A stretch of DNA of 64,000 nucleotides from Thermoanaerobaculia bacterium (GCA_033762835.1 JANRLG010000305.1:23508-87507), one strand, 5' to 3'; positions 1-64,000 are shown, counted from the first letter of the stretch. A program made the numbers and translations. Notes: generated by a model not told the origin, from the sequence alone.

Positions 1-6
1 GTTGGC

Positions 7-270
7 ATGACACTCGCCACATCCCGCCTTACTTCGCAAGGTCAAATCTCCGTGCCGAAAGAGGTGCGGCAGCGCCTGGGTCTCGGTCCAGGCTCCACCG
101 TCGAGTGGCAGGCCGAAGGCGACACCATTGTCGTCCGTCGGGTGGGCACCCACAGCTTCGCGGAACAGCGCGCGTTGCTCTTCCCGGACTCCCCGCCCGC
201 GAGCCATTCTTTGGCCGAACTGAAGGAGGGCCTCGAAGCCGCCGTTCGAGCCAAGCATGCGCGCCGTTGA
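7..270 (+). CDS. vapB: AbrB/MazE/SpoVT-family antitoxin (VapB-like)
   Basis: 87 aa. N-terminal 'ISVPKEVRQRLGL' swapped-hairpin DNA-binding motif. Its 3' end overlaps the downstream PIN gene. Confidence 0.65.
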   Translation: MTLATSRLTSQGQISVPKEVRQRLGLGPGSTVEWQAEGDTIVVRRVGTHSFAEQRALLFPDSPPASHSLAELKEGLEAAVRAKHARR

Positions 271-637
271 CACGAATGTGCTCGTCCGGCTGCTGACCGG
301 CGATGGCGGTGATCAGGTGCCTGCGGCGGAACGCTTCGTCGCGGGCGGAGCCTGGGTCTCTCAAGTGGTGCTGGTGGAGACCCTCTGGGTTTTGAAGTCG
401 GTGTACGCGGTACCAACCGAGCGCCTGATCCTCGTGGTCGGCCAGCTCCTGGACCACGAAGCCCTCGTATTGCAGGAGCCGGAAGTCGTCGCGGCTGCGC
501 TGGAGGTCTTTCGCCAGCGTCCACAGCTAGGTTTCTCGGACTGCCTCGTGCTGGCGGCGGCTCGCAAGGCCGGCCACCTACCGCTGGGCACCTTCGATCG
601 CCAGCTCGCCCGCGAGCCCGGAACTCAGGGGCTCTGA
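257..637 (+). CDS. vapC: PIN-domain VapC toxin
   Basis: 126 aa starting '[10 protein letters not shown]', with a conserved acidic residue pattern and C-terminal '...TFD'. Overlaps the upstream antitoxin gene by 14 nt. Confidence 0.75.
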
Positions 638-739
638 CCCCGTGCTACACTCCCGCGGCTCGGCGGGGCAGGCCCTCGGACCTTCTCCCTCGCGCTCCAC
701 CCGACTTTCGACATCCAGCAACCTCGAGGGAGGACCCCC

Positions 740-1909
740 TTGAAGATCCACGAGTATCAAGCGAAGGAAATCCTGCGCCGTTACGGGGTCGAGACCCCGC
801 GCGGCGAGGTCACGGAGAACCCGGCGGAAGCGCGGGCGATCGCCGAGCGATTGGGCGGCCGGTCGGTCGTCAAAGCGCAGATTCATGCCGGAGGCCGTGG
901 CAAGGGCGGCGGCGTCAAGCTCGCCGAAACGCCGGCGGACGCCGAGCGGCTGGCGGGCCAGATCCTCGGCATGCAGCTGGTGACGCCCCAGACGGGCCCC
1001 GAGGGCCAACTCGTCCGCAAGGTCTACATCGAAGAAGCCTCTGCCATCGCTCGCGAGCTGTACGTTTCGATCACCCTCGACCGCGACCGCGGGTTGCCGG
1101 TGATGATGGCTTCGACCGAGGGCGGCATGGACATCGAAGAGGTGGCCGCCCACACGCCCGAGAAGATCCTCAAAGAGTGGATCGAGCCGCACCTCGGTCT
1201 CCAGCCGTTCCAGGCTCGCCGGCTCGCCAAGGGCCTCGGCCTCACGGGCGACAGCGCCAAGCAGGGCATGAAGCTGCTCACGAATCTGTTCCGCTGCTAC
1301 TTCGAGATGGACGCTTCGCTGGTCGAGATCAACCCGTTGATGGTCGCGGCCGACGGCAAGGTGATGGCCCTCGACGGCAAGATGAACTTCGACGACAACG
1401 CCCTTCATCGTCACCTGGACGTCGTCGCCATGCGCGACCTCGCCGAGGAGAATCCGATGGAGGTCGAGGCCGGCAAGTACAACCTCAACTACATCAAGCT
1501 CGACGGCAACATCGCCTGTATGGTCAACGGCGCGGGCCTCGCCATGGCGACCATGGACATCATCAAACTGGCGGGCGGCGAACCGGCCAACTTCCTGGAC
1601 GTCGGCGGCTCGGCCAGCCAGGAGGCGGTCGCGGGCGCCTTCCGCATCCTGGTCTCGGACCCGTCTGTCGAGGCCGTCTTGATCAACATCTTCGGCGGCA
1701 TCGCGCGGACCGACCGCATCGCCAACGGCGTCGTGGCCGGCATCGCGGAGGTGGGCAACGTCACGTTGCCGGTCGTGGTGCGGCTCGAGGGGACAAACGT
1801 CGAGCTGGGCCGCAAGATTCTCCACGAGGCGGATTTTCCGTTCATCGTCGCGACCGGCATGGCGGACGCCGCGGCCAAGGTCGTGGCGGCGGCGAAGGGA
1901 GGGAACTGA
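740..1909 (+). CDS. sucC: succinyl-CoA synthetase beta subunit
   Basis: 389 aa starting '[17 protein letters not shown]', ATP-grasp fold. Apparent TTG start. Shine-Dalgarno 'GAGGGAGGA' lies 5-13 nt upstream. Confidence 0.95.
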
Positions 1910-1911
1910 CC

Positions 1912-2793
1912 ATGGCGATTTGGGTCAACAAAGAAACCCGGCTGCTCGTCCAGGGCATCACGGGGAAGGAAGGTCTGTTCCACGCTCAGGGCTGCCAGGC
2001 CTACGGTACCCAGGTCGTCGGCGGTGTCACGCCCGGCAAGGGCGGCGAGACCGTTGAGGGCTTCCCGGTGTTCGATTCGGTCTCCGAGGCCCGCCGGGCC
2101 ACGGGCGCCAACGCCACCATGATCTTCGTGCCGCCGCCCTTTGCCGCGGACGCCATCATGGAAGCGGCGGACGCCGGGATCGAGCTCGTGGTGTGCATCA
2201 CCGAGGGCATTCCGGTGCACGACATGTTGAAGGTCAAGGCGTTCCTCGAGCACCATCCGACGCGGCTCATTGGTCCCAATTGCCCCGGGGTCATCTCCCC
2301 GGGCATGGCGAAGATCGGCATCATGCCGGGGCACATCCACACCCCGGGTTCGATCGGCGTGGTCTCGCGTTCGGGCACGCTGACCTATGAAGCTGTCTGG
2401 CAGTTGTCGAACGTCGGCCTGGGTCAGTCGACTTGCGTCGGCATCGGCGGCGACCCGGTCAACGGCACCAACTTCATCGACGTCATGAGTGCCTTCGCCG
2501 AGGACGATTCCACCGAGGGTGTGATCCTGATCGGCGAGATCGGCGGCGGTGCGGAAGAGGACGCCGCGCGCTGGATCGCCGAGAACTGGGACACCAAGCG
2601 CCGCCCCGTCGTCGGCTTCATTGCCGGCCGCACGGCCCCCCCCGGCCGTCGCATGGGCCACGCCGGGGCGATCATCGCCGGCGGCAAGGGCACCGCTGCC
2701 GAGAAGATGGACGCCATGCGCGCCGCCGGTCTCCACGTCGTCGAATCCCCGGCCGAGCTGGGTTCGACGCTGGCGAAGGCGATGGGAAGGTAA
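1912..2793 (+). CDS. sucD: succinyl-CoA synthetase alpha subunit
   Basis: Begins '[21 protein letters not shown]' 2 nt after the sucC stop. CoA-binding and 'GHAGA' motifs present. Lies in frame inside the longer ORF 1177..2793, whose upstream part is an Arg-rich artefact. Confidence 0.95.
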
Positions 2794-2802
2794 GCGGAGA
2801 TC

Positions 2803-2838
2803 CGCTTCGGGGTGGTTCTCGAACCGCCCCGAAGCTCA
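2803..2838. terminator. GC-rich hairpin downstream of sucCD
   Basis: Inverted repeat 'gcttcggggtgg' ... 'ccgccccgaagc' with one mismatch around loop 'ttctcgaa'. No U-tract, as usual in high-GC genomes. Confidence 0.35.
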
Positions 2839-2866
2839 AGCGGAGCACTTCGCGCTCTGGGCGCCT

Positions 2867-3058
2867 CTACGCGGCTTCGTTTACTGGGCGACTGGGCAGG
2901 TTCTTGACGACAACCCGGCCCGAAACGGCCTGGCGGGACTGGAGCTGTCGGCAAAACTCCTCGATATCGAACCCGGCAGCCTCGAACAGCGTCTCGCGAA
3001 CCTGCCGAACCTCAGCAACGATCGGATCTTCCCAGGGCTTCTCGGGAGTGTCATTCAT
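2867..3058 (-). CDS. small protein translationally coupled downstream of a PIN gene (possible cognate partner)
   Basis: Starts 'MNDTPEKPWEDPIVAEVRQVRETLFEAAGFDIEEF' (~63 aa). The ATG overlaps the PIN stop (ATGAATGA). The upstream part of ORF 2867..3235 looks non-coding. Confidence 0.35.
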   Translation of the reverse strand: MNDTPEKPWEDPIVAEVRQVRETLFEAAGFDIEEFCRQLQSRQAVSGRVVVKNLPSRPVNEAA

Positions 3059-3539
3059 CGTCGTCTTCCTCGCTGGCAAGCTCTTCCGGGGTGCATAGTA
3101 CCGGAGCCGAGGCACCGAGGTCTCGACAGATGCCCTCGATACGGGGCCGTAGGCGTGCATTGGCAATGTGCGAACAGTTCCAGGTGAGCAAGAAGTCCAT
3201 CCGGTGGTAGGCAGCCGCCGCGATGTGAACTGCATCGGCGCCCGCCTTCGGTGGCAGGGGGACTCGAGCCAGGAGCGCGGCCGCGAATCGGGCCACCTCC
3301 GGGTTGATCCCGAGCAAGGGTAGTTTCGCGACGAGAGCCAAGCGCCGCGCCGCGGCCTCTGGGTCGCCGGCTGCGGCTTCGTCGAGTACGACTTGAGAGA
3401 GAAAGATCTCGAAGTGTCGGTCAGCGGTTCGCCACCACTGATGGGTGATCCTCTGGTGGGCGGCGGTCACCAGATCGCCGCTCGGGTGCGCGGCCAGGTA
3501 GCTGACGATGCTGGTTTCGAGATAGACCCGGGGGCGCAT
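3051..3539 (-). CDS. PIN-domain protein (VapC-like)
   Basis: 162 aa. N-terminal 'MRPRVYLETSIVSYL' typical of PIN nucleases. Acidic C-terminus. Confidence 0.55.
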   Translation of the reverse strand: MRPRVYLETSIVSYLAAHPSGDLVTAAHQRITHQWWRTADRHFEIFLSQVVLDEAAAGDPEAAARRLALVAKLPLLGINPEVARFAAALLARVPLPPKAGADAVHIAAAAYHRMDFLLTWNCSHIANARLRPRIEGICRDLGASAPVLCTPEELASEEDDDE

Positions 3540-3601
3540 CCAGGAATTCTAGTCTCCCTGAGTTTGACAACCCCTCCCGTCTCAGCTTCAATAGCGCCCC
3601 C

Positions 3602-4300
3602 GTGACTCCCCAACGTTTCCCCGGCAATGGCTGGATCGTCCTCGTCGGTGGTGGCGAGTTCAGTTTCGAGGAGACGCTCGATGCCGATGCCGCTTGGGTG
3701 GAGAAGCTGCCCCCCGGGCCGGTGGGCTTCTTACCCGCGGCTTCGGGGTCCATGGACTACGGCGAGCACTTTGCGAACTACTTCCATGAAGTCTTCGGGC
3801 GCGAAGTCGTCACTTTGCCGATCTACCGCGGACGGGATGCGCGGCGGGGCAAAAACGCCGAGCGCATCGCCGAGTGTTCGGCGGTGTATTTGGGCGGCGG
3901 CGTGACGGATCACCTGCTCGAGGCGCTCGCCCCGGGCACCCCGGTACTCGCCGCGCTCGAGGCCAAACTCGCGGCGGGGGGCATCGTCGTCGCCATCGCG
4001 GCGGCGGTCTCGGCCCTTGGCCAGGTGGCGCGCAGCATCCGGATCGGCGAGACCGTGCCCGGTGTCGGCTGGTTGCCGGGGGGAGTCCTCGAGACCAATT
4101 TCGTGACCGAACACGACCGCCGGCTGCGCAAGCTGCTGACCACTCCCGGTGTCGACTGGGGGCTCGGCATCCCGACCGGGGACGCCGTGTTGCTCGGCCC
4201 CGACGGGGTGGTGGAATACGTCGGCGAGGTCTACGGCCTCGCCTCACCGGACGGCCCACTCGAGCCCCTCGGCGAGCCGCTGGAAGACGAACCGCTCTGA
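3602..4300 (+). CDS. peptidase S51 / cyanophycinase-like (class I glutamine amidotransferase-like fold)
   Basis: 232 aa. 'WIVLVGGGEF', 'AVYLGGGVTDHLL' and 'AAAVSALG' patterns. Confidence 0.5.
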   Translation: MTPQRFPGNGWIVLVGGGEFSFEETLDADAAWVEKLPPGPVGFLPAASGSMDYGEHFANYFHEVFGREVVTLPIYRGRDARRGKNAERIAECSAVYLGGGVTDHLLEALAPGTPVLAALEAKLAAGGIVVAIAAAVSALGQVARSIRIGETVPGVGWLPGGVLETNFVTEHDRRLRKLLTTPGVDWGLGIPTGDAVLLGPDGVVEYVGEVYGLASPDGPLEPLGEPLEDEPL

Positions 4301-4354
4301 CCTGTCCCTACAACGACTCGGCTGCGGCCGATCTGAAGAAAGATGGATACGACG

Positions 4355-4777
4355 ATGGAAACCACTTTGACCATTCTGAAGCCCGATAGCGTCGCCGCCG
4401 GCAATGCCGGCAAGATCATCGACCACTTGATCCAGGCCGGCTTCCGCGTGCGCGGCATGAAGCTCGTGCGCCTGACCGAGGCCCAGGCCCAGGCCTTCTA
4501 CGAAGTGCACAAGGAGCGGCCGTTCTACAACGACCTGGTGCGCTTCATGACTTCCGGCCCGGTCGTTCCCATGGCCCTCGAGCGCGAGAACGCCGTGCTC
4601 CACCTGCGCCAAGTGATGGGTGCCACCGACTCGCGCAAGGCCGACGCCGGCACCGTGCGTAACCTCTTCGGTACCGACATCGAGCGCAACGCCATTCACG
4701 GTTCCGACAGCGCCGAAAACGCTGCCCTCGAAGTCGCCTTCTTCTTCAGCCGCAGCGAACTGATCGCCGCGGGCTGA
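4355..4777 (+). CDS. ndk: nucleoside diphosphate kinase
   Basis: 'METTLTILKPDSVAAGNAGKIIDHL...NAIHGSDSAENAALEVAFFF'. Start chosen at 4355; an in-frame ATG exists at 4343. Confidence 0.9.
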   Translation: METTLTILKPDSVAAGNAGKIIDHLIQAGFRVRGMKLVRLTEAQAQAFYEVHKERPFYNDLVRFMTSGPVVPMALERENAVLHLRQVMGATDSRKADAGTVRNLFGTDIERNAIHGSDSAENAALEVAFFFSRSELIAAG

Positions 4778-4782
4778 GGTCC

Positions 4783-4826
4783 GGACGCTTCCGCCCCCTC
4801 TCTGCCGGGTAGAGCGGGGGCGGAGG
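4783..4826. terminator. bidirectional GC hairpin between convergent ndk and bcp
   Basis: 'cttccgccccc' ... 'gggggcggagg' inverted repeat with a 20-nt loop. Confidence 0.4.
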
Positions 4827-4827
4827 C

Positions 4828-5283
4828 TTACAGCTCTCCGAGCACCCGCTCGGCGTGACCCGCGGCCTTGACGTTGCGGTAGATCCGCAGAATCGTTCCC
4901 GCGGAATCGACCACGAACGTCGTGCGCAGGATGCCCTTCACGATCTTGCCGTACATGTTCTTTTCGCCGTAGGCGCCCACGGCCTCGAGCCAAGCGCCGT
5001 CGGCATCGGTCAACAGCGGGAATGTCAGCCCGAACTTCTCGATGAACCGACAGTGCGACGCCGCCGAGTCCTTGGACAAACCGGCCACCGTGAAGCCCTT
5101 CTCGGCGAAGGCGGGCAGGAGCGTCCGAAAGTCCTGAGCCTCGACGGTACAGCCGGGCGTGTCGTCCTTCGGATAGACATAGAGCACAAGTCCCTTGGGG
5201 CCGGCGAGGTCACCCACGGAGCGGAGTTTGCCGTGTTCGTCGGGCAGGGAGAAGGGGGGAAGGGTGGCGAGATCTTGGGCCAT
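4828..5283 (-). CDS. bcp: thioredoxin-dependent thiol peroxidase (peroxiredoxin Bcp)
   Basis: 151 aa from 'MAQDLATLPPF'. 'YVYPKDDTPGCTVEA' peroxidatic-Cys motif. The rest of ORF 4828..5646 is an Arg-rich artefact. Confidence 0.9.
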   Translation of the reverse strand: MAQDLATLPPFSLPDEHGKLRSVGDLAGPKGLVLYVYPKDDTPGCTVEAQDFRTLLPAFAEKGFTVAGLSKDSAASHCRFIEKFGLTFPLLTDADGAWLEAVGAYGEKNMYGKIVKGILRTTFVVDSAGTILRIYRNVKAAGHAERVLGEL

Positions 5284-5339
5284 GCGGAGACTCCTAAGGG
5301 TCGGATGAGTTGGGGGTTTGAGCGGCAAGAGGGAGCAAG

Positions 5340-5852
5340 CTACCGTCGCCGTTCCCAGATCAGATGCGGCAGCTCGGGGACCAGGAGCTTCTCGAGCCCC
5401 AGTTGGACGGCGGCCAGGGAGCCGGGGAGGGCGAAGAGCAGGGTCTCGCCGGCCAGGCCCCCGGTGGCGCGGGAGAGGAGAGCGGCGGAGCCCACCTGGT
5501 CCCAGGACAAGAAGCGAAAAAGCTCGCCGAAGCCGGGGAGCGGCTTCGAGAGCAGGCGTTCGACGATCTCGATCGTGGTGTCCCGGGAGCTGATGCCGGT
5601 GCCGCCGGTCGAGACGATGACGTCGAGATCGCCGCCGGCCAGCCACGCACGCAACTGCCGGTCGATGTCCGCGGGTTCGTCGCGCACGATGGCGCGGGCG
5701 ACGAGCTGGTGCCCTGCCGTCGTGAGGGCCGTGACGATGGCCGCGCCGCCGGTGTCGGTCTCGAGTGTACGGGTGTCGCTTACGGTCACCACGGCGAAGC
5801 GGGCGGACTGGCCCGCCGCGGCGGCGCGGTGGGCGGCAGTGGACTCGCTCAC
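5340..5852 (-). CDS. moaB: molybdenum cofactor biosynthesis protein B (MoaB/MogA family)
   Basis: 'FAVVTVSDTRT...DLDVIVSTGGTG' motifs. GTG start overlaps the stop of the upstream secreted-protein gene (GTGA). Confidence 0.8.
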   Translation of the reverse strand: MSESTAAHRAAAAGQSARFAVVTVSDTRTLETDTGGAAIVTALTTAGHQLVARAIVRDEPADIDRQLRAWLAGGDLDVIVSTGGTGISSRDTTIEIVERLLSKPLPGFGELFRFLSWDQVGSAALLSRATGGLAGETLLFALPGSLAAVQLGLEKLLVPELPHLIWERRR

Positions 5853-7768
5853 GGCCGGCGCCCCTTCTTGAGTGGCCGGCTCTCGATCGTCACCGTCACC
5901 ACGCTTGGGGGCAGCGCGCCCGAGAGCAAAACGGCCTTGCCGGTTTCCGGCACTTTGGCCTCGACCGGCAGAGGGCCGAGGAAGTTCGATTGCTGGCCGC
6001 TTTCGTTGCCCCCGACGTTGATGCGGTCGAGCTGAACTCCTGGGACATTCTGGAGAATCACCCACGGATCGCGGACGGTGGGAATCTCCTCGAGTTCGAC
6101 CTGCGAGACGGTCGAGCCGGTCCGGATCTTTCGCTCGCCGAGGAGCGGCTCTTCGCGTCCCATTGGAGCCGGAGGCGGTGGCGGTGGGGGCGGTGGCACG
6201 GCGCGTAACTCGCCGTCGACCAGCCGGTAGTCGCGGTTCTCCGGCAGCATCAGGCGCCATTCGTGGCGGAGCACCGAACCCCGGATCATCGGCAGTTGGA
6301 GCCGCAGGTTCTCCTTGGATTTGCCCGCGGGCAAAACCCGCTTTTCGGCGGAGACGATTTCGACCCGGTGGCGTTGGCCGCGGCCCGGAGGCAACGGAAA
6401 GCGCAACACGCCGTTCGCTTCGATGGGCCGGACGGCGGCGCCGCTCACCTGGGCGGACCAGAATTCGACGCCCGGAGGCAGTTCGACTTCGAGGGCCGGA
6501 GGGCCGGACTCGACTACGATTTCGTCCCGGTGGACGAGCGATCCCTCGACCGTGGCGACGGTCACGGTGGTGCGCGCGGGCAGCAAGCCGGTGGCCAGGG
6601 GGACCGCGGGCAGGGCCTCGATCCCGAGCGCGAGACCGCTCGGGGGGACGCCGGGTGCGAGCCGCCAGACGGCCGCCAGAGCGAGCCCTTCGACGGCCTC
6701 GCGCAACGCGGGCGGCAAGTCCTCGCGGTCCACCCGGGACCAGGCGCCGGCGGGTTGCGGCTGCCACTCGGCGGCCAGGGTCGCCGTGACCACCAAGAAC
6801 CGCGACCGCACCTCCACCTCGGGCTCGAGTACGGGCAGGGCCAAGGCGGTGCCGCCCGTGGGCCACGGCGTGCGCGATGCGAGGACGAGGTGGCCGCGGC
6901 CGGCGAGGCGGTTTTGCCGGGTTACGACCAGCCGCTCGCCGTCGAGTTCGAAGCCGGAGCTGCCTTCGTCGGTGGTCACTGTCGGGTCCGGCTCGAAGCC
7001 GGCAGGCAGGCGCAAGGCGAGCTCCGCGAGGAAGCCCCGCTGGACGTCGTAGAGCACCACGTCCGTGCGTTCGAGCTGGTCCGGTCCGGGGGCGATCAAC
7101 GTCACCGCCACGCCGCGCACATAGGCGGAGGAGGGCTCGATGGCTGCTACCCGTCCGCGGACCTCGAGCTCGGCCTGGCTACCGGTCCGGCGCGTCAAGC
7201 GCACCGTGCGCCGTTCGCCGCGGAGCTCGTCACCCGCCAAGTAGCTGCCCGGCAGGCTCCAATCGAGGCCGGCCGGAAGCTCGAGGGTGAGCTCGACGAC
7301 CGACCCTTGGGCCACCGGCAGGGGCAGTCGACTGCTGCCGCCGGATTCGCCGGCAAGCCTTGCGACGCCCTCGGCGCGCACGGTGACCCGGCCGGGTCGC
7401 AGGGGCGTCACCTGGAGCGTGCCGGCCTCGTCCCGCCCCACGGTGGCGGCCTCCGGGGGCGTGACCGTGAGCCGATCCGGGACGGCGGCCGCATCGAGCG
7501 CGAGGGACGGCGGCCGTGGGCCCGAGAAGTCGAGGTCCCACTCTGCTTCGACGCGTACCGAGTCGCCTTCGAAGCGCAGGGTCAGGCGTTCGGCGAACAC
7601 CCGGGAGTCGGCGACGGGAGGCTGCGGGAGGGGTCTTTGGGCGCGCTCGACGAGTTCGTGGTACTGGCCGAGGGGCAATTCGACCCAGCCGGCAGTCGGC
7701 GGGGACGGCGGCGGAGCGGCACTCAAGGTTGCCGCCAGGCCGGCGGCGATCCAGGACAGTGGGGTCAT
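5849..7768 (-). CDS. large secreted protein A: beta-rich N-terminus, poly-Pro linker, TonB-plug-like C-terminal segment
   Basis: Signal peptide 'MTPLSWIAAGLAATLSAAP'. Run 'PPPPPPPPPPAP'. C-terminus 'VILQNVPGVQLDRINVGGNESGQQSNF' resembles the start of a TonB-dependent receptor plug. ATG overlaps the stop of gene B (ATGA). Confidence 0.55.
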   Translation of the reverse strand: MTPLSWIAAGLAATLSAAPPPSPPTAGWVELPLGQYHELVERAQRPLPQPPVADSRVFAERLTLRFEGDSVRVEAEWDLDFSGPRPPSLALDAAAVPDRLTVTPPEAATVGRDEAGTLQVTPLRPGRVTVRAEGVARLAGESGGSSRLPLPVAQGSVVELTLELPAGLDWSLPGSYLAGDELRGERRTVRLTRRTGSQAELEVRGRVAAIEPSSAYVRGVAVTLIAPGPDQLERTDVVLYDVQRGFLAELALRLPAGFEPDPTVTTDEGSSGFELDGERLVVTRQNRLAGRGHLVLASRTPWPTGGTALALPVLEPEVEVRSRFLVVTATLAAEWQPQPAGAWSRVDREDLPPALREAVEGLALAAVWRLAPGVPPSGLALGIEALPAVPLATGLLPARTTVTVATVEGSLVHRDEIVVESGPPALEVELPPGVEFWSAQVSGAAVRPIEANGVLRFPLPPGRGQRHRVEIVSAEKRVLPAGKSKENLRLQLPMIRGSVLRHEWRLMLPENRDYRLVDGELRAVPPPPPPPPPAPMGREEPLLGERKIRTGSTVSQVELEEIPTVRDPWVILQNVPGVQLDRINVGGNESGQQSNFLGPLPVEAKVPETGKAVLLSGALPPSVVTVTIESRPLKKGRRP

Positions 7769-9540
7769 GGCCGGGCCTCCGGGACCCGCCGGACGTTCAA
7801 GACGAGCGGCGAGGGCGTGGTGTCGAGGCTGCTCCATGAGGCGGTGAGCACTTGAAACCCCGAGGGCAGCGGCTGCCAGTCGACGCCACCCGCGGGCCGT
7901 GTCCCCTTGCGCCCCACACCCGAGTGCAGCTGCTGGTTGAGGGCGCTCGCGCCGGCCTCTTCGAGCACCGGCCGGGGCGGCTGGCCGACGTTGCCGCGGC
8001 GGCTCGGGTCCACCCACTCGTAGCGGAAGGGCGCCGGCAAGCTGGCTCGCACCTCGACGGTCGAGATCGGGCTCGAGGTGTGGGGAATCGGGATCTCGAG
8101 CCGGCCGCCGTCCGTTGCCGGCCAGGGCAAGACCACCTCGGCCGACCAGAAGAGCACTTGTTCCGAGTCGCGGCTGACCAGCGGCGAAACCCAAGCGCCG
8201 CCGCGTTGGCCGAGCCGGGCCGGGGTGCCGTCGCGCCGGCTGTCGACGAGCCGTGCTCCGGTGGGCAGTGCCAGGGCAAGGTCCGGTGCCCCGTTGGCCC
8301 GCACGACCGCCCAGATCTGGTAGAACGCCCGGCCGTGTTCACCGACCAGCACGTCGACCAATAGGCGATCGACCTGGGCACCGAGAACCCGGACTTCCGC
8401 CGGCCAGGTCACCCTCCAACGGGGAGTGGAGGCCCCCGCGGGGCCGATCAGCGGCTCCCCGAGACGCGCCTGGAAGGGTGCCGGCAGGGTCTCGACCTCG
8501 TGGGCCTCGGCAGTCCGAGCCGTGATCTCCCCGGCGGGCTCGAGAATGCCGCCGCCGCGCGCCTCGGCTTTGGTCACCACGGTGGCGCGCCGCGCCCCCG
8601 TGGGCACGAGCACCGGTACGCTCGACTCCGTGGCGGCGTCGGCCGCGAGCGAGGCGTGGAGCAGCCAGCGGTTGGGCGCCGGCCCGAGGAAGTCCACTTC
8701 GAGGGTGCCCTTGGCCACTTGCCAACCGACGGCGCCGAGGCCCTCGAGGCCCTCCACGGAGACCACTTCGAAGCCCTCGGGCGCGGGGATGGTCAAGGAC
8801 TCGAGCCGTCCTTCGACGACCTGCCCCGCGATCCAGGCCTCGGCCTGGCGCCGCGTCCGTTGCAGTACCAGCGCGGTCGCTGTGGTGACCTCGAAGCGCA
8901 GGGGCCTTTCTGCGATCACGGCGGCCGGCGCGCCTGCCAGGGTCAGCCAGGCGGTACCGCCGGGGCGGCCAGTGAAGCGCCACTGCCGGGGGCCGACCCG
9001 CTCGATCCGGAGATCGTCGGTGGCGGTCACCTCTTCGTCCGTCTCCAGGGTCCCGCCCACCCGGGCGGCGGCGGGCAGCGGCAAAGAGAAGGAACCCGTC
9101 GGCCGGGTCGCGGTCACCGTCCGGGTGATGCTCTGGGTCGATTCGAGCTCCAGACGATGGCGTCCCGGTTTGCCGCGCAGCTCGAGCCGCCGGGTTTCGC
9201 CTTCGCCGATCAGCCGGATCTCGCAGGTCGCAGCGCGGGCCGCGAGCAGCGGCAGCTCCGCGGACCACGGCAGGGATTGCCAGTCGTCGCGGTGCAGCCA
9301 AACAGTGGCGCTAGCGGTAATCCGCGCGTGACCCGCGGCGACCACCACGGCGAAGTCCAGCGACTCGAAGCTCACCCCGGTGTCCGGCAGAGCCGGCTGG
9401 GCGATCACCGGAGAGCCCTGGGCACGCAGCCGGTCGTAGACGTCGAGGGGGACGGTCACGGTCTGGGCAACGAGGGCGGGGCCCGCCAGCCCAGTGACGA
9501 GGAGCCCCCCGAGGAGGCGGCGGATGGCTGTTCGATTCAT
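7765..9540 (-). CDS. large secreted protein B (paralogue of A)
   Basis: Signal peptide 'MNRTAIRRLLGGLLVTGLAGPALVAQ'. Mature N-terminus 'TVTVPLDVYDRLRAQ' parallels A's 'WVELPLGQYHELVERAQ'. Earlier part of ORF 7765..9798 is Ser/Thr-rich, probably not translated. Confidence 0.55.
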   Translation of the reverse strand: MNRTAIRRLLGGLLVTGLAGPALVAQTVTVPLDVYDRLRAQGSPVIAQPALPDTGVSFESLDFAVVVAAGHARITASATVWLHRDDWQSLPWSAELPLLAARAATCEIRLIGEGETRRLELRGKPGRHRLELESTQSITRTVTATRPTGSFSLPLPAAARVGGTLETDEEVTATDDLRIERVGPRQWRFTGRPGGTAWLTLAGAPAAVIAERPLRFEVTTATALVLQRTRRQAEAWIAGQVVEGRLESLTIPAPEGFEVVSVEGLEGLGAVGWQVAKGTLEVDFLGPAPNRWLLHASLAADAATESSVPVLVPTGARRATVVTKAEARGGGILEPAGEITARTAEAHEVETLPAPFQARLGEPLIGPAGASTPRWRVTWPAEVRVLGAQVDRLLVDVLVGEHGRAFYQIWAVVRANGAPDLALALPTGARLVDSRRDGTPARLGQRGGAWVSPLVSRDSEQVLFWSAEVVLPWPATDGGRLEIPIPHTSSPISTVEVRASLPAPFRYEWVDPSRRGNVGQPPRPVLEEAGASALNQQLHSGVGRKGTRPAGGVDWQPLPSGFQVLTASWSSLDTTPSPLVLNVRRVPEARP

Positions 9541-9544
9541 GGAA

Positions 9545-9943
9545 TCACTGTATCGCGAGGACGGCCTCGAGATCGGTTTGCGAGAAGTCGCGACCTTTGA
9601 AGAGGATGGGTTCTGCGAGGTCTTTCGCCAAGGCGTAGGCGAAGCAGTCTCCGAAGTTGAGCCCGGCCGGGTGCCGGCCTTTGCCGTACTGGCTGAAGGC
9701 GCGCCGTGCCAGTTCGACCTGAGGAAGGTCGACGGCGACTCGCTCGATCCCCGCGATCGCGAGAAAGTGGTCGAGGTCGCGGAGGCCTTCGGCGCCATAC
9801 CGCGTCTCGATGACGATCGAAGTTTCCAGCAAGTTGGCGACCGAAAGTCGTCGAGCCGCGGCCTGCTCGATCGCTTCGTTGAACGCTCGCCGTTCGGGTT
9901 CGTCCAACAGAATCGCCAGTAGAGCGGAGGAATCGATCACCAC
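9545..9943 (-). CDS. vapC: PIN-domain VapC toxin
   Basis: 132 aa starting 'MVIDSSALLAILLDEPE', ending '...LFKGRDF'. Stop lies 4 nt from the start of gene B. Confidence 0.8.
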   Translation of the reverse strand: MVIDSSALLAILLDEPERRAFNEAIEQAAARRLSVANLLETSIVIETRYGAEGLRDLDHFLAIAGIERVAVDLPQVELARRAFSQYGKGRHPAGLNFGDCFAYALAKDLAEPILFKGRDFSQTDLEAVLAIQ

Positions 9944-10197
9944 GAGCGGGGTACTCCGTTCTCGTCATAACCGAGGATCTCGGCCGCGGAGCGCGGGTCT
10001 CGCACCGGCAACCGAGAACAGTGCAGAGCGACCTCGTCCAGTTGGTCCGCCAGGGAGCGTCGAGGAGCGGCTTGCCGGACCGCGGCGAGGCGTTCGCTGA
10101 GAGCACGAGTGACGGCGCCGGTCTTGGTCTCGCCGGTCAAGAGGGCTAGCTCCTCCGCGAGCTTCTCCGTGTCGTGGTTGCGGATGTTGAGTGCCAT
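9937..10197 (-). CDS. vapB: VapB/FitA-like antitoxin
   Basis: 86 aa from 'MALNIRNHDTEKLAEELALLTGETKTGAVTRAL'. Overlaps the vapC start. Confidence 0.7.
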   Translation of the reverse strand: MALNIRNHDTEKLAEELALLTGETKTGAVTRALSERLAAVRQAAPRRSLADQLDEVALHCSRLPVRDPRSAAEILGYDENGVPRSW

Positions 10198-10252
10198 CGT
10201 GTGTCTCCTGTGTAGCGTTCGATCTACACAGTAGACATCGCCGTCGCCGAGG

Positions 10253-10924
10253 TCAAGTGCCGGCCCGGCGGGATCGTTGCCCGAAGAACAACCAGTGCCG
10301 CCGGCCGTGGCTGTCGGCGCGTTCACAGTTCGCGGCGAAGCCGGCGCGGGTGAGGCGTTCGGTGAACTCCGGGCAGGGCTCGGCGGACCACACCGCGAGC
10401 ACACCGCCGGGGGCCAGGCTGGCGAGCAGGTGCGTGAGGCCCTGGGGCGAATACAGCTCGCCGTTGGTCGGTAAGGTGAAGGCCCACGGGCCGTTGTCGA
10501 CGTCGAGCAGAATGGCGTCGAAGGGCTCGTCGCTGGGCAGCAGCCGGCGCAGGTCGCAACGCTCGAGCCGCACGCGCGGATCGTCCAACGGGTGTCCGGT
10601 CAACTCTCCGAGCCACTGCCGGTGAGCGTCCACGACCAGCTCGAAGAACTCGCAGACGACCAGCTGGGCGCCCGGCGGAGAGGCGTCGAGGGCCGCGCGC
10701 AGGGTGTAGCCGCAGCCGAGGCCGCCGACCAACAGTCGCGGGTTGGGATGTCCAGCGAGGCGGGCGCAGGCCCGCTCGGCGAGGGCTCGCTCCGAGCCGT
10801 GGGCACGGGAGCTCATCAGCTCCTGGCCATCGAGCATCAGCCGGTAGATCCCGTCGCGACGGGTCAGAACCAGCGCGGTGCCGTCCGGGGTCGTGGTTCG
10901 AGCGAGTGTTTCGAGGGGTTTCAT
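10253..10924 (-). CDS. spermidine-synthase-like / class I SAM-dependent methyltransferase
   Basis: 223 aa. 'LVGGLGCGYTLRA...ILLDVDNGP' Rossmann-type motifs. Confidence 0.5.
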   Translation of the reverse strand: MKPLETLARTTTPDGTALVLTRRDGIYRLMLDGQELMSSRAHGSERALAERACARLAGHPNPRLLVGGLGCGYTLRAALDASPPGAQLVVCEFFELVVDAHRQWLGELTGHPLDDPRVRLERCDLRRLLPSDEPFDAILLDVDNGPWAFTLPTNGELYSPQGLTHLLASLAPGGVLAVWSAEPCPEFTERLTRAGFAANCERADSHGRRHWLFFGQRSRRAGT

Positions 10925-10965
10925 GGCTGGGTCTCGAGACTATCCGAGACCCAGCCGAGGGAGGG

Positions 10966-11298
10966 TCACAGGGGCGACGGCGGATCCGTGTCAGCGGGCA
11001 GCGACTCGTAGCAGCCCGTGGGACCGGCCTGGCAGTTGACGCCCGGCGTCCACCAACAGAACCCGAAGTGCTGGGCGTTCTGGACCAACTCGATGACGCC
11101 GTAGCGGCAGTCTTCGGGGGTCCGATAGGGATCGGAGATGCCGACTTCGAAACGCCCGTCGCAGTCGTAGTCGTACTGGATCACCGCGTAGTACTTGCAC
11201 ACTTGGGGACCGACGATCGGACGGGCGGCTTGGGACGGCACCGCGGCCGCGACGAAACCGAGCAGGGCGAGGGCGGAAAGCAGCAAACGTCGAGACAT
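10966..11298 (-). CDS. small secreted Cys-rich protein
   Basis: 110 aa. Signal peptide 'MSRRLLLSALALLGFVAAAVPSQA' then 8 Cys. This is the only coding-like part of the 1059-aa minus-strand ORF. Confidence 0.5.
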   Translation of the reverse strand: MSRRLLLSALALLGFVAAAVPSQAARPIVGPQVCKYYAVIQYDYDCDGRFEVGISDPYRTPEDCRYGVIELVQNAQHFGFCWWTPGVNCQAGPTGCYESLPADTDPPSPL

Positions 11299-11408
11299 CT
11301 TTTTCTCTCCTTGGTTCCTGGTTTGGAAGGCGCATCGCCCGGTTCGCCTGCCGATGGTTCGAGGCGCGTTCGACCTCCGAAGTCCCTCATCGAAGTTGAA
11401 AAATGCTA

Positions 11409-11438
11409 TTGCAGCTTGCATCCTGCTCGAACTATGCT
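11409..11438 (+). promoter_or_regulatory. possible sigma70-like promoter for the PKD-protein gene
   Basis: 'TTGCAG'-N18-'TATGCT' in an AT-richer intergenic stretch ~25 nt upstream of the start at 11464. Confidence 0.25.
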
Positions 11439-11463
11439 CCGGCGGCAAATTCGAGGAGGAGCC

Positions 11464-13971
11464 ATGGCGGGAACTGGGTGGGTGTTTCAGGGTTCGACGA
11501 CGATCGTCTTCGGCCTCGGCCTTGCTCTGGGGGCCGCGGCAGGGGCACAGCCCGCGGTGTGCATCGACGGCAATCAAGGGGCCAGCGCGCCGCCCGCGGC
11601 CTTGTGGGGCGAGCTCCAGCCCGGCGTACCCGGTCGCCTGCCGGCGTCTCGGGACTCCACGAACTACACCGGGCAGCAGTTGCCCGACGCGCTCTACCCG
11701 AACTTCTCCTCTTTGGACCTCGAAAATGGCTGGGTGTTCGTGAGCTACTCGCTGGGAGTCCAGATCTGGGACGCCCGTGGGGTGCGCGAGGCCGATCCTG
11801 TCCTCATGGCCGAGCGCGACGCCAAACGGTGCGGCGACTTTCTGGAACCGCCCTTCACCTGCGGGCGCGACGGCACCGGCGAGGCTCGTTGGTCGGTGTG
11901 GGACATCGATGCGCCGGAAGGCAAGGACGACGTCGTGGCGGCCTTCGGTCGGGCGCCCCTGGGCGTCACGATCTGGAACAGCGCCCAGAAGTCCAATCTC
12001 GAGCCGAAGTATCAGGACACCGCGGCCAACTTCTACGCCGGCTGGGCGGTCACGATCGGCGGGCGCGACTACGCCTTCGCCGCCGCGGACGGCACCAACG
12101 GGCTCGACGGCCTCGTGGTCTACGACCTGACGACGGCCAAGAACCTGGTCACGCCGTGCCTCGAAAACTCGGCGGTGACCACGGCTTGTGGGGTCCGGCG
12201 GAACCGGTTCGCCCCCGGCGCTCCAGCCTTCTACGTCGATGGCTTTCGGCATGGGGACGGCCGGACCTTCCTGGTCCACTCCGGCCGGGTCTCGGCCCGT
12301 GGCCTCGAGTTGTGGGACGTTTCGGACCCGGCAGCACCGACCAACCTGCGGGCGGGCGGAGGTCGTTTCCTGGCGAGCCGGATCGTCCACGGGGTCGCGC
12401 TCTGGCAGGAAGGCTCGCGGAGCTTTCTCGCGGCCTGGTTCTTCGAGCCTAAGGCGAACGAGTACGCGGCCGAGCTGTTCGACCTCACCTCGTGCTTGAC
12501 ACCGGTCGGTTGCCGCGAGCTGCCCGCTCCGCTGGCCACCCTGCACCGTGTCGGCCCTGTCGCCGACGAGTACTTCGTCACCTTCTCGCGCGGCACGGGC
12601 GGCACGCCCTACCTCTACTTCGGGCATCAGGGCAAATGCCTGACCGGACGGCAAACGGAGTGGCTCTACGACGTTTCGCCCCTGGCGATCGGCGGCGCTC
12701 CCCACGAGATCACCCCGGACCAGACGATCACCGCGGTGACGGCGACCGAGGGGCCGACCCAGGTCGACTACTGGAGTTATGCCTACGCTCAGAATCCCGG
12801 CGGGTACAGCCAAGTCATGCCGCGGGTGGGCAAGTTTCAGGGCGACCTGTTCTATCGCGCCGCGTGGACGCTGTTCGACACCCACCGGCGGGTGGCCCCG
12901 CGGCTCGACATCGCAGGACCGGCCACGGCGAGCACCGGACAACACCGACGCTTCGTGGCCAGCGCGACCCACTGCCTGCCGGGAGCGACGGGCTGGACGT
13001 GGACCGCCACGGGCGGGGCGAGCGGCGGGGGTTCGGGACCGGAAGCCACGTTCGACTGGCCGGCCGCCGGGACGTTCACGGTCACCGCCCGCCACCCGGC
13101 GTGCTCCACCGGCCTGGGGAGCAAGTCGGTCACGGTAAAAGCTGCCGCCAGCGTGCCGCTGTTGGCCGAGTTCGCGGCCGAAGATTGCGGGGGTTCGCCG
13201 TGCACGGTTCCGGTCGGGACCGCGGTGGAGTTCACGGATTTCTCGGCCGGGATCGTCGCCTCGAGTTCGTTCGCCTACGACTGGAACCACACCGGCGCCA
13301 GCGAGGCGACCTGTCGGTTCGGCTTCGGCAGCACCGAGCCGGCTGCCGCCCACGTTTTCCTGACCGCGGGCGCCTGGACGCCGTGCCTGCGCGTCACTCG
13401 CGGGGCTGCCGAAAGCGACGACTTCGTCTCGGCGCCGATCATCGTCACCGGCGTCAGCCTGCCGTCGCTGGCCTTGAACGGACCGGGAGCCGCGCGGACG
13501 GGGCAAGCCGTAACGCTGACTGCCCTCGCCGAGGGCTGCGCTCCGGGTACCGCGGGTTGGGTCTGGACGGCGCCGGGGGCGGTGTTCGACGGTCCGGCGG
13601 ACCGCTCGAGCGTGCAACTGCGTTGGCCCACGGCCGGCAGCCGCGTCGTCGCCGTGGCGCATCCCCAGTGTCCGGGGGCGTTGGCCAGCCGGCCCGTCAC
13701 GGTCACTGGTTCTTCCTCCGCGGCACTCACGGCGGAGTTCCACTACCGGACGACCGCGCCGCTCACCCTGGCCTTCGAGGGCGCGCTGTCGACCGGTGCC
13801 GGTCGTTTCACTTGGACCTTCCCTGGCGGCGTCCGCAAGTCGGGCCCCTCGGTGCTGCATCGGTTCGCCACCGCGGGGACGTTCCCGGTCACCCTCGAAG
13901 TCCAAGCCGCTGATTGCGGGGCGCCGCCGTGCCCGCTGTCGACAGTGACGCGGAGCGTGCGGGTGGAGTGA
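11464..13971 (+). CDS. large secreted protein with LVIVD-like beta-propeller repeats and three PKD-like domains
   Basis: 835 aa. Shine-Dalgarno AGGAGG then signal peptide. 'GLDGLVVYDLTT' and 'RGLELWDVSDP' LVIVD-type repeats. Three C-terminal ~85-aa repeats with 'W.WT..G' and 'AG.F.VT' PKD-like motifs. Confidence 0.7.
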   Translation: MAGTGWVFQGSTTIVFGLGLALGAAAGAQPAVCIDGNQGASAPPAALWGELQPGVPGRLPASRDSTNYTGQQLPDALYPNFSSLDLENGWVFVSYSLGVQIWDARGVREADPVLMAERDAKRCGDFLEPPFTCGRDGTGEARWSVWDIDAPEGKDDVVAAFGRAPLGVTIWNSAQKSNLEPKYQDTAANFYAGWAVTIGGRDYAFAAADGTNGLDGLVVYDLTTAKNLVTPCLENSAVTTACGVRRNRFAPGAPAFYVDGFRHGDGRTFLVHSGRVSARGLELWDVSDPAAPTNLRAGGGRFLASRIVHGVALWQEGSRSFLAAWFFEPKANEYAAELFDLTSCLTPVGCRELPAPLATLHRVGPVADEYFVTFSRGTGGTPYLYFGHQGKCLTGRQTEWLYDVSPLAIGGAPHEITPDQTITAVTATEGPTQVDYWSYAYAQNPGGYSQVMPRVGKFQGDLFYRAAWTLFDTHRRVAPRLDIAGPATASTGQHRRFVASATHCLPGATGWTWTATGGASGGGSGPEATFDWPAAGTFTVTARHPACSTGLGSKSVTVKAAASVPLLAEFAAEDCGGSPCTVPVGTAVEFTDFSAGIVASSSFAYDWNHTGASEATCRFGFGSTEPAAAHVFLTAGAWTPCLRVTRGAAESDDFVSAPIIVTGVSLPSLALNGPGAARTGQAVTLTALAEGCAPGTAGWVWTAPGAVFDGPADRSSVQLRWPTAGSRVVAVAHPQCPGALASRPVTVTGSSSAALTAEFHYRTTAPLTLAFEGALSTGAGRFTWTFPGGVRKSGPSVLHRFATAGTFPVTLEVQAADCGAPPCPLSTVTRSVRVE

Positions 13972-14055
13972 GGGCCCTTGGACTCGCCGTGCGGCGGGGT
14001 GCCCCCGCACGGTGTTACGCTGCCGGTCTGTCGTTTTCGAGAGAAAGGCAACACC

Positions 14056-14406
14056 GTGCGGGGCTTCACGCTGGTCGAAACCGTCGTCGCGCTGCTTCTC
14101 CTGATGGTGGCGCTGCTGCTGGGGCTCGCCCTGGTGCTCGAGCAACCGCGGGTGGCGCGCCGGCTCGACGGGCAGCTGGCGGCCCTCGAAGCGCTCGAGA
14201 CGACGGTCGAGGCTCTACGCGCCGGAGTGCTGCCGCTCGTCTCGACCGAGCTGCCGGCCACGGAAGTTCGTCCGGCGCGGTCCATCGAGGTCACCCCCGA
14301 CGGCGTCCGGCCCCACTTGTTCCGGGTTCAGGTCCGCGTCCGGTACGTGGTGCTCGGCCGAACCCTGGAGCGCCGTCTCGAAACGCTGATCTGGAGCCCG
14401 CCGTGA
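14056..14406 (+). CDS. prepilin-type N-terminal cleavage/methylation domain protein (pseudopilin / minor pilin)
   Basis: GTG start. 'VRG|FTLVETVVALLLLMVALLLG' is the classic G-F-T-L-[IV]-E signature. Confidence 0.6.
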   Translation: MRGFTLVETVVALLLLMVALLLGLALVLEQPRVARRLDGQLAALEALETTVEALRAGVLPLVSTELPATEVRPARSIEVTPDGVRPHLFRVQVRVRYVVLGRTLERRLETLIWSPP

Positions 14407-14930
14407 AGCGGCAAGGCGGCTTCAGCTTGATCGAGACACTGGTGGCGCTCCTTCTCTTCCTCTTCGGCGTGCTGCTCGCGACCCAACTGCTGCTCGAAAC
14501 CTCGCGCCGCCTGCGCGATGGCTATGCCCGCGATCTCGAGTCGCCGGTAGCGCCCGCGCGGGCGCGCTTGCGGGCGGACCTCGAAGCCGCGGCTCATGGG
14601 CGGTGCGAGCGCGACGCCGAGGGCGTCGCCACCGCCGTGCGTGCCTACGGTCACCCCACCGGCACCGTCGTCTACCAACTGGAAGACGGCATTCTCTGGC
14701 GTTATCTCGAAGCCGAGCCCGCGGCGCGGGCGCGGGTGATCGCGGGCCTCACCGGCTTTGCCTGTGCGGACTCCGGTCCGCTCGTGGGCCTCGAGCTCTC
14801 CGGTCGTCGCCGCGCACTGCGGCGTTCTCCCTTGGTCGGTGCGCCGGGAGACCTGCCCGCGGCGAGCGAACCCTGGGTCGAAACCCTGTGGGTGGCGCCC
14901 CGCGGGGGCGGGCGGGGGAGCGGGTGGTGA
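14403..14930 (+). CDS. prepilin-type pseudopilin / minor pilin
   Basis: GTG start overlapping the previous stop (GTGA). 'KRQGG|FSLIETLVALLLFLFGVLLA'. Confidence 0.6.
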   Translation: MKRQGGFSLIETLVALLLFLFGVLLATQLLLETSRRLRDGYARDLESPVAPARARLRADLEAAAHGRCERDAEGVATAVRAYGHPTGTVVYQLEDGILWRYLEAEPAARARVIAGLTGFACADSGPLVGLELSGRRRALRRSPLVGAPGDLPAASEPWVETLWVAPRGGGRGSGW

Positions 14931-15337
14931 GTCGGCGCCGGGGGGAGCGGGGGCAGGGCTTGCTGACGGCTTTGCTGGTGCTGCTGCTGGTCGCCATCGC
15001 CAGCGCGCTCCTCGCTACCGAGCTGCATCGCCAGCAACGCCAAGTCCGCCAGGAAGCCGGCGGCCTTGAGCTTCGCGCCCTCTCCGACGCCGCTCTCGCC
15101 GAAACCCTCGCCGAGCTGGCCGTGGACCGCAACTTCGCGGGGGTGGTAGAGCACGAGTTCGCCCGTGGGCGGATCGCCAGCACGGTCGAGACTCTCGCCA
15201 GCAACCGCTGGCTCGTCCGTGCCGAAAGTCGATTCGGCCTGCGGGTGCGTGTGGTCGAAGCCGAAGTGCGGCGCAGCGGCACGCAATTGCAGGTGGTCCG
15301 CTGGCGGCGGGTGAGCGCCGCGGAGGCGGAGGAATGA
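14924..15337 (+). CDS. pseudopilin-like protein (GspK/PilX-like N-terminal helix, no Glu5)
   Basis: Start overlaps the previous stop. 'GQGLLTALLVLLLVAIASALLATELHRQ' hydrophobic N-terminus. Confidence 0.4.
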   Translation: MVSRRRGERGQGLLTALLVLLLVAIASALLATELHRQQRQVRQEAGGLELRALSDAALAETLAELAVDRNFAGVVEHEFARGRIASTVETLASNRWLVRAESRFGLRVRVVEAEVRRSGTQLQVVRWRRVSAAEAEE

Positions 15338-15506
15338 GTACGGCGGAACATCGGGGCGCCTTGCGCTGGGCGTTGGGCCAGCGCCGATCTGGCACGAGGG
15401 CTCCCGGTGCACGGTTTTCGGCCAATCCTTCGCCAGCGTGTCTCCGGAGCCGTCACGAGCCGCTACCTGGCCCAGCCGGACCCTTCGGCTACAATAGCCG
15501 GCTCTT

Positions 15507-18500
15507 ATGACCGACCGCCGCTTTCCCGACGTTCCTTCCGGTTACCCCTTTCCCGCCCAGGAGCTCGCGACCCTCGAGTTCTGGCGGCGCGAGCGTGTTT
15601 TCGAGCGTTCGATGGCGAAACCCGCGCCGCGGGGCGAGTGGGTGTTGTTCGAGGGGCCGCCCACGGCCAACAACATTCCCCACGTCGGCCACGTGCCGTC
15701 GCGGGTGGCCAAGGACCTCTTCCCCCGCTTCCGTACGATGCAGGGCCACCACGTGGCGCGCAAGGCAGGTTGGGACACCCATGGTTTGCCGGTCGAGATC
15801 GAAGTGGAGAAGCGCCTCGGGTTCTCGGGCAAACAGCAGATCGAGGCGTTCGGCATCGCCGAGTTCAACCGCGCCTGCCTCGACAGCGTGTCGACCTACG
15901 AGCGGGAGTGGCGCGCCTTCACCGAGCGGCTCGGGTACTGGACGGATCTCGATCACGCCTACTTCACTTACACCAACGAATACATCGAGTCGGTGTGGTG
16001 GTCGCTCTCCGAGTTGTGGAAGAAGAACCTGCTCGCCAAGGGCTACAAGATCCAGCCCTACTGCGCCCGTTGCGGCACGACGTTGTCGTCCCACGAGGTC
16101 GCCCAGAACTACAAGGAAGCGGACGATCCGTCCGTGTGGGTGCTGTTCCCGGCGCGCGCCGGCCAGACTGTGCCTACCGTCGACGGTGAGCCCTGGACGG
16201 TGCCTGCGGGCCTCGAGCTCCTGGCCTGGACGACGACACCGTGGACGTTGCTCGCCCACGTCGGCCTGACGGTCCACCCGGAACTCGTGTACCGCGTCAT
16301 CGAGCACCCGGCCCAGCCCGGCACCACGATCCTCTTTGGTGACAGTCTCGCGGGTGCCGTGCCGCTCGAAATGGACGCCCCCGGGGGCAAACGCCAGCGC
16401 GTCGATCTCCGCGACCAACCGGTCTTGGCCCGCTTCCGCGGTCGCGATCTCGAAGGTCTCCGTTACGACCGCCCGTTCCACCCGCCGGTCGACGGCACCC
16501 CCAACGACGACACCGGCTTCGGCGTGGTGCTCGGCGACTACGTCACGGCCACCGACGGCTCGGGGCTCGTGCACACGGCGCCCCGTTTCGGCGAAGACGA
16601 TTACCAGACGGGCAAGAAGTACGGCCTGCCGCTCCTTGCGACCATCCAACCCGACGGCACGGTGGCGAACCTGCCGGGGCTCGAGGCTTTCGCGGGAATG
16701 TGGTTCAAGGACGCCGATCCCAAGATCCAGCGCGATTTGAAGGACCGCGGCCGGCTGCTGCACGGGGAACGCACCGTGCACAACTATCCGTTCTGCTGGC
16801 GTTGCGACCGTCCGCTGCTGTACTTCGCCACCGAGAGCTGGTTCGTGCGCGTGACCGCGGAGAAGGACCGCCTGATCCGGCTCAACCAGACGATCCACTG
16901 GCACCCCGAGCACGTCGGCGAGGGTCGCTTCGGCAACTGGCTCGAGAACGTGGTCGATTGGGCGCTCTCTCGGCGTCGGTACTGGGGTACGCCCTTGCCC
17001 GTGTGGTTGTGTACCGACTGCCCGGCGAGCTTCGTGCCCGGCTCCTACGCCGAGCTGTTCGCCGAAGCCGGCCGGCCGCTGCCGGAGAACCCTTACGATC
17101 CGGCCCAGTTCAACCCCCACCGGCCCGACGTCGATGCCCTCACTTGGAGCTGCAAGCATTGCGGCACGGGCCGGCTCGAGCGCGTGCCGGACGTCATCGA
17201 CGCCTGGTACGACTCGGGCGCCATGCCCTTCGCTCAGCACCACTACCCGTTCGACAATCGCGAGCTGTTCGCCCAGCAGTTCCCGGCGGATTTGGTCACC
17301 GAGGGCGTCGACCAGACTCGTGGCTGGTTCTACACGCTCCATGTGCTGGGCAGCCTGCTGTTCGACTCCGTGGCTTACAAACATTGCATCGTGCTCGGGC
17401 ACATCAACGACGAGCAGGGCCGCAAGATGTCGAAGCGGCTGGGCAACGTCGTGCAACCCATGGACGTGGTGGCGGAGACCGGGGCGGACGCCCTGCGCTT
17501 CTACCTTTGCGCCGCGAACCCGGAGCTGACCTCACGCTTCTCGGCGCGCCTGGTGCGCGAGAGTGCCCAGGGTTACCTCCTGCCGCTGTGGAACGCCCTG
17601 TCCTTCTTCACGATCTACGCGAACCTCGACGGCTGGCGCCCCGGCCAGGCCGCGGTGATCCCCTTCGAGCGCCGCCCGGCCCTCGACCGCTGGGTGTTGC
17701 TCGCCCTCGACCGCACGGCGGAGACGGTGACCGCGGCGCTCGAGGCGTTCTCCATCGTGGACGCCGCCCGCGGCCTCGAAGGCTTCCTGGACGGCTTGAC
17801 CAACTGGTACATCCGGCGCAGCCGGGGCCGCTTCTGGAGCGCCACGGGCGACGGGGGCGAGGACAAAGAAAGCGCCTACCAGACGCTGTACGAGGTGCTG
17901 ACGGCCTTCGCCCGGCTGACGGCGCCAATCACGCCGTTCGTGGCCGAAGAGCTGCACAGTCGCCTCGAGCGGAGCCAGGGCCGCGGTGCCGACAGCGTCC
18001 ACCTCGAAGACTGGTTCGCCGGGCTCGGTGCCGAACGGTCGGACCCGACGCTCGAGCGCGCCATGGCGGCGGTGCAACGGATCGTCCGGCTCGGTCACGC
18101 GGCGCGTAACGTTCACTCGTTGAAGACGCGCCAACCCCTGGCCGCGGTCACCTTGGTGACGGCAGACCGCGACTTGCCCGGGTTGATCGAGCCCTACGCC
18201 GACATCCTGCGCGAGGAGTTGAACGTCAAGGCGATCGCCTGGGCCGCCGATCGGGGCGAATACGTGACCTCCGAGGTCAAACCGATCTTCCCCAAACTCG
18301 GGCCCCGTTTCGGCAAACGCATGAAGGACTTGGCGGCGGCCCTCGCGGCGGCCGACGGCGATGGGCTGGCGGGGACTCTCGAGCGCGAGGGCGCGATCGA
18401 CGTCACCTTGGCCGATGGCGAAACCGTGCGCCTGGTCGCCGACGAGCTCGAAATCCGCCTGACCGAACGGGCCGGCACGGCCACCCAGGGGGATCGCGAG

Positions 18501-18809
18501 CTGCTGGTGGCGCTCGACACGACCTTGACTCCGGAACTCGTCGCCGAGGGCTTGGCGCGCGAGGTGGTCAACCGCCTCCAGACCGCCCGCAAGGACGCCG
18601 ATCTCGACTACGCCGACCGCATCCGCGTCGCCTACCGCGCCGACGGCGAGCTGACGGCGGTGATCGCGAGCCACCACGACTGGATCGCGGGTGAAACGCT
18701 GGCGCTCGAGCTGACGCCCGCCGCCGCCGGAACGGACCTGAAGCCGGCCGCGATCGAAGAACACGACTTCGCCTTTGCCCTGGAACGGGTTCGACCCCGG
18801 GAGACCTGA
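15507..18809 (+). CDS. ileS: isoleucine--tRNA ligase (type 2)
   Basis: 1100 aa. 'PTANNIPHVGH' (HIGH) and 'KMSKRLGN' (KMSKS) motifs. 'ALSRRRYWG' editing/CP1 region. Confidence 0.95.
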   Translation: MTDRRFPDVPSGYPFPAQELATLEFWRRERVFERSMAKPAPRGEWVLFEGPPTANNIPHVGHVPSRVAKDLFPRFRTMQGHHVARKAGWDTHGLPVEIEVEKRLGFSGKQQIEAFGIAEFNRACLDSVSTYEREWRAFTERLGYWTDLDHAYFTYTNEYIESVWWSLSELWKKNLLAKGYKIQPYCARCGTTLSSHEVAQNYKEADDPSVWVLFPARAGQTVPTVDGEPWTVPAGLELLAWTTTPWTLLAHVGLTVHPELVYRVIEHPAQPGTTILFGDSLAGAVPLEMDAPGGKRQRVDLRDQPVLARFRGRDLEGLRYDRPFHPPVDGTPNDDTGFGVVLGDYVTATDGSGLVHTAPRFGEDDYQTGKKYGLPLLATIQPDGTVANLPGLEAFAGMWFKDADPKIQRDLKDRGRLLHGERTVHNYPFCWRCDRPLLYFATESWFVRVTAEKDRLIRLNQTIHWHPEHVGEGRFGNWLENVVDWALSRRRYWGTPLPVWLCTDCPASFVPGSYAELFAEAGRPLPENPYDPAQFNPHRPDVDALTWSCKHCGTGRLERVPDVIDAWYDSGAMPFAQHHYPFDNRELFAQQFPADLVTEGVDQTRGWFYTLHVLGSLLFDSVAYKHCIVLGHINDEQGRKMSKRLGNVVQPMDVVAETGADALRFYLCAANPELTSRFSARLVRESAQGYLLPLWNALSFFTIYANLDGWRPGQAAVIPFERRPALDRWVLLALDRTAETVTAALEAFSIVDAARGLEGFLDGLTNWYIRRSRGRFWSATGDGGEDKESAYQTLYEVLTAFARLTAPITPFVAEELHSRLERSQGRGADSVHLEDWFAGLGAERSDPTLERAMAAVQRIVRLGHAARNVHSLKTRQPLAAVTLVTADRDLPGLIEPYADILREELNVKAIAWAADRGEYVTSEVKPIFPKLGPRFGKRMKDLAAALAAADGDGLAGTLEREGAIDVTLADGETVRLVADELEIRLTERAGTATQGDRELLVALDTTLTPELVAEGLAREVVNRLQTARKDADLDYADRIRVAYRADGELTAVIASHHDWIAGETLALELTPAAAGTDLKPAAIEEHDFAFALERVRPRET

Positions 18810-20173
18810 TGGCTGGAATCTTCAAAGCTTATGACGTCCGCGGCATCGTCCCGGACGAACTCGATACGCCGATCGCGTACAAAATCGGCCGCGCCTTCCG
18901 GGCCCTGCTCGACCCCGAGGACGACCACGACGGCGCTCCCGTCGTGGTGTCGAACGACATGCGGGCTTCGAGTGGACCGCTCAAGGCGGCCTTGATCGAG
19001 GGACTGCTCGACTCCGGCCTCGACGTCGTCGACATCGGCCTCCAAGCGACGCCGACCAACTACTTCGCCATTGGTCACCTGAAGACGGCGGGCGGCATCC
19101 AAGTCACCGCCAGCCACAACCCGGCGCGTTACAACGGCTTCAAGATGTCCCGGCGGGACGCCAAGCCGGTGTCTGGCGACCACGGCATCGGCCACCTGGA
19201 GAAGCTCGTGTTGGCGGGCGACTTCCCGCCGCCACCGGCCCAGCGGGGCACGCACACCGAGGCGGATGTTTCCGCGGCCTACGCCGAGCACGTGCTGGCC
19301 CACCTGCGCCGGCCGGAGGGGGCCAAGCGGCTCAAGGTGGTGGTCGACTGCGCGAACGGCATGGGCGCCGTCGATCGTCCGATCTTGGAACGCCTGGGCA
19401 TCGAGCTGATCCCGCTCTATTTCGAGCTCGACGGCACCTTCCCGAACCACGAGGCCAATCCGCTCAAACTCGAGAACCTGCGGGATTTGTCGAAGTTGGT
19501 GCTCGAGTCCGGCGCTGATTTGGGGATCGCCTTCGACGGCGATGCCGACCGCGCCGCGTTCGTAGACGAACGGGGCGAGCCGGTGGGCAGCGACCTGTCG
19601 ACGGCTCTCGTCGCCGGCGAGCTGCTCGAGCGTGAGCCGGGCAAGGTGGTGGTCTACGACCTGCGCTCGTCTCACGCCGTGGCCGAGCACATCACGGCCA
19701 AGGGCGGCATTCCGGTGCGCGAGCGGGTGGGCCACTCGTTCATCAAGGCGACGCTTCGGGAACGCGGCGGCGCTTTCGGCGGCGAGCTCGCCGGGCACTA
19801 CTACTTCCGCGACAATTTCTACGCCGATTGCGCGCTGCTGGCCGTGATCGAGATGCTGAACCTGCTGTGGAAAGAGGGCAAGCCGCTCTCCCAGTTGGTC
19901 GCCCCGCTACTCGCCAAGTACCGCAAGACCCCGGAGATCAACTTCGTGGTCGAAGACAAAGCCGGCAAGATCGCCGAGTTAGCCGCTCGCTACGCCGACG
20001 CCAAGATCGACTACCTGGACGGCATCACCTTCGAGTACCCGACGTGGTGGGCCAACGTCCGCCCCTCGAACACCGAGCCCTACCTGCGGTTGGTGCTCGA
20101 GGCCTCGAGCGACGAGGAGCTGGCGGCACGGGAACAGGAGCTGGTGGCGATCTTGGGCGAGCCGGCGGAGTGA
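18809..20173 (+). CDS. phosphomannomutase/phosphoglucomutase
   Basis: 454 aa. 'IFKAYDVRG' and active-site 'TASHNP'. Start overlaps the ileS stop by 1 nt. Confidence 0.85.
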   Translation: MAGIFKAYDVRGIVPDELDTPIAYKIGRAFRALLDPEDDHDGAPVVVSNDMRASSGPLKAALIEGLLDSGLDVVDIGLQATPTNYFAIGHLKTAGGIQVTASHNPARYNGFKMSRRDAKPVSGDHGIGHLEKLVLAGDFPPPPAQRGTHTEADVSAAYAEHVLAHLRRPEGAKRLKVVVDCANGMGAVDRPILERLGIELIPLYFELDGTFPNHEANPLKLENLRDLSKLVLESGADLGIAFDGDADRAAFVDERGEPVGSDLSTALVAGELLEREPGKVVVYDLRSSHAVAEHITAKGGIPVRERVGHSFIKATLRERGGAFGGELAGHYYFRDNFYADCALLAVIEMLNLLWKEGKPLSQLVAPLLAKYRKTPEINFVVEDKAGKIAELAARYADAKIDYLDGITFEYPTWWANVRPSNTEPYLRLVLEASSDEELAAREQELVAILGEPAE

Positions 20174-20179
20174 GCGAGG

Positions 20180-20818
20180 TTGGCTGACCGCCCCCCTCAC
20201 GAGCCTGCTTCTCCGGTGGGCGTCGGCCCCCACCCGGAGCCGTGGCCGGAGGATCCTCGGCTCGACCCCGAGCTGCTCGCCCATGGCGACCGCCGCAACG
20301 TCGTCGATCGTTATCGCTATTGGACCGTCGAGGCCATCCGGGCGGACCTCGACACCCGCCGCCACGACGTACACGTCGCGATCGAGAACTGGGAGCACGA
20401 CTTCAACATCGGCGCCGTGGTGCGCAACGCCAACGCATTTCTCGCCCGCGCGGTGCACATCGTGGGCGATCGCCGGTGGAACCGCCGCGGCGCCATGATG
20501 ACCGAGATCTACCAAGACGTTCGGCTCTGGCCGACCCTGGACGATCTGGCGGCGTGGGCAGCCAGCGAGGAGCTGCCGATCGTGGGTATCGACATCCTCG
20601 CCGGCTCCCATCCCCTCGACCGTGCCGAGCTACCGCGCCGGGTCGTCCTGCTGTTCGGACAAGAAGGCCCGGGGCTTTCGGAGCGCGCCCGGGAACTCGT
20701 GACGGGCGTGCTCCATGTGCCACAGTACGGCTCGACTCGTTCGATCAACGCGGGCGCGGCCTCCGCCGTGGCCCTGTACGAGTGGTGCCGCCGCTGGGCG
20801 GCCAGGGACGGCGACTAA
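20180..20818 (+). CDS. TrmH/SpoU-family RNA 2'-O-methyltransferase
   Basis: 'FGQEGPGLS' and 'SINAGAA' SPOUT motifs. Confidence 0.75.
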   Translation: MADRPPHEPASPVGVGPHPEPWPEDPRLDPELLAHGDRRNVVDRYRYWTVEAIRADLDTRRHDVHVAIENWEHDFNIGAVVRNANAFLARAVHIVGDRRWNRRGAMMTEIYQDVRLWPTLDDLAAWAASEELPIVGIDILAGSHPLDRAELPRRVVLLFGQEGPGLSERARELVTGVLHVPQYGSTRSINAGAASAVALYEWCRRWAARDGD

Positions 20819-21126
20819 CCGCCGGTGCCGGAACCTCCCGTCGTGCCGCCTCGCGGTCCACCGGTGCCGCTGCCGGCCGGATCCATGGAGGCGCCGCCCT
20901 GGTCGAGGTCGGAACCTTCTTCCGGTCCAACCGGGAGGGTTTCGGGAGGGGGGCTGGCGTCGAATTGGTTGCCGAGCCAGAAGGCGACGAGGCGCTGGAG
21001 GGGCCGCCAGTCGAGACTCCTGGGCTCGGCGGCCTGGGCGGGTGAGGCGGGGAGGCTGGCGGTCAGGGAGAGGGTCAGGACGAGGACGATGCGGCAGAGA
21101 CGTGACGGGGCGAGAACCTGAGGCAT
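20815..21126 (-). CDS. small secreted Gly-rich hypothetical protein
   Basis: Signal peptide 'MPQVLAPSRLCRIVLVLTLSLTASLPASPAQA'. Low-complexity C-terminus. Confidence 0.3.
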   Translation of the reverse strand: MPQVLAPSRLCRIVLVLTLSLTASLPASPAQAAEPRSLDWRPLQRLVAFWLGNQFDASPPPETLPVGPEEGSDLDQGGASMDPAGSGTGGPRGGTTGGSGTGG

Positions 21127-21179
21127 GACTTCTCCTTTCGGCTCGCGAGGCCGGCCGTAATGGCCGGCTACTTTATGAA

Positions 21180-22478
21180 GTGCGCGTGAGCCCCGGGACC
21201 GATCCGGCTCCGGGACGTCTCACTTCTCCGTCCGGATGTACTGGAGCTTCACGGAACGTGATCGGATTGCTCCGCGAACCCGAGGACCGCCGCGACCGGC
21301 GAGTCCTGTTGGCGCCCTTCCATGTCGAGGAGCTGGTGCAGCGCTTCGGCCGGCGGGTAGTGGTGGAGCCGTCGGCGGAACGGATTTTCGAAGACGCGGC
21401 GTACCAGGCGGCGGGGGCACGGGTGGCGGTGGAGCTGGCCGACTGCCGGCTGCTGCTGGGTTTGGCACCGCCAGGAGACCAGTGGCCGGTCGCGGGCCAG
21501 ACGTTGTTGTGTTTCCTCGGGGCCTCGTCGCGCCGACCCGAGTCGCAGGCGCTCGTCGAGCGCGCCGCGGTGCGCGGTGCCACTCTGATCGACCTTGAGG
21601 CCGTGGTGGACCGCTTCGGCCAGCGGCCGGTGACCGCCGGTCGTTGGGCCGGTGCCGCGGGCATGATCGAGGCGTTGCGGGCGTTGGGGGAGCGGTTGTC
21701 TGCCGAGGGCTGGGCTTCGCCCCTGGCGGCCCTGCGTCCAGCGGCGTCCTACGGTTCTTTGGGCGCGGCCTGCGCCCATCTCGAGGGCGAGATCAGCGCG
21801 GCGCTGCGGTCCGCGGACGGCCCCGCGGAGCTTCACCCGATCGTGTTCGGCATTGCAGGTGGTGGGCCCTTGGCGCGCGGCGCCGAAGAAATCCTCGCGC
21901 ACCTGCCGGGCGTCGAGATGAGCCCCGACGATCTGCCCGAGTTGGGGGACCATCCGGGTCTCTCCCGGCGCGCCTTCGTTCGGGTTTCTCTGCGCCGCTA
22001 CCAACGGGTGCGCTTCGTTCGGCATTTGCCCCATCTCACCGTACTGGTCAATGCCTTGCGCTGGGAGGCCGGGGAGCCGCGGCTGGTCCTCGACGACGAT
22101 CTCGGCGAGCTCTTCGCCGGGGACACAACGCCGAAGCTCCGCTTGATCGCCGATCTGCCGGCCCAGGTGCGCGGCGCCGTCGAACCCACTCGGCGGCTCG
22201 GTCACCTCGACGATCCGCGGATCGAGATCGACCCGCGAACCGGCGCGGAGCAGCCCGGCGGTTTCCCCCTGCTCGCCGCACCGGCCTGGGCCTCGGCCTT
22301 CGCCCAGGAAGCTTCGCTGGCTCTCGGGGACGCTCTGTTCCCCTTCCTGGCCGAGCTCGCCACCGAGGACTTCGCTGGTCCTCTCGAGCGCCTGCCCCTG
22401 CCCGCGGCCCTGCTCGGCGGTGTCGTGGTGCAGCGCGGCGAGCTGACGGCGCGTTGGCGGTACTTGGAACGCGGTTGA
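21180..22478 (+). CDS. alanine-dehydrogenase/PNT-like (saccharopine-dehydrogenase-like) oxidoreductase
   Basis: The N-terminal half resembles an AlaDH/PNT substrate domain, and 'IVFGIAGGGPLARG' looks like a dinucleotide loop. The true start may be internal (GTG at ~21257). Confidence 0.4.
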   Translation: MRVSPGTDPAPGRLTSPSGCTGASRNVIGLLREPEDRRDRRVLLAPFHVEELVQRFGRRVVVEPSAERIFEDAAYQAAGARVAVELADCRLLLGLAPPGDQWPVAGQTLLCFLGASSRRPESQALVERAAVRGATLIDLEAVVDRFGQRPVTAGRWAGAAGMIEALRALGERLSAEGWASPLAALRPAASYGSLGAACAHLEGEISAALRSADGPAELHPIVFGIAGGGPLARGAEEILAHLPGVEMSPDDLPELGDHPGLSRRAFVRVSLRRYQRVRFVRHLPHLTVLVNALRWEAGEPRLVLDDDLGELFAGDTTPKLRLIADLPAQVRGAVEPTRRLGHLDDPRIEIDPRTGAEQPGGFPLLAAPAWASAFAQEASLALGDALFPFLAELATEDFAGPLERLPLPAALLGGVVVQRGELTARWRYLERG

Positions 22479-22568
22479 GCGGCTAGCGCGCCTTCCCTTG
22501 CCTCCCCCCTTCGAAAAGAAGGAAAATCCCGCAGATCCTCTCACCGGACGTCACCAAGGGAGCTCCCG

Positions 22569-24371
22569 ATGGCTGCTCGCGTCTACTCTTCGGTCGTTGA
22601 CATCTTCCATCACCGGGTCGCCTCGACCCCCGACGCCGACGCCATGTACGGTCGGCGGAACGGCCAGTGGTACACCCTGACCTGGCGCGAGACCGCCGCG
22701 CGGGTGCGCAAGATCGCTTGCGGTCTCCTGTCGCTCGGCCAACAGCGGTCGGGGCGGGTGGCCATCCTGTCCGGAACTCGGCCGGAGTGGGTCCTGGCGG
22801 ATCTCGGCATCTTGGCTGCCGCGGGGGCCACCAGCACGATTTATCCGTCGAACACCCCGGAAGAGTGCGCCTACATCCTCGCCGACTCGGGGGCCGTGTT
22901 CTGCTTCGCCGAGAACCCGGTACAGCTCGAGAAGCTGCTCCAAATTCGTGCCGAGGTACCGGCTCTCGAACGCGTCATCCTGCTCGACGGGGTGGCGCCC
23001 GCGGGACAGCCCTGGGTGATCACCCTGGCCGAGCTCGAGTCCGCCGGCAGCGCCTGGGACGCCGCCCACCCCGGCGAATACGAAAAGGTCTCCGGCAGCG
23101 TCACGCGGGAAGACCTGGCCACGTTGATCTACACCTCGGGCACCACCGGCAAACCCAAGGGCGTCATGCTTGCCCACGACAACTGGGTGTTCGAAGCCGA
23201 GGCCATCGCCGAGATGGCCCTGTTGCGCGACGACGACAAGCAGTACCTCTTCCTGCCCCTCGCCCACTCCTTCGCCAAGGTCCTCGAAGTCGGCTTCATC
23301 ATCACCGGGGCGCCCACCGCCATCGACGGCAACATCGACGATCTCGTCGACAACCTCGGGGTGGTCAAACCCACGGTCATGGGCGCGGTACCGCGCATCT
23401 TCGAGAAGGTCTACAACAAGGTCGTCACCGGCGCCCGCGAGGCCGGCGGCCTCAAGTACAAGATCTTCACCTGGGCGGTGGCGGTGGGACGCCAGGTGTC
23501 CGTGCTCCGCCAGCGCGGCGACGAGCCGGGCGGCCTGCTCAAGATCAAACACCGGGTTGCGGACAAGCTCGTGTTCTCGAAGCTCAAGGCGCGGTTCGGC
23601 GGACGGATTCGCTACTTCGTTTCGGGCGGCGCGCCGCTGGCCCGCGAGATCGCCGAGTTCTTCCACGCCGCGGACATCCTGGTGCTCGAGGGTTACGGCC
23701 TGACCGAGAGCTCGGCGGCTTCCTTCGTCAACCGCTACAACCGCTTCAAGTTCGGCTCCGTCGGGCCGGCGGTGCCGGGGCTCAAGGTCAAGATCGCCGA
23801 GGACGGGGAGATCCTGCTCTCCGGCCGTGGCGTCATGCAGGGCTACTACAAACTTCCCGAGGCCACCGCGGAAACGCTGGTCGACGGCTGGTTGCACACC
23901 GGCGACATCGGGGTGCTCGACAGCGACGGCTTCCTGACCATCACCGATCGCAAGAAGGACATCATCGTCACGGCCGGCGGCAAGAACGTGGCGCCCCAGA
24001 ACGTCGAGAACCTGCTCAAGGCGTCTTCCGCCTACATCTCGCAGATCGTCATGCTGGGCGACAAGCGCCCCTTCTGCGTCGCGCTCATCGCGATCAACGA
24101 GGAGACCGTGGGCAAGTGGGCGAAGGAGAAGGGTCTGACCTACGGCTCCTACGCCGAGCTGTCGGCGCTACCCGCGGTCAAGGACTTGATCTGGGGCGTG
24201 GTGAAGGCCGGTAACGAACGCCTCGCCGCCTACGAGCAGATCAAGAAGATCCACCTGCTCGACCACGAGCTGTCCCAGGATTCCGGCGAGCTGACGCCCA
24301 AGATGTCGATCAAGCGGAAGGTCGTGGAGCAGAACAACCGGGAGATTCTGGAAGGGCTCTACGGCGGGTGA
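22569..24371 (+). CDS. long-chain fatty acid--CoA ligase (AMP-dependent synthetase)
   Basis: 'YTSGTTGKPKGVML' AMP-binding motif. 600 aa. Confidence 0.9.
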   Translation: MAARVYSSVVDIFHHRVASTPDADAMYGRRNGQWYTLTWRETAARVRKIACGLLSLGQQRSGRVAILSGTRPEWVLADLGILAAAGATSTIYPSNTPEECAYILADSGAVFCFAENPVQLEKLLQIRAEVPALERVILLDGVAPAGQPWVITLAELESAGSAWDAAHPGEYEKVSGSVTREDLATLIYTSGTTGKPKGVMLAHDNWVFEAEAIAEMALLRDDDKQYLFLPLAHSFAKVLEVGFIITGAPTAIDGNIDDLVDNLGVVKPTVMGAVPRIFEKVYNKVVTGAREAGGLKYKIFTWAVAVGRQVSVLRQRGDEPGGLLKIKHRVADKLVFSKLKARFGGRIRYFVSGGAPLAREIAEFFHAADILVLEGYGLTESSAASFVNRYNRFKFGSVGPAVPGLKVKIAEDGEILLSGRGVMQGYYKLPEATAETLVDGWLHTGDIGVLDSDGFLTITDRKKDIIVTAGGKNVAPQNVENLLKASSAYISQIVMLGDKRPFCVALIAINEETVGKWAKEKGLTYGSYAELSALPAVKDLIWGVVKAGNERLAAYEQIKKIHLLDHELSQDSGELTPKMSIKRKVVEQNNREILEGLYGG

Positions 24372-24378
24372 GGGCGAT

Positions 24379-24416
24379 TCGGAAGGGGGAGTCGGCGTGG
24401 AGCCCACTCCCCCCTC
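24379..24416. terminator. hairpin between the convergent acyl-CoA ligase and TonB receptor genes
   Basis: 'ggaagggggagt' ... 'actcccccctcc' inverted repeat. Confidence 0.35.
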
Positions 24417-24435
24417 CGAGACCTGTCAATTCAGA

Positions 24436-27405
24436 TCAGAACCGCAGGCCGAGCGCGACGCGGAAGGTCCGGGCACGCTGGAAGCCGTTCTGGTTGATGG
24501 CCTTGCCGAAGTTCGGTCCCTTGTCCCAGTGGACGCCTTCGACGGGCGTCTCGGTGAAGGGGTTGAACGCGCGGCACGGGCCGGGGCCACCCGAGGCGCT
24601 GGCGCGCGAGCAGGTGCCGCCGGTGTCCTGGCTGACCACCGACTGATCGAGGTAACGGGAATCCGTGGTGTCGAGGTCGTCGGCGTTGAACACGTTCAGC
24701 AGCTGCGGCTGGACGTACATCTCGATGTCCCGGAAGGTGAATCCATAGGTCACCGACAGGTCGGTGCGCAGGATGTCGTCGGTCCGGAACTCGTCACGAG
24801 CCGTGAAGTAGTAGGTCACGCGGGGCGGCGGAGTGCGGTAGCCCGGGTTGGTGACGAAGTTGAGGCTGCGCACGGTACCCACGGCGCCGTAGGGCACGCC
24901 GGAGTTGAAGCTCTGCACCAGGCTGGCGGTCAGCGAGTGCTGCTCGGTGTCGAAAATCTTGTAGACACCGTAGAGGCTGAGCTTGTGGCGCTGGTCGATG
25001 GCGAGGTCACCGTCCGGCTGGTTCCAGCGCGGATCGGCGTATTCGGGGTAGCTGTTGATGCCGCCGGTGAGCGGGCCGGAGTTCCGGTTCTCGCCGTCGA
25101 AGTTGCCCTGCGCCTGCGACAGGGTGTAGTTGCCGCCGAGGTCCAACCGGTCCGTGGCGCGGTACCGGAATTGGGACTGTAGGGCGTCGTACTCGCGGCT
25201 GTAATTCTGGTCGTCGTTCTCGACCAGGGTCAGATCGGCACGACCGCCGGTCGGGGTCGTGACCTGGCCGGTCGACAGGTCGGTGCGCGACGCGTAGAAG
25301 TCGTGCCACTCGCGGTGGACGAGGTCGGCGCGGACCACGCCACGGCTGCCGAGCTGCTTCGAGACGCCGACGGTGAACTCGTCGACGTACGGCGAATCGA
25401 GGCCGCCACGGATCTGGACGTTGCCGCCCGGAATGGACTGCGCGGTCAAGAAGGTGCGGTTGTCGGTGAAGCCGACGCTGCGGAACCAGTCGAACAGCTG
25501 CTGGAGCGCCTGATCCTGGGTCAGCAAGTTGGCGGCGTTGGGGTTCGAGTTGATCGACGGTCCCTGGTAGGCCCACTGGAAGGTGGCCGGGGCGCCGGCG
25601 GTGGTCGAGCTGTCACCCACGGTGTTGGCGAGAGCGGCGACGTAACGACCGTAGCTGCCGTTCAGCACCCAGTCGCCGGTACCCTTCGGGTCCCAGGTCA
25701 CGGCCACGCGGGGGCTGAAGTTCGAGTCGTCGGCGACCTTGTCGCCCGAGGCGTTCTTGCCGTCGTTCTGGTCATAACGGACGCCCAAGTTGAAGCTCAA
25801 GCGGTCGGTCATGCGCCAGGTGTCGTTCACGAAGATCGAGTTGGTGCGGAAGTTCGTGCCCTGGGTGGTCACGAAGATCGGGTTCCACTGGATGATCGTG
25901 GAGGTCGGAGCGAAGACCGGGAAGATCTCGGTGCCGCGAATGATCGCGCTCGTACCCAGGATGCGGAAGTCGCTGCCCGACTGGTGATTGTCGGAAGCGC
26001 GGATGTCGTTGAAGGTGTCGACGCCGACGACCAAGTCGTGGGTGCCGGTCTTCTCGGTCGACAGGAAGTAGTTGAGCTTGGCGAGGGCGTTTTCGTTGTT
26101 GCGCTCCTCGGGCAAGCAGACGCCGCAGAAGGTCGGCGAGTGGTACCGCGCGCCGTTGCGGGACCGGTCGATGAGCAGCGTGCCGCCAATCAGATCGGTG
26201 AACCGCGAGCCCGAGCCCACGAAGGTGAACTCACGCTCCGAGTACTGGGCGGTCACGAACAGGTTCGAGGACAGGATGCCGTTGTAGTTGAACGCCAGGA
26301 GCTGCTCCGGGGTCTCCCGGTTGTTGAGGCTCGCGGTGTCCATGATGGTGCCGAAGAAGTTGCCGGCCTCCTGATCGTCGAGGTCCATGAAGGAGCCGAC
26401 GAGGGAGTGCTTGGCCGTGGCCGCGAGGGTCAACTTGCCTTCGTAGCGGCGCTCTTCGCGTCCGGTAGCAAAGGAGATGTTGGTGAAGCGGGTGGAATCC
26501 GTCGAGTTGCTCTCGAAGTCACGGCCGGCGACGAAGAACCACAGCCGGTCGCGCAGCACCGGACCGCCGAGGGTGACCTCGTAGGTCGGCACGACGTCGT
26601 CGGTCTGAGCTTCGCCGAAGGGCGTCACGGACTGCCAGTCCTGGTTGTTGAGCGTGCCGCGGATGGAGCCCGAGAAGTTGTTGCCGCCGCTCTTGGTGAG
26701 CACGTTGACGACACCGCCCGAGAAGCGGCCATATTCCGCCGAGATCGACGCCGCGGAGGTGGTGGTCTCCTGGATGGCGTCCTCGATGAACAGGTCGTTC
26801 GGTTGGCCGCGCAGGTTCTCGTTGATGACGACGCCGTTGACCATGAACAGGTTCTCGAAGGACGGCGCACCGGAGATGGTCAGGCTGGACTGGCCGGTCT
26901 CGGTGTTCTTCGACGGACCGGTGGCGGCGACGCCGGGAGCCAGCTTGGCGATCTCGGAGATCGTGCGGCCGGCCGGAAGCTCGTCGATCAGCTCCTTCGA
27001 GTAGGTGGCGGCCACCTGGCTGGTCTGGGAGATGGTCTCGAGCGAGCCCGTGACCACGATCTCCTCGGTGATGGCGCTGATCGCCATCTCGACGTCGACG
27101 CGGGCGTCCTGGGCCGCGGCCACGCGCACCGTGCGCGCCACCGTCTCGAGGCCCTGGAGCTCGTAGACGACGCTGTACTCGCCGGGCGGCAAGTTCGGGA
27201 TCAGGTAGTCACCGTTGGCCGAGGTCACGGCCGTGCGGCTGCCCTGCAGGGCGGGCGACGTGGCGGTCACCATCACCCCGGGCAACACGCCCTCGGAGGA
27301 TGAAACGCGACCGGTCAAGGTGCCATTGGGAATCTGGGCCATGCCGGGGAGGGCCGCGAGCAGCCCTACCACCAGCACGAGGCCCGTAATCGTCTTCCAA
27401 CTCAT
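24436..27405 (-). CDS. TonB-dependent receptor (N-terminal carboxypeptidase-regulatory-like extension plus plug and barrel)
   Basis: Signal peptide 'MSWKTITGLVLVVGLLAALPGMA'. Plug motifs and a terminal aromatic '...RVALGLRF'. AAGGAG Shine-Dalgarno 8 nt upstream. Confidence 0.85.
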   Translation of the reverse strand: MSWKTITGLVLVVGLLAALPGMAQIPNGTLTGRVSSSEGVLPGVMVTATSPALQGSRTAVTSANGDYLIPNLPPGEYSVVYELQGLETVARTVRVAAAQDARVDVEMAISAITEEIVVTGSLETISQTSQVAATYSKELIDELPAGRTISEIAKLAPGVAATGPSKNTETGQSSLTISGAPSFENLFMVNGVVINENLRGQPNDLFIEDAIQETTTSAASISAEYGRFSGGVVNVLTKSGGNNFSGSIRGTLNNQDWQSVTPFGEAQTDDVVPTYEVTLGGPVLRDRLWFFVAGRDFESNSTDSTRFTNISFATGREERRYEGKLTLAATAKHSLVGSFMDLDDQEAGNFFGTIMDTASLNNRETPEQLLAFNYNGILSSNLFVTAQYSEREFTFVGSGSRFTDLIGGTLLIDRSRNGARYHSPTFCGVCLPEERNNENALAKLNYFLSTEKTGTHDLVVGVDTFNDIRASDNHQSGSDFRILGTSAIIRGTEIFPVFAPTSTIIQWNPIFVTTQGTNFRTNSIFVNDTWRMTDRLSFNLGVRYDQNDGKNASGDKVADDSNFSPRVAVTWDPKGTGDWVLNGSYGRYVAALANTVGDSSTTAGAPATFQWAYQGPSINSNPNAANLLTQDQALQQLFDWFRSVGFTDNRTFLTAQSIPGGNVQIRGGLDSPYVDEFTVGVSKQLGSRGVVRADLVHREWHDFYASRTDLSTGQVTTPTGGRADLTLVENDDQNYSREYDALQSQFRYRATDRLDLGGNYTLSQAQGNFDGENRNSGPLTGGINSYPEYADPRWNQPDGDLAIDQRHKLSLYGVYKIFDTEQHSLTASLVQSFNSGVPYGAVGTVRSLNFVTNPGYRTPPPRVTYYFTARDEFRTDDILRTDLSVTYGFTFRDIEMYVQPQLLNVFNADDLDTTDSRYLDQSVVSQDTGGTCSRASASGGPGPCRAFNPFTETPVEGVHWDKGPNFGKAINQNGFQRARTFRVALGLRF

Positions 27406-27636
27406 GAAGTGAGCTCCTTTCTGTCCGTCTCCGGCAGGGCAGCAGGCCCGGCGGGAGATGCCGACGAGGGAGAAAGTACCCCCGGCAGCGCGATGATTCG
27501 AGGCGGAGAACAGCAATGCTAGTGCCCACTCTCCCAGGTCGTCAATGAATCGTTACAAGAAATTGACAACACGAGGGTTGAGAGCGGCGTAACCGCCTTT
27601 TCGGCGGTGGCTGTTCAAAAAAATGGAGTGCCGAGT

Positions 27637-29769
27637 TCAATCCGTCGAACGGTCACCGGCGGGGCTCAAACGGTGCGCCAACCAGGGCAACACGACGAGG
27701 GTGACCAGGGCTGCCACGAGAATGCCGCCCAGGACACCGATGCCGAAGCGCTGAGTGGGGGGGAAGCTCGACAACACGAACAGACCGAAGCCGGCCCCGA
27801 GGATGAGCGCGGCGCTCGCGATCGGTCGCCAGAGCTGCGCGCGGGCTTCGACCCAGGCCGCCCAACCGGTGAGCCCGCCGCGGCGCAAGCGGCGGGCGGC
27901 GGCCACCAAGTGGACCATGGAGTCGATGCCCATGCCGATCGCGATGTTCGACGCCGGGGACGAAATGATGTCCACGGGCAACCCGGCGAAGCCCATGGCA
28001 CCGAAGAGCACCAGCGGTGTGGCGGCCAGACAAAACGTCATGGCCACCGTGGTACCCACGGCGCGGGAAATGCCGAAGCCCACCGCCGCGAACAGCAAGG
28101 CCAAGCCGCCGAGGCCGGTGGTCACACTTTCGCGGACGAGCTCCGAGAGTTGCCGCTGGAGCTCGAACAGACCGCCGGTCAGGCGCGGCTCGAACCCCTC
28201 GGCGCGAAAGGCGGCCGTCAGGCGGTCGACCACGACTCGACGAGCCTCGATCCGCCCGCCTTCCACCATGCGCAGCAGCATCAAGCCCTGGGTGCGGTCC
28301 TCGGTGAGGAAGCTCCGGGTGACGTTCTCGAAGCCCGGCCCGGCCAGGAGGTCGAAGATCTGCGGCTCGCCCAGGAACCCTACCAGCGGCGAGCGCCGCG
28401 CTTCTTCGAGCAGCACCGCCGCGGATAACGCGGTGCCCACGGCGGGGTCACGGTCGAGAGTGGCCTGCACTCGGGCCAGGCGCTCGGCCACCCCGGGGGC
28501 GTCGAGGTGCCCGTTTCCGCCGTCTTGGTAGACGATCGCCAGCGGGCTCGAGCCTCCCGCGGCGTCGATGGCGGCCATGCCGCGATGGAGCTCGGTTCCG
28601 GGTCGAAAGTAGGAAAGCAGATCGGGGTCGGTGGACAACCGGGGCCAACCGAAGGCAAACAGCGCGACCGCCGCGGCCACGGCCAAGGAGGCGCCGCCGA
28701 GCCGGCGCCCGCCGAACGGGTCCCGCGTGACTCGGTCCGCCCCCGGTGGACGCCGGGCGATCGCGAGAAACGCCGGGTGGAGCAGGAAGGCCACGGCCAG
28801 TGCCACGGTCGAGCCCAGGCAACCGGCCAAGCCCAACTCACGCATGGGCTTCGCCGAGGCGAAAAGTAGGCTGCCGAAGCCGAGCAGGGCCGCCACCCAG
28901 CACCAGAAGGACGGTGCCAGCGTGCGGCGCACCGCTAGTCGCGCCAGCTCAGGGCCCGAGGCGGCGGGTACTTCCTGGGCGAGGCCCTGCCAGTTGGCGG
29001 TCAGGTAGACCAAGTGGGACAAGGTGACCACGAACACGATGGTGGCGAGGTTCGCGGTCAACATGCCGATGGCGAGGCCCAAAGGGCCCAGCAAGAGCAG
29101 AGTCGTGGCCGCCGAGGCGACACAAGCCGCCAGGGCGCCCGTGACGATCGCCGGGTCGCGATAAAGGAGCGTGATCACGGCGCCGAACAGGAGCACCGCG
29201 ACGAGCGTGAACTTCCGCAGGTCGGCCAGCAGGTGGCGGCGGATCGACTCGACCACGTAGGGCACCCCCGACAGCCGGAGCTCGAAGTCCGCGGCCGTTA
29301 AGCGCGCCGTAAGGGCTTCGAGGGCCGTGACGAGGGCAGCCGAGTCGGTGTCCGGCCGGGTCTCGACCACGAGGGTCGTGGCGCGGCCGTCGGGAGCCAC
29401 CAGCAGGCGTCGCCACAGCGGGCTCTCGAAAGCGTCCCCGGGCGAAAACGGCCCGCTTGCGAGACTGCGCACCGCGGCCACGCCGGGCAGTTCGCGGAGC
29501 GCCGAGGTCAGGGCGGTGATCTTCTCGGCATAGGCGGCCGAACGGACGTCCGGCGCGGCGGCCCGCACCAGCACCTGGGCGCCGGCCGGAAACAACCGCT
29601 CGATCTCGGCCGTCGAGCGTAACTCCGGGTCGTCGGTCGAGAAAAAGAAGTCGGCCGAAACCCGGGGCGACAGGTCGACCGTGGTGAGGACCGCCAAGAC
29701 CAATACGGCGGTCGCGGCGAGCCAGGAGATGGCGGTCAGGCGGAAACGAAAGGTCGTCGGGGGAGTCAC
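27637..29769 (-). CDS. MMPL/RND-superfamily exporter
   Basis: 710 aa with two 6-TM bundles and two periplasmic loops. MMPL-like composition. Confidence 0.75.
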   Translation of the reverse strand: MTPPTTFRFRLTAISWLAATAVLVLAVLTTVDLSPRVSADFFFSTDDPELRSTAEIERLFPAGAQVLVRAAAPDVRSAAYAEKITALTSALRELPGVAAVRSLASGPFSPGDAFESPLWRRLLVAPDGRATTLVVETRPDTDSAALVTALEALTARLTAADFELRLSGVPYVVESIRRHLLADLRKFTLVAVLLFGAVITLLYRDPAIVTGALAACVASAATTLLLLGPLGLAIGMLTANLATIVFVVTLSHLVYLTANWQGLAQEVPAASGPELARLAVRRTLAPSFWCWVAALLGFGSLLFASAKPMRELGLAGCLGSTVALAVAFLLHPAFLAIARRPPGADRVTRDPFGGRRLGGASLAVAAAVALFAFGWPRLSTDPDLLSYFRPGTELHRGMAAIDAAGGSSPLAIVYQDGGNGHLDAPGVAERLARVQATLDRDPAVGTALSAAVLLEEARRSPLVGFLGEPQIFDLLAGPGFENVTRSFLTEDRTQGLMLLRMVEGGRIEARRVVVDRLTAAFRAEGFEPRLTGGLFELQRQLSELVRESVTTGLGGLALLFAAVGFGISRAVGTTVAMTFCLAATPLVLFGAMGFAGLPVDIISSPASNIAIGMGIDSMVHLVAAARRLRRGGLTGWAAWVEARAQLWRPIASAALILGAGFGLFVLSSFPPTQRFGIGVLGGILVAALVTLVVLPWLAHRLSPAGDRSTD

Positions 29770-29865
29770 CGGCGAGAGTGTATCGCCGTCCTGGGGATTG
29801 CCTCGAGAACTCCTGGTTGGGCGTCCGCCGGCCGGCCGCGGCGGCCGGCGGGCGGACCGGGGGGC

Positions 29866-30147
29866 TCAGGTACAGAACTCGTACTCGATGCAGAGGTACT
29901 CGCCGTTGCCGAGCGAACGACAGACCACGCAGACGCAGCCATGGCAGACCCCGATGCCATTGAGCTCGTCCTCGAGGGTCTTGGGGTCGCCCTTCCGCAC
30001 CTCCTGGCCGATGACCTTGCCGCCGGTGGGGACCAGGCTCATCAGCGGCTCCGGTGCAAAGGAGAGTTTCTCCGCCGTGGCGGGGACGGTGAAGGAGACG
30101 AGGCTCAGAACGACGATGGCCGCGGTCCACAGATAAGAACGCTTCAT
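29866..30147 (-). CDS. small secreted Cys-rich protein upstream of the MMPL transporter
   Basis: 'MKRSYLWTAAIVVLSLVSFTVPATA' signal peptide. C-terminal 'GVCHGCVCVVCRSLGNGEYLCIEYEFC' (7 Cys). Confidence 0.45.
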   Translation of the reverse strand: MKRSYLWTAAIVVLSLVSFTVPATAEKLSFAPEPLMSLVPTGGKVIGQEVRKGDPKTLEDELNGIGVCHGCVCVVCRSLGNGEYLCIEYEFCT

Positions 30148-31012
30148 GTTGTGCGTCCTCCTTTCAAACTGGGATGCGCAGAAGAAACGGCGATCTGATC
30201 ACCCGCTGCCCACCGGTTATTTCGGCGAGAATGACGCCGTGCCCCCAAGCCTGCGCTCGTTGCCCGTCGCTGCCTTCGCCCTCGCGGTGGCCGTCCTGAG
30301 CTGCCTCGCCGGTCCCCAGGACCGGGCGCCGGAGGCGGTGCCCGCGGTGGAGTCTCGCGAGGTGGCGTTTCTCGCCGGCTCGATCCACGTTTTGGTCGCC
30401 GGGCCCGACACCGGTCGGCCGGTGCTGCTGCTCCACGGTGCTTTGTTCCAGTCGAGCACGTGGCAAAACATCGGCACGCTGCGTCGCCTGGCGCAGGAGG
30501 GATTCCGGGTCGTGGCCGTCGATCTGCCCGGTTATGGGGCGTCACCGGCCGCGGAGCTGCCGCCCGAGGCGGTGCTCTCGGCGCTGATACCGGCCCTGGG
30601 GCTCTCGCGACCGGTGGTGGTGGCGCCGTCGATGAGTGGTCGCTACGTGTTCCCGTTGCTGGTCGCCGAACCGCAGACTTTCGCCGGGGTCGTGCTGGTG
30701 GCGCCCGCGGGGATTCGGACCTATCGCGCCGTGGTCGAGAACGTGCGTCTGCCCGTTTTGTTGGTCTGGGGTGAGAAGGACGACACCGTGCCTGTGGCGG
30801 AGAGCTACCTGCTGACGACGCGCTGGCCCCAAGCCCAGCGCTTGGTGCTGGAAGGCGCCGGGCACGCTGCCTACTTGGATCGCCCCGAGGCGTTCAACAA
30901 CGCCCTGTTGGCGTTCCTGCGGGGGTTGCCGGCTCCCGGTGGGATTACGGAGCCAACAGTCGCATCGGGTAGTCCGCCGGCAGACGGCGCCGAAACCGCC
31001 CGTCCGCGGTAA
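30146..31012 (+). CDS. alpha/beta hydrolase
   Basis: 'LLLHGALFQSSTW', 'APSMSGRY' nucleophile elbow and 'GAGHAAYLD' His motif. Start may be a later GTG (~30236). The 3' end overlaps a PIN fragment on the opposite strand. Confidence 0.7.
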   Translation: MLCVLLSNWDAQKKRRSDHPLPTGYFGENDAVPPSLRSLPVAAFALAVAVLSCLAGPQDRAPEAVPAVESREVAFLAGSIHVLVAGPDTGRPVLLLHGALFQSSTWQNIGTLRRLAQEGFRVVAVDLPGYGASPAAELPPEAVLSALIPALGLSRPVVVAPSMSGRYVFPLLVAEPQTFAGVVLVAPAGIRTYRAVVENVRLPVLLVWGEKDDTVPVAESYLLTTRWPQAQRLVLEGAGHAAYLDRPEAFNNALLAFLRGLPAPGGITEPTVASGSPPADGAETARPR

Positions 31013-31124
31013 CGAGAACGGCCTTCTGCTGTTCCGCCACGGCCAGGTACGAGGCGTCATAAAACGACACCCCGAAGTTCACGCTCGCGATCCTCGCGCA
31101 CCATTTGCACGATCTCCGCGGTGC
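30945..31124 (-). pseudogene. C-terminal fragment of a VapC/PIN toxin
   Basis: Frame translates 'FYDASYLAVAEQQKAVLVTADGRFRRRL', the canonical PIN C-terminal block. The frame is closed upstream, so the N-terminal ~90 aa are absent. Confidence 0.4.
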
Positions 31125-31305
31125 TCACTTTCGGCCCGTTTCTCCGGAAGGCCGCCAGTTTTTCGATGGCGATTTTTCGGCTGAGGCGAGTCAGCTCGCG
31201 CCGGATCGCGTCGTTGGCGAACCGGCTGCGCTCGCCCGCCGGCACGAGTTCATCGAAATCCGCCCGGACTTCGTCGTCGAGGACCAGATTCACCTTGCTC
31301 GCCAC
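31057..31305 (-). CDS. ribbon-helix-helix (CopG-like) antitoxin, now orphaned
   Basis: GTG start. 'VASKVNLVLDDEVRADFDELVPAGERSRFANDAIRREL' RHH pattern. Sits just upstream of the PIN remnant. Confidence 0.5.
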   Translation of the reverse strand: MASKVNLVLDDEVRADFDELVPAGERSRFANDAIRRELTRLSRKIAIEKLAAFRRNGPKVSTAEIVQMVREDRERELRGVVL

Positions 31306-31420
31306 AGGAGGCTCCTTTCGAGAAGACGTTTCGTCTCTCCGCAGCGCAGAGAAGCTCGGTCCGAATTTCAACTCCGGGGTCCGTGGGTCGTCTCTTGCGG
31401 CGGACCCGACCGTTCGGCCC

Positions 31421-32449
31421 TCAGTTTCGCGTACTGAAGATCGTCTTCTCCACGGGATCGTCCAAGAGCTGCCAGCCCGGGCACGACTCGCCGTCGCACG
31501 GCAGGCCGGTGAACCGCCAAATCGTGCCATCGTCGTGGCTCTTGTACAACGATCTCGGGCCGGTGGAGATCTGACGGATCCGCGGATCCCGATCGAGTTG
31601 GAGCCAGCCACTGCCGGTGTAGCGCCAAATCCCGCCGTCGCTGTGCTGCTTGTAGAGCGCGTCGCCGCCGGTCACGATCGAGACCGTTGCCGGGTCACTG
31701 GCGAGCAGCTGCCATCCGGGGCAGGAGGCGCCAGTGCAGGGCGTCTCCGTGTAGCGCCAAATCTCCCCGCCCGATCGCAGCTGATAGAGCACCACCCCTC
31801 GGCTGCCGGTTAGGCCGGCGGTGATCTCTTGGGTGCTCGAATGGTTGTCGAGGAGTTCCCACCCGAAGCACGATCCACCGCTGCACGCCGCTCCTGTATG
31901 ACGCAGGATGCTCCCATCCTCGCGTCGCTGGTAGAGCTCGGTCCCGGCAGCGATGACTTCCCGGGTCGTCGAACGGTTGTCGAGTTGCTCCCAGCCGGAG
32001 CATGAGTCTCCGCTGCAGGGCGTCCCGGTGTAGCGCCAGACGCTGCCGTTCCCGAGGCGCTTGTAGAGACTCTCCGCGCCGGCGGCGACGATCGCCACGA
32101 TCGCGGTGTCGTTGTCGAGTTTTTCCCACCCCGGACACGATCCGTTGCTGCACGGCGTGCCGGTGTAGCGCCAGATGCTGCCGTCGGAGCGACGTTGATA
32201 AAGCGGGGGCGCGAAAGGGGGCGCCCCGGTGGCGGTGAACCCGCCCGCCGGCACCCCTCCGGCGGTGATCTCCCGGGTGCCGGGATGGTTGTCGAGCAAG
32301 CGCCACCCCGGGCAAGCGGTTTCGGTGCAGGGCAACCCGGTGTAGACCCAGAGATTGCCGTTGTCGTGCAGCTGGTATACCGGTTGCGCCGACAGGGCCG
32401 ACGCGCTCGCCAGTGTCCATCCGACGAAGATCCTCTGAAAATGTCTCAT
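31421..32449 (-). CDS. secreted protein with 7 tandem ~42-aa Cys-containing repeats (probable beta-propeller)
   Basis: Signal peptide 'MRHFQRIFVGWTLASASALSA'. Repeat consensus 'LYQRRxDGSIWRYTGTPCSGxSCPGWxxLDNxxxTxEIxAG' occurs seven times. GGAGGAA Shine-Dalgarno. Confidence 0.6.
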   Translation of the reverse strand: MRHFQRIFVGWTLASASALSAQPVYQLHDNGNLWVYTGLPCTETACPGWRLLDNHPGTREITAGGVPAGGFTATGAPPFAPPLYQRRSDGSIWRYTGTPCSNGSCPGWEKLDNDTAIVAIVAAGAESLYKRLGNGSVWRYTGTPCSGDSCSGWEQLDNRSTTREVIAAGTELYQRREDGSILRHTGAACSGGSCFGWELLDNHSSTQEITAGLTGSRGVVLYQLRSGGEIWRYTETPCTGASCPGWQLLASDPATVSIVTGGDALYKQHSDGGIWRYTGSGWLQLDRDPRIRQISTGPRSLYKSHDDGTIWRFTGLPCDGESCPGWQLLDDPVEKTIFSTRN

Positions 32450-32659
32450 GAGCGTTCCTCCGTTTGGTAAAGCAGCTCCTTGCTGCTGTTCGATGACAAA
32501 CGGAGATCCACAGGAAAGTCCCTCAGAGCCGGTGAGTCGAAAACGACCGACGAAGTCCGGGAACAATCCACCAGGGCGACCACTTCGTACCTCCATCGGC
32601 TGTGCCAAACTCCGGGAGATCCCGTCCTGGACACTCGGCGACTCGGCGAAGGGAGACTC

Positions 32660-34021
32660 GTGAGCGCGCGGAAGATCCTCATCATCGGCAACGGCGTGGC
32701 GGGGGTAACTGCCGCCCGCACTCTGCGGCGGTTGGGCTCCAAGGACGAGATCACGCTGATCTCGGCGGAGACCGACCACTTCTTCTCGCGCACCGCGCTC
32801 ATGTACATCTACATGGGGCACATGCGCTACGAGAACACCAAGCCCTACGAGGACGGCTTCTGGGACGAACACCGGATCGGTCGCTTGCGGGCGCGGGTGA
32901 CGCGCGTCGACACCGGGGCAAAGCAACTGCATCTCGATTCCGGCGCCACGATGCCCTACGACGCCTTGGTCGTCGCCTCGGGTTCGAAGTCCAATAAGTT
33001 CGGCTGGCCGGGCCAAGATCTCCCCGGTGTCCAGGCCCTCTACAGCTATCAGGACTTGGAGCTACTCGAGGCCAACACGGCCAGCGGCCGGGTGCGCCGT
33101 GCGGTGGTCGTGGGGGGCGGGCTGATCGGCGTCGAGCTGACCGAAATGCTGCTCACCCGGGGCATTCCGGTGACCTTCCTGGTCCGCGAGCCCGGCTGGA
33201 TGAGCTTCGCCTACCCTCCGGAAGAGTCCGCCATGATCGCCCGGCACCTCCGGGAACACGGCGTCGACCTGCGGTTCGGCACCGAGATGGAGCGCATCGA
33301 AGCCGGTCCGGACGGGCGGGCGCGGGCGGTCGTGACCAAGAGCGGCGAAGAAATCCCCTGCGAGCTCGTCGGTCTCACCGTGGGCGTCGGGCCGAACGTC
33401 GATTTCCTGAAGGACTCCGGGATCGAGACGAACCGCGGCGTCCTGGTCGACGAACACCTGCGTACCAACCTGCCGGACGTCTATGCCGCGGGCGACTGTG
33501 CCGAAGTGCGGCAGGCCCGGCCGGGGCGGCGGCCGGTCGAGCCCCTGTGGTACGTCGGCCGCCGAATGGGCGAGACGGTGGGCTACAACCTCGCCGGCAA
33601 ACCTACGGTCTACGAACCCGGCACCTGGTTCAACTCGGCCAAGTTCTTCGACCTCGAGTGGCAGGTGTACGGGCAAGTTCCCGCCCAGCCGGGCGAGGGA
33701 GAAGAGTCGATCTACTGGGAGCATCCGGCGGGCAAGCTCGGGTTGCGCTTGAACTACCGCGGACCCGACGGCCCCGTCCTCGGCTTCCAGGTCATGGGCA
33801 TCCGCTACCGTCACGAGGTCTGCCAGGAGTGGCTCGAAGCCGGCCGGCCGATCCGATGGGTGCTCGAGAACCTGGGCGTCGCCAACTTCGACCCGGAGTT
33901 CTACCGCCAGTACGAGCACGAGTTGGTGGCGGTCTACAACCGTCGCCATCCCGAGAGTCCGGTCACTTTGAAACGCAAACGAGGCCTCGCCGGTCTCTCC
34001 GCCCTACGCCGCGCGAGCTGA
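32660..34021 (+). CDS. FAD-dependent pyridine nucleotide-disulfide oxidoreductase family protein
   Basis: GTG start. 'KILIIGNGVAGVTAA' FAD loop, 'AVVVGGGLIGVE' NAD loop and 'YAAGDCA' motif. Confidence 0.75.
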   Translation: MSARKILIIGNGVAGVTAARTLRRLGSKDEITLISAETDHFFSRTALMYIYMGHMRYENTKPYEDGFWDEHRIGRLRARVTRVDTGAKQLHLDSGATMPYDALVVASGSKSNKFGWPGQDLPGVQALYSYQDLELLEANTASGRVRRAVVVGGGLIGVELTEMLLTRGIPVTFLVREPGWMSFAYPPEESAMIARHLREHGVDLRFGTEMERIEAGPDGRARAVVTKSGEEIPCELVGLTVGVGPNVDFLKDSGIETNRGVLVDEHLRTNLPDVYAAGDCAEVRQARPGRRPVEPLWYVGRRMGETVGYNLAGKPTVYEPGTWFNSAKFFDLEWQVYGQVPAQPGEGEESIYWEHPAGKLGLRLNYRGPDGPVLGFQVMGIRYRHEVCQEWLEAGRPIRWVLENLGVANFDPEFYRQYEHELVAVYNRRHPESPVTLKRKRGLAGLSALRRAS

Positions 34022-34037
34022 AAGAGGCACGACAACC

Positions 34038-35603
34038 ATGAGCCACGGTTCCTCTTCTGCCCTGCGTACCCTCCAACTCGCCGGTCTCGGCTTGTTCCTA
34101 CTTGGTTTCGGCCTGTTCCTGATCGTGCCGTTTTTCGACTACTACGTCGCGGACGATGCTGCCTGGAGCGTCGCTCTCGAGAAGATCAAGCCCGAGCACC
34201 GGGACGCGCTGCGCGGCGCCTTCTCGAACCCCACGGACCCGCGTTCCGTCGTGGCCTTTGGCCTCGCCGCCAACCGGGCCGTGGCGGCGGTCAACGCCGG
34301 TTTGCCCGCCGGGGCCGGAATCGCGGGCTACGAAACCAAGGAGTTTCGGCTGGCCTTGGCGACCGCCGCCGAGCGGGGTCCGGTGGTCCGCTCGCCGGGT
34401 CTTTGGGCGGCCTTGACCTGGGGGCTCGCCTGCTTCGGTGCGCTGCTCTTCTTCTTGCCGCGCCTGCGTCAAGAGCCGCCGGGGATCAAGAACCACCGCA
34501 TCTTCTTCGACCCGGTGAAGTCGCGGGGTGCGATCGGCATCGCCCTCGGGGCGTTCTTGATCGGTTTCTACATCCTCTTGTACTTCCGGCCGGAGTTCAT
34601 CACCGGCTGGATTCGCCTGGCAGACCCGGTGGCGCAACTCCTCAAGGGCAAAACGGCGGATCGTTGGTTCTTCTACGGCTTTCTGTACTGCCTAGCGGTC
34701 CTGGTCATGGGCATCCGCTTCGCCATCAACTACCGCCACAGCCGTTACCAACTGGTGCGCACGGCGTCGGTCACCTTTTTCCAACTCGGCTTCGCGTTTC
34801 TCATCCCGAACGTCCTCGAGGCTCTGAACAAGCCGTCGATGGACCTCAAGAACGCCTGGCCCCTGAACTACACCTTCTTCTACGACTGGAACCTGAACGG
34901 CTTGAAGTCCGGCGGTACCTTCGGCTGGGTCTTGCTCTGGTGGGGCGTCGCCCTGTCGTTCCTGGTGGTGCCGGCCTTCGCCGCCTTCTTCGGCAAACGG
35001 TGGTACTGCTCCTGGGTCTGCGGCTGCGGCGGCTTGGCCGAGACCTTGGGCGACCCGTTCCGCCAACAATCGGACAAATCGAAGCGGGCGTGGAAGATCG
35101 AACGCTGGGTGATCCACTCGGTGCTGGTCTTCGCCGTCGTGATGACCGGTTTGACCTTGTGGAATTACCACACCGGCGGCTTCGGCAACAGCTACTGGAA
35201 GTGGCAGGAGTGGTATGGCTTCGCCATCGGCTCGATCTTCGCCGGAGTCGTGGGCACCGGGTTCTACCCCCTCATGGGCAACCGCATGTGGTGCCGCTTC
35301 GGCTGTCCGCTGGCGGCCATCCTGGGGATGGTGCAGAAGTACAAGTCCCGCTTCCGCATCACCACCAACGGCGGCCAGTGCATTTCCTGCGGCAACTGCT
35401 CGACCTACTGCGAGATGGGCATCGACGTCCGCTGGTACGCCCAGCGGGGTCAGAACATCATCCGTAGCTCCTGCGTCGGCTGCGGCATCTGTAGCCAGGT
35501 GTGCCCGCGCGGCGTGCTGCGCCTGGAGAACGGCCCGACGGCCGGTCGCTACAACGAAGTGTCGCTGGTGCAGATCGGCAGCGGACGCATCGACGTCCGC
35601 TGA
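34038..35603 (+). CDS. NapH/MauN-family membrane protein with 4Fe-4S ferredoxin domains
   Basis: Multiple TM helices. 'CSWVCGCGG' and 'CRFGCP' membrane-loop motifs. C-terminal 'CISCGNCSTYCEMG' and 'CVGCGICSQVCP'. Confidence 0.65.
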   Translation: MSHGSSSALRTLQLAGLGLFLLGFGLFLIVPFFDYYVADDAAWSVALEKIKPEHRDALRGAFSNPTDPRSVVAFGLAANRAVAAVNAGLPAGAGIAGYETKEFRLALATAAERGPVVRSPGLWAALTWGLACFGALLFFLPRLRQEPPGIKNHRIFFDPVKSRGAIGIALGAFLIGFYILLYFRPEFITGWIRLADPVAQLLKGKTADRWFFYGFLYCLAVLVMGIRFAINYRHSRYQLVRTASVTFFQLGFAFLIPNVLEALNKPSMDLKNAWPLNYTFFYDWNLNGLKSGGTFGWVLLWWGVALSFLVVPAFAAFFGKRWYCSWVCGCGGLAETLGDPFRQQSDKSKRAWKIERWVIHSVLVFAVVMTGLTLWNYHTGGFGNSYWKWQEWYGFAIGSIFAGVVGTGFYPLMGNRMWCRFGCPLAAILGMVQKYKSRFRITTNGGQCISCGNCSTYCEMGIDVRWYAQRGQNIIRSSCVGCGICSQVCPRGVLRLENGPTAGRYNEVSLVQIGSGRIDVR

Positions 35604-35617
35604 AGGCTTGAGCGCCG

Positions 35618-37516
35618 CTAGACCTCTGCCAGGTTGCCCTTTTCGGTCAGCCACTGGCGGCGGTCGGCGGCGCGCTTCTTGGCCAGCAGGAGATCGAGCA
35701 CGGGCGCGGGCGGGGCACCGCTTTCGTCGTCCAGGGTTAGGCACACCAGGCGGCGCGTGTCGCGGTCCATGGTGGTTTCGCGCAGTTGGCTCGGGTTCAT
35801 TTCCCCTAGACCCTTGAAGCGCTGGACGTTGATTTTGCCGCGCACGCCCTCGGTCTCGAGGCGCTCGAGGATCTGCCGGCGCTCGTCGTCGTCGAGGGCG
35901 TAGAAGACCTGCTTGCCGACATCGATGCGGAAGAGCGGCGGCATGGCGACGTGAACCCGGTGTTCGGCGACCAAAGCGGGGAAGTGGCGCACGAACAGGG
36001 CGCACAGAAGGCTCGCGATGTGCGCGCCGTCGGAGTCGGCATCGGCCAGGATGCAGACCTTGCCGTACCGTAGGCCGGCCAGATCCGGCGACCCCGGGTC
36101 GACGCCCACGGCGACGGCGATGTCGTGGACCTCCTGGGAGCCGAGGACTTCCGACGAGTCCACCTCCCAAGTGTTCAGAATCTTGCCGCGCAGCGGCAGG
36201 ATGGCCTGGTACTCGCGGTCCCGCGCCTGCTTGGCGGAGCCGCCCGCGGAGTCCCCTTCGACCAGGAACAACTCGGTTTCACCCAGTTCCTTGCTCGAGC
36301 AGTCGGCCAGTTTGCCGGGCAGGGCCGGTCCGCTGGTGATGCGCTTGCGGAGCACCTGGCGATCCGCCTTGAGCCGTGCCTGGGCGCTTTCGATCGCCAG
36401 CCGGGCGATCTCGAGGGCCTCCTCGGTGTGTTGGTTCAGCCACAGCGAGAGGCTGTCCTTGACGACGCCTGAAACGAAGGTGGCGGCGTCCCGGTTCGAC
36501 AGCCGCTCCTTGGTTTGGCCGGCGAACTGGGGGTCCTTGATCCGCAGCGAGAGCACGAAGGCGCAGCGGCTCCAGACGTCCTCCGGCGTAATCCGCACGC
36601 CCCGGGGCAGCAGGTCGCGGAATTCGCAGAACTCGCGCAGCGCGTCGGTCAGGCCGGTGCGGAAGCCGTTGGTATGGGTGCCCCCCTGGGGGGTCGGAAT
36701 CAGGTTGACGTAACTCTCCTGAACGGCTTCCCCGGCTTCCGGCAGCCAGACCACGGCCCAGTCGAGCTCCCGCTCGTCGCCCACCACGTGGCCGACCATG
36801 GGCGGAGCAGGCACCGTCACGGCCCCCTGGAGTTCGTCCTTCAGGTAGTCCGACAGGCCGTCCTCGTAGTGCCATTCCTGGTCGTCCTCGGGGTGACCTT
36901 CGTGGCTGAAGCGCAGGGTCAACCCGCTGCACAACACGGCCTTGGCCTTGAGGGCGTGCTTCAGGCGCGGCACGCTCACCTTGGGCGAGTCGAAGAAGCT
37001 GCCGTCGGGCCAGAAGCGAACCTGGGTGCCGGTGTTCTTCTGGCCGACGGTGCCGACCTCGTGGAGCTCCACCGTCTTCTGCCCGTCGGCGAAGGCCATG
37101 GCCCAGACCTTGCCTCCGCGCTTGACCGTCACATCGAGTCGCGAGGAGAGCGCATTCACCACCGAGACGCCGACGCCGTGAAGGCCGCCCGAGTAGCGGT
37201 AACTCTTGTTCGAGAACTTGGCTCCGGAGTGCAGGCGAGTGAGGATCACCTCGACGCCCGACACGCCTTCCTCCGGATGGAGATCCACCGGCATCCCGCG
37301 ACCATCGTCCTCGACGGTCACCGAACCGTCCTCGTGAAGGGTCACTGCGATCCTCGAGGCGAACCCCGCCACCGCTTCGTCGACCGAATTGTCGACCACT
37401 TCCTGAACGAGATGGTTGGGGCGTTCCGTCTGGGTGTACATGCCCGGGCGCTTACGCACGGGTTCCAGTCCACGCAGGACTTCAAGGGCGGAGGCGTCGT
37501 AGATCGGGGTGGTCAT
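35618..37516 (-). CDS. type IIA DNA topoisomerase B subunit (ParE/GyrB-like)
   Basis: GHKL ATPase region, TOPRIM 'EGDSAGG', 632 aa. No adjacent A subunit. Confidence 0.85.
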   Translation of the reverse strand: MTTPIYDASALEVLRGLEPVRKRPGMYTQTERPNHLVQEVVDNSVDEAVAGFASRIAVTLHEDGSVTVEDDGRGMPVDLHPEEGVSGVEVILTRLHSGAKFSNKSYRYSGGLHGVGVSVVNALSSRLDVTVKRGGKVWAMAFADGQKTVELHEVGTVGQKNTGTQVRFWPDGSFFDSPKVSVPRLKHALKAKAVLCSGLTLRFSHEGHPEDDQEWHYEDGLSDYLKDELQGAVTVPAPPMVGHVVGDERELDWAVVWLPEAGEAVQESYVNLIPTPQGGTHTNGFRTGLTDALREFCEFRDLLPRGVRITPEDVWSRCAFVLSLRIKDPQFAGQTKERLSNRDAATFVSGVVKDSLSLWLNQHTEEALEIARLAIESAQARLKADRQVLRKRITSGPALPGKLADCSSKELGETELFLVEGDSAGGSAKQARDREYQAILPLRGKILNTWEVDSSEVLGSQEVHDIAVAVGVDPGSPDLAGLRYGKVCILADADSDGAHIASLLCALFVRHFPALVAEHRVHVAMPPLFRIDVGKQVFYALDDDERRQILERLETEGVRGKINVQRFKGLGEMNPSQLRETTMDRDTRRLVCLTLDDESGAPPAPVLDLLLAKKRAADRRQWLTEKGNLAEV

Positions 37517-37668
37517 CGTGCGGCTGAGGGCGAGCGAGTCGGCAGCGGTCGCAGGCGTCGTAATCCGTTTCGAGAGGTGGCGATGATACCCAATGCACCT
37601 GGCGATCGTCGCCCTGAACTTTTTTTCCTTTGCGGGGTCCTAGTCGAAGAAGGATCGAGGAGTAGGGA

Positions 37669-38532
37669 ATGTCGACCCATACCGCCACCGTAGGCCCCGC
37701 CGACCATTTCGAGTATCTCCGCCACCGTGTGCGGTTCGATCCGGCGGCGGCGCCCCGGCTGTTGGCCGAGCTTCTTCGGGAGGACCGTGCCGTGGAAATG
37801 CCCCGCGACCCGCAGGTTTGGACGGCCCTCGTCGAACACGGTGATTCGAACACTCTGGCCCGCGCCGTTCTCTCCGGCCTCCAGCCGGGGCAGATGCAGG
37901 TGTTGAGTCTCGATGCCGGCTTGCGCTTCGACTGCCTCGACGCCCTGGAGCGGCACGCCTGGGCCCTGGTGGCCGAGGATCGGGCGCCCGTCCTGCCACC
38001 GGATGGTTATCCGGCCCTGTTGGCGGAGAAAGTCTTCGAGCCTCTGGGGATGTTCGCCGAGGCGGCGGCCCTCTATGCCCTTGGCCATGACGATCGCGAC
38101 GCCTCCGGCAAACCCCTCGATCGCCTCACCCGGGCCGTGATGTGTTACCGCTTGGCGCGCAGTCTCGGCCGCCTGGCCCAAGACGAACCGGAATGGCGGT
38201 CCTGTGCTCTCGAGCTCATGGCGAGCGCCTGCCACGCCTGTGAACCCAAGTCGCCGGAACGGCTCGGCAGTGACCCGACGGGCCTACGGCTTCGCTTGCA
38301 TGGTTATCAGTGGCTGGGCGCCCGCTGGGCCGCCGATGGTCGCGAGGCCGAGGCGCGCCAGGCTTTCGAACGGGCGATCCGCGCGGCCCTGGAGCTCGGG
38401 GAAGGGGAGTTGGCAGTGGCTCTCGAGGCCTTCAGCCGTTACTCGTTGGGTCCGGCGAACGATGGAGTTCCAGTTCCCACTCTACCGTCGCCCAATCGGC
38501 GGCCGTCGAGCGGATCACGTTCGTCGCGCTGA
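37669..38532 (+). CDS. hypothetical alpha-helical protein
   Basis: Long ORF with coding-like composition. Its 3' end overlaps the convergent caspase gene. Confidence 0.3.
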   Translation: MSTHTATVGPADHFEYLRHRVRFDPAAAPRLLAELLREDRAVEMPRDPQVWTALVEHGDSNTLARAVLSGLQPGQMQVLSLDAGLRFDCLDALERHAWALVAEDRAPVLPPDGYPALLAEKVFEPLGMFAEAAALYALGHDDRDASGKPLDRLTRAVMCYRLARSLGRLAQDEPEWRSCALELMASACHACEPKSPERLGSDPTGLRLRLHGYQWLGARWAADGREAEARQAFERAIRAALELGEGELAVALEAFSRYSLGPANDGVPVPTLPSPNRRPSSGSRSSR

Positions 38533-40417
38533 CCCGGCCGCGGAGCCAGGCCGCGAGGAACTCGTCGAGCGGGGAGCGGAACACCGTCGGCGGCACGGGC
38601 GGCGCGGCCGGCGCCGTCAAAGCTGGTAGCTCCAACCACTCGAAACTCGCTGGGCGCTCGGAGGCGATAACTTTCAGCACCGCCCGGCCGCGTTCGGCGC
38701 CGGCCGGCAGCTCGCCCACGGCGAGCAGCACGGGGGTGCTCTCCCCGGGGCCCAAGCTCGACCACGGGCCGAGGGGCCACAGCTGCTCGATGCTCCAGTC
38801 GGCACCGAGCGACAGGAGTGTCACGTACAGCACACGGTCGCTGTGATTGGCCGCGGCCAAGGTGAAGCTCCGGCCCGCCGGGAAATGGCCGGGCTCGGTG
38901 ACGATCCGGCGGTCGATGGCGAGCGTGACGGCGTCCCGCAGTTGGCTCGCCGAGTCGCGGTTGCGCAGGGTTCTCACGCCCTCGAAGCGCGCCCAGTGGG
39001 CGAGGCGCCGAACGAGTTCGGAGGCGGCGTTCGGTGCGTTCGAATCGAGGGGCGGACCGAGCGCGAGGATCTCGCCCAGAGTGGTGGTGACGGCAAACCG
39101 GCCATCCGCGCCGACCTCGATCCGAAGATCCGCGACTTCGTCCGCCGCCGCCGCCCGCAAGAAGGATTCGCGCTCCGGACTCGGCGCGGTCAGCAGGACC
39201 GCCAACTCGGTCAGCTCGGCGGCCGCTCCGACCAACCGTGCCCGTCGGAGCAAGCGCCACGGCGCGGGAGACAGCAGACCCAAGAGCTCGCCGGGCTCGA
39301 TCCGCACGGGAGGACCGTCGCCGACCGCGTGAACGACGCTGCTGTGATCGTCGACCGACTGGGCTTCGAAAACGGTGGTCGCGAACGCACCCAGGGGAAA
39401 GCGGAAGAGGGCGCCCGGGGCGAGGCCTTGCAGAGCCCCGGCGGCCAGTCGGAGCCCGCCATCTTCCCTAGTTTCGAGCACGGCCACACCCCGCGGCGCG
39501 GCGACCGGCTCCCGACCCAGGAAAACCCGATCGAGAACTCCCTCCGCTTGCGGCGTTTGGCGCGAGCCGGCCAGGAGCAAAGCGGACTGGGTGCGCCGGA
39601 GCAACTCGCGGTAGGTCGCCCCGCCCGGCCCGGCGCGCCGCAGAGCCGACAGCAACGAAGCCGTGAACAAGCCGCCCACGCTGCCGTCTTCGAGCGGGGC
39701 TTCGAGGGCCAACTCGTGGGCGGCACAGGCCGCCAGGAGGGTGTGGCGCGAGCCCGCGAGCCAGGGATGGCAGGCGGCGTCGCCCCAGCCAGCGGCGCGA
39801 CGGGCGGCGAAGGCCCGCAGTGTGGCGAGATCGGCGACCGCCGACGGGAGTTCGTCGCAGGCGCGGCGCAGGCAGTGCGCGCCGCGCACGCGGACCCGGG
39901 GCTCGGCGCGAAGAGCACCGCCGGCGAAGCAGGCATCGAGGATGACCACGGTATCGATCTCGCGGGCGGCGAGCTCCGCGAGTAGATAGGCCAACTCGAG
40001 ATCGTGGAGGAGCCGGCCTTCGGCAGCGGCGGCATCGTAGGGCACTAGGCACTCGTCGAGACCGGGGCGGCGCTCCGGGAGCAGGCTCGGCACCCGCACG
40101 CCGTGACCCGAGAAGTAGAACAGGACGATGTCGCCCGGCTCGGCGCGGGTGGCCATCCGCCGCCAAGCGCCGACGATTTGGGCATAACCTGGGCGATCCG
40201 CGGGGGCCTCGCGGGGTTCGGCGGTGAGTCCGCGGGAGGCGGTCAGCAGGCACAGGTCCTCGGGTGGCAGTCCGAGGTCGCGCTCTAGGTAAGCGTGAAA
40301 CTTGCGCGCATCGCGCACGCCGCCGTCGAGGCCTTCGAAATCGAACTCGCGTCCAATCGGGCTGTCGGCGTAGCGGTCGATGCCGACCACCAGAGCGTGG
40401 GCTCGCGGCCGGCTCAT
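38432..40417 (-). CDS. caspase-domain (peptidase C14) protein with ~430-aa C-terminal extension
   Basis: Caspase core runs 'ALVVGIDRYADSP' to 'IVLFYFSGHGV' (His) to 'VVILDACFAGG' (Cys). Start ATGA-coupled to the upstream gene. Confidence 0.75.
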   Translation of the reverse strand: MSRPRAHALVVGIDRYADSPIGREFDFEGLDGGVRDARKFHAYLERDLGLPPEDLCLLTASRGLTAEPREAPADRPGYAQIVGAWRRMATRAEPGDIVLFYFSGHGVRVPSLLPERRPGLDECLVPYDAAAAEGRLLHDLELAYLLAELAAREIDTVVILDACFAGGALRAEPRVRVRGAHCLRRACDELPSAVADLATLRAFAARRAAGWGDAACHPWLAGSRHTLLAACAAHELALEAPLEDGSVGGLFTASLLSALRRAGPGGATYRELLRRTQSALLLAGSRQTPQAEGVLDRVFLGREPVAAPRGVAVLETREDGGLRLAAGALQGLAPGALFRFPLGAFATTVFEAQSVDDHSSVVHAVGDGPPVRIEPGELLGLLSPAPWRLLRRARLVGAAAELTELAVLLTAPSPERESFLRAAAADEVADLRIEVGADGRFAVTTTLGEILALGPPLDSNAPNAASELVRRLAHWARFEGVRTLRNRDSASQLRDAVTLAIDRRIVTEPGHFPAGRSFTLAAANHSDRVLYVTLLSLGADWSIEQLWPLGPWSSLGPGESTPVLLAVGELPAGAERGRAVLKVIASERPASFEWLELPALTAPAAPPVPPTVFRSPLDEFLAAWLRGRVSATNVIRSTAADWATVEWELELHRSPDPTSNG

Positions 40418-41748
40418 GGCCGTCGAGGCACCGCCAGGCGCACCGCCGGGTCCCCGATCAGGACGTAGGAGCGCGCGTCTCGCGCGGCGATCCACAGGAT
40501 GCCCAGCCAACGGGGGTCGACGTCGCCTCGCTCCCCTTCGAGCGCTTCGTGCAGCTCGTGCAGGATGTCGCCGTAGCGCGCGCCGAAGCCATGCAGTGCG
40601 TCCCCCACGCGGCGTCCCTCGAGCAGGCCCCGCAGGGCCTCGCGGTAAACCTCGCGGCCGCCGTCGAGCCGATAGGAGTAGGGCCAGGCGAGGTCGACGT
40701 GGCCGATGAAGGCGAGTGCCCCGCCCCGGGGGTGGGTGAGCAGGCGCCGCGGCAGTGCCGAGACGAACGCCGAGGGCGCGAGCGGCGCGGGTTCCGCGCG
40801 ACCGAGGGCGGGGGCGAAGCCTTCGACGGCGGGCGTGCCCGCGGTGCAGCAGCCGAAGGCGAACACGATCAGACCGGCGACGTCGAGCTCGTCGTCGATG
40901 TCTTCAGCCGCGAGGAAGTGGCCACCGCTCATGCCCGTCCCAGGCCAGTCGGCGCAAACCACCGCGCCCTGCCCGGCGGCTTGACGCTCGTCGGCAGCAG
41001 GAAAGGCCAAGCCGTGGCTGGCGAGAAAAACCAGCGCCGGCGCCTCGGACCCGCCGAGCAGCGACCGGATCCGGTCCTTGGTAGCGCCTGCGCCGATCTC
41101 GGCGATCAGCGACCAATCCGGCTCGTCGGTCAAAGCCTCGGCCAGGGGCGCCAGCAACTCGTCGGCCGACAACTCGGTCGCCCGGTCGCCGGCAAAACGC
41201 GGCCCCGCCAGCGCCCACGAGCGCTGCCGCCGACGCCGACCGCTTTCCGCCGCCACGACGCCGCGGGCATAACGCTCGTAGTCGTCGGGCGTAGCGAAGT
41301 CCAGGCGCCCCACCGAGCGCGCCTGGTCGAAGGCGTACTGGCGCTCCCAGGGCAAACCCTCCGGTTCCCCCACGAGCAGCAAATAGTCGGGGTCCGTGAC
41401 CTCGTCCCGAGCCGCCCCGAGCGGTACCAATCCGAGACCCTTGCGCGTAGCGGCCTCCGGCACCAGTTCGAACTCTCCCACCCGCTCCCCGAACCGCTGT
41501 CGGCGCCAAGCGATCAACGGCTCCAGCGCCTCCCGCAGCTCCAAAGCCCCCGGCCCGAAAGCCACCCCCCAGCGCTCATACCCCGGCGCCCGCGACCGCG
41601 CCTTCGAGCCTCCAAACTGCATCCGCTCCCGCCCCGCGAGCAAAGCCCGACCCACCGCCGCCGGTTCCGCAGCGCCCCGGAACGGCTCGCCCCGCAAACC
41701 ATCGAGGCCGTTCCAGATGTGGGTGTCGTCGGGGTGGGGGGCGGGCAT
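40414..41748 (-). CDS. putative clan-CD (caspase/CHAT-like) cysteine peptidase homologue
   Basis: 'ALVFLASHGL' and 'LIVFAFGCCTAG' form a candidate His/Cys dyad in caspase-like order. The N-terminal 250 aa are unassigned. Confidence 0.45.
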   Translation of the reverse strand: MPAPHPDDTHIWNGLDGLRGEPFRGAAEPAAVGRALLAGRERMQFGGSKARSRAPGYERWGVAFGPGALELREALEPLIAWRRQRFGERVGEFELVPEAATRKGLGLVPLGAARDEVTDPDYLLLVGEPEGLPWERQYAFDQARSVGRLDFATPDDYERYARGVVAAESGRRRRQRSWALAGPRFAGDRATELSADELLAPLAEALTDEPDWSLIAEIGAGATKDRIRSLLGGSEAPALVFLASHGLAFPAADERQAAGQGAVVCADWPGTGMSGGHFLAAEDIDDELDVAGLIVFAFGCCTAGTPAVEGFAPALGRAEPAPLAPSAFVSALPRRLLTHPRGGALAFIGHVDLAWPYSYRLDGGREVYREALRGLLEGRRVGDALHGFGARYGDILHELHEALEGERGDVDPRWLGILWIAARDARSYVLIGDPAVRLAVPRRP

Positions 41749-41966
41749 CAGGCGCCTTTCGACTTGCCGCGAGCACTCCGAGTTGTCGGCCGAGGCTTAT
41801 TGCGCTTCGGTGCAGCTTTCGCCTTGGGCGTAGCGGGAGCTTGGAAGCTGTTGGTCGGGGGGTCGGGGGGGACTGGATCCCCTCCAGGCTTTGTCCCCTG
41901 GGCGGGCGTCGGAGAAGGGGGATTGTCCTCCGGACGGAAGACTTCTGCTTTGTGTTCATCGTGCAT
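41748..41966 (-). CDS. small Pro/Lys-rich basic ORF coupled to the clan-CD gene
   Basis: 72 aa. Stop overlaps the next ATG by 1 nt (TGATG). The composition is not decisive. Confidence 0.2.
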   Translation of the reverse strand: MHDEHKAEVFRPEDNPPSPTPAQGTKPGGDPVPPDPPTNSFQAPATPKAKAAPKRNKPRPTTRSARGKSKGA

Positions 41967-42054
41967 GGTTCTTGGTCTCCTAAGCGGGTATCAAGTGCCC
42001 CAGGAGGAGCTGCCGTCGCCCGCTAGGTGCAATACCCGAACTCTTTCCAGAGGT

Positions 42055-44937
42055 TTAGTTCCCTGGCGCTCCGAAAATTTGAAAGGCTGCCCAAAGAGCT
42101 GGATGATGTCGGCCGACGCGGCTTCTCTGATTTAGCTGAGCCCTGCGAAGTGCCAAGTGTGGGTCGAGCCCACTCCCGAGCGCGTCGTAAAAGTCCTCCA
42201 TCAGTTCGGAGGTGGCCTGGTTGTCGATCGGCCACAGGCTCGCAAGAACTTGTTTGGCTCCAGCCCCCAGGATTGCATTTGTTAGGCCGTACAGACCCTC
42301 ACCGCGAACGTCGCCAACTCCTGACTCGCATGCAGCGAGTGTCACGAGGCTTGCCGAAAGTTCAAGCTCCCTGATTTCGAATGCATAGACGCTCTTACCG
42401 AGTCCTGAGCCGTCAAAGATCAAAGCGGAGGAGTCGGGCCAACTGGAATCTGCTGACCCGTGGGAAGCGATGTGCAATTGGCAGAAGGGCTTGAGGCCCG
42501 GGCCGAGAACATCAGTTCGGGTAGCTCTGATCAAGGTAATGTCTGAGCTGTACGCTCTCAGAGCTCGGCCGTCATCAGAGAAGTCGCTGCTCCCTTCCGA
42601 GGTAGTGATCAATCCAACACCCGAGCAGTTACGTTGGCGGCGTCGAATCTCCAAGACGCTTGCCAGGGACGGGGCGATGGAGAGTCCGAATCGATCCACG
42701 AGTTGCGCTTCGGGCGTCTCAGGATCTGCAACGACGGCAAACGGAACGCGATGAAGGGCTCCATCGGGACTGATCTGTAGCCTCTGGGCCCAGATCTTTG
42801 GGGTAAGGGGTGCCCAAACCAGTTTCGAGAACGCTGAAGCCGCGGTTCGAAAGTGCCCTTCTCTATCGGAAGATCGCGATTCTGCGGCGGCAATGGCAAG
42901 GTCGAGAGCAACACGCTCGATCTCAGCGCCTGGCGGCAACGAGACCAGATCGAAGTGATTCCGGTCGATAATCCAGGCGAGGCTTCGTTCCCTTCCGAGA
43001 AAGAAGGAGATGAATTGCTCATCTGGCCTGAGCTGCGCCTTGAGTTCGTTTAGACTGAGCCTTGCTGACGACGACGGGAACGAAGGCTTCTTGGCAGGTC
43101 TTCTGCGGAGGGCAGCACTGAGTTGAATTTCGGCTCTCTGTCTAGAGAATAGAGCTCTCAGCTCGCGCCAACCCGGCGGCATGCGTCGCGTTAGGTCCGC
43201 AATCTTCTGGTCGAGTTGGGCCAGCTCCGGCCGGAGCCCCAGAGAATAGAGACTGCTCTCCTCTTGCCGGTAGGGGGCCCGCTGGAGTCTTTCCCTCAAG
43301 GCCGGAGCCCGTGAGCCGTCAACAATCATGAAAGCCTGCTCGGCATAGTGTTGATCCCCTTGACGATCAGCTGCGGACAGAAGCAAATTGACTGCGGCTT
43401 CGAGGTGTTGAGATCGGGTAGACCAGAATGAGACCCTGAGGGCTTCAGAGTCAGGATCCTGACGCTGTTGTTCCATTTCGCTCAGCGACAATTGGAGTCT
43501 ATCCACGGCCTCGCGCAAATGGCCTTCTTCGTAGAAGATTTTCGCCTCGACTCGATGCACGAATGCACGGGTGCTGGCATCGGCAAGTAACGGGAATTCC
43601 AGGGCTTTCGATAGTGCATCACGGGCCGATTGCAGTCGGCCACGTTCTATTTCCGAAAGAGCCAGGAAGGCCCAAGATGCAGCGTGTTCTGGACCTCTAG
43701 GACGGAGCTCGGAAGACTTTCGGAATAACTCAGAGGCGCTGGCGTAGTTCCCCGCATCAAAGTTGGCCCAGCCGCCAGCGTATGCGATCTCCGCCTGGAC
43801 GGCCAAGGGCAGCGTTGTCGGCACTATCTCTGCGATGGTCTGAATAGCCTCAGAGGGTTTTTCGAGTCCAATCTGTATGAGGGCATATGCCACCAAGGCT
43901 CTCGCCTTCGTGTCCGGTGTCTCAGCCAGCTTGTACTGACGCTTCGTTACGCGGAGTGCCTCCTCAAGACGGCCCAAGCGTCGCAGGGCTCGACTAAGAT
44001 CCCGCAGTGCCTCAGAAAGTTCTCTGCGATTTTCTGCGACCGAGAGAACTCCCGTTTGGAATCGCAGGAAATCGACTGCGGTTTCCAGCCGCCCGATGCG
44101 CATTGCTTCGAAAGCCATGCAGGCGGCTCGGCGGGCCGCCGCATGTGGAAGTTGCGACGAAAGGCGCGCAAGGACGACCTCGCTGAAGTAATCGAATTCG
44201 GATACGTCTCCCTCGGCAATGAGGTGTCTTACTATTTCGCATCCAGCTTCGCCGATTAGCTCGATCTCTTCTATCTGAAGAAGGGGTTTCCAGATTGAGC
44301 GGTAGAGGGCGTAGCTCTGTTCGCTGTCCCCCTGCTCTTTGAGCACGAAAGCTAGATGCCGCTGGGCCACTACGGCCCAGCGCGGTTCAGCGAGGCCAGC
44401 CCAAAGTGCGACGGCACGCCGGTGGTGCTCCTCGGCCTGGGCGTAGAGCGGTTCAGGCTGCTGCTCCTCAAGACGAATACCCTCGAACAGTTCCCTCGAG
44501 GCTTGCGTTCGACGAACGTCATAGGCAGAAGGCGATCTAGGTCCATCTACTGATGCCCGGAAGCGGCCATCGAACTCCTCCCACGCATACACCTCCACCC
44601 GCAGCACCTCGGCCTTTTCCGCAATCCAAGACATCGTCTCGGCGCCGTGCGTTCCGGTGTACGAATTCCCATGAAACAGCAGCTTCCCCCGCGAGTCGTA
44701 CAGGCGGATCCCGGCGTCGATGTCGTCGTTCTGCTCGACGTCGATACGGAGGTATTCCCCGGCTTTCATGGGGAAGAAGTAGTTGCGGCTCTCACCGATG
44801 CCCAGGGTGCGCTCGTCGAGGGGGCGCAGGGGGGCCGGGCCGGTGGGCGCGGCGTGGGCGGCCCTGGCGAGGGCCAGGGGGAGGAGGAGGGCCAGGAGGG
44901 CCGCCCCGGCGAGGTTACGGCGCGCGGTCGGTGGCAA
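42055..44937 (-). CDS. secreted TPR-repeat protein with C-terminal CHAT protease domain
   Basis: Proposed TTG start gives signal peptide 'PPTARRNLAGAALLALLLPLALARAAHA'. TPR-like helical repeats follow. CHAT block 'LHIASHG ... LVTLAACESG ... VLASLWPIDN'. The body is lower-GC than its flanks. Confidence 0.75.
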   Translation of the reverse strand: MPPTARRNLAGAALLALLLPLALARAAHAAPTGPAPLRPLDERTLGIGESRNYFFPMKAGEYLRIDVEQNDDIDAGIRLYDSRGKLLFHGNSYTGTHGAETMSWIAEKAEVLRVEVYAWEEFDGRFRASVDGPRSPSAYDVRRTQASRELFEGIRLEEQQPEPLYAQAEEHHRRAVALWAGLAEPRWAVVAQRHLAFVLKEQGDSEQSYALYRSIWKPLLQIEEIELIGEAGCEIVRHLIAEGDVSEFDYFSEVVLARLSSQLPHAAARRAACMAFEAMRIGRLETAVDFLRFQTGVLSVAENRRELSEALRDLSRALRRLGRLEEALRVTKRQYKLAETPDTKARALVAYALIQIGLEKPSEAIQTIAEIVPTTLPLAVQAEIAYAGGWANFDAGNYASASELFRKSSELRPRGPEHAASWAFLALSEIERGRLQSARDALSKALEFPLLADASTRAFVHRVEAKIFYEEGHLREAVDRLQLSLSEMEQQRQDPDSEALRVSFWSTRSQHLEAAVNLLLSAADRQGDQHYAEQAFMIVDGSRAPALRERLQRAPYRQEESSLYSLGLRPELAQLDQKIADLTRRMPPGWRELRALFSRQRAEIQLSAALRRRPAKKPSFPSSSARLSLNELKAQLRPDEQFISFFLGRERSLAWIIDRNHFDLVSLPPGAEIERVALDLAIAAAESRSSDREGHFRTAASAFSKLVWAPLTPKIWAQRLQISPDGALHRVPFAVVADPETPEAQLVDRFGLSIAPSLASVLEIRRRQRNCSGVGLITTSEGSSDFSDDGRALRAYSSDITLIRATRTDVLGPGLKPFCQLHIASHGSADSSWPDSSALIFDGSGLGKSVYAFEIRELELSASLVTLAACESGVGDVRGEGLYGLTNAILGAGAKQVLASLWPIDNQATSELMEDFYDALGSGLDPHLALRRAQLNQRSRVGRHHPALWAAFQIFGAPGN

Positions 44938-47188
44938 GGAGTTCGACGGGGTGGTAGGCGACGAGCCGGGGTTGGTCCGTGGCCAGGTCGTTGAGCTCGA
45001 GCCGATAGTTGCCGGGCGAAAGTCCCCAGAATTGGGCGCAGAGGGCCTCACCGCAGGGCTTGGCCGAGGTGGTGGCGACGACGGCATCGGTCATCGAGTC
45101 GAGCAACGCAGCTTGCGGCTCGGCGATTTCACCGAGCGTCCGGGCGTCGATCCGGAAAAGCGCCTTGTGGGGCCACCGGCCGAGCTCGAGGGTCGTGACG
45201 TCGTCGTCGCCGCGGAGCGTGCTCACGGGGACGATGTACGTTTCCGGCACCGGTGCCGTCGCGAACATCACCCCGCCCAAGCCGGCCGCGAGCCCCGCGG
45301 AGGCGGCCAGCCACTTCCAGGCGTGGCGCTTCGGTGCTGGGGCTGTGGTCGCGGTGGGGAACTGGAGGACGGGTGAGACTGGCATCACCTCGGCGTCTTT
45401 GCCCTCGGCTTCGATCGCGGCTTGAAGCCGGATCCGATCCGCCGCTTGCCAGGAAGCGAGCTCCTCGGGGGAAACCACGTCCGCGGTGGGACTTGAGAAG
45501 GCCTGCCAGTCGAGCACGGACTCGGCGAGCTCCGGGTTCTTCGCGAGCTGATCCTGGTACTTCTCGGCCTCGGCCTCGCTCAGCACCCCCGCGAAGTACA
45601 AAGCCGACCGCTCGTCGGTCGAGTCGGCCGTCTTCCCCGGAGGGGTGGGAAACCGATTCACGTTGTCCATGGTCCGAGGCCCGGCAGTAGCGCCCTTCAG
45701 ATCATGATCAAGCTTCTCCGCTTTGGCAAGCGGACCACCGCCAGCCGCGCCCGCACCGACCCGCCGAAACGCCCCCGGCCTCGAGATCTCCTCCTGGACC
45801 TGCCGGACGATCGCCTGCGTCAGCTCCCGCCGCTCTGCGGCCTCGCGGAGGATGGCCCAGGAAGCGAGAGTTTCCCGACCCACACCGAGGGCCTCGAAGG
45901 TCTTTCCCATGGAGATGGCTAGAGATAGGACCTGGTCAGTGCGGTTCTTCTCTAGAAGAAGTAGCGTTAGGTCCAGCGTAACAAGAGCAGCATTAAAAAT
46001 GTGGCCTCTCTCAATGTATATTTCTTGAGCGCGGTCCAGGCAGTCTTCTGGACCTCCTATCCGTTCGTCACCGGCCAGCGCTAGTCCCAAGACCCAAAGC
46101 CTACCGGGTTCCCAGAAGGGCCTTTTCAGATACTCGGGCTTTAGCTTCTCGAGAAGTTCTTGCGCTTCACTGGGTCGTCCGTACTTAGCTAGCAGGACCG
46201 CCCGGCAGTGCCAAGCATGCAGCAGAAGGTCGCTATCCGCCGCTTCTTGCGCTAGGCAAGCTGCATCTACCACTGTGCGGAGGCCTCGCTTCAAGTCGCC
46301 GGATACTTCATGGATCATAGTCGCCGAGAGTTTCGCCGAGATGGCTTCGCGCAACCGGTGCAGGTGGTCGTAGAGGATATGCGAGATATTAGAGTATGTT
46401 AAGGCGTCACGAAAATTTCTGAGATCCCTGGCGATGGAGGCGCTGAAGCTCGTGGCTTCTGCCCAAAAGACGGGATTCCGGACCGCGTGATGGGAAGCCG
46501 TTTGGATTGCCTCTTCGATTATCTTTTTCGCCTGATGCAGGTCTCCGAAGCACCGCATTGAGTTGCCTCTGAAGAGATCCGCCCGGACCTGAAAAGCTAA
46601 GTCGGTCGTAGAGCCAGTAGCCGCCCAGCGAGACACTACTTCTGCCCACGAGCCCGAAGCTCGTGGGCCTTCTGGCAACGCCGCCCGTGCCTCCACCAAG
46701 CAAGCGCTCGCCACCGCCTCCCCTGCAAATGCCTCCGGCTCGCGCTTCACCAGCTCCAACCGCTCCGTCGCCGACAGCGGCCTCAACCGCTCGATCGCCC
46801 TTCTGGCTCGCTCTTGTTCTTCGGCGCTGAAAGTGGGCGCGGGTGGTGGCGGGACTCGGCCGAGGTCTTCGACCGGAATGCCGATCAGGCGGGCGGCCTC
46901 TTCGCGGGCTTCGCGCTCCTCGCTGATCCCAACGTCGAGGCGGGCTTTGTCTTCGCTTTGCCAGAGGGTGAGGGTGGCGGTCGGTAGAGAGTCGGCGGAA
47001 GGGGGCGCGAAACACTGCCAGTCGAGCAGGGTCTCGGCGAGGTCGGGATCGTGGGCCAGGTCGTCTTGGAGGGTCTCGACATCCTCGGGACACAGCCGGC
47101 CGCCGAAATAGGCTGCCGCGCGTTCGCCGGCGGCGAGATTCGGTGGACTTTCTCCGGGGCGCCTCGGCAGCCCGTGGGTCGCGTTCAT
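44915..47188 (-). CDS. anti-sigma-factor-like protein with duplicated N-terminal module, TPR-like insert, TM segment and periplasmic C-terminal domain
   Basis: N-terminal 'ERAAAYFGGRLCPEDVETLQDDLAHDPDLAETLLDWQCF' recurs at ~aa 520 as 'ERSALYFAGVLSEAEAEKYQDQLAKNPELAESVLDWQAF'. A TM helix 'WKWLAASAGLAAGLGGVMFATAP' follows. Lies 28 nt downstream of the ECF sigma gene. The middle is lower-GC. Confidence 0.5.
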   Translation of the reverse strand: MNATHGLPRRPGESPPNLAAGERAAAYFGGRLCPEDVETLQDDLAHDPDLAETLLDWQCFAPPSADSLPTATLTLWQSEDKARLDVGISEEREAREEAARLIGIPVEDLGRVPPPPAPTFSAEEQERARRAIERLRPLSATERLELVKREPEAFAGEAVASACLVEARAALPEGPRASGSWAEVVSRWAATGSTTDLAFQVRADLFRGNSMRCFGDLHQAKKIIEEAIQTASHHAVRNPVFWAEATSFSASIARDLRNFRDALTYSNISHILYDHLHRLREAISAKLSATMIHEVSGDLKRGLRTVVDAACLAQEAADSDLLLHAWHCRAVLLAKYGRPSEAQELLEKLKPEYLKRPFWEPGRLWVLGLALAGDERIGGPEDCLDRAQEIYIERGHIFNAALVTLDLTLLLLEKNRTDQVLSLAISMGKTFEALGVGRETLASWAILREAAERRELTQAIVRQVQEEISRPGAFRRVGAGAAGGGPLAKAEKLDHDLKGATAGPRTMDNVNRFPTPPGKTADSTDERSALYFAGVLSEAEAEKYQDQLAKNPELAESVLDWQAFSSPTADVVSPEELASWQAADRIRLQAAIEAEGKDAEVMPVSPVLQFPTATTAPAPKRHAWKWLAASAGLAAGLGGVMFATAPVPETYIVPVSTLRGDDDVTTLELGRWPHKALFRIDARTLGEIAEPQAALLDSMTDAVVATTSAKPCGEALCAQFWGLSPGNYRLELNDLATDQPRLVAYHPVELLATDRAP

Positions 47189-47216
47189 GGTCGGTCCTCC
47201 AACAAAACAAACGACA

Positions 47217-47774
47217 TCAGGAAGCGACGGCGCGGCCGGGAAGATCGGTCGAGAGGGCTTCCTTGAGCTTCAACTTGGCCTGGAACAGCTGCGACTTGAC
47301 GGTTTCGATGGAGGTCAACATCAGCGTCGCGATCTCTTCGTACTTGAAGCCTTCCAAGTAGAGCAGGACACAACGCCGCATGCGCGGCGGCAACTGCTCG
47401 ATCGCGACGCGTACTTGTTGCTCGCGTTCACCGGCCAGGAACTCGTCCAGGGCGTCGGGCTCCTCGGTGGCGAGTCCTTCGGCAAGCGGTTCGTCCTGCA
47501 CCTCGGGGTTCTCGATCGACACGAACGTCCCGCGCGGGCGGTTCTTTTTCGCCATGCCGTCCCTGAGGTGGTTCAGGAACAGGTTGCGGGTAATCGTGAA
47601 GATCCAAGGTGCCAGGGATTCCACCGTGCCTCCGTCCGTCGTCTTCCAGTTCTTCCAAACCCGGAGGAACACGGTTTGGGTGAGGTCACGCGCGAGATCT
47701 CTTTCCACCCCCTTGTGGAGGTAGAAACCGAGGACCCGCGGGTAGAAGTGCTGGTAGGTGGCTTCGTAGTCCAT
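47217..47774 (-). CDS. ECF (sigma-24-type) RNA polymerase sigma factor
   Basis: 185 aa from 'MDYEATYQHFYPRVLGFY'. Region 2 'TQTVFLRVWKN' and region 4 'YEEIATLMLTSIETVKSQLFQAKLKL'. Confidence 0.85.
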   Translation of the reverse strand: MDYEATYQHFYPRVLGFYLHKGVERDLARDLTQTVFLRVWKNWKTTDGGTVESLAPWIFTITRNLFLNHLRDGMAKKNRPRGTFVSIENPEVQDEPLAEGLATEEPDALDEFLAGEREQQVRVAIEQLPPRMRRCVLLYLEGFKYEEIATLMLTSIETVKSQLFQAKLKLKEALSTDLPGRAVAS

Positions 47775-48075
47775 CGGCGCGCCCGTCGCGGGGGGACGCG
47801 GAAACGCCCGCTCCTTCGAACCGGGGCTGGCGGGCAGTGCGAAGGCGCGACGGCGGGGCGATGGTACCCGATTCGACGCCCGCGTCCTAGCTTCGGTGTC
47901 CCTCTCGTCCTCGGGAAAAATGCGGCGAACGCAGATTCTCGTCCCGGTTTTGCCCGGCCGACTCACGAAGTTAGCAAGTGGTATCGCTGTGAGCACAGCC
48001 GAGCGGCAAAGGAGCCGCTCGGTCCTTCGAGTGACCTAGTGCCTCGTGCGCGGGGCACGGACCGTGGATGGAGCT

Positions 48076-48375
48076 ATGGCCAAGAAGATTTATGTGGGAA
48101 ACCTGCCGTTCAGGGCGACCGAGGACGAGATTCGCGAGCTTTTCGAGGCTTACGGAAGTGTCGAGTCCGTCAACTTGATCAGTGATCGCGAAACGGGACA
48201 GCCGCGGGGCTTCGGCTTCGTCGAGATGAACGACGACGACGGCGCCTTGGCGGCGATTTCCGCGCTCGACCGCGCGGACTTCGGAGGTCGCAGTCTGCGC
48301 GTCAACGAGGCCCGCCCGCGCGAGGAGCGGGGTCCTCGCCCGCCGCGGGCCGCGGGAGCCAGCGGTCGCTGGTGA
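48076..48375 (+). CDS. RRM-type RNA-binding protein
   Basis: 'KIYVGNLPF' (RNP2) and 'RGFGFVEM' (RNP1). Confidence 0.85.
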   Translation: MAKKIYVGNLPFRATEDEIRELFEAYGSVESVNLISDRETGQPRGFGFVEMNDDDGALAAISALDRADFGGRSLRVNEARPREERGPRPPRAAGASGRW

Positions 48376-48502
48376 TCCAAGCCGCCTGAGACAAGGTCGT
48401 GGCTCTCTCGGTTCGCGGCGGGTTCGCCCGCCGCAGGCCGTGCCTTGCCCGGGTTTGGTTCGAGTCCTCGTTTTGGGGAGCAACGAAGTTCGGCCTTCTG
48501 CC

Positions 48503-48606
48503 GTAGGGGCGCTGCTTGCTGCGCCCCTGGTCCCCCGTTGGCACAGCTGTCAGGCGATGGGGCCCGAAGCCCTGCCAGCGGGGCGCAGCCAGCAGCGCCC
48601 CTACAA
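48503..48606. repeat. pair of near-identical GC hairpins in inverted orientation
   Basis: 'ggggcgctgcttgctgcgcccc' and 'ggggcgcagccagcagcgcccc' ~55 nt apart, downstream of the RRM gene. Confidence 0.3.
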
Positions 48607-48699
48607 GGAGGGGCATCAACAGGAGACCCCGCCGCTCCGAGCGAGTAGAATCCTCATTCTCGTGTGATTTTCCCCACGGGGAGCCTGGCGAGCCCGACG

Positions 48700-49734
48700 A
48701 TGTCCACCAAGAGCGAGCGCCTGAAGCGCCGGCTCGTCCGTGAGCTGGTGGTCGAGAACCTCGAGTTGATCGGGGCCGTGCCCGTGCGCCCGCGGCCTCG
48801 ACCGCGCCGGTTCTTGCCCGCCTTCAAGGTGGCGGCGCTGGTCTTCCTGCCGGCGGCGGTGTTCGCCTCGAGTTGGGTGCTGCGCACTCCGACCACTGGC
48901 GCCGAGGAGCCAAGTCCGCGGCGGGTCGTCGCTGTGCTCGACCCGGCTCCCGAGGAGCCGGTACGCTCGGCCGTGGCTCTCGAGGCCCCGCGCCCGGTGC
49001 CCGCCGACGTCTTCCCGCTGGCCGTGCGGCGGGTCATCCTGGACGCCGGCCATGGTGGCCACAATCTCGGCACCAAGACCCCCTCGGGCCTGCTCGAAAA
49101 AGAGATCACCCTCGACATCGCCCTGCGTCTGCGTGAGGCGTTGTCGGCGGATCCCTTCGAGGTACTCCTGACCCGGGACGACGACCGTTTCGTCAATCTC
49201 CACGACCGCGCCAGCTGGGCCAACGACCAACGAGGCGACATTTTCGTATCGATCCACGTCAACTGGCTCGAAGGCAGCCGCGCGAGCGGCGTCGAGACCT
49301 ATTACCTGGGCGCCGCCGAAGACTCCTTCGGCAGCGAGCTCGCGAGCCGCGAAAACCTCGACTCCGGCCACACCATGGCCGAAATGCGGACCCTGCTCGA
49401 GGGCATTTACGCCGATCTCCGGCAGGACAAGTCCCGCGAGCTCGCCGCCGCCATTCATACCGCCCTTTACGGCGCCCTGCGGCGGGTCAATCCGGAACTG
49501 ATCGATCGCGGGGTCAAAACCGCGCCTTTCCTCGTCCTCGTCGATACCGAAATGCCCGCCGTGTTGGCCGAAGTGGCGGCGCTTTCGAGCGAAACCGAGG
49601 CCACCATGCTCGCCAGGCCGCTCTACCGCCAGTTCATCGCGGAGGCGCTCGCCACCGGCATCCGGCGGTACGCCGCCCGGCCCGGCAGTGAAGGGCCGTC
49701 CGCGCCATTTCTTCGAAAGGAATCCGCTCGATGA
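48700..49734 (+). CDS. N-acetylmuramoyl-L-alanine amidase (Amidase_3, AmiC-like) with cytoplasmic tail and TM anchor
   Basis: 'VILDAGHGG' and 'FVSIHVN'. N-terminal basic region followed by TM 'FKVAALVFLPAAVFASSWVL'. Confidence 0.8.
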   Translation: MSTKSERLKRRLVRELVVENLELIGAVPVRPRPRPRRFLPAFKVAALVFLPAAVFASSWVLRTPTTGAEEPSPRRVVAVLDPAPEEPVRSAVALEAPRPVPADVFPLAVRRVILDAGHGGHNLGTKTPSGLLEKEITLDIALRLREALSADPFEVLLTRDDDRFVNLHDRASWANDQRGDIFVSIHVNWLEGSRASGVETYYLGAAEDSFGSELASRENLDSGHTMAEMRTLLEGIYADLRQDKSRELAAAIHTALYGALRRVNPELIDRGVKTAPFLVLVDTEMPAVLAEVAALSSETEATMLARPLYRQFIAEALATGIRRYAARPGSEGPSAPFLRKESAR

Positions 49735-50762
49735 CCGACAGTGCCAAGCGTGTGCTTTCCGTGGGGATCGATTTGGGAACCTCGCGCAGTTCGATTTCGA
49801 CCTCCGCGGGCGAACGCCACGTGGTGCACAGCTACGTCGGCTGGCCGGTCGACATGGTGGCGCGCAAGGTCTTGAAAAAGAGCGTGTTGGTGGGTGAGGA
49901 AGCGCTCCACAACCGCTCCATGTTGGATCTCCACCGCCCCCTCGAAGAAGGGCTGATCAAAGAAGGCTCGGCCAAGGACGAAGCGGCGGTGGCCGAGTTG
50001 CTCAAGCACCTGCTGGCGTTGGCCGGGGCGGTCAAGGGCAAGGGCGTCGACTCCGTGCGAGCGGTGGTCGGGGTGCCGGCCAAGGCCCTGCGGGTCAACA
50101 AACAAAGCCTGCGCAAGGCGGTCGCGCCGCTCGTCGACAGCCTGATCATCGTCTCCGAGCCCTTCGCCGTGGCCTACGGCCTCGAGGCCCTGCTGCACGC
50201 CATGATCGTCGACATCGGCGCCAGCACCGCGGACTTTTGCATCATGCGCGGGCGGATTCCGGCCGACGAAGACCAGCGCACCCTGACCCTCGCGGGCGAC
50301 TGGCTGGACGACCAGCTGGCGGTGCAGATCCAGGAGCGGTATCCCGACGCGCGGTTCTCCGTGCACATGGTGCGCGAGTGGAAGGAGCGCTTCAGCTTCG
50401 TGGGCGAGGCCAAGGATCGCGTCCACGTGGTCGCTCCGGTTGGGGGCAAACCGACCTCGATCGACATCACCGATCCCGTGCGGATCGCCTGCGAAGCCCT
50501 GGTGCCGCCGATCGTCGAGACCATGGTGGATCTGCTGTCGCGCTGCGATCCGGATTTCCAGGACCAGGTGCGCAACAACATCGTGCTCTCCGGCGGTACG
50601 GCCCTCATCGGCGGCCTTGGCGCCCGCGTCCAAAAAGAACTGGCGGACATGGGCGGTGGCCGCGTCCGGGTGGTCAAGGACCCGGTGTTCGTGGGCTCCG
50701 ATGGCGGCCTGGCCATCGCCCTCGATGCCTCGGATCAGGAGTGGGAGCGGCTGGCGGTGTAG
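49731..50762 (+). CDS. divergent MreB-like actin-family ATPase
   Basis: 'VGIDLGTS', 'MIVDIGASTADFCIM', 'IVLSGGTALIGGLGARVQKEL' and 'VRVVKDPVFVGSDGG' align with MreB phosphate, adenosine and connect motifs. Start overlaps the amidase stop (ATGA). Confidence 0.6.
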   Translation: MTDSAKRVLSVGIDLGTSRSSISTSAGERHVVHSYVGWPVDMVARKVLKKSVLVGEEALHNRSMLDLHRPLEEGLIKEGSAKDEAAVAELLKHLLALAGAVKGKGVDSVRAVVGVPAKALRVNKQSLRKAVAPLVDSLIIVSEPFAVAYGLEALLHAMIVDIGASTADFCIMRGRIPADEDQRTLTLAGDWLDDQLAVQIQERYPDARFSVHMVREWKERFSFVGEAKDRVHVVAPVGGKPTSIDITDPVRIACEALVPPIVETMVDLLSRCDPDFQDQVRNNIVLSGGTALIGGLGARVQKELADMGGGRVRVVKDPVFVGSDGGLAIALDASDQEWERLAV

Positions 50763-50997
50763 GCCAGGTACCTGGGACCGCCGAGCTCCCGGCTCGGCAT
50801 CTTGTGTTCCGTCTGAATCACGGATGGCCACGGATCACACGGATGTCACGGCGAAGTAGGAGACCCCGGAAGCTTCTGGTCTTGTTGAGCCGGGGAGGGC
50901 GGCCACAGGGGGCCGCCCCTACGGCGGACGGTAAATGGCGGCGTTCATCGTCAAGAAAATGACGTTTTCTTCGTCCCGGCAGGGACGTTTGTCTGTA

Positions 50998-51019
50998 GCG
51001 AGCGAATTCATTCGCTCGC
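50998..51019. promoter_or_regulatory. perfect 10-bp inverted repeat (operator-like) upstream of the DUF853 ATPase gene
   Basis: 'GCGAGCGAAT-tc-ATTCGCTCGC' ~100 nt before the ATG at 51116. Two hairpins (50897-50918 and 50953-50971) precede it. Confidence 0.35.
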
Positions 51020-51115
51020 GACCGGGCTCGTCTGCCTAGGCCGCGCCAGGGACCAGGGAATCCGTCCAGGAAGATACAATCGCCTCCTCTCGAACCCTCC
51101 GGAGACTCGACACCC

Positions 51116-53530
51116 ATGGCCGACCCGACCCCGTTCCCGGACTACGAAAAGCTCGGATTGTTCTATCTCGGCAAGAAAGTCGATGCCGCGACTCGGCAGC
51201 CGACTTCCGACCTTTTGCTCTACGACTCCCGGGACTTGACCACCCATGGGGTGTGCGTCGGCATGACCGGCAGCGGCAAGACGGGCTTGTGCCTGTCGGT
51301 GCTGGAAGAGGCCGCGATCGACGGCATTCCGGTGTTGGCCATCGACCCCAAGGGCGACGTCGGCAACCTGATGTTGACCTTCCCGAATTTGAAACCCGAG
51401 GACTTCCGGCCGTGGGTGGACGAAGCCGAGGCCCAGCGCCAGAGCTTGACGGCGGACGCTTTCGCGGCGAACCAAGCCGACACCTGGCACTCGGGGCTCG
51501 CCAAGTGGGGCCAGGACGGTGCCCGCATCGCCCGGCTCCGGCAGGCCGCCGAGGTGGTGATCTACACCCCGGGCAGCTCCTCCGGCATCCCGATCTCGAT
51601 CCTCGCGAGCTTCTCGGCCCCCTCGGCGGAGGTGTTGGAGGACGAGGATCTTTACCGCGACCGCATCACCACCGTCGCCACCAGCCTCCTGTCCATGATG
51701 GGCCGCTCGGCGGACCCGGTGCAGAGTCGCGAGCACATTCTGCTCTCGCGCCTGTTCGACGAGGCTTGGAAGCAGGGGCGGGATCTCGACCTTGCGGCGA
51801 TCATCCGGGGCATTCAGGAGCCGCCCTTCGAGCGGCTGGGCGTGCTCGACCTCGAGTCGTTCTTCCCGTCGAAGGACCGCTTCGAGCTCGCCATGGCGCT
51901 CAACAACCTGCTGGCGTCGCCGGGGTTCGCCCCATGGCTCGAGGGCACGCCGCTCGATCTCTCCGAGCTGCTCTACACGCCCGAGGGCAAGCCGCGCATC
52001 GCGGTCGTTTCTATCGCACACCTGTCCGATGCCGAGCGGATGTTCTTCGTCACCCTGCTGCTCTCCCAGGCTATCGCGTGGATGCGCAAGACGTCCGGCA
52101 CCTCGAGCCTGCGCGCGCTCTTGTACATGGACGAGATCTTCGGTTACCTGCCGCCGATCGCCGAGCCGCCCTCGAAGAAGCCCATGTTGACGCTGCTGAA
52201 GCAGGCCCGAGCCTTCGGCTTCGGCGTGCTCCTAGCGACTCAGAACCCGGTCGATCTCGACTACAAAGCCCTGTCGAACATGGGCACCTGGTTCATCGGG
52301 CGGCTGCAGACGGAACGCGACCGCGATCGCCTGGTGGACGGGCTCGTGGGCGCCTCCGGCGGCGGGCTTGACAAGGACGAGCTCACCCGCCTGCTGGGCT
52401 CGCTCGAGAAGCGGATGTTCCTAGTCCAGAACGCCCACCGCGGTCGGGCCGAATTGTTCATGACCCGCTGGGCGCTGTCCTACCTGGCCGGTCCCATGAC
52501 GCGCCAGCAGATCGCCAAGCTGATGGCGCCTTACAAAGCCGGCGGCGCGGTACCCCGGCCGGCGGTGCCGACGCTGGCGGCTTCTCCGGCGCCTGCCCAA
52601 CAGGCCGGCGGCGTGGGGGGGCGGCCGGTATTGCCGGCAGAAGTGCCCCAGGCGTTTCTCCCTCCTACCGGACCGGTGTCGGCAGGCTTGACCTACCGGC
52701 CGGCGCTGCTCGGTCTCGCCAAGGTGCACTTCACCGATCCCAAATTGGGCGTCGAACACTCCGAGGACGTGGCCTACGTCACCGACTTCTCGGACGGCGT
52801 GCGGGCGATCGACTGGCTGGCGGCGCGGCCGGTGGAGGTCAGCGCGGACCATCTCGAGCGCGAGCCGGCCAGCGAGACGGCGCTGTACGTCGACCCCCCG
52901 GACCCGGCGCGCAAGGCCGCGAGTTACAACGGCTGGAGCCGCGACTTCGCCGACGCTCTATTCCGCAACAAACGCCTGGCGCTGATGCGCAGCCCGTCTC
53001 TCGGTCTGGTCTCGGACCCGGGGGAGACCGAACGCGATTTCCGCATTCGGATTCAGCCGCTCTACCGCGACGAGCGGGACCGGCGCTTGGCCGAAGTCGA
53101 AGCAGCTTACGCCGGGAAGCTCGAGCGCATCGAGGATCAGCTCGCCCGCGCCGAAGAGCGCCGTCAGCGCGAGAACGCGGATGCCTCCGAGCGCACTTGG
53201 GACACCGTCCTGTCCGTCGGTTCGGCCATCGGCAGCGTGCTGTTCGGGCGCGGCAAGATCCTGTCCTCGGGCACCCTCGGCCGGGCCAGCTCGGCGGCCC
53301 GCGGCGTCGGCCGCATCGCCAAGGAACGCCAGCAGGCGCAACTAGCCGCGGACGCCGTGGGGCGCCTCCAAGCCGACCGCGACGCCCTGATCGCCGACCG
53401 CCACGCCGAGGTGCTGCGCGTGCGCGAGACCTTGGGCGACGCCAGCGAGAAGTTCGAGCCCCTCGAAGTCAAACCCAAGAAGACCGACGTGCGGGTGGCA
53501 TGGGTCGGCCTGGCTTGGTCACCGGAATGA
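51116..53530 (+). CDS. DUF853/YjgR-like P-loop NTPase (HerA/FtsK superfamily) with C-terminal coiled-coil extension
   Basis: 'VGMTGSGKTGLCL' Walker A, 'VLAIDPKGDVGNL', 'LLYMDEIFGYLPP' Walker B, 'LATQNPVDLDYKALSNMGTWFIGRLQTERD'. C-terminal ~250 aa is Arg/Glu-rich and helical. Confidence 0.7.
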   Translation: MADPTPFPDYEKLGLFYLGKKVDAATRQPTSDLLLYDSRDLTTHGVCVGMTGSGKTGLCLSVLEEAAIDGIPVLAIDPKGDVGNLMLTFPNLKPEDFRPWVDEAEAQRQSLTADAFAANQADTWHSGLAKWGQDGARIARLRQAAEVVIYTPGSSSGIPISILASFSAPSAEVLEDEDLYRDRITTVATSLLSMMGRSADPVQSREHILLSRLFDEAWKQGRDLDLAAIIRGIQEPPFERLGVLDLESFFPSKDRFELAMALNNLLASPGFAPWLEGTPLDLSELLYTPEGKPRIAVVSIAHLSDAERMFFVTLLLSQAIAWMRKTSGTSSLRALLYMDEIFGYLPPIAEPPSKKPMLTLLKQARAFGFGVLLATQNPVDLDYKALSNMGTWFIGRLQTERDRDRLVDGLVGASGGGLDKDELTRLLGSLEKRMFLVQNAHRGRAELFMTRWALSYLAGPMTRQQIAKLMAPYKAGGAVPRPAVPTLAASPAPAQQAGGVGGRPVLPAEVPQAFLPPTGPVSAGLTYRPALLGLAKVHFTDPKLGVEHSEDVAYVTDFSDGVRAIDWLAARPVEVSADHLEREPASETALYVDPPDPARKAASYNGWSRDFADALFRNKRLALMRSPSLGLVSDPGETERDFRIRIQPLYRDERDRRLAEVEAAYAGKLERIEDQLARAEERRQRENADASERTWDTVLSVGSAIGSVLFGRGKILSSGTLGRASSAARGVGRIAKERQQAQLAADAVGRLQADRDALIADRHAEVLRVRETLGDASEKFEPLEVKPKKTDVRVAWVGLAWSPE

Positions 53531-53544
53531 TGGGAGGTTTGACC

Positions 53545-54762
53545 ATGAAACACCTTTGCCTCGCTCTCTTGCTCCTGCTCGTCGCGAGCACCGTGTCCCC
53601 GGCTTTCGCTCAAGCGTGCCCGATCGGCCACCAGCCCGGCTCGAGCCTGTTGTTTCCGTACTTCGAGGTCGACACCACGAATCCCGGTGGCCTCACCACG
53701 TTGATTTCGGTCAACAACGAGTCCAACCAGGCGCGCTTGACGCGGGTGGTGGTGTGGAGCAACTGGGCCGTTCCGGTGCTCGCCTTCGATCTCTACCTGA
53801 AGCCCTTCGATCTTCAGACGATGAACCTGCGCGACGTGCTGAACGGCAACGTGCCGTCGACCGGCGAAGGCGCGGACCTCTCGGGCTTCCCGTTTTGCTC
53901 TTCGCCGGACTTCACCCCCGTGCACACCAACCCGGTCTTCGTGGACAACCGCATGCTTCAGCTGCGGGCTTATCTGTCCGGCGTCGCCGGTCCTCTCGAT
54001 ACCCTTTGCGCCGGGCAATTCTTGAGCGACTCCCGAGCCCGGGGGTACATCACCGTCGATGTCGTGGACGAGTGTTCGGGCCTCGAGCTGCTGGCGCCCG
54101 GCGAGCCCGTGGTCTTCACCCCAGAGAACACTGCCTTCCCCTACTTCGGCCCCGCGGGCGGCACCCGCATCGCCATCGAAGCCAACGTCCTGTGGGGGGA
54201 CTTGTTCTACCTCGATCCCGCCGGCAACTCGGCCCAGGGCGTCGAGGCGGTGCCGATCGTGGCCGACGAGACACGCTTCGCCGGGCCCAACGTTTACACC
54301 TTCTACGGTCGCTACAGCGGTTTCGATGGCCGTGACAAGCGTTACCCCCTGCCGACGCTGTGGGCAACCCGCTTCCTAAACGGTGGCGCCTTCACCGGCG
54401 GCACCGACCTGATCGTGTGGCGCGACACCAAGTCCGCCTCGATCGCCCGTCGGGGTTGCAGTGTCGGGCCGGTGTGGCGGCCCCTGCGCACCTCGTTCTT
54501 GACCGCTCGCGACGAGGACGGCGGCATCGTCACCAGCTTGACGGCGGACGACTCCCTGGTCCCGATCGCCACGCAGAAGGTCAGCGTCGCCAGCATCGGC
54601 ATCGGAGCCAACTTCGGCCGCATGCAGTTCGCTCTCGCCGGGGGGCCGTCCCTCGAAAATCCCACCGAAGGCTGGGTGCTTCCGATCATGACGGCCTCCG
54701 GCCGCTTCAGCCTGGACTTCAACGCTACGCCGGTCAACGACGGCTGCTCGGTGTCGCCCTGA
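53545..54762 (+). CDS. secreted protein, unknown family (paralogue 1)
   Basis: GGGAGG Shine-Dalgarno. Signal peptide 'MKHLCLALLLLLVASTVSPAFA'. Conserved blocks 'LLFPYFEVD', 'SVNN', 'RGYITVDVV', 'WGDLFY.DPAGN.AQGVEAV', 'RFLNGGAFTGGTD'. Confidence 0.6.
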   Translation: MKHLCLALLLLLVASTVSPAFAQACPIGHQPGSSLLFPYFEVDTTNPGGLTTLISVNNESNQARLTRVVVWSNWAVPVLAFDLYLKPFDLQTMNLRDVLNGNVPSTGEGADLSGFPFCSSPDFTPVHTNPVFVDNRMLQLRAYLSGVAGPLDTLCAGQFLSDSRARGYITVDVVDECSGLELLAPGEPVVFTPENTAFPYFGPAGGTRIAIEANVLWGDLFYLDPAGNSAQGVEAVPIVADETRFAGPNVYTFYGRYSGFDGRDKRYPLPTLWATRFLNGGAFTGGTDLIVWRDTKSASIARRGCSVGPVWRPLRTSFLTARDEDGGIVTSLTADDSLVPIATQKVSVASIGIGANFGRMQFALAGGPSLENPTEGWVLPIMTASGRFSLDFNATPVNDGCSVSP

Positions 54763-54785
54763 ACACCGCCTGGAGGGCTACTGCC

Positions 54786-56012
54786 ATGAAAAGCGCCTGG
54801 TGGATCGTGTTCGTCGGGTGGCTGGCCACTGCCAACCCCGGCTTTGCCGTGGGGGTCAAGTGTGATGCCGGACCCAATCACAAACCCGGGGCGACCCTGC
54901 TGTTTCCGTACTTCGAAGTGGACCTCGGCAACCCAGCGGGCCGGACGACGCTCCTCTCGGTCAACAACGTTCTGACGACGCCGATCCTCGCCCGCGTGCA
55001 GATCTGGACCGATTGGGCGATTCCCGCCCTCGGATTCGATCTCTACCTGCTCGGCTCGGACGTCCAGACGATCAACCTGCGGGACGTCCTGGTGACCGGC
55101 ACCCTGCCGGTGACCGGGAGCGGCTTCAACCTCGACGCGTTCCCCGGCTGTTCCACCGAGCCGCCGACCCAGGCGGCCGGCAGGTTGCCCACGGCACTGC
55201 TCGACAGCCTGCGGGCCGACCTGACCGGCAAGCTCAACGCCTTAGCGGGTGGGTTGTGCGCGGGCCATTCCCACGGCGACGACCACGCTCGCGGGTACAT
55301 CACCGTCGATGTCGTGAACCGATGCACCGGCATTCGCGCCGGCACCGAGGGCACCCCCGCCGAGGTCGAAGGCGACGAGCCCTACTTCTTGGATAGCGGC
55401 AATGGCCTGGCCGGGGATGTCAACGCGTTGTGGGGCGACTTGGTCTTCGTCGACGGCGCGGGCAACGCGGCCCAGGGAGTCGAAGCGGTGGCCCTGTGGG
55501 CCGACGGCTCGGAGTTCACCGGCCGCACGCGCACGTTCTACGGCCGATACTCGGCCTTCGATGGGCGCGACAACCGCGTACCCTTGGCCTCCGACTGGCG
55601 CGCGCGCTTCCTCAATGGCGGCGCCTTCACCGGCGGCACGGACTTTCTCGTCTTCCGCGACACTCGCTCGCCGGATGTCCAGCGAGTGCGCTGCGGGAGT
55701 CACCCGAGTTGGTATCCCCTACCGACGCGGCTCGTGGCCCGGGACGAAAACGCCGTGGTGCAGTCGAGCCAGCCGGACTCGACCGCCTTCGGCTTGGCCA
55801 CCCAACGAGTGTCACTGGCCAGCCTGGGCATCCCGACAGACTTCGGTCTGCTCGAACTGCGGCTGCAGCGCTGGACGCCCACCGGGACCGGAGGAGCCTC
55901 GCGCATCACCCGCTACCCCGGCTGGGTGATTCCCGTGCTGACGGCGGGCGGCCGGTTCAGTGTCGGAGTCAACGCCACGGCCGCGGAAATCGACTGCTTC
56001 GGCCCGCCGTAG
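54786..56012 (+). CDS. secreted protein, unknown family (paralogue 2)
   Basis: Signal peptide 'MKSAWWIVFVGWLATANPGFA'. Shares all conserved blocks with paralogue 1. Confidence 0.6.
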   Translation: MKSAWWIVFVGWLATANPGFAVGVKCDAGPNHKPGATLLFPYFEVDLGNPAGRTTLLSVNNVLTTPILARVQIWTDWAIPALGFDLYLLGSDVQTINLRDVLVTGTLPVTGSGFNLDAFPGCSTEPPTQAAGRLPTALLDSLRADLTGKLNALAGGLCAGHSHGDDHARGYITVDVVNRCTGIRAGTEGTPAEVEGDEPYFLDSGNGLAGDVNALWGDLVFVDGAGNAAQGVEAVALWADGSEFTGRTRTFYGRYSAFDGRDNRVPLASDWRARFLNGGAFTGGTDFLVFRDTRSPDVQRVRCGSHPSWYPLPTRLVARDENAVVQSSQPDSTAFGLATQRVSLASLGIPTDFGLLELRLQRWTPTGTGGASRITRYPGWVIPVLTAGGRFSVGVNATAAEIDCFGPP

Positions 56013-56071
56013 GAGGCAGCGGCCGGGCTCGGCCCGGCCGTCCCGGGCTCGCGGGTTTCTGCCCCGGCCCG

Positions 56072-57253
56072 CTAGACGCGCGTGAAGAACTCGCCGAGGC
56101 GCTCGAGTCCGCGCGCGAGCTCGTCACGCGAACACGCGAAGGACAGGCGCAGGTGGCCGTCAGCGCCGAAGGCGGCGCCAGGAACGACGGCCACGTGGGC
56201 CTTTTCGAGCAGCGCCGTGGCGAGGTCGTTGGAGCTTGGGTAGCGCTCTCGCAGCACGCCGCCGAACGCTGGGAAGGCGTAAAAGGCGCCTTGCGGCGCG
56301 GCGCAGGTGACACCGGGCAGCGCGGACAGCCGCGGGATCAGAAAATCTCGCCGCCAGCGGTACTCGGCGATCATGGTCACGACGTCCGCCTCCGCTCCTT
56401 CGAGCGCCGTGAGGGCGCCGACCATGGCGAAGGAGGTGGCGTTCGAGGTGTCGTGGCTCTGGATGTCCGAGACGGCGCGCACCACGTCGGGCGGACCGAA
56501 CAGGTAGCCTATGCGCCAGCCGGTCATGGCGTAGGTCTTCGAGAACGAGCCGACGACGACGAGGTGGTGCCCGAATTCGCTCGCCCACGAGGCGGCCGAG
56601 CGCGGTTCCTCGTCGTACACGAAGCGTTCATAGGTTTCGTCGGAGACCAGCAGAATGCCGGCCCCGGCGCAGCCCCGGACAAGCTGCTCGAGGTCGGCAG
56701 CCGACCAAGTGCCGCCCGTGGGATTGCACGGTGAGTTGCCCAGGATCGCCTTGGTGCGCGCCGTCACGGCCGCCAGCAGCGGGCCCGCGCGGAGACGGAA
56801 ACCCTCCGCAGGGTCCATCGGAACCAAGACGGGGCGCGCGCCGGCGAAGCGCACCTGTTCGGCGAAACTGACCCAGGCCGGTGTCGGGATCACGACCTCG
56901 TCGCCGGGCTCGAACAGGGCCAAGGCGAGCTCGAACAAGGCGGCCTTGCCGCCGACGGTCACGAGGACGTCCTGCACCCCCCACGGTGCCCCGTACCGGC
57001 GTTCGTAGTCGGCGGCCAAGGCCTGCCGAAGGCGTGGTAAACCCTCGCTGGGGGCGTAGCGGGTGAAGCCTTCGGCGAGCGCTCGCCGGGCGGCCTCGAC
57101 GGCCACCGGAGGCGAATGGAAGTCGGGCTCGCCGGCCCCGAAGTCGACCAGATCGACGCCCTGGGCTTTCAGCTCGCCCGCGCGACGCAGAACCCGCAGC
57201 GTGGCCGACTCGCCGATGCGGCCGGCTCGAGCCGCGAGCCGGCCCTCACTCAA
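56072..57253 (-). CDS. pyridoxal-phosphate-dependent aminotransferase (class I, AspC-like)
   Basis: 'SFSKTYAMTGWRIGY' PLP-lysine region. 393 aa. Confidence 0.9.
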   Translation of the reverse strand: MSEGRLAARAGRIGESATLRVLRRAGELKAQGVDLVDFGAGEPDFHSPPVAVEAARRALAEGFTRYAPSEGLPRLRQALAADYERRYGAPWGVQDVLVTVGGKAALFELALALFEPGDEVVIPTPAWVSFAEQVRFAGARPVLVPMDPAEGFRLRAGPLLAAVTARTKAILGNSPCNPTGGTWSAADLEQLVRGCAGAGILLVSDETYERFVYDEEPRSAASWASEFGHHLVVVGSFSKTYAMTGWRIGYLFGPPDVVRAVSDIQSHDTSNATSFAMVGALTALEGAEADVVTMIAEYRWRRDFLIPRLSALPGVTCAAPQGAFYAFPAFGGVLRERYPSSNDLATALLEKAHVAVVPGAAFGADGHLRLSFACSRDELARGLERLGEFFTRV

Positions 57254-58166
57254 CGCTCGGCCCCGGGGCTGCCGCCGTGGGTTCTTCCGGCTCGTGGTCG
57301 TACAGCGCGTGGCCCGCGAGCAAGGAGCACAACGCGGCCTGATCCACCGCCGTGGGCACCGGCGCCGGACCGCGGTAACTCGGATTCATCGACGCCACGG
57401 GCGGGGCGCCGAAGTGGGGCAAGCCGAGCGCATGCCCCAACTCGTGCAGGGCCACGGTGGCGACATCGAAGCTGCCGGCGGGCGGAACAGCATCGAACGA
57501 CCAAGCAAGGGCGTCGTTCAGGTAGATCTCGGTCGTCGCCGTATCCATGCGGCCGTCGCGATCGATGTCCGTCGGTTCCCCCGCGGCGTCGACGAAGACG
57601 AAGGTGATGGTGAACGCGAGCGTGGTGGGGCCGAACAGGGATTCGAGGTCGGAGCGGAAGCCCCCGACCACGATGTCGACGACCAAGGGTGACCCGAAGC
57701 CGCCTTGACCCAGAACGGCATCGGCCACGGTCAGGTCTTCGGTGTCGGGAATCCGCGGATGAAGGACCGGTGCGGTCAGGCACGAAGACTGGTTCCAGGC
57801 GGTCGCCACCCGGGTCAGGGACTTCGCCAGGGCGTCGAAATCGGAGCGATGAGTCGATACCTCCAGCCAGCTGCGGTCGACGGCCCAGGTGAGGCCGGGG
57901 AAGCGGGTCTCGGACCGGCGTGGGTCTTGGAGCACCCAACCGTAGTCCTGGCGATGCAACTGGAAGGACTGCCGGCCTTTGCTGCTGGATAGGAATTCGA
58001 CGCCTTCGATCAGGTAGTCCATGCCTTGAGCGCGCAGGCTCTCGTTGGCGGCGATGAGCAGGTCCGAGACCTGGATCTCCTCGATCGTGTCGGCGGGTGG
58101 CCGGGGGGTCGCGGTGACGGTGCCACCGACGAAAAAGGCGAACAGGATGATCGTTTCGACGCGCAT
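57246..58166 (-). CDS. secreted matrixin-like zinc metalloprotease (metzincin)
   Basis: Signal peptide 'MRVETIILFAFFVGGTVTA'. 'HELGHALGLPH' with Met-turn 'SMNPSY'. Confidence 0.7.
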   Translation of the reverse strand: MRVETIILFAFFVGGTVTATPRPPADTIEEIQVSDLLIAANESLRAQGMDYLIEGVEFLSSSKGRQSFQLHRQDYGWVLQDPRRSETRFPGLTWAVDRSWLEVSTHRSDFDALAKSLTRVATAWNQSSCLTAPVLHPRIPDTEDLTVADAVLGQGGFGSPLVVDIVVGGFRSDLESLFGPTTLAFTITFVFVDAAGEPTDIDRDGRMDTATTEIYLNDALAWSFDAVPPAGSFDVATVALHELGHALGLPHFGAPPVASMNPSYRGPAPVPTAVDQAALCSLLAGHALYDHEPEEPTAAAPGPSVE

Positions 58167-58347
58167 GGAAGGCGCCTCCTGGAGAGCTGAAAGTCGAAAT
58201 GAAACGAGTCGATGGGCCGCCGTGACTCCGAGGGACAACCCTGCCAGATTTGACCGAGCGGGTCAATCGCGGAGCGCACTTGGTAGGATTCTTGCTCGCC
58301 CGAGCGCCGACCTTCTGGCCGGTCCGGCCCCATCGACGAGGAGAGAG

Positions 58348-60165
58348 ATGAAACGTAGCCTGGTGCCAGTCCTTTCGACCGCCGTCCTCGTCGTTCTCGG
58401 TTGGAGTGGGAGCGTCGCGGCGCAACTCACCGACGCCAAATTGGCCACCTTGTCGCTGCGGGGAGATCGCACCTCCTATGCACCGGGAGGCGCGGTGGCC
58501 CTCGAGGCTTGGGTAGAGGTCGAGCCCGAATGGCACGTCAACAGCCACACGCCGACGTTCGACTATCTGATTCCCACCCGCTTGGTTCTCGAGTTGCCGG
58601 CGGGAATCGGCGTGCAGCGCTTCGAGTATCCGGACCACGAGCTCCAGACTTTCGCCTTCGAAGAAGTCCCCTTGGCCGTCTACGACGGTCGGTTCGTCAT
58701 TCGCGCCCACTTCGAGGTACCTGCCAGCTACCGCGACACGGCACTACCGGTGCGGGCGGAGTTGGCCTATCAGGCCTGCAACCAAAGCCAATGCGTGGCG
58801 CCGACGAAGGCCGAGGCGACGACCGTGCTGGTGATCGGCGCCGAGGGGGCTTTGGTCGCCAACGCGCCGCCGCCGTCGGTCGCGGTGAAGCCCGCGGTAA
58901 CCGCGAGCACGGCCTCCGAGACCTCCGCACCTGCGGCCCGCGGGTTGTTCTCGATCCTGCTCTTGGCCTTCTTGGGCGGCGTCATCCTGAATGCCATGCC
59001 CTGCGTGCTGCCGGTCCTCTCGCTCAAGTTCCTGAGTCTCGTGGAGGGCGCCTCCCACGGGCGCAAGGGCACGGTGTACGGCGCGCTCGCCACCACGGCC
59101 GGGATCTTCTTTTCCTTCTGGGCCCTGGCGCTCGCGGCGATCGCCGCGAAGTCCGCGGGTTCCGCCGTCGGTTGGGGGGTCCAGTTCCAAAACCCCGCGT
59201 TCGTCACCGGTCTCCTGCTGGTCGTCACCCTGTTCAGTCTGAATCTCTGGGGTCTGTTCGAGATCCCCCTGCCGCAGAAGCTCGCGCAGCTGGGCAGCCA
59301 GGGGCCGACGGAGGGACTCGGCGGGCACTTCGCTTCCGGGCTGTTCGCCACCCTGCTCGCGACGCCCTGCTCGGCGCCGTTTCTGGGCACCGCCCTCGGC
59401 TTCGCCTTGTCGCGTCCCGCGGGCACCATTCTGGCCGTGTTCACGGCGGTGGCGGTGGGGCTCGCGGCGCCGTACCTGTTGCTCGCGGCGGTGCCCGGTT
59501 TCGCCCGCGTGTTGCCGCGACCGGGGGCCTGGATGTTGACGTTGCGGGGCTTCCTGGGCTTCCTGCTCGCGGCCACCGCCGTGTGGCTGCTCTACGTGCT
59601 CGGCGGCCAGGTCTCGCGGGTCCACTTGGCGGGCGTGCAACTCGCGGTGTTGGCCCTGGCCTTGTGCGTGTGGCTGGTACCGCGCCTGCGCGGTTCTTGG
59701 GCGCGGGGCTTGGCCTGGGGCGGTGTGGTGGCGGCGATGGTCGTGGCCGTCGCGTTGGCTGCTGCCCCCGCCGAAGGGGACCGGTCGACTCTGGCCAAGG
59801 GGGCGGTGACCCGATTGATCCCCTGGGAGCCCTTCGACCGCACCCGCGCCGAAACCGTCGCGCAGGCCGGGCAGGCAGTCTTCGTCGACGTCACCGCGGA
59901 CTGGTGCTTCACTTGCAAAGTGATCGAAGGCCGCGTGCTCGAGACCGAACCGGTGGCGGAGGCCTTTCGGCGCCACGGGGTGCTGCCCTTGCGGGCCGAC
60001 TGGACCAATCGCGACCCCGGGATCGCCAAGTTCCTCGAGGATCACGGGCGCTTTGGCATTCCCTTCTACATGCTCTACCGCCCGGGCCAGGAGCCGCGGG
60101 TCTTCAGCGAGTTGCTGACGCGCGAAACCTTGCTCGCGGCCGTCGCGGAACTGCCGCCGGCGTGA
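58348..60165 (+). CDS. dsbD: thiol:disulfide interchange protein DsbD
   Basis: N-terminal alpha domain with 'QACNQSQC'. TM region with 'PCVLPVL' and 'PCSAPFLG'. C-terminal thioredoxin 'WCFTC'. Confidence 0.85.
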   Translation: MKRSLVPVLSTAVLVVLGWSGSVAAQLTDAKLATLSLRGDRTSYAPGGAVALEAWVEVEPEWHVNSHTPTFDYLIPTRLVLELPAGIGVQRFEYPDHELQTFAFEEVPLAVYDGRFVIRAHFEVPASYRDTALPVRAELAYQACNQSQCVAPTKAEATTVLVIGAEGALVANAPPPSVAVKPAVTASTASETSAPAARGLFSILLLAFLGGVILNAMPCVLPVLSLKFLSLVEGASHGRKGTVYGALATTAGIFFSFWALALAAIAAKSAGSAVGWGVQFQNPAFVTGLLLVVTLFSLNLWGLFEIPLPQKLAQLGSQGPTEGLGGHFASGLFATLLATPCSAPFLGTALGFALSRPAGTILAVFTAVAVGLAAPYLLLAAVPGFARVLPRPGAWMLTLRGFLGFLLAATAVWLLYVLGGQVSRVHLAGVQLAVLALALCVWLVPRLRGSWARGLAWGGVVAAMVVAVALAAAPAEGDRSTLAKGAVTRLIPWEPFDRTRAETVAQAGQAVFVDVTADWCFTCKVIEGRVLETEPVAEAFRRHGVLPLRADWTNRDPGIAKFLEDHGRFGIPFYMLYRPGQEPRVFSELLTRETLLAAVAELPPA

Positions 60166-60203
60166 CCTTGACGGCGCCGGGCCTCGCCGGTAGTCTCGAA
60201 CGA

Positions 60204-62204
60204 ATGGCTATTTCATCGCGACATACCCGCCGGGGCCGAGTCCTCGCAGTCGTCGGCGCGTTCTTCCTGGCCGGCGGGGCGCGCGGCATCACCCCGCCGA
60301 CGCCGAACGGCTGCACTGCCGCGGCGAGCTCGTTTTCCCAGGCCACCGCGGTGGCGATTCCGTCTGGCCCGGGGGTCGTGACCTCGACCTTGGTCGTCAG
60401 CGGTGCCGGTCCGTATCTGTGGGACGTCGATCTTTCGACCGCCATCACGCACCGCTTCTCGGCCGATCTGGACATCACCCTCGAGTCGCCCGCGGGGACG
60501 ATCGTCACCCTGACGACGGACAACGGCGCCGGCAACGATCACGTCTTCAACGGCACCGTCTGGGACGACGACGCCAATCCCGCGGGTCAGGTGCGATACA
60601 CCCTCAACGATGGCTTGGTGACCGATCACGGCTATGCCGATGCCACCCTCGCGGCGGCGCTCGTGCCCGAGGAGGCCATGGGCGCTTTCGTCGGCGAGAA
60701 CCCCAACGGGGTGTGGAAGTTGACGGTGTCCGACGACCTTTCCGGGGACGGCGGCAGCGTCGCCCGCTGGACGCTCGACCTGACCACGTTCCCCAGCTCA
60801 CCGGCGGTCGAGGTAACCGTTTTCGCGGAGACGACGGCGGCGGTGACCATCCCCTCGGGCCCGGCGGTGGTCACGTCCACGGTCAACCTGGTGGGTGCCG
60901 ACGTTTCCCTTTGTGACCTCGATGTCGTCACCCACCTTCGGCACAGCTTTCCGGCGGATCTCGACGTGACCCTGAAGTCACCCGCGGGCACCATCGTGAC
61001 CCTGACTTCGGACAACGGTAACGGCAACGATCACGTCTTCGACGGCACTTCGTGGGACGACGACGCCAATCCCGGTGGGCCGGTGCCCTATGTGACGAAT
61101 GCCGGTCTCGTCACCGACCATCCCTACTCGAACGGCGTCACCGCCACGCCTCTGGTCCCCGAGGAAGCGCTGGCCGCGTTTCTGGGCGAGAACCCCAACG
61201 GCACTTGGACGTTGACGGTGTCCGACGATCTTTCCGGTGACGGCGGCGTGCTGAACGGCTGGTCGATCGCGGTGACCACCTGCTCGTGCGGCAGCGCGGA
61301 CCTTGCCGTGTCGATCGGAGGAGCCCCCGGGTCGGTCGTCGCCGGTCTCGAGTTCGACTACGGCGTGACGGTCCGCAATGGCGGGCCTTCGCCGGCGACC
61401 AACGTGCAAGTCGCGGACAACCTCCCGAGTCAGGCTCGCTTCGTGGCGGTGACGCCGTCGGCCGGGGGACAGTGTGCCGGCCCCGGTCCGGGATCGGGCG
61501 GCAACGTGGGGTGCACCTGGCCGGGTACCACCGAGCCGACGACCACACGGCGTCTCGATCTCTCGGTCGCGGTGTGTCCGGAAGCGCTCTGCGGAGACGC
61601 CTTGACCCACCGGGCAACGGTCAGCTCGGTGACACCGGACCCGGCGACGGCCAACGGCACCGCTCGCGCCGTCTCCGCGGTCGAGGCCATGGCCGACTTG
61701 GTGGTGACCCAGACCGCCGATGTCGAGACTCTCGAACCGGGCGGCCTGGTGACGTACACCGTGACGGTCGACAACCTGGGGCCGTCCAATGCCGCCGGGG
61801 TGTCCGTCACCCACCTTCTGCCGACCGGAGTCGAGTTCGCAAGCGCTACTGTGACGCCGAGCGGCACCTGCGCCCCCCTGGGCACGTTGGTCGAATGCGT
61901 ATTGGGCACCGTGGGGGCGCCGGAGCAGTGTTCATCGACCCCGGTGGCCACTCAGTTCACCGTCACACTGCTCGGCCGGGCGACGCTCGACTTGCCGGCG
62001 GGGCCGCTGGTTCATACCGCCTTTGCGACCTCGAGCAACTGTCTCGAGGATCCCACGCCCGAGGACGCCGAGGCGTCGATCACCGTCTCGGGCCTGGGTT
62101 TCCAGGACCCGCCGGTGGTGCCCGTGCTCGATCCGCGGGGTCTGGTGATTCTCACCCTGGCCCTGGGGCTCGCGGCGGGCTGGACACTGCGGCGACGCTC
62201 ATGA
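60204..62204 (+). CDS. secreted protein with two proprotein-convertase P-domain-like repeats, two DUF11-like repeats and a PEP-CTERM-like tail
   Basis: Repeats 'THRFSADLDITLESPAGTIVTLTTDNGAGNDHVFNGTVWDDDA' and '...DLDVTLKSPAGTIVTLTSDNGNGNDHVFDGTSWDDDA'. Blocks 'LVVTQTADVETLEPGGLVTYTVTVDN'. C-terminus 'VPVLDPRGLVILTLALGLAAGWTLRRRS'. Confidence 0.6.
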   Translation: MAISSRHTRRGRVLAVVGAFFLAGGARGITPPTPNGCTAAASSFSQATAVAIPSGPGVVTSTLVVSGAGPYLWDVDLSTAITHRFSADLDITLESPAGTIVTLTTDNGAGNDHVFNGTVWDDDANPAGQVRYTLNDGLVTDHGYADATLAAALVPEEAMGAFVGENPNGVWKLTVSDDLSGDGGSVARWTLDLTTFPSSPAVEVTVFAETTAAVTIPSGPAVVTSTVNLVGADVSLCDLDVVTHLRHSFPADLDVTLKSPAGTIVTLTSDNGNGNDHVFDGTSWDDDANPGGPVPYVTNAGLVTDHPYSNGVTATPLVPEEALAAFLGENPNGTWTLTVSDDLSGDGGVLNGWSIAVTTCSCGSADLAVSIGGAPGSVVAGLEFDYGVTVRNGGPSPATNVQVADNLPSQARFVAVTPSAGGQCAGPGPGSGGNVGCTWPGTTEPTTTRRLDLSVAVCPEALCGDALTHRATVSSVTPDPATANGTARAVSAVEAMADLVVTQTADVETLEPGGLVTYTVTVDNLGPSNAAGVSVTHLLPTGVEFASATVTPSGTCAPLGTLVECVLGTVGAPEQCSSTPVATQFTVTLLGRATLDLPAGPLVHTAFATSSNCLEDPTPEDAEASITVSGLGFQDPPVVPVLDPRGLVILTLALGLAAGWTLRRRS

Positions 62205-63520
62205 ACGCCACGGCCCTGCTCCTCGCCTCGTTGCTGCTGGCGGCGGAGCCCGGGCCAGTGCCGCCCCTGCCGGCGCTGTCCGCGGCCGCGGCCGCGCCGG
62301 CCTTCGCCCTGGCTCGCGAGGCCTGCGAGCGCGACGGCGGCGTGCTGTGGGGCAAGTCCCTGTGCGGTCCGATCCTGCTGATCGATCCGGTGAGCCGCCA
62401 GGTGGTCGCCAGCCACGGCGATGGGGAAGGGCGCCTCACGGCCCAGAACGGAGTCTGGCTGGGGACCCTGCCGACGGAGGTTTCGCCGGCCAACACCGCC
62501 CTCGACTGGGCCGGCGTGCGCTGGATCGCGGTGCTCTGGCCGCTGCCCGAGAGCCCTCGGGAGCAGACCCGCCTGCTGCTGCACGAGGCCTTCCACCGCA
62601 TTCAAGACCAGTTGCGGCTGCCGGCGAACCAGCCGGACAACGCCCACCTCGATGGTGAGGTCGGGCGCGTCTGGTTGCAGCTCGAGTGGCGCGCCCTCCT
62701 CCGGGCTTATGAAGTCGGGGTCAGCAGCGGACGCAAGGAGGCCTTCGTCGATGCTCTGGCCTTCCGTCTGCACCGCTGGCAGCTGCTGCCGGAGGGCCGA
62801 GACGCCGAGATCGCCCTCGAGAAAAACGAGGGCCTCGCCGAGTACACGGGCATCGTGCTGAGCGGAGATGGCGGAGCCGCCCGGCTGCAGGTGGTCGAAA
62901 ATCTCCGCGCGGCTCCCGGCAAGCCCAGCTTCGTCCGCTCCTTCGCCTACGCGTCGGGACCGGCCTATGGGCTGGTCCTCGATAGTCTGCGGCCGAAGTG
63001 GCGGCTGGAGATGCCCAACCGGGTGATCGACCTCGGCCGGCTCTTGGCCCTGTCTCTGGGTATCAACGCCGAGGAGTGGCAGAAACTGGCGGCGACGGCA
63101 CCCGAACGCGCGGCGCGGTACCAGGGCGCCGAGCTGATGGCCGCGGAGCGCATCCGCGCCGAGACCCGCGCGGCCCAGCGCGCTGAGTGGCGCGCCCGCC
63201 TGGTCACCGGTCGAGTGGTGCGCCTGGACTTTCGCGCCATGAACATCACCTTCGATCCGGGCGAGTTGGTGCCCCTCGAAGAGGCCGGTACGGTGTACCC
63301 CGGCACCCGCATCACCGATGCCTGGGGTGTGCTCGAGGTGACCTCCGGGGGCGCTTTGGTCGCCTCGGACTGGAGCCACGTGCGGGTCGCCGCCGGCGAC
63401 AAACCCCGGCGCAAGGGCAACGTCTGGACCGGTTCCGGCTGGCGTCTGGAGCTCGCACCGGGTTGGCGGTTGGTCAGGGCGAAGGGCACGGGATGGACGG
63501 TCGAGCCGGAGGCGCCGTGA
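62201..63520 (+). CDS. secreted hypothetical protein with HExxH motif (possible MA-clan metallopeptidase)
   Basis: ATGA overlap with the previous gene. 'LLHEAFHRIQ' plus downstream 'EKNEGLAEYTG'. The ~80-aa spacing is longer than in M1 enzymes. Confidence 0.4.
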   Translation: MNATALLLASLLLAAEPGPVPPLPALSAAAAAPAFALAREACERDGGVLWGKSLCGPILLIDPVSRQVVASHGDGEGRLTAQNGVWLGTLPTEVSPANTALDWAGVRWIAVLWPLPESPREQTRLLLHEAFHRIQDQLRLPANQPDNAHLDGEVGRVWLQLEWRALLRAYEVGVSSGRKEAFVDALAFRLHRWQLLPEGRDAEIALEKNEGLAEYTGIVLSGDGGAARLQVVENLRAAPGKPSFVRSFAYASGPAYGLVLDSLRPKWRLEMPNRVIDLGRLLALSLGINAEEWQKLAATAPERAARYQGAELMAAERIRAETRAAQRAEWRARLVTGRVVRLDFRAMNITFDPGELVPLEEAGTVYPGTRITDAWGVLEVTSGGALVASDWSHVRVAAGDKPRRKGNVWTGSGWRLELAPGWRLVRAKGTGWTVEPEAP

Positions 63521-64000
63521 AGCGAGCTTTCCTCGGACTCTTGCTCCTGGCCGCTCCGGCGCGCGCGGCGGAGCCCGCGAAAACTCTCGCCCTGCGGCCC
63601 GCGAACGGCGAAATCGAAGCCCGTCTCCAGGCGTCCCGCTGGCCGGGTTTCGTTCGGGAGCGTTTGGCGGCCCAAGGTTGGCGGCTCGAAATCGGGCCGC
63701 GCGGCGAGCGACCCGCGGACGTCGAGGTCGAAGTCGCCACGCTCCCGGCACCGAGCGGCCTGGCCGCGTTGGCGGCAGGGTTGCCCGTGGAACTCGGCGG
63801 TGCGCGGGTGACCTTCGCCGGCCGGCCCTACCCCAAGGCCGGGACCGTGGCGGCCTTCCGCTTGCCGCGGCCGGTTTGCCCCGCGTGTCAGCGGTGGTTG
63901 GTGGTGGGAGATGATCCCGAGGAACTGGCCGACTTCGCCTTCGAGACCGCCTTGCGGGGTGCCGGCTTGCAGCGCCGCCGTTCGAGTTCGCCGCCGCCGG
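63517..64000 (+). CDS. secreted hypothetical protein (3' partial at window edge)
   Basis: GTG start overlapping the previous stop (GTGA). Signal peptide 'VKRAFLGLLLLAAPARAAEP'. Confidence 0.3.
   Translation, partial: MKRAFLGLLLLAAPARAAEPAKTLALRPANGEIEARLQASRWPGFVRERLAAQGWRLEIGPRGERPADVEVEVATLPAPSGLAALAAGLPVELGGARVTFAGRPYPKAGTVAAFRLPRPVCPACQRWLVVGDDPEELADFAFETALRGAGLQRRRSSSPPP

Follow-up and report, generated by a model that had tools for sequence, protein, structure and literature searches.

Two low-GC blocks in a GC-rich stretch of a Thermoanaerobaculia MAG, 64,000 nt long and referred to here as the window (positions are counted from its first letter), are probably variable allelic cassettes of a conserved sigma factor/CHAT protease signaling operon. 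The cassettes would then be old allele lineages under purifying selection and neither insertions nor hypermutated DNA. An initial annotation of the window had noted the low GC and read it as foreign DNA recently inserted into a native sigma/anti-sigma pair. The compositional observation is partly confirmed, being milder than originally described, and the interpretation is supported in part only.

The sigma/CHAT operon

The blocks lie in a five-gene operon encoding an ECF sigma factor, a 757-aa membrane protein, a TPR-CHAT protease predicted to be exported, a C25-like protein, and a C14 caspase. These genes and a small ORF are arranged as follows:

47217..47774, minus strand, ECF sigma factor gene, 185 aa (Pfam Sigma70_r2 and r4_2)
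44915..47188, minus strand, 757-aa single-pass membrane protein (SF066_22555 at NCBI), whose start lies 29 nt past the sigma gene
42055..44937, minus strand, TPR-CHAT protease gene, 960 aa from the NCBI start (Pfam CHAT, E value of 1.3e-46)
41748..41966, minus strand, 72-aa proline/lysine-rich small ORF from the ORF list, between the CHAT and 444-aa genes
40414..41748, minus strand, 444-aa conserved protein whose C-terminal region is C25 (gingipain)-like (Pfam Peptidase_C25, E value of 1e-7)
38432..40417, minus strand, caspase-like (C14) protein of about 661 aa (Pfam Peptidase_C14, E value of 1.8e-18)

The sigma gene scored 81.6 bits against the NCBIfam model TIGR02937 (sigma70-ECF; cut-off, 42.9). 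Its reading frame extends upstream without a stop to a GTG at 47996, but its orthologues start at MDYEATYQ. It has a GC3 of 0.82 and is 97% identical to its counterpart in the related assembly L004. At the other end of the operon, the 444-aa protein (GC3 of 0.85, 95% identity to L004) and the caspase-like protein (GC3 of 0.83; PADLOC "caspase," E value of 6e-27) are likewise of normal composition. The 72-aa ORF varies in its first half but not in its second, which is conserved, and its stop codon overlaps the start of the next gene; the counterparts annotated in L001 and L016 have 78 and 69 aa, respectively.

The 757-aa protein comprises N-domain A (aa 1 to 100), a TPR-like solenoid (aa 122 to 469), N-domain B (aa 507 to 600), a transmembrane helix at about aa 625 to 647, and a predicted periplasmic C-domain (aa 650 to 757). 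The two N-domains reflect an internal duplication (aa 1 to 91 versus 507 to 595; 40% identity, E value of 2e-19). In the AF2 model the solenoid had a pLDDT of 85 to 96 and the remainder was low; Foldseek returned LGN- and Rap-type peptide-binding TPR proteins. The TPR core belongs to a family of about 400 proteins, relatives of ~460 aa from which were aligned. As the members of this family are mostly stand-alone proteins, the core is, in a deep sense, an accretion onto a sigma-linked membrane protein. We infer an anti-sigma role for the 757-aa protein from two features only, its gene position and its topology. The whole protein gave no anti-sigma match in Pfam (E value of ≤1), PDB, NCBIfam, or PADLOC, and neither did the duplicated N-domain in Pfam (E value of ≤1), a PDB profile search, the whole-protein PDB search, or a Pfam search of the stand-alone paralogues; assignment of the N-domain to a known anti-sigma family was dropped on the strength of the Pfam and PDB searches. 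A zf-HC2 or CHCC zinc-binding anti-sigma domain was absent from the 757-aa protein in Pfam (E value of ≤1), NCBIfam, PADLOC, and PDB profile searches. Its DPDL motif aligns to CPAC, CPHC, or CDAC in some stand-alone paralogues (P0009-P0012).

The CHAT gene overlaps the stop of the upstream gene by 23 nt and is a separate gene in all orthologues. Its product consists of a signal peptide (aa 1 to 30), a beta-sandwich (aa 38 to 134), a TPR solenoid (aa 138 to 611), and the CHAT domain (aa 640 to 956). The dyad residues are H822/H826/C870, with the His and Cys conserved in five orthologues. From the signal peptide as read in the sequence (ending ALARAAHA, before AP), we infer that the protease is exported to the periplasm. 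The AF2 model (pLDDT of 88.6, pTM of 0.85) was matched by Foldseek in the PDB to Csx29 (8eey_B, E value of 7e-17), separase, and DdvA (8rw5, E value of 8e-14; 8rot, E value of 9e-13). A sequence-level PDB search returned designed TPRs only, with no DdvA or Csx29 match, and the likeness to these two proteins is therefore drawn from the fold comparison.

Extent and depth of the low-GC blocks

The window has a mean GC of 0.677 (67.7%) with a standard deviation of 0.033 across 1-kb windows, and its strongest compositional outliers are the following two blocks:

41873..44600 (about 41.87 to 44.7 kb), minus strand, low-GC block 1, a variable cassette comprising the TPR, the linker, the CHAT domain, a spacer, and ~30 codons at the start of the 72-aa ORF
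45946..46678, minus strand, low-GC block 2, codons about 171 to 415 of the 757-aa protein, a hypervariable cassette

All of the twelve lowest-GC 1-kb windows (0.565 to 0.579) started within 42.1 to 43.4 kb, and the minimum over 300-bp windows, 0.527, was found at 45901. The initial annotation was right to place two blocks here, and a 40-nt run that it quoted was located at 45991 to 46030, but edges and depth had to be corrected. Its extents of 42.1 to 44.3 and 45.7 to 46.7 kb give way to a wider block 1 (about 41.87 to 44.7 kb) and a block 2 of 45.95 to 46.68 kb. Its figure of 40 to 55% GC was overstated, as block GC was 0.53 to 0.60 at 300 bp, with averages of 54 to 60%, and values of 0.45 to 0.49 were reached in single 100-bp windows only. 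TPR-like repeats are indeed encoded in both blocks (12 to 13 helices of the solenoid in block 2), but block 1 also holds the whole CHAT domain, the spacer, and half of the 72-aa ORF.

The GC, GC3, codon adaptation, and tetranucleotide statistics all set the blocks apart. Block GC3 was about 0.60 compared with 0.84 ± 0.06 in the other genes of the window, 3.7 standard deviations below the mean, and the tetranucleotide distance was maximal at 42 to 43 kb (z = 4.2). A CAI-like index gave 0.32 to 0.34 in the blocks against 0.70 ± 0.05 for 15 reference genes (block 1, GC3 of 0.60 and index of 0.34; block 2, GC of 0.53 to 0.60, GC3 of 0.59, and index of 0.32). Per 50 codons, GC3 was 0.44 to 0.72 in the blocks versus 0.8 to 0.95 in the flanks, and within the CHAT gene it dropped from about codon 110 to 120. 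GC1 and GC2 were only slightly decreased, so that the drop is a third-codon-position effect; other lower-GC stretches, such as that at 24 to 27 kb, retain a GC3 of about 0.9. Codon usage in the blocks is nearly flat, with the rare codons AGA, CTA, and TTA enriched. The trough also spans a noncoding spacer. Short clear spacers had a GC of 0.60 to 0.66, the GC3 level of the cassettes; intergenic GC was taken from these spacers only, and the pooled value of 0.677 was discarded because the gene caller had missed several genes. Since the GC3 steps lie within genes, an explanation by expression level, that is, by whole-gene codon bias, was ruled out.

Breakpoints and divergence at the block edges

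At the block edges, nucleotide identity to close relatives drops in a step; the 757-aa gene goes from about 0.92 to about 0.44, and the CHAT gene from 0.95 to 0.68. In the comparison with L004, the maximum chi-square was 168 at CHAT codon 185 (nt ~44385), with 200 permutations yielding values of ≤15.9. Two-breakpoint models gained 302 to 360 in log-likelihood. In the 757-aa gene, the two-breakpoint fits fell at codons 171 to 172 and 404 to 424 in all three pairs among the window, L004, and L015, for which amino acid identity was 25 to 29% in the cassette versus 91 to 95% in the flanks. The CHAT cassette was 64 to 75% identical versus 96 to 98% in its flanks, and DNA alignment placed the downstream breakpoint of block 1 near nt 41873. 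The stepwise drops and the chi-square maximum indicate that the blocks differ in ancestry from their flanks, and to this extent the initial annotation was upheld.

Nei-Gojobori estimates were used to compare rates. Between the window and L004, the CHAT cassette had a dS of 1.7 to 1.9 and a dN/dS of 0.13 to 0.15, compared with a dS of 0.15 to 0.27 and a dN/dS of 0.10 to 0.19 in the flanks; dN and dS were thus both 4 to 12 times those of the surrounding genes, with an equally low dN/dS. One CHAT allele is common to L004 and L016 (about 93% nucleotide identity, with similarly close flanks, in a sample of few genomes), and in this pair the cassette dS of 0.15 to 0.25 is at the flank level (0.19). 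The raised dS with unchanged dN/dS, together with the flank rate in the shared-allele pair, indicates old alleles under purifying selection and no faster clock. In the 757-aa cassette, dS is saturated in every pair, and old alleles and extreme acceleration are indistinguishable for that cassette. No identical allele was found in two clearly divergent backgrounds among the six assemblies.

Recent synonymous changes in the low-GC part comprised 23 S>W and 14 W>S, which argues against upward amelioration, and the per-site W>S rate was 0.13 in the flanks versus 0.075 in the cassette, from small counts. Polarization with the saturated L001 outgroup, which gave a large excess of S>W over W>S in normal genes, was set aside as a parsimony artifact.

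The locus in other assemblies

The locus is known from the window and five other assemblies, so few alleles are represented. Two scans of genome contigs and a first one of metagenome contigs turned up no relatives; of the contig scans, only a second one of metagenome contigs yielded loci. Gene order, domain architecture, and trough were the same in L001/L003/L005, L004, L015, L016, and L017, and the binned GC3 profiles of the assemblies were in register. CHAT GC3 in five genomes was 0.60, 0.61, 0.60, 0.60, and 0.75, with neighboring genes at 0.84 to 0.88. Between the window and L001, the synonymous sites of the blocks were saturated, with a codon retention of about 0 to 0.1. Because the trough is shared even by this saturated lineage, the low-GC DNA is not a recent insertion, contrary to the initial annotation. 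The gene order sigma/245-aa/TPR-CHAT also occurs in L019.

A homologue search gave a similar answer. The best match to the variable segment of the window among 1.84 billion cluster representatives was the orthologous locus, at 37% identity, and the closest homologues of the low-GC segments all lie in close relatives whose local composition is alike, the outcome that the initial annotation had named as counting against its own reading. Across 5.8 billion proteins and the 1.84 billion representatives, no cassette relative outside the locus exceeded 37% (HVR) or 74% (CHAT) identity. No donor was found for the putative foreign additions, and every relative has the trough; that description stands only for the TPR core of the 757-aa protein, and in the deep sense of an accretion. 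Low GC3 is also no general property of TPR-CHAT genes or of the paralogous TPR family, as trough-free CHAT genes were present in two other high-GC hosts (GC3 of 0.94 and 0.86) and the stand-alone paralogues of the TPR core had a GC3 of 0.78 to 0.89.

Proposed origin of the low GC3

We propose that homologous recombination in the conserved flanks carries the cassettes from one background to another, while the alleles themselves, at ≤68% nucleotide identity, would be too diverged to form heteroduplex with one another. The force that holds GC3 near 0.85 elsewhere, whether GC-biased gene conversion (gBGC), codon selection, or both, would then be inactive inside the cassettes. Synonymous sites would relax to the AT-biased mutational equilibrium, giving flat codon usage and a GC3 of about 0.60, as in the spacers. 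This step of gBGC or relaxed selection is proposed because the composition looks like an equilibrium; gBGC has been reported to be linked to bacterial recombination (PMC4450053).

Several other explanations were considered. The best of these, which we still regard as unlikely, is recurrent import, in which cassettes circulate among lineages, some of lower GC, and their composition mirrors that pool and not a local relaxation. The recombination breakpoints and deep divergence of the alleles would fit such circulation, as would the spread of allele GC3 (0.57 to 0.75) and a flat codon usage compatible with a host of about 55 to 60% GC. However, every recovered host flank is high in GC (GC3 of 0.84 to 0.88), no relative outside the locus passed the identities given above, and the cassette GC3 equals the local intergenic GC.

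It is improbable that the trough was selected for AT-rich or rare codons, be it for slow translation during folding of helical repeats, for scarcity of a dangerous protease, or for nucleoid-silencer sites. Although the trough is domain bounded, persists at saturated divergence, and is enriched in AGA, CTA, and TTA, overall usage is flat with no skew to particular codons. Moreover, the trough is missing from other TPR-CHAT genes and paralogous TPR proteins of equally GC-rich hosts, the adjoining caspase and C25-like genes are normal, and the noncoding spacer is within the trough too.

Recent horizontal acquisition, in which a lower-GC foreign TPR-CHAT gene and a TPR piece entered a native sigma/anti-sigma pair and have yet to ameliorate, appears very improbable. 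It would account for the atypical GC, GC3, tetranucleotide, and codon usage and for a block ancestry unlike that of the flanks, but not for an architecture and trough common to five other assemblies, one of them at saturated dS. No closer relative was found anywhere searched, including viral contigs scanned with the CHAT protein, and the recent changes lack a W>S bias. The window has no tRNA, no mobility genes were found at the locus, and repeats in 37 to 49 kb were limited to short chance-like matches, with no border repeats. The block borders fall inside open reading frames. Rfam gave no match in 41 to 48.7 kb at an E value of ≤0.1 and none across the window at the gathering score.

We give hardly any credence to local hypermutation or a fast clock (DGR-like or error prone) as the cause of both the divergence and the AT drift. 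Cassettes of 0.7 to 2.5 kb far exceed DGR variable repeats in size, and 37 to 49 kb contains no template repeat. The joint rise of dN and dS in the blocks would be expected from such a process, but dN/dS is unchanged and the CHAT allele shared by L004 and L016 has diverged at the flank rate. Finally, an artifact of helical-repeat amino acid composition (K, E, L, and Y are abundant in TPR proteins, and GC1 and GC2 are slightly down), of chance, or of chimeric assembly can practically be dismissed, since the effect sits at third positions, the GC3 and tetranucleotide deviations are large (3.7 standard deviations and z = 4.2), and six independent assemblies from different samples have intact, in-frame genes with the same pattern.

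Possible function of the locus

On the reading of the blocks as allelic cassettes, the variable parts may be ligand recognition modules, one a cytoplasmic TPR solenoid of the peptide-binding type and the other the putatively periplasmic TPR-CHAT. With the TPR core in the cytoplasm and the CHAT protein in the periplasm, a simple coevolving contact pair is excluded. The exported CHAT protease may act on the periplasmic tail of the 757-aa protein and thereby release the sigma factor, as a split DdvA would, and allele diversity could be maintained by frequency-dependent selection, for example, by phage or other biotic signals. We tentatively raise the possibility that the locus is an unrecognized polymorphic two-compartment sensory/immune receptor of Acidobacteriota, a split DdvA-like ECF switch with many ancient recombination-shuffled specificity alleles at the cytoplasmic TPR and exported CHAT modules, comparable to NLR/MHC or pherotype loci, and that GC3 troughs can be searched for generally, as the footprint that allele classes excluded from recombination in this way leave in GC-rich bacteria.

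In a GC-rich genome, recent foreign DNA need not be the origin of a sharp low-GC block, a caution for composition-based island callers; here the blocks appear to mark long-lived hypervariable alleles at a fixed locus. The change from about 0.88 to about 0.60 within single reading frames offers a natural test of what keeps bacterial GC3 high, as the step coincides with the point where homologous pairing between alleles would fail. The locus also points to a split, polymorphic relative of DdvA, the only characterized TPR-CHAT anti-sigma system, and the variable cassettes suggest which parts recognize the signal.

Comparison with known systems

In Myxococcus xanthus, DdvS/DdvA is an ECF sigma factor with a transmembrane anti-sigma factor whose periplasmic domain is a TPR-CHAT, and a site 1-like protease role for CHAT in starting regulated proteolysis has been proposed for DdvA (PMC11506125). 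The portion of that account drawn on here describes neither allelic hypervariability nor a GC3 trough. The window resembles DdvS/DdvA in that an ECF sigma gene precedes those for a single-pass membrane protein and a predicted periplasmic TPR-CHAT with a His-Cys dyad. It differs in that the TPR-CHAT is encoded separately, with a signal peptide of its own and a beta-sandwich at the N terminus, that the membrane protein has two unclassified N-domains and a cytoplasmic TPR solenoid with no detectable zinc-binding anti-sigma domain, and that C25-like and C14 caspase-like genes, and not CBASS or CRISPR genes, lie downstream. The predicted fold of the CHAT protein matches DdvA (8rw5 and 8rot), as well as Csx29 and separase; there was no match to DdvA at the sequence level.

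Type III-E craspase comprises the TPR-CHAT protein Csx29 with Csx30 and RpoE. Csx29 (8eey_B) was the top Foldseek match of the window TPR-CHAT, whereas the window protease is predicted to be exported and scored only 29 bits against the NCBIfam Csx29 model (cut-off, 300). Neither Cas7-11/gRAMP nor a CRISPR array came to notice at the locus in the general annotation. In craspase too, a genetic link joins the CHAT protease to an ECF-type sigma factor (PMC10028731).

Replacement flexible genomic islands are exchanged by homologous recombination via conserved borders, with mostly synonymous bordering substitutions and low dN/dS, and phage selection has been proposed (PMC4033161). As in these islands, all strains keep one locus with one function but fill it with unrelated sequence. 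Unlike these multigene surface structure clusters, the replaced units in the window are intragenic domain cassettes, measure 0.7 and 2.5 kb, and belong to a regulatory operon; one of them is cytoplasmic.

In Bacillus subtilis comQXP', variability extends over comQ and comX and into the 5' end of comP, with a boundary within a gene (PMC6334282). The variable part is the ligand specificity part. The window encodes a TPR solenoid and a TPR-CHAT protease in place of an isoprenyl transferase, a peptide, and a kinase sensor, belongs to another phylum, and has two separate cassettes in two adjacent genes. It nevertheless resembles the pherotype locus in that close relatives carry, at a fixed locus, poorly conserved versions of a signaling module with one boundary intragenic, a likeness that extends equally to the staphylococcal agr groups.

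Two blocks of low third-position GC in a sigma factor operon

The source contig is assigned by NCBI to a Thermoanaerobaculia MAG. The genes concerned form an operon that lies on the minus strand throughout, as follows.

47217-47774, minus strand, ECF sigma factor
44915-47188, minus strand, 757-aa protein
42055-44937, minus strand, TPR-CHAT protein, 960 aa, with signal peptide
41748-41966, minus strand, proline/lysine-rich 72-aa ORF separating the CHAT and 444-aa genes
Minus strand, 444-aa protein with a C25-like end
Minus strand, C14 caspase-like protein

The 72-aa ORF has a stop codon overlapping the next start codon, and counterparts were called in the relatives L001 (78 aa) and L016 (69 aa). 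An inverted repeat at 48503-48604 (25 nt, 96% complementary, 52-nt loop) was found ~500 nt upstream of the sigma-containing open reading frame, ~730 nt from the likely start codon of sigma.

The 757-aa protein consists of N-domain A, a TPR solenoid, N-domain B, a TM helix and a 110-aa periplasmic domain, with an internal duplication (aa 1-91 versus aa 507-595, 40% identity, E value of 2e-19). Its residues ~120-470 align with a family of ~400 TPR proteins of ~450 aa, mostly stand-alone. The AlphaFold model was confident for the solenoid and poor for the remainder, and the predicted solenoid was similar to TPR proteins of the peptide-binding type, LGN and Rap among them. No anti-sigma family was matched by this protein, which we regard as a putative anti-sigma factor. 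The CHAT protein (model pLDDT of 88.6) comprises a signal helix, a beta-sandwich (aa 38-134), a TPR solenoid (aa 138-611) and a CHAT domain (aa 640-956) in which His822, His826 and Cys870 are conserved. Its top structural matches were the craspase Csx29, separase and the Myxococcus anti-sigma DdvA.

The GC content of the window is 67.7% (standard deviation of 0.033 in 1-kb windows). The two lower-GC blocks reported in the initial annotation were present: all twelve of the lowest 1-kb windows start at 42.1-43.4 kb (GC of 0.565-0.579), and the 300-bp minimum, 0.527, is at 45901. The 40-mer quoted there maps to 45991-46030. The GC of 40-55% claimed for the blocks was overstated, since both measured 54-60% and 45-49% was reached solely by single 100-bp windows. 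Sliding-window GC, GC3, codon adaptation and tetranucleotide composition, the checks proposed with that claim, all marked the blocks as outliers. GC1 and GC2 were nearly unaltered, the drop being carried by third codon positions, with a GC3 per 50 codons of 0.44-0.72 in the blocks versus 0.76-0.95 in the remainder of the same two genes. Among called genes of ≥150 aa (mean GC3 of 0.84 ± 0.06), the CHAT gene was the lowest at 0.63. Codon usage within the blocks was near flat, the codon-adaptation index was 0.32-0.34 versus 0.70 ± 0.05 (reference set of 15 other genes), and the tetranucleotide distance peaked at z = 4.2. A phase-GC scan, which needs no gene calls, also returned the blocks as the longest and deepest anomalies of the window. 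Elsewhere in the window, lower-GC stretches (24-27 kb, for example) retain a GC3 near 0.9 and are amino-acid effects. Codon periodicity was also weak at 2400-3900 and 30600-32400 (max-phase GC of <0.74). An ORF at 3051-3539 (minus strand, GC3 of 0.74) gave a PIN-domain match below threshold (E value of 1.6e-4, 22.7 bits, cut-off 23.6); no Pfam match was obtained for the ORFs at 31.0-32.4 kb.

The trough is conserved in relatives

An identical gene order was found in five other assemblies, represented by a groundwater lineage (L001/L002/L003/L005), L004, L015, L016 and L017. Identity of the window proteins is 42-74% with the groundwater lineage and 73-97% with L004. In all recovered relatives the GC3 trough lies at the same codons: the CHAT gene has a GC3 of 0.60, 0.61, 0.60, 0.60 and 0.75 versus 0.84-0.88 in neighbouring genes, and the middle of the 757-aa gene shows a like dip. 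Comparison of the window with the groundwater lineage gave a synonymous codon retention of ~0-0.1 for the blocks, which amounts to saturation. Since the trough survives synonymous saturation in independent lineages, the block composition is an equilibrium and not a remnant of recent transfer. The view that the blocks were recently inserted, the main point of the initial annotation, is contradicted by the shared gene order and trough in five other assemblies, one of them at saturated dS. Another phylum as their source is likewise rejected.

The low-GC blocks as probable replacement cassettes

Protein identity to L004 is high outside the blocks and falls within them.

Protein identity, window versus L004
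Sigma factor: 0.97
757-aa protein, aa 1-150: 0.93
757-aa protein, aa 151-450: 0.43
757-aa protein, aa 451-757: 0.92
CHAT protein, aa 1-100: 0.96
CHAT protein, aa 101-650: 0.75
CHAT protein, aa 651-960: 0.64
444-aa protein: 0.95
C14 caspase-like protein: 0.87

Nucleotide identity to relatives drops stepwise at the cassette edges. The best-fit breakpoints of the 757-aa gene were at codons 171-172 and 404-424 in 3/3 pairs (nt 46678 and ~45946), and that of the CHAT gene was at codon 185 (nt ~44385; chi-square of 168 versus ≤16 in permutations). The downstream boundary is near nt 41873, inside the 72-aa ORF, whose N-terminal half is within the variable cassette and whose C-terminal half is conserved. 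These breakpoints match the edges of the low-GC blocks, and the proposal that the blocks differ in ancestry from their flanks is thereby borne out. At aa 173-400 of the 757-aa protein, pairwise identity among the alleles of the window, L004 and L015 is only 25-29%, which makes them as distant from each other as from the stand-alone paralogues.

Between the window and L004, the CHAT cassette has a dN of 0.22-0.28, a dS of 1.7-1.9 and a dN/dS of 0.13-0.15, and the flanks have a dS of 0.15-0.27 and a dN/dS of 0.10-0.19. L004 and L016 have one CHAT allele in common, with a cassette dS of 0.15-0.25 and a flank value of 0.19; given this equality, an intrinsically faster clock in the cassette is rejected. 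The allele lineages carried by the window and L004 split far earlier than their flanks, each evolving under purifying selection, a pattern that is the signature of replacement via homologous recombination in conserved flanks. In the cassette of the 757-aa protein, dS is saturated in every pair, so that old alleles and extreme acceleration look alike there.

Two smaller irregularities were observed. CHAT codons 121-195 (~44350-44577) have a dS of 0.83 between L004 and L016, versus mostly 0.15-0.25 elsewhere in the gene, and are closer between the window and L004 (0.38); this is probably a second, small recombination patch within the low-GC3 zone. The sigma gene (47217-47774) has a dS of only 0.085 to L004, with 95% identical codons at conserved residues, and neighbouring genes have 0.15-0.44, which points to unusually strong constraint or to a patch of recent recombination.

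Origin of the low GC

The most economical account, we infer, has three steps. Elsewhere, some force would lift GC3, perhaps GC-biased gene conversion, reported to follow recombination in bacteria (PMC4450053), and/or codon selection. This force would be inactive inside the cassettes, where alleles are too divergent to pair, and synonymous sites there would rest at an AT-biased mutational equilibrium. The cassette GC3 of ~0.60 equals the GC of clear short spacers (0.60-0.66). A live rival is that the cassettes were drawn from a wider, lower-GC allele pool. The search for nearest relatives in other phyla yielded no donor in other taxa, the closest match to the window's variable segment being the orthologous locus at 37% identity; the CHAT protein had four orthologues and, beyond them, distant relatives only, and nothing was found in viral contigs. 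Upward amelioration was set aside because recent synonymous changes in the shared L004/L016 allele were 23 S>W versus 14 W>S. Low GC3 as a protein-family trait was rejected given TPR-CHAT genes with a GC3 of 0.94 and 0.86 in two other GC-rich hosts and paralogous TPR genes at 0.78-0.89, as was expression level, since the GC3 steps fall within reading frames.

Relation to known systems

The order sigma/245-aa protein/TPR-CHAT recurs with a distant TPR-CHAT homologue on an unrelated contig (L019, 2652-7045); an S8 peptidase follows, and a TIR protein is encoded close by. An ECF sigma factor also lies near the distant TPR-CHAT homologue P0020 (JGI 3300041966; ECF sigma/Ser-Thr kinase/154 aa/TPR-CHAT/DUF4384). 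Linkage of sigma factors to separate TPR-CHAT genes may be widespread. Those relatives of the TPR core that stand alone (L006-L014) had no sigma linkage. At L013 (4512-7422) and L014 (4452-7392), a repeated cassette encodes a Pterin_4a-like protein, an XRE-type HTH protein, a 142-172-aa ORF, a 97-98-aa ORF and a TPR protein, with at least 7 copies in one groundwater assembly, 2 of these sharing a contig. The last ~60 residues of these paralogues (AALVTLDW...AAERRELTRAV) are 73-99% identical, compared with just ~40% elsewhere.

Conservation in the operon extends over the sigma factor, N-domains A and B, the TM helix and periplasmic tail, and, in the CHAT protein, the beta-sandwich. Two parts vary, namely the TPR solenoid in the cytoplasm and the TPR-CHAT in the periplasm. 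This division suggests that the variable parts recognise changing ligands.

The feature is best read as a replacement cassette that lies within genes, carries a conserved GC3 trough and belongs to a split DdvA-like operon. Exchange by homologous recombination in conserved flanks has likewise been proposed for replacement genomic islands (PMC4033161), and the cassettes are reminiscent of the comQXP' pherotype locus, where the variable region ends within comP (PMC6334282). The nearest characterised system is DdvS/DdvA, in which a transmembrane anti-sigma with a periplasmic TPR-CHAT is proposed to be its own site-1 protease (PMC11506125). In DdvA as described there, the TPR-CHAT is part of the anti-sigma, whereas in the window it is a separate protein with predicted export.
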